From a virus (Duplodnaviria > Caudoviricetes): 30,763 nucleotides of DNA. Below the pieces are notes generated by a model. That model was not told the DNA's origin and did not search any database. It saw only the letters and a list, made by a program, of their open reading frames with translations. The translations under genes and the position numbers were made by a program. Below, piece by piece: positions 1 through 30,763 of the stretch. The stretch is from IMG/VR virus record IMGVR_UViG_3300032218_000499, positions 1 to 30,763 of that record; one strand, 5' to 3'. Each line of letters begins with the position of its first letter. The first letter of the stretch is position 1.

Positions 1-729
1 GGCGGTGGGTATTCAATTGCTGGCGGCGGTGGTGCAGGAGGATTGTTGGTAACAACCACATCTTTATCTTCTGGTACTGCTTACACAATTACCGTAGGTG
101 CTGGCGGCGCTGGCGCAACTAGCGGTTCTATTGTTGGTAGTTCAGGTACAAATTCTGTAATTCCTGCAATTGCAACTGCTGTAGGTGGTGGTGGCGGCGG
201 CGGCAATGGTGCTGCTGCAACAAGCGGAGGTTCTGGCGGCGGTGGCGATTACATTGCGCCCTATCAAACAGGCGCTGCGGGTACGAGTGGGCAAGGTTTT
301 GCTGGCGGTAATGGACAAAATGCTACTGTTGCATCTGGTGGCGGTGGTGGCGGGGCAAGTGCTGTGGGTGCAGTAGGCACGTCAAGTTCTGGCGGTAATG
401 GCGGTGCAGGTTCATCAAGTTCAATTAGTGGTTCAGCGCTTAACTATGGTGGTGGTGGTGGCGGTGGTGGTTATTCAACTTCTGCGGCTGGTTTGGGCGG
501 CGCTGGGGGTGGCGGTGCAGGCGGTTTAGGTGCTGCTGGATCAAGCGCAACTGCAAACACCGGAGGCGCTGGCGGCGGTGGCGGATATTTATCTAACGGC
601 GGAAATGGCGGCTCAGGCATCGTAATCATCAGCTACTTAGGCTCACAACGTGGCACAGGCGGTACGGTGACTACCTCAGGTGGTTACACAATCCATACCT
701 TCACAAGTAGTTCGACATACAACGCTTAA
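1..729 (+). CDS. Glycine-rich tail fibre / receptor-binding-type virion protein, 5'-truncated
   Basis: The frame is open from base 1 (in frame with the 43..729 ORF). It has poly-Gly GGGGG/GGxG runs and ends GGNGGSGIVIISY...GGTVTTSGGYTIHTFTSS, typical of phage Gly-rich tail proteins. Confidence 0.8.
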   Translation, partial: GGGYSIAGGGGAGGLLVTTTSLSSGTAYTITVGAGGAGATSGSIVGSSGTNSVIPAIATAVGGGGGGGNGAAATSGGSGGGGDYIAPYQTGAAGTSGQGFAGGNGQNATVASGGGGGGASAVGAVGTSSSGGNGGAGSSSSISGSALNYGGGGGGGGYSTSAAGLGGAGGGGAGGLGAAGSSATANTGGAGGGGGYLSNGGNGGSGIVIISYLGSQRGTGGTVTTSGGYTIHTFTSSSTYNA

Positions 730-740
730 TAACTTGTCTT

Positions 741-774
741 GCAGCGGTGCTACTTTTACCAGTAGTGCTGCTGT
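741..774 (+). promoter_or_regulatory. 14-bp RNA hairpin between tail fibre and lysis genes
   Basis: GCAGCGGTGCTACT-TTTACC-AGTAGTGCTGCTGT pairs fully, with 4 G-U pairs that only work on the + strand. There is no clear U-tract. Confidence 0.5.
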
Positions 775-826
775 GTAGTTTGTGGTTAATACCGTGGGCA
801 ATCTACGCAATCTTTAAGGACGTTCG

Positions 827-1081
827 ATGGACTGGCAAATAATCATTAATATCGGTGCAGGTGGACTGCTGACAGTCGGCGGTTGGTTTGCCCGTCAGCT
901 ATGGGATTCTGTCAAAGAGCTCAAGAAAGAGATTGCTGATCTGCGCCTGCACGTAAGCGAATCCTACGTTAAAAAGTCAGAAGTTGACACCCTGCGTAGT
1001 GAGATGGATAAACGCTTCGACCGCCTTGAGCAGATGATTGCTCGACTCTACGACAAGATTGATGCAAAGGCAGATAAATAA
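827..1081 (+). CDS. Small membrane protein (N-terminal TM + coiled coil), holin/lysis-accessory-like
   Basis: TAAGGA SD upstream; hydrophobic N-terminus WQIIINIGAGGLLTVGGWFA followed by a heptad-rich charged helix; first gene of the lysis cluster. Confidence 0.65.
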   Translation: MDWQIIINIGAGGLLTVGGWFARQLWDSVKELKKEIADLRLHVSESYVKKSEVDTLRSEMDKRFDRLEQMIARLYDKIDAKADK

Positions 1082-1497
1082 TGTTCCCAATCATGGATAT
1101 TCTTGGTATTGGCATGAAGGTCTTGGATAAGTTTTTTCCTGACCCTGAGCAGAAAGCCAAGGCACAACTTGAACTCATGCAGATGCAGCAGAATGGCGAG
1201 CTTGCAAAAATGCAGGCTGATATGCAAGAGCAAGGCGAGCTTACCAAACGCCAAGAAAACGACATGCGGTCTGACTCTTGGCTTTCCAAAAACATTCGCC
1301 CCATGACCCTTATAGCGATCCTGACAGGCTACTTTGTGTTTGCCATGCTGTCAGCGTTTGATATTGAGACCAACAGCAAGTATGTTGAGCTGCTTGGTCA
1401 ATGGGGCATGTTGATTATGAGCTTCTACTTCGGTGGCAGAACGCTTGAGAAGATCATCGACATGAAAAGCAAAACACCTGATAAGAGCGACAAATGA
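1081..1497 (+). CDS. Holin, GTA 3TM-holin-like
   Basis: LDKFFPDPEQKAKAQLEL, DSWLSKNIRP and FYFGGRTLEK motifs flank two TM helices; located upstream of the endolysin. Confidence 0.8.
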   Translation: MFPIMDILGIGMKVLDKFFPDPEQKAKAQLELMQMQQNGELAKMQADMQEQGELTKRQENDMRSDSWLSKNIRPMTLIAILTGYFVFAMLSAFDIETNSKYVELLGQWGMLIMSFYFGGRTLEKIIDMKSKTPDKSDK

Positions 1498-1706
1498 CTG
1501 TAGCTGACCGCATAACTATTATTTGCTGTGTATCACTTGCTGTTGTATTGCTTTCAACGGTGGTTGTGGTCTTGATTGGATTGTTCGACCCTTTGGTTGA
1601 TAACGCTGAGATTTTTAAATTGATTAACCCAGCCTTTAACATGATTGTTGGGGCATTTGTTGGCACTATAGCCGGTATAAAAATAGGGAAAGACGATGCA
1701 AAGTAA
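1494..1706 (+). CDS. Two-TM small membrane protein in the lysis cassette
   Basis: ATGA overlap with the upstream gene; two hydrophobic segments and a basic C-terminus. Confidence 0.65.
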   Translation: MTVADRITIICCVSLAVVLLSTVVVVLIGLFDPLVDNAEIFKLINPAFNMIVGAFVGTIAGIKIGKDDAK

Positions 1707-2232
1707 TTGGCGACTAGCGTTTGAACAGATGCTCAAATCGGAAGGCGGTTTCACAGACGACGAGCGTGATAACGGCAACAAGTTGCCAGACGGGCGCAAA
1801 GGCTCGACCATGCTTGGCGTTACTCAGTTTAACTGGGAGCAACACGTTGGGCATCAGGTCACACACGACGATATGCGTAAGCTCACCCCTGCGGATGTTG
1901 AACCCTTGTACAAAAAGAAGTACTGGGATGTTGTGCGGGCGGACGAGCTGCCTTCTGGGATTGACTATTTGGTCTTTGACATGGGCGTGAACGCCGGTCC
2001 GGGGCGTTCTATTAAGCTGCTACAGACTGCTGTAGGTGTACCCGCTGACGGTGGGTTTGGACCGATGACAATGGCTGCTGTGCAGGCTGCTGACCCTGTT
2101 AAGTTAATTGAAGACTTTAGCCAAGCCAAAGAAACTTTTTACCGCAGTCTTGATACCTTCACCACATACGGTACAGGCTGGCTTAATCGTGTTGCAGACG
2201 TTAAACTGAAAGCATCTTCAATGGTGGCGTAA
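1696..2232 (+). CDS. Endolysin, glycoside hydrolase family 108 with peptidoglycan-binding C-terminus
   Basis: SEGGF catalytic motif, TMLGVT, YKKKYWD, FDMGVNAGPGR, ADGGFGPMT and C-terminal GWLNRV. Confidence 0.9.
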   Translation: MQSNWRLAFEQMLKSEGGFTDDERDNGNKLPDGRKGSTMLGVTQFNWEQHVGHQVTHDDMRKLTPADVEPLYKKKYWDVVRADELPSGIDYLVFDMGVNAGPGRSIKLLQTAVGVPADGGFGPMTMAAVQAADPVKLIEDFSQAKETFYRSLDTFTTYGTGWLNRVADVKLKASSMVA

Positions 2233-2795
2233 TGAAAAAAACCTTTACTTTAGCCAGCGCAGTCATTTTGTTCTGGGTATCTGCCTTAGTTTCTACAATC
2301 CAAGCCCAGACTTTAGCTATTTGCACGGGTGAGTACGCCCTATGTGCAGCCTCAAGCACCTCGCTTACTGGCAATCTCATCAAAGTAAACGGCAAGGCAT
2401 TTAAAGAAGGCATGGCTGTCTGCCCTATTCTTAACGGTGCTGCAATTGCCAACATGGACTTGATGAGCGGTTCTTGCGATGCTCCAAAGGGCAAGGTTTG
2501 GTCATTGTTTGGTGTTCCTCCTGTCACTAGCTACCCACAAGCGCCTAGTTGGGCTGTAGCCCCCGCTGCGTTTAGATCATATACTGTGGGTACAACTCCC
2601 GAATCAGGAATGAGTAACATGTGGTCATTCATTTGTGAGCGTCAAGCCAAGCCAGTAAACGGCGCAATGCTTGCTTCTTGCTATGGTCCTGTGATGGAAA
2701 GTCCTTGGACTGGGAACCACGTTGTAGCGGGCGAAACAGCGTTTACACAAGCTCCCACAGGCGCAACATACCCTGTTGGTGGTAATTTACCGTAA
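2232..2795 (+). CDS. Secreted Cys-rich protein of unknown function
   Basis: Sec-type signal peptide MKKTFTLASAVILFWVSALVSTIQA; six Cys in the mature part; TAATG overlap with the endolysin stop. Confidence 0.7.
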   Translation: MKKTFTLASAVILFWVSALVSTIQAQTLAICTGEYALCAASSTSLTGNLIKVNGKAFKEGMAVCPILNGAAIANMDLMSGSCDAPKGKVWSLFGVPPVTSYPQAPSWAVAPAAFRSYTVGTTPESGMSNMWSFICERQAKPVNGAMLASCYGPVMESPWTGNHVVAGETAFTQAPTGATYPVGGNLP

Positions 2796-2804
2796 GGTTT
2801 AGAT

Positions 2805-4673
2805 ATGGCGTTAACGAAACTTGTACTTAAACCCGGCGTTAATCGCGAAAACACTCGCTATACAAGCGAGACGGGTTGGTACGTGTGCGACAAGATTCGT
2901 TTTCGGCAAGGCACACCTGAGTCTATTGGCGGCTGGGTTAGGATTTCGGCATCGACTTTTCAAGGCGTTTGCCGTTCTTTATGGAATTGGATCACACTCG
3001 GTGGTGCAAACCTAATGGCGGTTGGCACAAATCTAAAGTATTACATTGAAAATGGTGGGTTGTACTATGACATTACGCCTATCCGCAAGACTACGACTGG
3101 CACGGCAAAGTTTGCGGCAATAAACGGATCAGCGGTTTTGACCGTTACTGATGCTACACATGGATGTCTTGTGGGCGACTTTGTAACGTACACCCTTGCT
3201 GTGTCTTTGGGCGGTGCAATTACTGCCACGGTGTTAAATAAAGAATATCAAATTGTTTCTGTACCCACAGCTAATACTTACACCATCAACGTCACAACCC
3301 TAGCCAATCCAAGCGATACGGGCAATGGGGGCGGTGCAACAGTAGCAGCGTATCAAATCAATGTGGGTCCTGAGTATCAAATCCCGCTTGTTGGCTGGGG
3401 TGCTGGATTTTGGGGCGCTGGCACATGGGGTGTAGGCGGAAGCTCTGGCGTATCATTGCGCCTTTGGTCAGAAAACAATTTTGGCGAGGATTTAATTTTT
3501 GGTCCACGCGGTGGTGCAATGTATTACTGGGTAGCTTCTACGGGCTTAACAGTTCGTGGTGTAGCGTTAACTTCCAGAGGGGGCGCATCTAATGTGCCAA
3601 CTATTCAAAACTACATTCTTGTCTCGGATGTATCGCGGTTTGTGTTTGCCTTTGGCTGCAACGAACTAGGAAGCGCCATACAAGACCCGCTATTGGTTCG
3701 GTGGTCAGACCAAGAATCAGCAGTGGATTGGACGCCCGCCCCCACAAATCAGGCAGGTAGCCTGCGGTTTTCGCATGGTTCGTCTATTCAAACTGCCCTG
3801 CAAGTGCGCCAAGAGGTTCTGGTCTTTACCGATACGGCGTTGTATTCAATGCAGTATGTGGGTGCGCCGATTGTGTGGGGCGCAACTCTGCTTGGTGACA
3901 ACGTATCGTGTATTGGACCCAATGCAGTGTCCTTGGCGTCTGGCGTCACATATTGGATGGGCGTAGACAAGTTCTACAAGTACGATGGTACGGTGCAAAC
4001 TTTACCCTGCGATTTGCGCCAATATGTGTTTAGTGACATTAACTTACTGCAAGCTGCTCAAACATTTTCAAGCACCAACGAGGCTTTTAATGAAGTCTGG
4101 TGGTTCTACTGTTCTGAAAACTCAATAACTGTAGACAAGTATGTGGTCTACAACTATATCGAAAACGTCTGGTACTACGGCACAATGGCACGCACAGCGT
4201 GGATTGACAGTGGCACACGACCACAGCCGGTCGCTGCAACGTATAGCTACAACCTTGTCAATCATGAAACTGGCGTAGATAACGGCGAAACTGCTACGCT
4301 CACGGCTATCAATTCTTACATTGAATCAGCCGAATGGGACCCACAAGACGGACAGAAATTCTCGTTTATCTACCGCATGTTGCCAGATATTACGTTTAGA
4401 GCTTCTGACACGGGAGATAGCCCGCAAGTTACGATGACTATTACGCCCATGAAAAACTCAGGCTCAGGGTATACAACACCACAGTCTGTAGGGGGTAGTA
4501 GTAACGCAACCGTTGTACGCACCGCCATTGTGCCGATTGAAGAGTTTACGGGGCAAGTATTTATTCGTGTACGCGGCAGGCAGTTTATCTTTAAGGTCGA
4601 GGCTAATCAACTAGGAACAGGTTGGCAATTAGGTAGCCCGCGTGTTGATTTGCGCCCAGATGGGTTGAGATAA
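2805..4673 (+). CDS. Tail nozzle / packaged-DNA stabilisation protein (P22 gp10-like)
   Basis: 622 aa, beta-rich; N-terminal LKPGVNRENT, WSENNFGEDL, VRWSDQE, PTNQAG, FNEVWWFY and C-terminal RVRGRQ...PDGLR; located before the ejection genes. Confidence 0.65.
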   Translation: MALTKLVLKPGVNRENTRYTSETGWYVCDKIRFRQGTPESIGGWVRISASTFQGVCRSLWNWITLGGANLMAVGTNLKYYIENGGLYYDITPIRKTTTGTAKFAAINGSAVLTVTDATHGCLVGDFVTYTLAVSLGGAITATVLNKEYQIVSVPTANTYTINVTTLANPSDTGNGGGATVAAYQINVGPEYQIPLVGWGAGFWGAGTWGVGGSSGVSLRLWSENNFGEDLIFGPRGGAMYYWVASTGLTVRGVALTSRGGASNVPTIQNYILVSDVSRFVFAFGCNELGSAIQDPLLVRWSDQESAVDWTPAPTNQAGSLRFSHGSSIQTALQVRQEVLVFTDTALYSMQYVGAPIVWGATLLGDNVSCIGPNAVSLASGVTYWMGVDKFYKYDGTVQTLPCDLRQYVFSDINLLQAAQTFSSTNEAFNEVWWFYCSENSITVDKYVVYNYIENVWYYGTMARTAWIDSGTRPQPVAATYSYNLVNHETGVDNGETATLTAINSYIESAEWDPQDGQKFSFIYRMLPDITFRASDTGDSPQVTMTITPMKNSGSGYTTPQSVGGSSNATVVRTAIVPIEEFTGQVFIRVRGRQFIFKVEANQLGTGWQLGSPRVDLRPDGLR

Positions 4674-4674
4674 T

Positions 4675-4929
4675 ATGGGACTTCTAGCTAACCGTGCGCC
4701 ACCGAATCCGCCGCTGCCTCCTGCGGAGTACAACAAAGCGTACTTTGACCGCTTGGTCAACATCTTGAACTTGTTCTTTCAACAGATTAACGCCGTGCAA
4801 GCAATTAGTATTGCCCAGCTAAACATCAATATAGACACGTTGCCTACCGATGCCAATTTAGCTAACTTGCGCTCAGGCGATGTGTACAGAGACACCACAG
4901 CGGGTAACGTCTTAAAGGTAAAAGTATGA
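4675..4929 (+). CDS. Small hypothetical virion protein
   Basis: Tightly packed between structural genes with an ATGA overlap downstream; PNPPLPPAEY followed by an amphipathic helix. Confidence 0.6.
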   Translation: MGLLANRAPPNPPLPPAEYNKAYFDRLVNILNLFFQQINAVQAISIAQLNINIDTLPTDANLANLRSGDVYRDTTAGNVLKVKV

Positions 4930-7900
4930 AATACCGTTTAGATTTGCTACCGCTCAGAGCTTTTCAAAAACGTGGTACGCCTATCGGCGGTCGCAGTCTT
5001 CGGCTGTGGGGCTACACAGATGACGGTACTTGGATTGCTACTGGGGATGAAACTTTTGACCCCGCTGCCTTTGCGCCATCTGAACCTACTCCCCAATCCG
5101 CGCCTGCTAACGACGTTGCAGCCGCTTTTAATGACCCCGGTTACTCTGGCGCACCTCTTACGCCTGCTCCTGCAAATCAATGGCAACAGACAGTAAACGA
5201 CATCTACCAGCAAGAGTTTGGTCGCCAAGCCGATGCTAGCGGTATGGATACGTTTACCAATTTGCTTACCCAAGGCTGGACAGGTGAACAAGTTAGAGAT
5301 GCGCTTAGAACTAGCGGTGAAGGTCAGTCTTATGGGTTATCTCCTGCCGCAAATCCAAATGTAGCCAATGCTGGGGATATTTATAACCTTTATGTGAACA
5401 ACCTTGGTCGTGAGCCAGATGCAGGCGGTCTTGCAAATTGGGTTGGGCAAGATTATCAAACTGTTGTGCAAGGCATTGTAAATTCTAATGAGTTTCAAAA
5501 TTTACATAAAAATTCCGTTTGGTCGCAACCGGGTTACTTAGATCAACCAATTTCGCCAATATCTAGCAATATTACATCTGGCTGGGAATGGCAACCACCA
5601 TCATTTTTAGATAATGGTATTTCGCAACCATATTGGCAAAACGTTAACACTGGCGAGCGGCGTGAGCTTGAATCTCCCATTAATATTCAAGCGGTTAGAG
5701 ATGATGGCGGTAATATTAGTTACATCAACGCTGATACTGGCGAAAAAATAGACCCTAAGAAATTTGATAAAAATATCACTGGGTACGACAAGCAAATTGA
5801 AGCTTTGTTTAAAGCTGATCTTGGTCGTGCGCCAGATGTTAGTGAGATTGTGGCTTACAACAAGATGCTGCAAAGTGGCGACGTTAGTTTTGATGACGTT
5901 ATCAAAGGCGTTGCAACGTCACAAGAATCCATACAAAAGAACATGCCGTTCCTTGACCCAAATGCTGATGTGAACACTAAGTTTGAGCAAGGTGTGCGCG
6001 GGTTCGATGCAAAAGGATTGACCCGTGGCGGCGCACTTGAAGGCTTGCCAACTCAATACTTTGATCCAAAGACCAATAAATTAGTAGCTTGGTTTGGCAC
6101 AACTGGAAGCACTAATACCGATGACTATACTTGGCACACTGTTAACGAATTAAAAGCAGACCCTAATGCTGCTGTTTATGTTGGGCGTGAGTCTCAACGT
6201 GATGTAGGCGCTGAATGGCGCAGTTTAGCTAAGGGCGCGGGAATGGTAATTGCCTCTGTAGTTGCGCCTGAACTTATAGCGGAATTGGGACCCGCAATGG
6301 CAGCGGCAGAAGTATCCGCAGCGGCAGCAGAAGCAGGGTTGTCTGCCGAACAATTTGCAGCATTAGCCGCAGAGTATGGCGGCACGTCTGGAGTTGGTGC
6401 TGGAGTTGGTGCGGGAGTTGGCACTTTATCTGATATAGGTGCTGCCGATCTAATGGGAGGCACGCTGTCTGAAACCGGCGCTGCCTCAACTATGGGTGGC
6501 ACTGTTGCAGACTCCGGACTTAATTGGAGCGCCATAGGAACAGAGGCGGCTAAACAAGGTGGCTTAAATGCGGGAATCACAGCGCTTAAAGGCGGCAGTC
6601 CTTCTGATATTCTTAAAGCCGGACTTATTGGCGGCATAAGCGGTGGTGCGGGCAGCGCAATCGGTGGGTTAGGCTTAGGCAGTTTAGAAACAACGCTTGC
6701 CAAGGGCGGATTACAAGCTGCTATTACAGCCGCCACTGGAGGAAATGTAGGCAATTCGCTGATTTCTAGCGCAATTGGTGCTGTATTGCCCGTAGCATTA
6801 GATAAGATTATTCCTGAAGGCACGTTTGATAGCCTACCTTCAATTGTTAAAAACACAATTTCAAACGCAACCGCTAATGCTGTAACCGCCGCTGCAACGG
6901 GTGGGAATATATCGGATGCAGCACTTAACGGCATTATTAGAACAGCAAGCGGCGCTGCAATGGATTACGCAACAGATGCCGCTGGTTTTAAAGGATTAAC
7001 GCTTGAACAATCTGTGGATAAAATTGGGCGCTATTTTGACAGGTCTGGCGCAAACGATAACCCAGAGCAACAATGGGTTCCTGCTAAACCCACGGCAATT
7101 GCAGAAACCGCGCAACCCACTCAAACACAAGTTGCAGAAACTACGCAACCTACCCAAATTGCAAGTGCTACCCCTGTTGATACAACAGACCCCGATGCCA
7201 TATTTAATCGTTTAGTAGCCTTGCAAAGCGAAACCTCGCCGACACAAATACCCGGCAGCGCAACTGCGGCAGCAACAACAAGTGATGTGAATCCACAGGT
7301 TGTCAAGTCAGATCAATCTGTTCTTGATTATCTCGATCAATATTTACCCCAAACACAGGGTACTTATGATGCATTTGGTAATTACTATGCACCCTCAGTG
7401 CCGGATGCAAATGGGTATGTGCCAACCACGCAAGGTGTACCACAAAGCGTAATTGACCAAGCTATTCAAAATCAACGCCAAAGCCTTGCCTCCACGCTTG
7501 GGCAAGCTGCGGTTTCTGTTTTTGACAATACGGCTGGCGCAATTGCCCCGTACATCACACAAATGGCAACTTACTTTGGGTTGCGAAGCGTTGATGAAGT
7601 AAATAATCTTGTGGCAAAAGTCATGGGTTCCGAGTACCAAACCCAGCCAGACAAGATGCTGGACATGTCAAGAAAAGCGGCAGACTTGTTTTCTCAGCCA
7701 CTTGGAAGAATGCTAGGTGTAACCACAACTTCTGGTTATGAAAACGAACCGCTGGGCGCAACACTGCACTGGATAGCCGAACACGCGGAAGATGTGGCAA
7801 AAAATGTTTCCAGCGCTACTGGCGGCGTTGTGCCTAAAGGCGATGTTTTATTTATGCTTAACCTTCTTGCGCCAGAGGTTGTTCGCGGCGCAATTAAAAG

Positions 7901-10700
7901 CGGGTCAATCCTAGCGAGTGACGTAGCAAGAGTTGTAGAAAACCCAACTGAATTTTCTAAAACTATTGCAGACACGCTTGCTCCGGGCGGATCACCTACG
8001 CCTGTCCTCACATTCTTAAAGGGCGGCGCATACGAAAAAACAACGCCGGGCGCTGCATTTATAGGCGAAGGCAATGCTGCATTGAAGCCAGCAGAATCTG
8101 CACCGCTTGCGTCTTCTAAATTGCAACAATTTGATGTAGGCAATTTGGCAAAAAATGATCCTGTGTTTACCGTTGCAGAAACATATAAAGTTGAGCCGCG
8201 TGTAGCTGCAAACATGGTGGATAACTCGTCAAGGCTTGGTGTCACGGTTGGCGAAGCTACAGCTTTAGAGCTTATTGATTCGCAAGGAAACGTAACCGCT
8301 AGAGGCAATACTCTATTAAACCCTGCCCCAGAACTGGGTCAAGCTAAACCTAAAGTTGAGCCGCCACCGCCTGAGCCAGCACCTACTCCTGCGCCCAAAA
8401 TTGAACCAATTAAGAATCCAGAAAAACCCGCTAACGATCCACTCGGACCGAATGTGCCGTTACCTGAGAACGATCCCTTATTTGAGCCGCCCAAACCCGC
8501 TACTCCAGAAAAAGAGCCTGCCAAGCCCGCTGCGCCCGTAATTATTCCTCCACCTGCGCCGGTAGAACCTGCTCCTGTTGAGCCATCTAAGCAACCCGAA
8601 AAAACTCCGGGGGAAGCTCCTGCTAAAGAACCCGCTAAAGAACCTGCTAAAGAGCCAGAAAAAGCACCGTCTGAAAATCCTGAGCAAGCTCCAGAAAAAG
8701 CACCCGCACAACAGCCGCAAGTTGAGCCGCAGCCCGAACCTAAGCCACAGCCTGAGCCTAAGCCAGAACCCAAACCAGAACCACAGCCAGAGCCAAAGCC
8801 AGAAATTAAGCCAGAAGTTAAACCAGAAGTTAAACCAGAAGTTAAACCAGAAGTTAAACCAGAAATAAAACCTGAGATAAAGCCAGAAATAAAACCAGAA
8901 ATTAAACCTGAGATAAAGCCAGAAATAAAACCAGAAATTAAACCTGAGATAAAGCCAGAAATTAAGCCAGAAATTAAACCAGAAATAAAACCTGAGATAA
9001 AGCCTGAAATAAAACCTGAAATCAAGCCTGAAATAAAACCTGAAATAAAACCTGAAATCAAGCCTGAAATAAAACCTGAAATAAAACCTGAAATCAAGCC
9101 AGAGATAAAGCCAGAGATAAAGCCACCGCCGCCGGGTGGAACTGAACCCGATCCTGTTACGGGTGAGATTGTGGACATTACTCCGATTGTGGGCGATCCA
9201 GAAACATCAAAAAATAAAGCTAAAGCTAAGGCTCAGAAGAACCTTAAATTTAATAAAATGCTAACCCTAGCATTACAATCTATGCAGCCTGTGTCAGCAA
9301 AAACACCGCCGGGCGCACAAATTGATTACCTATACGACATTGGCGGCGAAAGCATTTTTGCACCAATGAAACAAGAAAGTAAGTATTTACCACGCGAAGG
9401 TTATTACGATCCGCAAATTGAGCGAGGCATGGCACAAGGCGGTATGGTTGCGTTTGATGAGGGTGGTGACGTAACCGAAGAAGCGCGTGCTTTGATGCAC
9501 AATCCTAAATTGTCGCAGCGCGGCAAAGACAGAATGGAGCGCGAGTACCCCGAAGACCCGTCAATGGCTGGCGAGATTGCAGCAGGGTTTCATCCTATTA
9601 TTGGACCCGCGCTATCGGTCAAAGATTTTAAAGAAGCCGCAGGTGAGGACGATTACCTTGGCATGGGGTTAGCTGCCCTTGGTATGATTCCAATTGCTGG
9701 CGGGGCTATTAGAGGTTATAACCGTTTAGTTAAACCCGCTTTGCAAAAACGCGCTTTTGCATCGCGTGATCGTGAAATGGAAAAAGAACTAATTGAAAAC
9801 TATGGCAAAATTCCCAAAGGACAGCCAATTCCTGAAGGATATATTGGTGGTCCGCCTCCACCCGCTCCAGCATTTCCTAGCGCAGCATCGCAAGCTGGGT
9901 ACTACGCGCAGCCAAAATTCCAAACAGACTATGGGCGTGAGTTTACGCATGATTTAATACACTCATCACCCAACCCAAACATTACGTCTTTTAATCCGGC
10001 ATTAGCTGATGCAAGTGAATACAGCACCCGACGAATTACACTCAACCCAAGCAGTCATGGTGGCGGGGATATGCCCAATCCATTATTGGCAGGCGTTCAT
10101 CCAGCGGATGATATCACTACATTTTTATCCAATAACCTAGCCTATAGCTCGCAATATATGCCTAGGGACTATGTTAGCCCTGTAGGATTGAAAGACGGAA
10201 AGTTTTTTAAAAAACATGAAGTCCCGCATATAACTGGAATGCCGCGATCAAAGGTAGTGTACGACCCCGGATCAACAATGTATCCAGTGAGCGCAAGGCT
10301 TGGTAAAGTATTTGACCCCACCGCTCCGGGTGCAGACAAGATTGCAGAAGAATTCTTAGGCACACTCAAAATGCCAAAAGGTATGGATGAAAAAGATTTT
10401 GGCACATACATAAATTTTGCTAGGCATTCGTTGCTTAGTGGCGACGCAAAAGCCGTAGAAAGCCCGCAATTTAGAAGTTATTTAAAAGACAACGGTTTTG
10501 ATAGCTTTGCTTTTTTAAAAGGCAGTGGTGAAAACCAAGTTAAAAATTATGGCATCTTTGATCCTAAAAACATTCGCGGCAAATATGCAGAGTTCAACCC
10601 TGCTGCCGCCCATGAGTCAGACATTATGAAAGCCAATGGTGGCTACGTTAATGACGCCAATTCTATTGATGATTTATACGATTTGTTAAGGAGTAAATGA
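4926..10700 (+). CDS. Giant multidomain internal virion / polyvalent protein (DUF4214-like repeats, Gly/Ala region, Pro-rich linker, pre-toxin-like helices, ART-like domain)
   Basis: 1924-aa uninterrupted ORF; three LGRxPD-type repeats at the N-terminus; (KPE[I/V])27; C-terminal [22 protein letters not shown] pattern resembling ART-PolyVal. Confidence 0.75.
8796..9119 (+). repeat. Coding tandem repeat, 27 x 12 bp (KPE[I/V])
   Basis: Unit AAR-CCW-GAR-RTH counted directly. Exact 36-bp higher-order copies: 8868-8903 = 8904-8939 and 9024-9059 = 9060-9095. Confidence 0.97.
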
Positions 10701-11452
10701 TGAGTGATCCACTTATAGACGCGGGGTTATCTGACCCAAATTCAACTTATAACGACCCCACGGCTACTTACAATGCGGTTAACACGGGGACTGCCGATAC
10801 TGGAAGCTCATCGGGTTTTGATTTAAGTAAGGTGGATTGGAGTGGGATGTTATCAAAATATGGCCCCGCTGCGGTGGGTTCGCTCTTAGGTGCGTCTGGA
10901 ATTCTCAATAGCACGCCGCAAAAGTCTGGATTTCAAGGCAAAATCCCACAACTTGCTGCTGTGCGTCAACAGCTACCTATTGATTATAACGCGCCTCGTC
11001 GCCCCGGCAGTATGGGTCGCCGCTACTTTACGGACATGGCTTACGTGCCTAAGTCTGGCATTGCTGCGGTTGCGCCGGATCCTGTTGCACCTGCTGTAGC
11101 CGCCCCTGTAAACCCAACACCCACTACACCCGCAACGCCTGATATAGGTGGGGCGCATGGTGGCATGATTGGTTATGCACAAGGCGGACTTGCAAATCTT
11201 GGTTACTATTTAGGCGGTCAAACCGATGGAATGGCTGATAAAATACCTGCACAAATTGACGAAAAACAACAAGCTAAATTAAGTCACGGGGAGTTCATTT
11301 TTCCGGCAGACGTCGTTAGCGCATTAGGCAGTGGCAATTCAAGCGCAGGGGCTAAGGTTTTATACGACATGATGGACAGAATCCGTAAGCATGCACACGG
11401 TACAACCAAGCAGATTAAACCTGCAAATTTAAAGAAAACGCTACCCGCGTGA
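10697..11452 (+). CDS. Putative internal virion protein
   Basis: C-terminal domain GGQTDGMADKIPA...AKLSHGEFIFPADVVSALGSGNSSAGAKVLYDMMDRIR, preceded by a tandem AxGG motif; ATGA overlap with the upstream gene. Confidence 0.7.
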   Translation: MMSDPLIDAGLSDPNSTYNDPTATYNAVNTGTADTGSSSGFDLSKVDWSGMLSKYGPAAVGSLLGASGILNSTPQKSGFQGKIPQLAAVRQQLPIDYNAPRRPGSMGRRYFTDMAYVPKSGIAAVAPDPVAPAVAAPVNPTPTTPATPDIGGAHGGMIGYAQGGLANLGYYLGGQTDGMADKIPAQIDEKQQAKLSHGEFIFPADVVSALGSGNSSAGAKVLYDMMDRIRKHAHGTTKQIKPANLKKTLPA

Positions 11453-11460
11453 GGTGAATT

Positions 11461-12315
11461 ATGGCAACTTCTACCACTACACCAATTACCGCCGTTCCTG
11501 ATCCGCTAGCAGGCACGCAGACTTCGACAGAATCTTCGCTCTCTAATTGGGCGGGTCCTTACGTCACGGACATGCTTGGCAAAGGTCAAGCATTAAGTGA
11601 AACGCCGTATCAGGCGTACATGGGACCATTGACTGCGGGCGCATCTAGCCTACAGAACCAAGCGTTTCAGGGTATAGCAGGGCTTGCAATGCCCTCAACA
11701 ATGGGCGGCTATACGCCACAATCGTTTACAAGCGAAGGTACGGCGCAGAAGTACATGAACCCGTATTTGCAAGCGTCTCTTGATCCACAGCTTGCAGAGA
11801 TTCGTAGGCAATCGGATATTAACCGATTAGGTTATACGGGTAAGCTCACTCAGGCGGGTGCGTATGGCGGCAGTCGACAAGCCATTATGGATTCGGAGAA
11901 TAACCGCAACCTTGCCACGCAACTAGCCTCAACCACAGGTCAGGGCTACAACACCGCGTTTAACAATGCACAAAACCAGTTTAACGCTGAACAAAACTTT
12001 GGGCTACAAGCACAAAACGCCAATAACGCTTATGGACTATCTGCGCTTGGTAAGCAAGCTGACCTCGGCGCAACACAGCGCGGCATTGAAAGCGAAGGCA
12101 TTGCAGCAGACATGGCACAATTCAATCAAGAGCGCGACTTCCCGTACAAGCAAGTTCAATATCAGCAATCGTTATTGCAAGGGATGCCGTTAGCTACGCA
12201 GTCATATAACTACGCTCAACCTAGTACATTAGCTAATATTACTGGCGCGGCAGGCGGTATTACTAACCTGTACAACTCATTGTTTGCCCCCGCTGCAACG
12301 CCTGCTAAACCATAA
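11461..12315 (+). CDS. Putative DNA ejection / pilot protein
   Basis: GAGGTG SD; Gln/Ala/Gly-rich helical protein with YMNPY and AGAYGGSRQA motifs typical of podophage ejection proteins. Confidence 0.65.
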   Translation: MATSTTTPITAVPDPLAGTQTSTESSLSNWAGPYVTDMLGKGQALSETPYQAYMGPLTAGASSLQNQAFQGIAGLAMPSTMGGYTPQSFTSEGTAQKYMNPYLQASLDPQLAEIRRQSDINRLGYTGKLTQAGAYGGSRQAIMDSENNRNLATQLASTTGQGYNTAFNNAQNQFNAEQNFGLQAQNANNAYGLSALGKQADLGATQRGIESEGIAADMAQFNQERDFPYKQVQYQQSLLQGMPLATQSYNYAQPSTLANITGAAGGITNLYNSLFAPAATPAKP

Positions 12316-12324
12316 GGAAACATT

Positions 12325-13614
12325 ATGTTCGGTATTGACCAACAAGTTCAGCAAACGGCAGATGCGTACCGTGGCAAGCCTCAGATGCTTCAGCAAAAAT
12401 ACGCGCAAAATCAACAGCTTATTGACTTGTTGGCATTGCAAAAGCTTAAGTCTGACAAAGAAGAAGCTGCGCGTAAATTAGCATTAGATTCTGGCGCTCA
12501 AGGCAAATCTACAATTCTAGATCAGCGCGAGTCTGAAGCTTTAGATACAGCTAAAAAAGAAGTGATGGACGAGCAGGCTGGCATCATGCAGAACAAAATG
12601 CAGCAAATGCAAGACGCGCAAAAGAAAGTCTTGCAAGCTGCTGGTGCGCCACAAATGCCCAGTGCGCCACAACCAACTCCAGCACCGGGTTTAGCGGGGC
12701 TAGCTGCGCCGAATATTCAAGGCATGGCAGGTGGTGGCATTGTTGCGTTTGACCAAGGTGGGAGTACAGGCGAAGAAGAAGCTCGCCGTGCTATGGTAGA
12801 GCGTCCACGCGAAGAGCCTCGCCAAGTAGCACCGCAAGCAGCACCACAAGGCAATATGCAGACTGGTCTTGCAAGATTGCTGGGTATTGACCCAGAAGCT
12901 ATTTATCAAAGTCGTCGTTCAGAAGCCGCTAGAGATGCTAATTTAAGCGCACAAGAAGCGGCAAGCAAACGCGCCCTAAATGCAGAGCGTGAAGCATTTG
13001 AAATGCGTAATAAGTTAGGCGAAGCTTTAACAGCAGGTTCTGGGTATGTTAGCGGGGCTGCTGGTTTAGCAAATATTGGTCGAACCGCTGTCAATATTGA
13101 TAGAAATGCCATGCAACGTAGGCATGCTTTAGAAAATGAAATTATTGATATGGGTCCTGCGTCACGTATGGCAGGCACTAAAGCCGGTGAAGCAGGCTAT
13201 CAGCATGGCATGACGGGGTTGACTTCCGGCGTTAAAGCCGGTGTAGATTTGGCACAGACGGGTGAGCAAGGCGCACTGCGTGCGCAGATGGCAAAAGACG
13301 CTTTAGCAGGTAGAGCCGACAAACTCCGTGCAGATGTTCTTTTGCGGGTTGAGGGGTTGGTAACAAATGATCCGCAGTATAAAAACATAGTAAAAGCAAC
13401 GGAGATGGCTGAAAACGTGGCTAATATGGCCCCTACCACGCAGAATATTGCACGCCGTGATACCTTGCGAAGAGACCAGTCAACGTTCTACAATCAAATG
13501 TTCCGTGATAAATTACAACATCACCTGTCAGATGCAGGAAACGCTGGAACCCCACCGCCCATTGCGGGACCCGCGCCTATAGATTGGAACAGCCTGCCCC
13601 CACGACGACCATAA
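12325..13614 (+). CDS. Putative internal virion / ejection protein
   Basis: TAAGGA SD; Gln/Ala-rich helical protein containing GMAGGGIVAFDQGG. Confidence 0.65.
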   Translation: MFGIDQQVQQTADAYRGKPQMLQQKYAQNQQLIDLLALQKLKSDKEEAARKLALDSGAQGKSTILDQRESEALDTAKKEVMDEQAGIMQNKMQQMQDAQKKVLQAAGAPQMPSAPQPTPAPGLAGLAAPNIQGMAGGGIVAFDQGGSTGEEEARRAMVERPREEPRQVAPQAAPQGNMQTGLARLLGIDPEAIYQSRRSEAARDANLSAQEAASKRALNAEREAFEMRNKLGEALTAGSGYVSGAAGLANIGRTAVNIDRNAMQRRHALENEIIDMGPASRMAGTKAGEAGYQHGMTGLTSGVKAGVDLAQTGEQGALRAQMAKDALAGRADKLRADVLLRVEGLVTNDPQYKNIVKATEMAENVANMAPTTQNIARRDTLRRDQSTFYNQMFRDKLQHHLSDAGNAGTPPPIAGPAPIDWNSLPPRRP

Positions 13615-13623
13615 GGATTTCCA

Positions 13624-16600
13624 ATGGATGTGCGAATGCCAGATGGCACGGTGATTTCTGGGGTTCCAGATACTGCCACTAAAGAAGACGTAGCAGCGCG
13701 ATATAGCGCATATCAAGCATCCTTACAACCCGCGAAAGAAGCTACCGCATTAGGCGAAGCTGCAAAAAGCGTAGAACAGATGGGGTCTGCGTACCAGACT
13801 GCGCTTGGTACGCTTACAAGCGACCCTGTAGCCGCTGTGCGCGAGGGTATGGCGCGTAAAGAAGACCTAGAGCGCAAGTATGGGACGACTCGTGGGTTAA
13901 ATGAAGCCGTAGCTGCTTACGATACCGCAGGTGGTGGGGTGAGTGGTGCGTTGTCTGCAACGGGCGAAACATTGTCGCAAGTACCCCAAGCAGTAGCGGG
14001 TCAAGCTGCCAATTTGGGTGCAATGTACGCAGGGTCTAAAGCGGGGGCAATGATCGGTGCAACTGCGGGCACTGCGATTCCTGTTCCAATTATTGGCACA
14101 ATCGGCGGTGGGGCGCTTGGGGGTTTCGCCGGTGCAGTTCTGTCGCAGGTAGTTCCGTTCTATCAAGAAAACTTAGAAGCCCAATTAAAAGCGCAAGAGG
14201 CGCGGGGTGAGAAACCTGATTTAAATCGCGCCAGTGCAGCGGCGGTAGCGGTTTTACAAGGTAGTTCAGAAGTCGCGGCTAAGATACTTACCCTAGGTGG
14301 TGCGCTTGTTAGCAAAATCATAGGTAGCAAGCCCGCGCAACAAGCTGAGAAAGCATTGGTTGAAGCTGCGCAGAAGTCTCTCGCCGCCGCCGCAGGGCGT
14401 TCGTTACCCGGAGCTGTAGGCATGGGTTCGGTGCGTGCTATAGGGTCGGAACTCCCTGTAGAAATGGCACAGAACATTATGACCCGCGCACAAGCGGGGC
14501 AAAGCCTGACCAATGAAGACGCGCTCAATGATTATAAAAACACACTGTTTGAGACCGTTAAAGTGGCAGGTGCTATTGGCAGTGCTACGGGTCCTTTAAA
14601 TCGTTCGGCAGCACGCTCACAAATGCAAGAGCAAGGCTTAACCCCGGCGGGCACGCCTATCAATCCGGAACTATCCCCAGAAGAACAAGCTGCGCGGGAA
14701 GCCGAGCAACAAACCGTTGGGCACATGCGTGCACAGCGCGAAGAACAAGAAGCTGCAAAGGCTGCACAAGCACCTTTTATCGGGCAAGAAAAAACTGAAA
14801 CCCCTGAGGGGCAGTTTGGGCTGAACCTAGAAGGCGGCAAGCGCGTTGCACCTAGTACGACAGTGCAAGGTACGGAATTGCCAGAGCGCAAGCCCGGTTT
14901 TGACGCCTACGGTCGCCCAAAAACCACGGAAGAACCCGCGCCCGCAGCAGCCCCGCTTACAGGCGGCGAAGCCACACCAATGACACAGGCGTTGGACACC
15001 ACGCAACCCGTGCAACAACACCGCGATGAGCTTGCTGCGCTCACGCAACGATTGGCTGAGACCCCCGACACCCGAGAAAACAAGGCGCTCCGCTCGCAAC
15101 TTAATGGGCGCATTGGGACACTCACGAGGCTCATCAAGACAGCCGAAGCTGTGCCTGTCGGTACACAGGGCGCGTTGCCTATTGTGCCTGCTGCGGAACC
15201 CACAGCCACTGAACCCGCACCTGTCGAACCAACCCCCACACCTGCGCCCACCACAAGCGCCTTGGTTCGGGCAGCGGGCATCCCTGCAAGCGCACCCGTT
15301 GCGCAGCAGTTAAAGAAACTAGACCTCACACAGCAGGCTGACCGCACGGCAGCAGCAGAGTTTATTGCGCAAGCCCTTGCAAATAAAAACGTCAAGCCTG
15401 AGACAAAGGCGGCTATACAAGCGTTCTACGACCAGCACATTGCCCAACCTATACCAGACACACAGGGCGGCTTAGACTTGGGCGAGCCACAACCCCTAGT
15501 GCAGGTTCCACCTACGGTGGCAACACCTGCCGCACCTGTCGCTCCCCCTGTTGCACCCACCACGCCTACAGCCGCTGTCACCCCTGACACCGCACCGCCA
15601 CTTATCGACACAAGCGTGTGGAACGCATTAGGTATCGGACCCACTGCCAAGATTCGCAAAAATGTGGATGTAAACGGTAAAGACATCACAGACCCAACAG
15701 ACGGTGCGTTTGTGCGCCAAGCACTTGAAGCCTATCGTGACGCGTCTAAGAGCGCCCGCATTAAGGCAAACATCGACAAGTACCTTGCACGCTTCCCCGT
15801 ACCTGCGGCTACGATCACACCCCCACCTCCACCTCCACCACAGACACCTGTGGAAAAACGTGTTGCGTCTGGGCAAATTGAAGACTGGGCAAAAAAGGCT
15901 TTTAGCTACAACAACATCGGCACAATTATGTATGCCGATAATAACTTTGCGTTGGTATACCGGCAATCAAAAACTGGGTTTGATTATGAAGTGCTGTTAA
16001 AAAACAGATCACGTACCATTTCAGTCAATACCGCTTTGGCAATCATGCCGCCATCAGTAGCGGCGGGCATTACAGAAGCCCACGCCCTAATCGAAGCGCG
16101 TGAAAATGCAGCGCTTGCCAAGACACCTGATGGACCGTTTACCAATGCTGCAAGCAACGTTGTAGCTTCGGCTAGTGTTGACCCACGCTACGTGCAATAC
16201 ATAACAGCGTTAATGCAAAAGTTGGGCATGGGTAACATCAACTTGTTCTTGTTTCAAGACAAGGATTTGGTTGGAAACAAAGACCTATACAACTTGCATG
16301 GGCCATACAGCGTCATTGTAAAAGACCCCAACCAGCCCGATTCAAAAACATCTGCGGGATGGACTCATCCTTACGGTCCCGCGCAAGACGCACTTGTAAT
16401 CAACATAGCAGACCTACCGTCTAGCCTTGAAGATACGCTTGAGACGTTATCGCATGAGCTAGGGCACGGTATTGAGTTTTCGGCGTTTGTAAACGCACCA
16501 CAAGCCACACAAGATGCGATCATTGATGAGTATCGTCAGTGGAGATTCCGTGCAAACAACATGACCGTTGAGCAGTTAATCAACTCTTTGCGCAATCGTG

Positions 16601-19600
16601 TGGGCGCTAGTTTGTTTTTAGCTAAACTTTCACCTACCGTACTACAAGCTCCTATTGGCAGTACCACTTTAGATTTAAACTACTGGTTAGGTTTTCCCGA
16701 GTGGTTTGCCGACAACGTATCGCGTTGGGCATCAACCGATGCAAAAGCCATCGGTGTAGTAGAAAAATTCTTCCAAGACGTTGCTAAGCAATTGCGTGCG
16801 CTTGTGGCGGCGGTTACAGGTATGCAGTTTGCGCCTAACTCAGCCGTTGCGGACTTCCTCAACAAGATGGGTCCGAGCAGTCCTGTGGCGTGGCAAGGGT
16901 CTATTGCACAGCCGCGCGTACAACCAAAAACAACTACCGCTTCGGAAGCCACTGATTTAACCGATGCCGCTGAAATTGACGCACTAGATATTGCGCCCTC
17001 TATCGAAGAAGTAGGCGAGTCAACCATCGGGCGAATCTCGCAGAGTATCAATACACCGCCGGGGCAAATTCTGCCTTCTACATGGAACAACATTAACCAA
17101 GCGCCATCACAAGCGCAGCGTACCGCCATGACGCAGTTTGCTGCCGTGCAAGCGCAGGGCGATGTCAGTTGGGCAGATTGGTTCCGTCAGAAAACCGTGG
17201 ATGTGTTCGCGCCTGTAGCTACCAAGCTCGGTGCGCTCTTTGACCAAGGCGTGCGTAACTCGTTCGGTGATGTAAACCCTGTGCAGTTCATCCGGCAAGC
17301 TTTTGACCACGCACGTGTGGCGCTTGATGTGTTCAAGCAAGGCGGTTTGCGCATGAACAAAGATGGTTTCTGGGAAAGCTATCAACTCAAAGACGCCAAC
17401 GGTAAAGAAATGTCAGCGCAGCAAGTGGTTAAAGACATTGCAGCACTTGCCAAAAAGAACAACGAAGCCTACAACGTCACCAAAGGAAAAGTAGCTACGG
17501 TGCTAGAAGGTATGCGCCTGTCTGATTTGCGCAAAGAGAACGCCACGCTAGAAACACTCGCTCAGGGCCACGAAGCCAACGGTGACTTTGATCTGGCAGA
17601 CAAAACTCGCGAGAAGAAATTCCTCTTACACATGCGCTTTGCTGAGATTGATACGCTTGAGCAAGTGTTTCAAGCATCGCCTGAGTTACAAGAAATTCAA
17701 CGCATTATGAATGCGTCACGCGAGTCGGTAGTGGATGCTATGGTTACTTCGGGTCGCATCAGTGCGGAGCGCGGCGACTTCTGGAAAGCGGTAACTAACT
17801 ACGTGCCGTTTGACCGTGTGAACAACGTATACGAAGACTTATCGCTTACACAACGCCCAACCCGCAAAGGCATTGCGTCATTAGGTGAACTGCCTAAGTT
17901 GCGTGGGTCACTCAAACGCCCTGTTGCGAACACCGTGGACAACTACATGAACACGATGGCGTGGATGGTTGACCAATCCATGCGCAACTCTGCCGCCGTA
18001 CGGGTGCTTAACTTGATGGCAACTCCGGGTGTAAATATGGCAAACAAATTGCCATCCATGAGCCAAGCCACCAACACTCACATGGTTGTGCCTAAACTCT
18101 ACGAGAACGGCGAACCTGTGTACTTTGAACTGCACAGCCTGTACGACTTTGCGGCCTTTGTACAAGCACCTGAGATCACATCAGGCGCGTTAAAACTGCT
18201 TGGTGCATCCTCACGCTTGTTACGCACGACCGTCACTGCGACACCTATGTTTGCAATCAAGCAGGTAATTGATGACGCGCAACGTGTGATGTTTTACTCA
18301 GGGGTTAAGAACCCAACTGCCGCACTTGCTACCGTATTCAAGCACTTTCCTAGCGCGTGGTTTGGTGCATGGATTGGCAAACAATCTGGGCTTGAGAAAA
18401 AACTAGTAAGCCTTGGCATTATCGGTGACTACGACTTCAACCCCACCAACCCAATTGAGACCCTTGAGTACCAAACAGGCGCAGAAAAACGCGGTTTTGT
18501 TCGGGCGTTAATTAACAAGCTTGAGCAAGTCACCAAAGCCTCTGACATGGCTGCGCGTATGGCGGTCTACGAGCGGACACTAAAAGAAACGGGCGACCCA
18601 GCCGTTGCCCAAGTCCGCGCACGTGAACTGATTAACTTTAACCGCCGTGGGTCATCTAAGGCTATGAACGTGCTTGCGCACACGGTTCCGTTCTTTAATG
18701 CCTACGCACAGGGTCTAGATTTAATGTACCGTGGCGTGACAGGTAAGGATGCGTCGTCAGGGCTGAACAAACGCGCAGCACGTAACTTCTTTATCAGTCG
18801 CATGGTGATAATGACAGGCATGGGGTTTCTGTACGCCGCAGCTATGTCAGATGATGACCAGTACGAAGACTTGACCGATGAAGTGCGGGATCGCAATTGG
18901 ATTTTACCTAAGTCAATAAATGAAGGGTTGGGGGTAAATTTCCCAATCAAAATTTCTGTGCCATCAGAGCTTGGGTTCATCTTCAAGTCAATCCCTGAGC
19001 GCATCGTAAGTTACATGAAAGCCGCATCAAAGGGTGAGGATCAAGGCGTTGGGCATGCGGTAACGAGTACGCTCAGTGACGCGCTTAAAACATACGGCAC
19101 TGTACCGATTCCACCTGTGCTGAAATCTGCTATGGAAAATACCGCCAACTACTCGTTCTTTACGCATCGGGAGCTTGTACCTAAAGTCATGCAAGAGCGC
19201 CCTGCGTATCTACAATACACATCCAACACATCAGAACTAGGCAAAGCTATTGGCAAAACCGCTGACGTATCACCCATCAAAGTCGATAACTGGATACGCG
19301 GCACATTTGGGTTGATGGGTGCGTCTGGGTTGCTCGTGACTGACGCTATGATGAACCCTGCACGACCTGATCGCTCTCTTGCCCAGATACCCTTCATGAG
19401 TATTGCGTTGGTAAACCCTGCGGGGTCGCGTGTCAAAGATGAGTTCTATGAGTTCCGTCAAAAAATAACGGAAGCCGTGGCAGCAAAGAACATGCTCGAA
19501 AAAGAAAACCCAGTTAAGTATTATGAGTTCGTGCAAAAGAACTACCACCTGCTTGCCGCAGCACCCTATGTGAATCAAAAACTCAAGATGCTATCTGAGC

Positions 19601-19758
19601 TACGCGCAACCAAAGAGATGTTCACCAACATGCCCGCTGCATCCATGACTTCGGCTGAAAAACGCAAAAACATTGATGAGATCAACCGGATTGAAAAGAT
19701 AATGTTAAGTGACATGCGGACGATGCGCTCTGCGATACAAAAAACGGGTCCCAAATAA
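13624..19758 (+). CDS. Large polyvalent ejection protein with zincin-like metallopeptidase and LPD38-like C-terminal domain
   Basis: 2044 aa; N-terminal VRMPDGTVISGVPD; HELGH at 16453-16467 plus downstream EWFAD; C-terminal INFNRRG, VPFFNA, RDRNWILP, NTSELGK and SPIKVDNWIRG motifs. Confidence 0.8.
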   Translation: MDVRMPDGTVISGVPDTATKEDVAARYSAYQASLQPAKEATALGEAAKSVEQMGSAYQTALGTLTSDPVAAVREGMARKEDLERKYGTTRGLNEAVAAYDTAGGGVSGALSATGETLSQVPQAVAGQAANLGAMYAGSKAGAMIGATAGTAIPVPIIGTIGGGALGGFAGAVLSQVVPFYQENLEAQLKAQEARGEKPDLNRASAAAVAVLQGSSEVAAKILTLGGALVSKIIGSKPAQQAEKALVEAAQKSLAAAAGRSLPGAVGMGSVRAIGSELPVEMAQNIMTRAQAGQSLTNEDALNDYKNTLFETVKVAGAIGSATGPLNRSAARSQMQEQGLTPAGTPINPELSPEEQAAREAEQQTVGHMRAQREEQEAAKAAQAPFIGQEKTETPEGQFGLNLEGGKRVAPSTTVQGTELPERKPGFDAYGRPKTTEEPAPAAAPLTGGEATPMTQALDTTQPVQQHRDELAALTQRLAETPDTRENKALRSQLNGRIGTLTRLIKTAEAVPVGTQGALPIVPAAEPTATEPAPVEPTPTPAPTTSALVRAAGIPASAPVAQQLKKLDLTQQADRTAAAEFIAQALANKNVKPETKAAIQAFYDQHIAQPIPDTQGGLDLGEPQPLVQVPPTVATPAAPVAPPVAPTTPTAAVTPDTAPPLIDTSVWNALGIGPTAKIRKNVDVNGKDITDPTDGAFVRQALEAYRDASKSARIKANIDKYLARFPVPAATITPPPPPPPQTPVEKRVASGQIEDWAKKAFSYNNIGTIMYADNNFALVYRQSKTGFDYEVLLKNRSRTISVNTALAIMPPSVAAGITEAHALIEARENAALAKTPDGPFTNAASNVVASASVDPRYVQYITALMQKLGMGNINLFLFQDKDLVGNKDLYNLHGPYSVIVKDPNQPDSKTSAGWTHPYGPAQDALVINIADLPSSLEDTLETLSHELGHGIEFSAFVNAPQATQDAIIDEYRQWRFRANNMTVEQLINSLRNRVGASLFLAKLSPTVLQAPIGSTTLDLNYWLGFPEWFADNVSRWASTDAKAIGVVEKFFQDVAKQLRALVAAVTGMQFAPNSAVADFLNKMGPSSPVAWQGSIAQPRVQPKTTTASEATDLTDAAEIDALDIAPSIEEVGESTIGRISQSINTPPGQILPSTWNNINQAPSQAQRTAMTQFAAVQAQGDVSWADWFRQKTVDVFAPVATKLGALFDQGVRNSFGDVNPVQFIRQAFDHARVALDVFKQGGLRMNKDGFWESYQLKDANGKEMSAQQVVKDIAALAKKNNEAYNVTKGKVATVLEGMRLSDLRKENATLETLAQGHEANGDFDLADKTREKKFLLHMRFAEIDTLEQVFQASPELQEIQRIMNASRESVVDAMVTSGRISAERGDFWKAVTNYVPFDRVNNVYEDLSLTQRPTRKGIASLGELPKLRGSLKRPVANTVDNYMNTMAWMVDQSMRNSAAVRVLNLMATPGVNMANKLPSMSQATNTHMVVPKLYENGEPVYFELHSLYDFAAFVQAPEITSGALKLLGASSRLLRTTVTATPMFAIKQVIDDAQRVMFYSGVKNPTAALATVFKHFPSAWFGAWIGKQSGLEKKLVSLGIIGDYDFNPTNPIETLEYQTGAEKRGFVRALINKLEQVTKASDMAARMAVYERTLKETGDPAVAQVRARELINFNRRGSSKAMNVLAHTVPFFNAYAQGLDLMYRGVTGKDASSGLNKRAARNFFISRMVIMTGMGFLYAAAMSDDDQYEDLTDEVRDRNWILPKSINEGLGVNFPIKISVPSELGFIFKSIPERIVSYMKAASKGEDQGVGHAVTSTLSDALKTYGTVPIPPVLKSAMENTANYSFFTHRELVPKVMQERPAYLQYTSNTSELGKAIGKTADVSPIKVDNWIRGTFGLMGASGLLVTDAMMNPARPDRSLAQIPFMSIALVNPAGSRVKDEFYEFRQKITEAVAAKNMLEKENPVKYYEFVQKNYHLLAAAPYVNQKLKMLSELRATKEMFTNMPAASMTSAEKRKNIDEINRIEKIMLSDMRTMRSAIQKTGPK

Positions 19759-19782
19759 AAAACCCCCGGCACGAGACCGGGG
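19757..19782 (-). terminator. Rho-independent terminator of the leftward arm
   Basis: The minus strand reads CCCCGG-TCTCGTG-CCGGGG-G-TTTTTT at the convergence of the two arms. Confidence 0.85.
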
Positions 19783-19820
19783 TAAACACAACTAAGGAGA
19801 TCAACATGGACATGTTGAAC
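19757..19820 (-). ncRNA. Candidate ~64-nt anti-Shine-Dalgarno small RNA
   Basis: Bounded by the promoter at 19827-19855 and the terminator; 5' hairpin UCAACAU/AUGUUGA, exposed UCUCCUU, no ORF on this strand. Confidence 0.6.
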
Positions 19821-19826
19821 GGACTC

Positions 19827-19855
19827 ATTATATCAGCACATCCGCCACACCCCAA
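19827..19855 (-). promoter_or_regulatory. Sigma70-type promoter with extended -10
   Basis: Minus strand TTGGGG-N17-TATAAT with TGn directly upstream of the -10 (TGATATAAT). Confidence 0.7.
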
Positions 19856-20072
19856 GCCCCCATTGCCCGTTACGTTCGCCTACTACGATATGCAGCTTGA
19901 TACGGCGCTTGCGGGCACTGTGCACTAGCATCTCGGTTATGCGGTCGGTAGCCACACATGGTATGAACACATTTGCCCCAACCGAAAAAGCCGCCCAATC
20001 AAACGTATAGGTGACTCCTTCTGCGTCAAGGATGCAAACCGTAGGAAGTTTAGGCTTTGGGTTTCGTCTCAT
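19833..20072 (-). CDS. Hypothetical phage protein
   Basis: Overlaps the primase 3' end; FDWAAFSVGANVFIPC...GLGVWR resembles a small protein often found after phage primase genes (from recall, not searched). Confidence 0.6.
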   Translation of the reverse strand: MRRNPKPKLPTVCILDAEGVTYTFDWAAFSVGANVFIPCVATDRITEMLVHSARKRRIKLHIVVGERNGQWGLGVWRMC

Positions 20073-22884
20073 CTAGTACAGCTTCCATATCAAACACACG
20101 GCTGTATGGGTCATGAATAGCAAGCACGTTAGCCGGTGGGGTACTAAGCAACGTGCCCTTAGCCATGCGCTTCTTGGCAAGCTTGATGTCAAGACCGCTC
20201 GCCAACAGATTGTTAATCAGTTCGTTATAGCCCACCTGACGCTTGGCGCACCATGCCTTAAACGGGGGTGATGAAAGGTAGATTGTCTGGGTGTTAGGCT
20301 CGTAGCGGATCAGCAACTCGCCTCTGGGTTCACGTGTAGCAATTGGTTTGTAGGTTGTATCGCTATCATCAATGATAAGCACGTTGTTGATGTTCTGGTT
20401 GATGTACGCTGCCAAACTGTCTGACCCATCTACCGAACCCTTGGTTGACTCTACGGCATTGGCTAAGAACGTGGACGCCCAACGGCTCACGCGCTCCACG
20501 TTGATGTTATGCAAACCTAGGGTGGCTGCAATCGTGCCGCCTGCAAGAGCAATAGAAGCCATATTCGACCATATACGCTCACGCTGATTAAGCCGTGCAT
20601 TGCGATCAGTCTGCGTTTGAATGTCGGTAAGAATCCGCTTGGACTCATCAAGGTTATTGACCACATAACCCATAAACAACTCACCAGCAATACCGTAGTT
20701 AGTGTGCAATTTAGCAAACAACGCATCGGTATGCGCTTTCGTGAACTGCATGATGCGCTGCACGGGTACTTCCATCACGCGCATTAACTCACCCTCAGGA
20801 AAGTCTTTCTCAGCCGACAGCTTATCAATCAGACTGCTGTTCGATGATGCCAGTGTGGGGGCTTGCCACGTTGTGTTGTTCACGCGCTCAGCGTTCGTAC
20901 TGGCTTGCAAGCGGTTCTTGCCACGTGCGGCGGTAGCTGCGTACACCATGTTCGACATCTCAATGGGCGACAGGTTAGTAATCTCATCAATGGTAATGGG
21001 CAAATGTTGCAGTACGCCCATGCGGTGTATGCGGGCGTTATACGTGTCGTCTTTTTGCAAAAGCAAATCAACCGGATGACCCCAAATACTGTTAGCCACC
21101 ATGAGTGCCGTAGACTTACCAACGCCTGATTGATTGCTCATTAGGTTATAAATGCCGCCACGGTACTGCGTGAAGTGCATGAGCGGTGCACCAAAGCTCA
21201 GAAATGCAGCAAAGGCAAACGGCTCTAGACCGGGGGTGTCGTAGAAGTTCACGACCTTTAACCACTCTTCAATGGTTCCCTTCTTCTGCAACATACTGTT
21301 GACCCGCAGGGTAGCCGCAGAGGGCGGGCTGTAGCGGCTTACCTCAGTCGCAGTCGTTGCCATCGCGGTGGGTATAACTTCCCGATCACCAATTAAGAAT
21401 GTGCCTTCCGGCGTCCAACCCATTTGGGTTCTCATATTTTCTGTACGTTCGCGCATTTGTAACCTCTTAGTAGTTTTTTGAATGTATGTCATTAACGAAT
21501 TAAAACTTTCACCACTAGCCATAATGCCGTATTCCGCAATGGCATCACGAAACTTATCTTTTGCAACCACCACAGGCAACGGCAAACTAAACTCTCGTAC
21601 ACCGTCATGGGGCAGCTTTAAACGCAATAAGATTGACTCACCTAACACGGGGTCTTGCATACGCTTGACCACATAAAAATCATGCTCATATATGCAGGCT
21701 TCAGCGCGGCTTTCACCCTCACCTGTTTCAACGTACACGCCGCCATGCTTGCCACGAAAAAAAGGAAACGGAAACGGCTCAATGACTTCTTGTACAGTTT
21801 CTTTAGTGCGGGGGTTAACAACCTTAACCACATTATCGTCATCTGTCGCACGCTGTATCTCGCGCCCAAGCACCACAGGCGTTGTGATGTTGCCGCGCTG
21901 TGCGCAGCCCTTACACCCATCGGGGTTCAGCCCCTCAAACGTCTTGCAGTATTGTGGTCCTTCGGTCTTGTTAGCCTTGTCTTCAGTCGCCGTGTGCGAG
22001 TAGGCGGGGTGCTGATTAGACATTGCATGGATGGCTTCATCGCGGTCAACGCAGACCTGCGCAATAGATAGCCCCGCACGCCATAACGGTTCGCTGATCT
22101 GCGCTTGGTTGTTGCAGATGTGTTGTAGCTGTGCGCAAGTTTCTGTGCGCACCAGAATATTTTTGAATCGTGTGACGTTGTTTTTGATGAACGCTTTGGT
22201 CACATCATCCATTGCGTACTTAATGTTCTTAGGTACTGCAAACGGCAATACGTTATCCGGTACGTCCGCCTCACCCGCCCCTAGTTTCTCAGCAAATGCC
22301 AGTAGCTTAATCGGGGTCTTGCGGGATTTCAACAACTCAACAGGCTTGGGGTTCTTTGGATCGCGGTAATTAAACGTGCCCGGAATACGCAGTATGCGTG
22401 CGGAGTCAGATGTACACGATGGGTCTGCACGCAGCCCATGCTCCACGCACAACGCCTTCAGACGCTTGGCAATCGGCAACCATACCTCAGGGGCAATCTC
22501 TTTTTCTAACGGCCAATACAGATGCAAGCCATTACCTGAACTCACCACCACAGGGTGCGGTAGTCCCGTAGTCTTGATAAACGCCATCACCGCACTGGCG
22601 GCTTCGGCTTGCGTGGGATACCCGCTGCCATCATCCTTGTTGCTATCAACGTCTAACCAAAACGATTTTATCTTTGCTACGTTTGATTGCTTACGCTCTG
22701 CCCCATCATTAAAAGATGCGCAAGCGAAGTACTGATTAACAGGTGCATCAATCGCGCTACTCGCAAGTTCAAAGTCTGCGATAGCCGGTAAAAATAGATG
22801 CTCAACCTTCTTGCCCAATATAGCTGCGAGACAATATGTTCCTGATTCAGGAAGCACAAAGCGCAGAAATTCAATAGGTGTCAT
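20050..22884 (-). CDS. DNA primase-helicase (AEP/RepB-like primase + DUF927 + P-loop ATPase)
   Basis: WLDVD, SSGNGLHLYW and DSARILRIPGT primase motifs; Cys cluster (C..C..C); QMGW; Walker A QSGVGKST; Walker B ITIDE. Confidence 0.88.
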   Translation of the reverse strand: MTPIEFLRFVLPESGTYCLAAILGKKVEHLFLPAIADFELASSAIDAPVNQYFACASFNDGAERKQSNVAKIKSFWLDVDSNKDDGSGYPTQAEAASAVMAFIKTTGLPHPVVVSSGNGLHLYWPLEKEIAPEVWLPIAKRLKALCVEHGLRADPSCTSDSARILRIPGTFNYRDPKNPKPVELLKSRKTPIKLLAFAEKLGAGEADVPDNVLPFAVPKNIKYAMDDVTKAFIKNNVTRFKNILVRTETCAQLQHICNNQAQISEPLWRAGLSIAQVCVDRDEAIHAMSNQHPAYSHTATEDKANKTEGPQYCKTFEGLNPDGCKGCAQRGNITTPVVLGREIQRATDDDNVVKVVNPRTKETVQEVIEPFPFPFFRGKHGGVYVETGEGESRAEACIYEHDFYVVKRMQDPVLGESILLRLKLPHDGVREFSLPLPVVVAKDKFRDAIAEYGIMASGESFNSLMTYIQKTTKRLQMRERTENMRTQMGWTPEGTFLIGDREVIPTAMATTATEVSRYSPPSAATLRVNSMLQKKGTIEEWLKVVNFYDTPGLEPFAFAAFLSFGAPLMHFTQYRGGIYNLMSNQSGVGKSTALMVANSIWGHPVDLLLQKDDTYNARIHRMGVLQHLPITIDEITNLSPIEMSNMVYAATAARGKNRLQASTNAERVNNTTWQAPTLASSNSSLIDKLSAEKDFPEGELMRVMEVPVQRIMQFTKAHTDALFAKLHTNYGIAGELFMGYVVNNLDESKRILTDIQTQTDRNARLNQRERIWSNMASIALAGGTIAATLGLHNINVERVSRWASTFLANAVESTKGSVDGSDSLAAYINQNINNVLIIDDSDTTYKPIATREPRGELLIRYEPNTQTIYLSSPPFKAWCAKRQVGYNELINNLLASGLDIKLAKKRMAKGTLLSTPPANVLAIHDPYSRVFDMEAVLDETKPKA

Positions 22885-22923
22885 ATAGTGCTTCTTCTTA
22901 TACGATGACAGACCCGCGAGGGG

Positions 22924-23142
22924 CTATTTGCCTAGCAATTTTTCCAATCGCTTTAGCTTATCGGGGGCGGGTGCATACTGCCCTGTAAACCAATCGTATA
23001 CGCACGTGCGTGACACACCTAACGCGTCTGCAACTTCTGTGACGCTTATATCTTTCTGCACCGCTAACATGCCCAATGCACCGCCAACGGTTTTCTTTGC
23101 AGCCTTAATACGTTCTGCTAATGTAATTGAATATCCACTCAT
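22924..23142 (-). CDS. XRE/Cro-family HTH transcriptional regulator
   Basis: SVTEVADALGVSRTCVYDWFTG HTH. Start reassigned to ATG 23142, which follows GGAG at 23149-23152. Confidence 0.85.
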   Translation of the reverse strand: MSGYSITLAERIKAAKKTVGGALGMLAVQKDISVTEVADALGVSRTCVYDWFTGQYAPAPDKLKRLEKLLGK

Positions 23143-23166
23143 GCCTATCTCCAAAGTTGTAAAGGT

Positions 23167-23311
23167 GGGGGCGGCGGGTATTTAACCCCCGCTTAACCAC
23201 GGTGAATGGTCATGGTCTCCATCTGCTTGTCCCCTGCTTCGACTAGGATTCCGAGCAAGGAAGTAGCGGCCTATCCGCAACCATCGCGTATCAATCTACG
23301 CATTCGCCCCC
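23167..23311 (-). ncRNA. Candidate multi-stem structured RNA
   Basis: A GGGGGCG/CGCCCCC closing stem encloses five hairpins; G-U pairs favour the minus strand. Confidence 0.55.
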
Positions 23312-23318
23312 GTAAAAC

Positions 23319-24260
23319 TTACTCGTCGTCGTCAGCCCACTGATCTAGCACTGACTTAACATCGGCGGGTTTACCTTTACCACCACGCACCTTGGGTTCG
23401 GCATCGGCTTCTTCTGCGGGAGCCGCAGGTGCAGGCGTAGCCTTAGCTGCTTTTGCAGGGGCTTTGGCTTGCTTTGCAGCGGCAGCTTTAGCTACAGCTT
23501 CGGAGGCTGCATCGGTTTCAAACGGCTCATCGTCTTCTGCCTTGTCTGCCTTAGGCGTAAACGACATCGTGATTGCAGCCATCGCTTCAGAGCTATCAGC
23601 CCGCTCCGTTACGGTCGTGTACTCATCTTGCTCAAGCGGGCGGATAGGCTTGAACGTGAGCTTCGGTGTTGCCGAATTTGTGTCGAACCGCATCTCAGTC
23701 ACAACAGCCGTGACAGGTAAGTTATGCCCTGCGAGGAATCGGACATACGCTTCAAGTGGCAGCTTGCCTTTCTCGCCTTTACCAAAAATAGACTGCGCAG
23801 GTAACGCTATCTGCAACACATCACCTGAAATGTCATTGTCAAGCACCACCGCAAGCCTACGTGTATAGCGACACGCACGCCCTTCACCCTGACCAGAGCC
23901 TTTGATGTTCTGTGGGCATGTCACGCACTTGGGGCTTTGTGGGTTACGCACGATGGCATCAGGTGTCTCGTTGTTCGATGACCAGCAATCAGGCGCGGAG
24001 TTCTCGCCCTCTTTGTACGTACCTGCATAGAACGTGCGATGCACGCTTGCGGCACTCTTAACAATCACAACATTCATAGCGCGGTCATCGCTCTGCATAA
24101 CTTCTTCGCCGTTTACGATCTTGCGAAACACACCACCACGAATTGAAATGCGTGATACTGCGTCACCACCACCCATCAAGCTGCGAGTGGTTTCGTCCAT
24201 AGTGATACCCTTGAGGTATGCGGGTAGTTTTGCGGTGTTGAATAGAGTGAGTTCACTCAT
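23319..24260 (-). CDS. Putative ssDNA-binding / annealing protein
   Basis: RISIRGGVFR, APDCWS, C..CPQN..GSG...RACR motifs; Ala/Lys/Pro linker and acidic tail QWADDDE; located in the replication module. Confidence 0.6.
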   Translation of the reverse strand: MSELTLFNTAKLPAYLKGITMDETTRSLMGGGDAVSRISIRGGVFRKIVNGEEVMQSDDRAMNVVIVKSAASVHRTFYAGTYKEGENSAPDCWSSNNETPDAIVRNPQSPKCVTCPQNIKGSGQGEGRACRYTRRLAVVLDNDISGDVLQIALPAQSIFGKGEKGKLPLEAYVRFLAGHNLPVTAVVTEMRFDTNSATPKLTFKPIRPLEQDEYTTVTERADSSEAMAAITMSFTPKADKAEDDEPFETDAASEAVAKAAAAKQAKAPAKAAKATPAPAAPAEEADAEPKVRGGKGKPADVKSVLDQWADDDE

Positions 24261-24477
24261 GTGTATCTCCGATTGGTTGGGGGTTAGATTCTACAAGCTT
24301 GTCTTCAGAAATGCCAAAGTACTTGCGGATGTCACTTAAAAAGAAACGGTAATGCTTACCTACACGCATTGAAGGTAGCGGGTTGTCTGCCCGCTTAGCT
24401 AAATTTACAACTGTAGTTTTACTGATGTTCAATGCACGTGCGACCTGCGTGGTTGTCATGGGGCGCTCTAGCATCAC
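24253..24477 (-). CDS. Excisionase-like (HTH_17/MerR-like) DNA-binding protein
   Basis: MTTTQVARALNISKTTVVNL...LPSMRVGKHYRF winged-HTH pattern. Confidence 0.8.
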   Translation of the reverse strand: MMLERPMTTTQVARALNISKTTVVNLAKRADNPLPSMRVGKHYRFFLSDIRKYFGISEDKLVESNPQPIGDTHE

Positions 24478-24869
24478 TTGCGACTCCGTGTGACTGTTAT
24501 GGCGTACTGACTTGTGACATTCAAGCCGGGCGGCATAAGCTCTGGGTTGCTCTCAATAAACTCTTTCATCGCACGCTGTGCAACACGGCGCTCTAGCAGG
24601 TCAGGTGCGCTATGCTCTAACACAAACTTGTGCATAGCTTCCCAATCCGTTGCATCGTAGCGGGTCTTGACAGAACGTGATACTGTACCGAACTGAGTCT
24701 TTAATCCATCCGTGCCGGTAGTCTTGCACAGTTCTAGCAACTCAGATTCAATAGCTGCCATCTGCTCTTTCACACTAGCGTCTTCGTCTTCGTACTGCGC
24801 TTTTATTGCCGAACGGTGGTCACGCATTTTTATATATGCGTTAACCATTTTGTCTACGGTTATGTCCAT
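24474..24869 (-). CDS. Hypothetical phage replication-module protein
   Basis: AGGAG SD; N-terminal coiled coil, KTQFGTV, DWEAMHKFV, LLERRV and PPGLNV motifs. Confidence 0.7.
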   Translation of the reverse strand: MDITVDKMVNAYIKMRDHRSAIKAQYEDEDASVKEQMAAIESELLELCKTTGTDGLKTQFGTVSRSVKTRYDATDWEAMHKFVLEHSAPDLLERRVAQRAMKEFIESNPELMPPGLNVTSQYAITVTRSRK

Positions 24870-24890
24870 GTATTACTCCTGTGAATATCT

Positions 24891-24919
24891 ATTATAATGC
24901 TTTATATTTACATTGTAAA
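24891..24919 (-). promoter_or_regulatory. Sigma70-type promoter with palindrome over the -35
   Basis: Minus strand TTTACA-N17-TATAAT in an AT-rich gap; inverted repeat TTTACA-T-TGTAAA at 24907-24919. Confidence 0.8.
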
Positions 24920-24922
24920 GTA

Positions 24923-26476
24923 TTAAATGTTGATGACCTCCTCGTACAACGCAAGCAAGCTTACGTTAGTATCTTCGCAATTATCAAGTGCCTTGTACCG
25001 CTTTTCTTCTACGGGACTACCCTGTAACTTCACAACCAAACATTTATTCTTTTGCCCTGCGCGATGGATACGGGCGTTGGCTTGCGCGTAGGTTTCATAG
25101 GACATGATCGGTCCCCACCACACAATCGTGTTAGCGGCATGTAGGGTAATCCCGTGGGAAGCAGCTTGCGGTTGGATGACTAACACTTTAGGGTTAGCTT
25201 GTTCTTGAAACGTCTTGATAACTGCTGCGCGTTTGGTCGGGGTAACGCCGCCGTGTATGGTGTCAACGGTGTAACCGTCAGCGGCCAGTTTCTCTAGCAG
25301 AAGCTCTATGGTGTGCGTGTATGGCACGAACACTAACACCTTATGGGGCGTGTCATCAATTACTTCCCGCAGCACATCGTAGCGGGGGCGTATGTCGAGT
25401 TCTATGGTCTGGTGGTCATCGGTGTACACCGCGCCACACGAAATCTGTAGCAGCTTGTTAAGCCCTGCTGCTGCATTGACCGCTGAGATAATCTCACCCG
25501 CTGCAATAACCGCTAAGTTTTTGCGCAATTCGTCATAGAGCTTTTTCTGTTGGCGAGTCAACGGCACTTCGCGAGTCGTGTAAATAATGTCCGGCAAGTC
25601 TAGGCACTGCTCTTTGGTGAACCGGATTGCGGGTTGCAGCAAATTGTTGACCGTAGTGATCGCAGAAGGCTTGGGTATCCATTTAAAGTTTGTGATCTTA
25701 GACATTACAGAGTCACGGAACATGCCAAACGACCTAGGCGCGGTGCTTGGGTGCATCATCTTCACTAAGCCAAACGCATCAAGCGGTGACTGCGAGGCAG
25801 GTGTGCCCGTCATCATCCATACCCAAGTGTCGGGTCGAATCAGTTTATTGATTTGCTTCCACCGTTCAGTCGTAGCGGTCTTCACAGCGTTGGCTTCATC
25901 AATGATGATAAGGTCGAAATCGCATGCCATGAGTTCTTTTTGGATAACCGCAACGCCATCAAAGTTAATGATGACAAACTCTGTGTTGGCTTGCAGAATC
26001 TTTTTGCGCTTGTCTTTGTTGCCATGCGCAATAGACACGGTACGGTGCATGACGCACAAGAACAAGTCACTCACCCACGTAGCCTGCATCACCGACACGG
26101 GGCAGATCACCAGTACACGCTTGACGCGCCCTATGTTCATCAGGTAATCCGCTGCCCAGATAGCGGAGGCGGTCTTGGCTGTGCCTTGCTCGTTAAAGCA
26201 AAAGGCTCTGCGATTGAGAGTGAGAAATGCTGCGGTTTGCTTCTGATGCGCAAAGGGTGGGCGCGTGCCTGTCCACTTGTACTTGGCAATGATAGGTGAC
26301 GGTACGTTGCGGATGTTCAGGTTCTTTAGCACCTGTGCGGTGTCTATATCCCAATGCACTAGCACTTCGTACAACCCATCAACCTCATCAACGATGGCAC
26401 TCTTTGGTATGACGTTCAGCACCCTAGCGGGGTTACGCAGGCGCAGTTTCAACGCCCGATTTTCAATGACTTCCAT
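24923..26476 (-). CDS. SNF2-like superfamily 2 helicase
   Basis: FAHQ, EQGTAKT, IIIDEA, MTGTP, HGITL and QANARIHRAGQ motifs. Start reassigned to ATG 26476, which follows GGAG. Confidence 0.9.
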   Translation of the reverse strand: MEVIENRALKLRLRNPARVLNVIPKSAIVDEVDGLYEVLVHWDIDTAQVLKNLNIRNVPSPIIAKYKWTGTRPPFAHQKQTAAFLTLNRRAFCFNEQGTAKTASAIWAADYLMNIGRVKRVLVICPVSVMQATWVSDLFLCVMHRTVSIAHGNKDKRKKILQANTEFVIINFDGVAVIQKELMACDFDLIIIDEANAVKTATTERWKQINKLIRPDTWVWMMTGTPASQSPLDAFGLVKMMHPSTAPRSFGMFRDSVMSKITNFKWIPKPSAITTVNNLLQPAIRFTKEQCLDLPDIIYTTREVPLTRQQKKLYDELRKNLAVIAAGEIISAVNAAAGLNKLLQISCGAVYTDDHQTIELDIRPRYDVLREVIDDTPHKVLVFVPYTHTIELLLEKLAADGYTVDTIHGGVTPTKRAAVIKTFQEQANPKVLVIQPQAASHGITLHAANTIVWWGPIMSYETYAQANARIHRAGQKNKCLVVKLQGSPVEEKRYKALDNCEDTNVSLLALYEEVINI

Positions 26477-26483
26477 ACGGCTC

Positions 26484-26612
26484 CGATACGAAATCAGCCG
26501 TACACGCAATGTGTACAGCTTTAAATTAGCAACCGTCTTTCCGGCGTGTCACGATTTCAGTATATTTCCCGTATCGTTCGGGTTGTTGGAGTAACACTAC
26601 GTGCTAGGCACG
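26484..26612 (-). promoter_or_regulatory. Structured leader upstream of the helicase
   Basis: 10-bp hairpin at 26496-26520, GAAATC/GATTTC enclosing stem, GCCG-GAAAGA-CGGT hairpin, and CGATACG/CGTATCG pairing next to the SD. Confidence 0.5.
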
Positions 26613-26636
26613 AGGCCATATACAAGAACCCAATAC

Positions 26637-26939
26637 TTACTTCTTTTTACGTTCGCGCTTGCTAACTTCTGATACTAGGTTGCCTTTCGCATCACGCTTA
26701 AACGAGCGGTTGCTGTTTGAATCTTCAACTTTGATACCGTCTTTGATTGAGCCGCCTTTATCAACAGCCTTCACATGCGCGGCATCCTTGCCATCACCCT
26801 TGTGCAGCTTACCTGCCTTGACTAGCGTGGTGCGTGCTTTGTTGCGCTCATCACGTGCTTTGATCTGTTCGGGCTTGCCGTGGTACAGCGCATACTCACG
26901 TGCATAGTTACGGTCTTCTTTGTTCTTGTATGGCATCAC
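26637..26939 (-). CDS. Small basic HNH-endonuclease-like protein
   Basis: GDGKDAAHVKAVDKGGS...NSNRS matches a degenerate HNH pattern. Confidence 0.65.
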   Translation of the reverse strand: MMPYKNKEDRNYAREYALYHGKPEQIKARDERNKARTTLVKAGKLHKGDGKDAAHVKAVDKGGSIKDGIKVEDSNSNRSFKRDAKGNLVSEVSKRERKKK

Positions 26940-27613
26940 GTTCTCCGTGGTTCATAATGTTCGCAACTCGTTACAGGACACCACCCACGGCACAAACCCG
27001 ATGGGCTTGCGTTCCATACACCATGCTTGTATGCACCCTCAAGGCGTTGTACCTCTGGCAACCAATCCATCCACATAGTCGGTGCATCGTCTGCTGCGTA
27101 GTTCGTGGGTACTAACTTATCTTCTTGGCAGAACAGTAGCCCCGCTTTGACTGACTTCACGTGCGGGTAGAGCTTAAACACAGCTAAGGACATCAAGTGC
27201 AACTGACTGCTATCGGCGTTCTTTGATTTGCCAAACTTGTAGTCAATCATACGTGCTGTGCCTTTCTCGTGGTTGATAATCAGCAGGTCAACCGCACCGC
27301 GCAACCACACATCCTTGGCAAAGAACCCTGTCGGCTCCATCGCCGCAGTCAACCCGAACTTCAACTCACACAACTTCTCGCCCTCAATAGCTTTCAGGCG
27401 GTCAAGCTGCTCTTGCATGTACTTATATTGCGCGGGTATTTTCACATTTTCTTTGATATACAACTCAGCAGCTTTGTGCGCCGCAATGCCGTACAGCATA
27501 ATCTGCGAGGGTAATTCTTTTACGTCCTTAACAACTTTCAGGTGGTAGTACTTTTTGGGGCACGACTGAAAAGTTTTAAGCGCAGAATACGACCATGTTA
27601 CTGCTTTGTCCAT
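26936..27613 (-). CDS. PD-(D/E)XK exonuclease (Cas4/RecB-like)
   Basis: WSYSAL..F.SCPKKYY, G...H, LRGAVDL, IDYKFGK, QL, and C-terminal C..WC....C. Confidence 0.88.
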   Translation of the reverse strand: MDKAVTWSYSALKTFQSCPKKYYHLKVVKDVKELPSQIMLYGIAAHKAAELYIKENVKIPAQYKYMQEQLDRLKAIEGEKLCELKFGLTAAMEPTGFFAKDVWLRGAVDLLIINHEKGTARMIDYKFGKSKNADSSQLHLMSLAVFKLYPHVKSVKAGLLFCQEDKLVPTNYAADDAPTMWMDWLPEVQRLEGAYKHGVWNASPSGLCRGWCPVTSCEHYEPRRT

Positions 27614-27614
27614 A

Positions 27615-29492
27615 TCAACATTCCGCTAGGGTTTTGCCGGATTTAACTGTGGCATTTAAGGGTATATCTGACATCCACTTTGGTGCTTTACACATTTCAG
27701 TATACACAAAGGCTTTCGCAGCTTCAACATCATTATCAAGCGCAAGCACGTAGTCCGCATCGTGTATGGTGAGCAATGTAGGGTAACGCCTGTCAATGCG
27801 AATCATGCTCTCACCGATGACGCAACGTGCAAGGGACTGCACCACGCCCTGAAAGAATTTAGCCCCATAAATAAACTCGCGCCCCTTGCGGGTGGTGTAC
27901 ACCCAATGCGTCTTACCCTCTTCGGTAACGCGACACAGCTTGGGGTAGCGCAAGATAAGCTCAGAGGGCAGCAACACACCGCCCGCGCCCAAGACCTGCA
28001 CAAGCCCGTGCCTGCCATACGGCATCTGTCTATTTTGTTGCACTGCGGTAAGCGCACGCTCGCCATGATCCCATGCGGCCTTCACATGGGCGTACTCTTG
28101 GCGGTACAGGTCTACGATACGTTGACTCTCGGCTTCCCCGATGTCTACCTTTGAGCCAGACTTGATCGCGGCACGCAGCTTCTTAGCCCCGACCCCGTAA
28201 ATTAAGGATAGTTGCGAGGTCTTGCCGATAAACCGTTGGTCGTCTGTCACCTCGTCGTATGGCACACCAAACACGGTTGAGGCAAAGTCCTTGTACAGGT
28301 CACGCCCATCGCCCAAGGCACGCAGCTTATCCATCTGCCCGGCTAACCACAGCCCCACACGTAGCTCAATGTTGGATAAGTCAGCCCCCACGATGGTGTA
28401 GCCCTCCGGCGCACAAATGGCTTGCTTGATCTTGGACTTGCGCGGCAGGTTCTGCAAGTTCACGCTGTCAGCACCCGACCATCGGTAGGTTCTCGCACCT
28501 GCATAGCGCAGGGGTATAGCCAGTCTGCCGCGCTTGCCCATGCCGATGAACCGCTCAGTGCGGGTCTCCTCTAGGGTTGATTTAAGCCCAAGCCTTGCTG
28601 CACACACCGTCTGCACCCGCTCGTCATCGTGCTCAAGCAGCGCACGGAACCCCTCATCGGTCTTGGCAAAGGCAAAGGTAGACTTGCCTGTGGTGGGGCT
28701 GATCTTGGTCGGTGCATCCACACCTAGCCCCTCTAGCATGGCGGCAAACTGCGCACTGGAGCGTAGGGCTTTCTGCACCTGCTCGTGGTCTGTGCCTTCT
28801 ACAATGGCAACCGCTGCCAGATCGTCACGCCCGACCGCTGCAAGGGTGTTAATCAGGTGCATACGCTTAGCCTCTTTGACCTCGACCAAGTGGGCGTTGA
28901 GCATGTCGGTATCAAGCTCAAGCAGGGGGCGGGTAAACATCCTGATGGTCATGTCGATGAGCTTGAGTTCAGGCTTCGGAAACCCATCATCCATCATGCG
29001 GTGAAAGAGCGCGTGGGTGAGGTCTACATCGTTGATGCAGTAGTTACCGTAGGCGGCAAACTCAGCAGGGGTGAAGTCCTCGGCGTGCTTGCCCTTAGCG
29101 TCGTTAACCTCTGTACCCTTAGCGCCCACCGCATAGTGCAACGCCATGTTTGCAAGAGACACGCTTGCATCAACACCCAAGGCAGCACGCCCCATGCTCT
29201 GAGTGTCCATAATAATCTTGGGGTGAATGTTGTACCTGAACGCCAGTATGCCCGCATCAAACGCGGCGTTGTGCGCCACAAGCGCAGTGCGCTTCCAATC
29301 AATCGCATCAAGCGCAGCGATCACATCAACCTCATCGCGCCCTGAGACCCACACGGTTGGCTCGTCGTTGCGCTTGTACGCAAAGCCAATCGTTTCAAAC
29401 TGAATGTCGTGGATGTACCCTTCCGTAGTCAGCTTTGATAGGCTGTACTGTTGGTCGTAATACGTTTCAAAGTCGAGCACAACTATGTCCAT
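27615..29492 (-). CDS. polA: DNA polymerase family A with 3'-5' exonuclease domain
   Basis: Exonuclease motifs LDFETY, AHNAAFD and YCINDV; motif A DLSNIELR; motif B RFIGKTSQLSLIYG; motif C TIHD. Confidence 0.92.
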   Translation of the reverse strand: MDIVVLDFETYYDQQYSLSKLTTEGYIHDIQFETIGFAYKRNDEPTVWVSGRDEVDVIAALDAIDWKRTALVAHNAAFDAGILAFRYNIHPKIIMDTQSMGRAALGVDASVSLANMALHYAVGAKGTEVNDAKGKHAEDFTPAEFAAYGNYCINDVDLTHALFHRMMDDGFPKPELKLIDMTIRMFTRPLLELDTDMLNAHLVEVKEAKRMHLINTLAAVGRDDLAAVAIVEGTDHEQVQKALRSSAQFAAMLEGLGVDAPTKISPTTGKSTFAFAKTDEGFRALLEHDDERVQTVCAARLGLKSTLEETRTERFIGMGKRGRLAIPLRYAGARTYRWSGADSVNLQNLPRKSKIKQAICAPEGYTIVGADLSNIELRVGLWLAGQMDKLRALGDGRDLYKDFASTVFGVPYDEVTDDQRFIGKTSQLSLIYGVGAKKLRAAIKSGSKVDIGEAESQRIVDLYRQEYAHVKAAWDHGERALTAVQQNRQMPYGRHGLVQVLGAGGVLLPSELILRYPKLCRVTEEGKTHWVYTTRKGREFIYGAKFFQGVVQSLARCVIGESMIRIDRRYPTLLTIHDADYVLALDNDVEAAKAFVYTEMCKAPKWMSDIPLNATVKSGKTLAEC

Positions 29493-29767
29493 ATAAATTC
29501 CACATCCATGATGTTGGTCTCGTTGATGATTAAGGTGATACCGCCCGCCTGCTTGATCTTGTGCAATTCAAGGTCTTGCAATGATGTGGTCGTGTTCTTG
29601 CCCGCCTTGCATTCGATTGCAAAGAACTTACCATCGCAGCACCCCACGATGTCAGGCACACCAGAGCGACCATACCCACCTGTGGCGGGCATGAAGTAGT
29701 ACACACTGGCGGCATCTAGCATGCGCCTGACCTTCGCCTTAACTTTCGATTCAGGCGTTAAGGCCAC
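29483..29767 (-). CDS. VRR-NUC domain nuclease (resolvase-like)
   Basis: TPESKVK, GYGRSGVPDI, FAIECKA, LQ and AGG motifs. Start reassigned to GTG 29767 after AAGGGG. Confidence 0.85.
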   Translation of the reverse strand: MALTPESKVKAKVRRMLDAASVYYFMPATGGYGRSGVPDIVGCCDGKFFAIECKAGKNTTTSLQDLELHKIKQAGGITLIINETNIMDVEFIWT

Positions 29768-29900
29768 GTGCTTCCCCTTGGCGTAGTTTGTATAGTGCAT
29801 CCCACAGGCGATTGGCAAGCTCTTGCTGTAGGTCTTTTGAGGGCGGGTCGTTGTCAGCGGCGTGGATAAGTTCTTTGTCCGTTAGTGTTCTGTAGATCAT
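29751..29900 (-). CDS. Hypothetical 49-aa protein (absent from the ORF track)
   Basis: AAGGA SD and ATGA overlap with the upstream gene; MIYRTLTDKELIHAADNDPPSKDLQQELANRLWDALYKLRQGEARGLNA fills the gap exactly. Confidence 0.65.
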   Translation of the reverse strand: MIYRTLTDKELIHAADNDPPSKDLQQELANRLWDALYKLRQGEARGLNA

Positions 29901-30097
29901 GGTTGTTCCTTAGTTTTACGTGGTTTTTTAACTGCTGCAATACCGACTTCGGGTGCGTTGTCTGCGTACTTAGCATCAAGCATTGCGTCTGCTATAGCGT
30001 AACAATTTTTGGCATGGTCATCTAAGTTAGGTGGTATCCATGCTTTAGAGATCATAGCAAACGCCGCAAACAAGTCCCGCAGGTCTTCATCATTCAT
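29897..30097 (-). CDS. Hypothetical phage protein
   Basis: LRDLFAAFAM...CYAIADAML motif, common among small phage proteins. Confidence 0.75.
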   Translation of the reverse strand: MNDEDLRDLFAAFAMISKAWIPPNLDDHAKNCYAIADAMLDAKYADNAPEVGIAAVKKPRKTKEQP

Positions 30098-30353
30098 TTT
30101 GTTTTAACCCCTCTACAGCTTTGGCAAGGGCTTGTATGGCGTATGCAATATCTTGTAATGGGTTACTTAATGAATCCGTGCTTTGCGCTATGGATTCCAA
30201 CCCAGAATACAGCGCCCCCGCTACCTCTTTTAAACCTTCTTTGTTTAGCATTGCATGACCTTCTATTGCGCCCATGCCGTTAGTACTAGCATTGCCGTTA
30301 CCCATATGCTGTGCGGCTTCTATGATTGCTTGTGCTATGACGTTATCTTTCAT
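30090..30353 (-). CDS. Hypothetical phage protein
   Basis: Start reassigned to ATG 30353 (GGAG SD, ATGA overlap); GNGNASTNGMGAIE followed by amphipathic helices. Confidence 0.65.
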   Translation of the reverse strand: MKDNVIAQAIIEAAQHMGNGNASTNGMGAIEGHAMLNKEGLKEVAGALYSGLESIAQSTDSLSNPLQDIAYAIQALAKAVEGLKQNE

Positions 30354-30634
30354 TTTGATTTCTCCGTGACTTCGATTAACTTCTGTAGGTAGTGTTGCGC
30401 CTTCTTCAGGTCTTCGATACCACCCTTGTCTTTCCAACGGGACACGTACTTTACAACATTACCTTCAAGATAGCCAAGGTTGTTTGCAATGATGTAGTCC
30501 CACGGCTGTATAGCTTTGACTGCGTAGTGTGCGCCGCCTACCTGTTGTTCGTTAGCAGGTGTCACAATTCCTTCGCGTATTTTGTAGTTCTCTACAAGCT
30601 GCCCAATGTGCTTGCCTAGTTCTTCGTTTTTCAT
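30350..30634 (-). CDS. DUF3310 (SaV-like) protein
   Basis: QVGGAHY, IQPWDYI and LEGNVVKYVSRWKDKGGIEDLKKAQHYL motifs. Confidence 0.88.
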   Translation of the reverse strand: MKNEELGKHIGQLVENYKIREGIVTPANEQQVGGAHYAVKAIQPWDYIIANNLGYLEGNVVKYVSRWKDKGGIEDLKKAQHYLQKLIEVTEKSK

Positions 30635-30762
30635 ATCGGGTTCCTTAATAACAATTCTATTTGTTCGGCATAAATATATAGCTTATTGACCACATCACTC
30701 GGACTGTCGGGTGCGCGGTATACCGGAACGCAAGCGTGTCGCCCAAGTTTTCGATGGACATC
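30631..30762 (-). CDS. 3' end of a hypothetical protein, truncated by the window
   Basis: The frame is open from the window edge to a TGA that overlaps the DUF3310 ATG (ATGA). Confidence 0.45.
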   Translation of the reverse strand, partial: DVHRKLGRHACVPVYRAPDSPSDVVNKLYIYAEQIELLLRNPI

Positions 30763-30763
30763 A

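Follow-up and report, generated by a model that had tools for sequence, protein, structure and literature searches.

A candidate anti-SD small RNA at the junction between replication and virion genes of a phage family, with complementarity to the phage's own early mRNAs

The stretch of DNA analysed here (hereafter the window) is an entire 30.8-kb virus record (30,763 nt), for which completeness is estimated at 49%; relatives with complete genomes measure 60–68 kb. The plus strand up to position 19758 carries virion and lysis genes, and the minus strand down to position 19833 encodes a polymerase A, an exonuclease, an SNF2 helicase, a 131-aa protein, two HTH proteins, a 313-aa protein, a 944-aa primase and a conserved 79-aa protein. 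The latter had no Pfam or PHROG match, and its only lead in the atlas was DUF7303 at a 10% share. The closest cultured phages are distant, with a primase identity of 30% or less, and the six matches among genome contigs are spread over unrelated MAG labels and name no host. The gap of 74 nt between the two arms is the site of the candidate RNA unit, which comprises, together with its immediate surroundings, the following features:

19833–20072, minus strand: conserved 79-aa gene, the last of the replication arm, with the promoter of the unit in its end
19850–19855, minus strand: −35 hexamer TTGGGG, within the 3′-terminal codons of the 79-aa gene
19827–19835, minus strand: extended −10 (TGn TATAAT), with the hexamer TATAAT at 19832–19827 and a TGA that also terminates the 79-aa gene
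19757–19820, minus strand: predicted small RNA of 64 nt, with a putative 5′ end placed to within ±2 nt
19801–19818, minus strand: 5′ hairpin, whose GUCC loop and 3′ strand form a clade-specific anti-AUG-GAC arm
19794–19800, minus strand: single-stranded anti-SD core UCUCCUU, between the two hairpins
19757–19782, minus strand: intrinsic terminator (stem 19782–19764 plus U tract), detected by scan, with a polarity that suits the minus strand only
19806–19928, plus strand: 40-codon ORF behind an opposite-strand SD, not a conserved gene

An earlier note on this DNA, made from the letters alone, had proposed a minus-strand promoter and an intrinsic terminator around a unit of ~64 nt, and all of these elements, including the spacing of 17 nt between the −35 and TATAAT, are indeed present at 19757–19855. 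We note that the promoter was absent from the consensus promoter scan and that its −35 matches the consensus at only 3/6 positions. The 64-nt unit is predicted to fold into two hairpins (−19.9 kcal/mol, z −3.3), a fold equalled by 1/200 shuffled sequences. The linker and the anti-SD are unpaired in this fold, in agreement with the single-stranded UCUCCUU described previously between two hairpins. The anti-AUG arm, by contrast, had been described as masked within the 5′ hairpin, but is only partly hidden, since GUCC forms the unpaired loop. Contigs of one RNA run (7% word share) include pieces on several genes and none over 19512–22015, and are uninformative for a 64-nt RNA.

The conservation of the unit was assessed in every collected locus that reaches past the primase, which yielded 88 distinct junction sequences, the window included; two of the source scans had each given the best 80 of ~590 relatives, such that the sample leans to closer relatives. 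A unit with the anatomy seen in the window is located at the junction in 74/88 sequences, and these 74 elements, 70 of which were delimited by rule and the remaining 4 manually (the position of the −10 was adjusted manually in 2), represent 31 clades at 75% primase identity. The other 14 junctions consist of 9 overlapping genes, one terminator only, one uncounted variant, one long gap and two without clear assignment. A −10 matching at least 4/6 positions at the stop codon is present in 70/74 elements, compared with 245/1158 control gene stops, and an extended −10 with TG in 51/74 compared with 17/1158, the extended −10 being invariant in the 9 near-clade sequences. T occupies the first −35 position in 28/31 clade representatives and TTG lies at a spacing of 16–18 nt in 42/74 elements, both counts being partly confounded by coding sequence. 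CUCC is found in 71/74 elements (23.1 expected from shuffles) and 28/31 clades (8.9 expected), with a median unpaired probability of 0.96 across elements, whereas CTCC stands ahead of only 5/30 other intergenic terminators taken as a control. Thus, conservation of promoter and anti-SD in related junctions, which the earlier note had put forward as a check, is borne out, with the extended −10 and CUCC far above controls, and we take the unit to be more than the product of chance.

These counts also weigh on the simplest alternative, namely that there is no regulatory RNA at the junction and that the signals reflect either the terminator that ends the replication arm or an SD belonging to a short plus-strand peptide gene. 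The plus strand does carry AAGGAG-6-ATG followed by 40 open codons, and translation of this ORF had been named beforehand as an outcome that would undo the proposal. However, the ORF comprises 29, 40 or 67 codons in different frames among the 9 near-clade loci and 1–67 codons, or no start at all, elsewhere, such that it shifts frame among close relatives and is absent or only 1–14 codons long in most clades; with neither frame nor length conserved, we rejected it as a gene. Since this alternative would leave unexplained both the excess of CUCC and extended −10 over controls and the co-variation with distant gene starts described below, we regard it as extremely unlikely.

Outside the core, the predicted RNAs are diverse, with lengths of 43–89 nt (median 69), hairpins that differ widely between clades and one to three anti-SD copies per RNA, the sole invariant of the family being the generic UCUCC/CUCCU core. 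The clade of L026–L056, for example, has two anti-SD motifs, one in a loop and one in the linker, whereas the RNA of the window has a single motif. Within the 5′ stem of the 9 near-clade sequences, 3/7 pairs have changed on both sides, which represents few events among related sequences. Outside the nearest clade, the anti-AUG arm GUCCAU is seen at the loci L013 and L285 only, and anti-AUG pairing was for this reason discarded as the mechanism of the family. No such unit was present at the junctions or stretches scanned, covering part of the genomes, of the cultured distant relatives Pseudomonas phage Rollin, Rhizobium phage RHph_TM3_14A and Xanthomonas phage Xp15. The complete relative G035 (L093) has a terminator only at its junction and the scan found no unit in it, yet the same scan also missed known units in L258, L259 and L275. 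A pattern scan of viral contigs (−10/GTCCAT/TCCT) returned noise, and among the matches listed only the already known L163 had genes of the family.

Within the window, the following minus-strand regions were considered as targets, together with the promoter of one of them:

24862–24880, minus strand: start region of the 131-aa Gam/Gp157-like gene (24474–24869), from the SD through the spacer into the first codons; the best-supported target
24891–24919, minus strand: sigma-70 promoter TTTACA-17-TATAAT with 11/12 matches, directly upstream of the Gam-like gene
24258–24270, minus strand: start region of the 313-aa gene, −9.7 kcal/mol; a family-level target with ordinary pairing here
23140–23160, minus strand: start region of the XRE HTH gene, −15.5 kcal/mol, second-best in the window
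26474–26500, minus strand: start region of the SNF2 helicase, −5.5 kcal/mol; a family-level target, weak here

The in-register matches reported in the earlier note were all reproduced, with 15/19 positions (10 contiguous) for the 131-aa gene, 11/13 for the 313-aa gene, 10/13 plus two G-U pairs for the XRE gene, 8 nt at the polymerase start and 7 nt at the exonuclease start. When 25 gene starts of the window were ranked by pairing energy net of unfolding cost, the 131-aa gene came first with −17.5 kcal/mol, a value reached by only 1.3% of 2023 foreign starts, and the third-best start, after that of the XRE gene, belonged to a late LPD38 gene (−13.6 kcal/mol). In the eight near relatives, the XRE start pairs with −7.9 to −11.9 kcal/mol. 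Against foreign GGAG-bearing starts, of which there were 610, the 313-aa gene, the polymerase and the exonuclease are not beyond chance in the window alone, as 45%, 31% and 54%, respectively, pair equally well. Thus, pairing better than that of random RBSs holds for the 131-aa gene, whereas it is ordinary for the other three.

The 131-aa protein has fold matches to Siphovirus Gp157, its Pfam matches to Mu_Gam and DUF7307 are weak and below cut-off, and its protein model had no PDB match at E 0.001. Because its leader of ~15 nt lies behind a near-consensus promoter, the Gam-like gene is likely to be strongly expressed and worth capping. The label "SSB-like", given previously to the 313-aa gene, finds no family support, as there is no Pfam match and one atlas cluster with 10% Pam3_Gp34.

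Each RNA was further compared with the start region of its own phage and with the starts of other clades, for ten gene families. By net binding energy, the own start is preferred for the Gam-like gene (z −7.8, 30 clades), the 313-aa gene (z −6.4, 29 clades) and the helicase (z −5.4, 21 clades), as it is by longest perfect match (z 8.8, 4.8 and 3.8, respectively), in a test where starts were called by script and clades were permuted with no tree. The flanks alone, with the GGAG core excluded, retain a signal for all three (z 3.3, 2.7 and 2.2), although that of the helicase drops to p 0.07 at a coarser clade cut. The signals for the Gam-like gene, the 313-aa gene and the helicase survive the testing of ten families. 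The polymerase gave a weak signal by energy (z −2.9) and no signal by match length, and the own start was not preferred for the XRE (25 clades, z +0.9), exonuclease, primase, 100-aa, 79-aa and excisionase-like genes, which were therefore dropped as family-wide targets. Thus, among the phage genes that had been nominated from the window, the 131-aa and 313-aa genes co-vary with the RNA and the polymerase does so weakly, whereas the XRE and exonuclease genes do not hold up across the family.

At the level of individual loci, the Gam-like gene is the best target in 8/9 near-clade loci, and a phage's own Gam-like target is the best among clades in only 7/30. Single cases are an 18-nt perfect match in L065, a match of 12 nt to a non-canonical SD in L218 and one of 17/18 in L284; no good own target was found for L285, L286, L297 and L258. 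Pairing of a GU-rich arm with CA-rich enhancers was also considered and set aside, since it applies to 4/31 clades only and CAAC is no commoner in early leaders (17/264) than in late ones (9/127).

Genes were also called in 22 larger relatives and the window to test the genome-wide RBS style, and three late-arm ORFs overlapping the RNA gene were dropped before matches were counted. Perfect matches of at least 9 nt to the own RNA occur at 42/264 GGAG-bearing starts of the early arm and at 4/127 of the late arm (Fisher p 1e-4, with genes that are not independent), and at 0/379 early and 1/462 late starts without GGAG. The two targets named beforehand outperform the late GGAG genes of the same genome in 17/20 genomes (p about 0.001), and a set found after the fact, consisting of DUF3150-like, AAA ATPase and DUF2201 genes, does so in 9/11. 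When all early and all late GGAG genes are compared per genome by their flanks, the difference is not significant (7/13 genomes, p 0.15). Leader similarity among early genes is higher within than across genomes in 11/11 junction-type genomes and not in the 4 without a junction unit, with neither an early-late nor a late-late excess.

This distribution bears on the reading that the RNA is a broad anti-SD RNA directed mainly against host mRNAs, damping host translation, with the match to early leaders arising as a by-product of a shared host SD style. Such a role would suit the generic UCUCC/CUCCU core as the only invariant, the two or three anti-SD copies of some clades and the relocated units without clear own targets described below, as well as the toxicity in E. 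coli described for members of RF02278 (PMC4603805). A host style should, however, mark late genes too, yet conserved late GGAG genes, including the major capsid gene, show no excess pairing (−0.04 ± 0.11), nor is similarity between early and late leaders raised, and we consider this reading unlikely.

In the clade with overlapping junction genes, a unit of the same anatomy is instead located before the helicase. Eleven loci have it there, namely 7 of the 9 with an overlap junction and 4 others, and the remaining 2 overlap loci end short of this site. The Gam-like and 313-aa leaders of these genomes mostly have no GGAG, and four genomes with the relocated unit display no clear excess of pairing to their own early genes. 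The relocated unit resides on the early strand, between two early genes and away from late transcripts. This position is difficult to reconcile with a reading in which a phage protein, either a translational repressor or a RegB-like nuclease, recognizes a site common to the early leaders, or in which these leaders are copies of a duplicated module, and the junction contains an inverted copy that acts either as sense RNA, serving as a decoy within the late read-through transcript, or as DNA. Consistent with such a site, the early leaders of L279 share bases beyond the part matched by the RNA, and T4 RegB is described as reading GGAG together with the 3′ flanks in early leaders (PMC3014915); moreover, no U tract follows the hairpin on the late strand, making late read-through likely. 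Given that the orientation of both the promoter and the terminator favours the antisense strand and that the folds leave CUCC unpaired, we judge a sense or protein-site role to be very unlikely.

Rather, we favour, with a probability of about 65%, an RNA that acts in trans through its anti-SD and lowers the translation of early mRNAs of the same phage. What the comparisons bring together at the level of sequence is a conserved promoter and terminator, defined as motifs, an anti-SD predicted to be exposed, and a complementarity to some of the early-arm leaders that changes together with them. On the basis of these conserved motifs, host sigma-70 polymerase would start the RNA from the promoter inside the end of the last replication-arm gene, and the RNA would end at the terminator of the replication arm. 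The stable RNA would then present its CUCCU single-stranded and could pair with the SD and flanks of the phage's own early and middle mRNAs, binding to which is suggested by the computed complementarity and co-variation. The main targets would be the mRNAs of the Gam-like, 313-aa and helicase genes, to which those of the DUF3150, AAA ATPase and DUF2201 genes can probably be added. Covering of the SD would be expected to block 30S loading, as is established for anti-SD sRNAs, with the bases flanking the SD serving as the address that separates early from late mRNAs; in the clade of the window, this address may extend across AUG-GAC, reached via the GUCC loop. We suggest that build-up of the RNA caps or shuts off early proteins, in the manner of a delayed negative feedback that could contribute to the shift from early to late gene expression. 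The direction of regulation, namely repression, is an assumption taken from the behaviour of anti-SD sRNAs, as presented in PMC8844928.

The earlier proposal of a phage trans-acting sRNA that shuts down replication genes is therefore retained with respect to a stand-alone anti-SD RNA gene and to pairing that co-varies with the Gam-like and 313-aa genes, and the present comparisons extend this set by the helicase and three more early genes. A lysogeny switch, which had been offered in the same context, finds no such backing. XRE and excisionase-like HTH genes are present, but none of tyrosine integrase, resolvase and ParA (PF00589, PF00239 and PF13614) was found in the near-complete relatives (0/11); the phage family is probably lytic, and it is because of the missing genes that we favour a lytic role for the RNA. 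The same result weighs against a function in immunity or dormancy comparable to that of c4 of P1/P7, in which a resident genome would produce the RNA steadily so as to block the early genes of superinfecting kin or to keep a carrier state, and fast co-evolution of RNA and leaders would set immunity groups. The host-type promoter, the fast clade-specific co-variation and the two HTH genes would all be in keeping with this role, and the same logic operates in c4 as summarized in a review (PMC12197685), but no antirepressor-like target was identified, and we view an immunity function as distinctly unlikely. We note that host damping and immunity can each coexist with the damping of early mRNAs that we favour.

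The unit shares sequence attributes with trans-acting anti-SD sRNAs, with a promoter and terminator of its own, as judged by motif conservation, around a non-coding unit of 50–100 nt, and a single-stranded seed complementary to target RBSs that is conserved or co-varying. Its mode of action, by analogy with AbcR1/2, SorX and c4, would be of an already known kind. Rfam returned no match in the window at the gathering score and 11 sub-threshold matches at E up to 10, with neither the AbcR1/2 (alpha-r15) model among these 11 nor a match to the c4 antisense RNA (RF01695). The Betaproteobacteria toxic small RNAs (RF02278) reportedly carry, according to their original paper, an RBS-complementary motif. 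They are intergenic RNAs of 57–92 nt with terminators, as stated in PMC4603805, and differ in being chromosomal, the unit of the window scoring 15.2 bits against a gathering score of 50.

The best Rfam match is SorX (RF02784), whose model of hairpin, anti-SD linker and terminator is aligned in full with a score of 32.1 bits, below the gathering score of 46.6. SorX of Rhodobacter sphaeroides is released by cleavage from the 3′ end of an OmpR-type gene and acts as a repressor of potA (PMC9438474), whereas the unit of the window follows a 79-aa phage gene without family assignment and has promoter motifs of its own. A similar, but distinct, arrangement is provided by AbcR1/AbcR2 (alpha-r15) and NfeR1, short alphaproteobacterial sRNAs with single-stranded anti-SDs in a 5′ loop and between hairpins, which are described as repressing many mRNAs at the RBS with specificity given by the flanks (PMC8844928). 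The L026–L056 clade has exactly the two-motif layout of AbcR1/2, whereas the RNA of the window has one motif; moreover, AbcR1/2 and NfeR1 are bacterial chromosomal RNAs acting on transporter mRNAs, and the phage RNA tracks phage early leaders.

Among phage-encoded RNAs, c4 of P1/P7 and sar of P22 comprise 68–77 nt and block translation of phage mRNA around the RBS, with the specificity of c4 underlying heteroimmunity (PMC12197685). These belong to temperate phages and have one antirepressor target, in contrast to the several co-varying replication-arm genes, and the lack of lysogeny genes seen, in the present family. The logic of feedback from the 3′ end is shared with OppZ and CarZ of Vibrio cholerae, sRNAs from operon 3′ ends that pair with their own transcript and exert negative feedback after release by RNase E (PMC7398697). 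Unlike these, the unit is viral and has its own conserved promoter, which suggests primary transcription. The functional analogue is T4 RegB, which inactivates early mRNAs at a GGAG SD, spares most middle and all late mRNAs, and has the bases 3′ of GGAG as a determinant (PMC3014915), but is a protein nuclease and not a base-pairing RNA.

We found no description of this RNA in the literature, where the alignment archives of PMC10690425 lay outside the search, so that the motif may be among its unnamed candidates. That study lists 10,000 candidate RNAs of viruses, derived from viral metagenomes, and six short words of the RNA are absent from its supplements 3–6. Self-targeting phage RNAs are stated in a review to come mainly from temperate phages with one target each (PMC12197685). 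What is probably new here is that a phage family, itself probably lytic, would control an early regulon of several genes, in which the RNA and the leaders appear to have co-evolved over about 30 clades.

In its most far-reaching form, which we put forward tentatively and at somewhat less than even odds, an RNA counterpart of T4 RegB would run the early-to-late switch in a large lytic phage family, using a code of SD-flank addresses for a multi-gene early regulon that is rewritten clade by clade on both sides, with an RNA gene mobile within the genome and antisense late read-through that may switch the RNA off. The shut-off of early proteins in virulent phages is understood for few systems, and there via proteins. 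With about 30 natural RNA-leader pairs, the idea can be tested without culturing the phage and, if true, the family would constitute a natural set of partly orthogonal translation repressors.

The 131-aa product of the Gam-like gene (window 24474-24869, minus strand), the best-supported predicted target of the junction RNA, matches PHROG 13900, whose label, "minor head protein", stems from the Xanthomonas phage Xp15. Contrary to this label, the location of the gene, together with the leads from Pfam and the fold of the protein, suggests an early protein of the Gam/Gp157-like type. In three related loci (L074, L079 and L080), the leader of the Gam-like gene closes with GGTTCTCC immediately 5' of the ATG, placing a pyrimidine tract at the position expected for the SD, and this leader is possibly self-folding or otherwise regulated.

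Within the window, ATGGAC (four genes) or ATGGAT (one gene) opens the genes starting at 827, 13624, 24869, 27613 and 29492, two of which belong to the late arm. The virion arm encodes two giant proteins:

Window 4926-10700, plus strand: 1924-aa protein with DUF4214
Window 13624-19758, plus strand: 2044-aa protein with LPD38

Pairing of the RNA with the start of the LPD38 gene ranks third in the window (-13.6 kcal/mol, net). Among the longest RNA matches are those to an early cluster that is absent from the window fragment, reaching 13 nt in L056 and 18 nt in L065:

L302:3834-7062, and homologues: DUF3150-like, AAA ATPase and DUF2201 genes

Directly upstream of the SNF2 helicase, a family-level target, eleven related loci (L073, L074, L075, L077, L079, L080, L088, L089, L095, L217 and L268) carry a unit that resembles the junction unit by anatomy, comprising a -10 near the upstream stop codon, a hairpin, UCUCC and a terminator. 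No clear own targets of this unit were found in the four genomes examined. The corresponding position in the window is a spacer that differs strongly in sequence in L007 and L056:

Window 26476-26637, minus strand: 160-nt spacer, flanked by the 100-aa and helicase genes
Window 26520-26496: hairpin inside this spacer

A variant junction, in which an SD-like AGGAGAG pairs with a CU tract in the hairpin stem, was left out of the element count:

L221:6455-6540: -10, TTCTCC and hairpin

At the window junction, the plus (late) strand of 19757-19782 lacks a U tract, and late transcripts therefore probably read into the RNA gene, where they would be fully antisense to the RNA.
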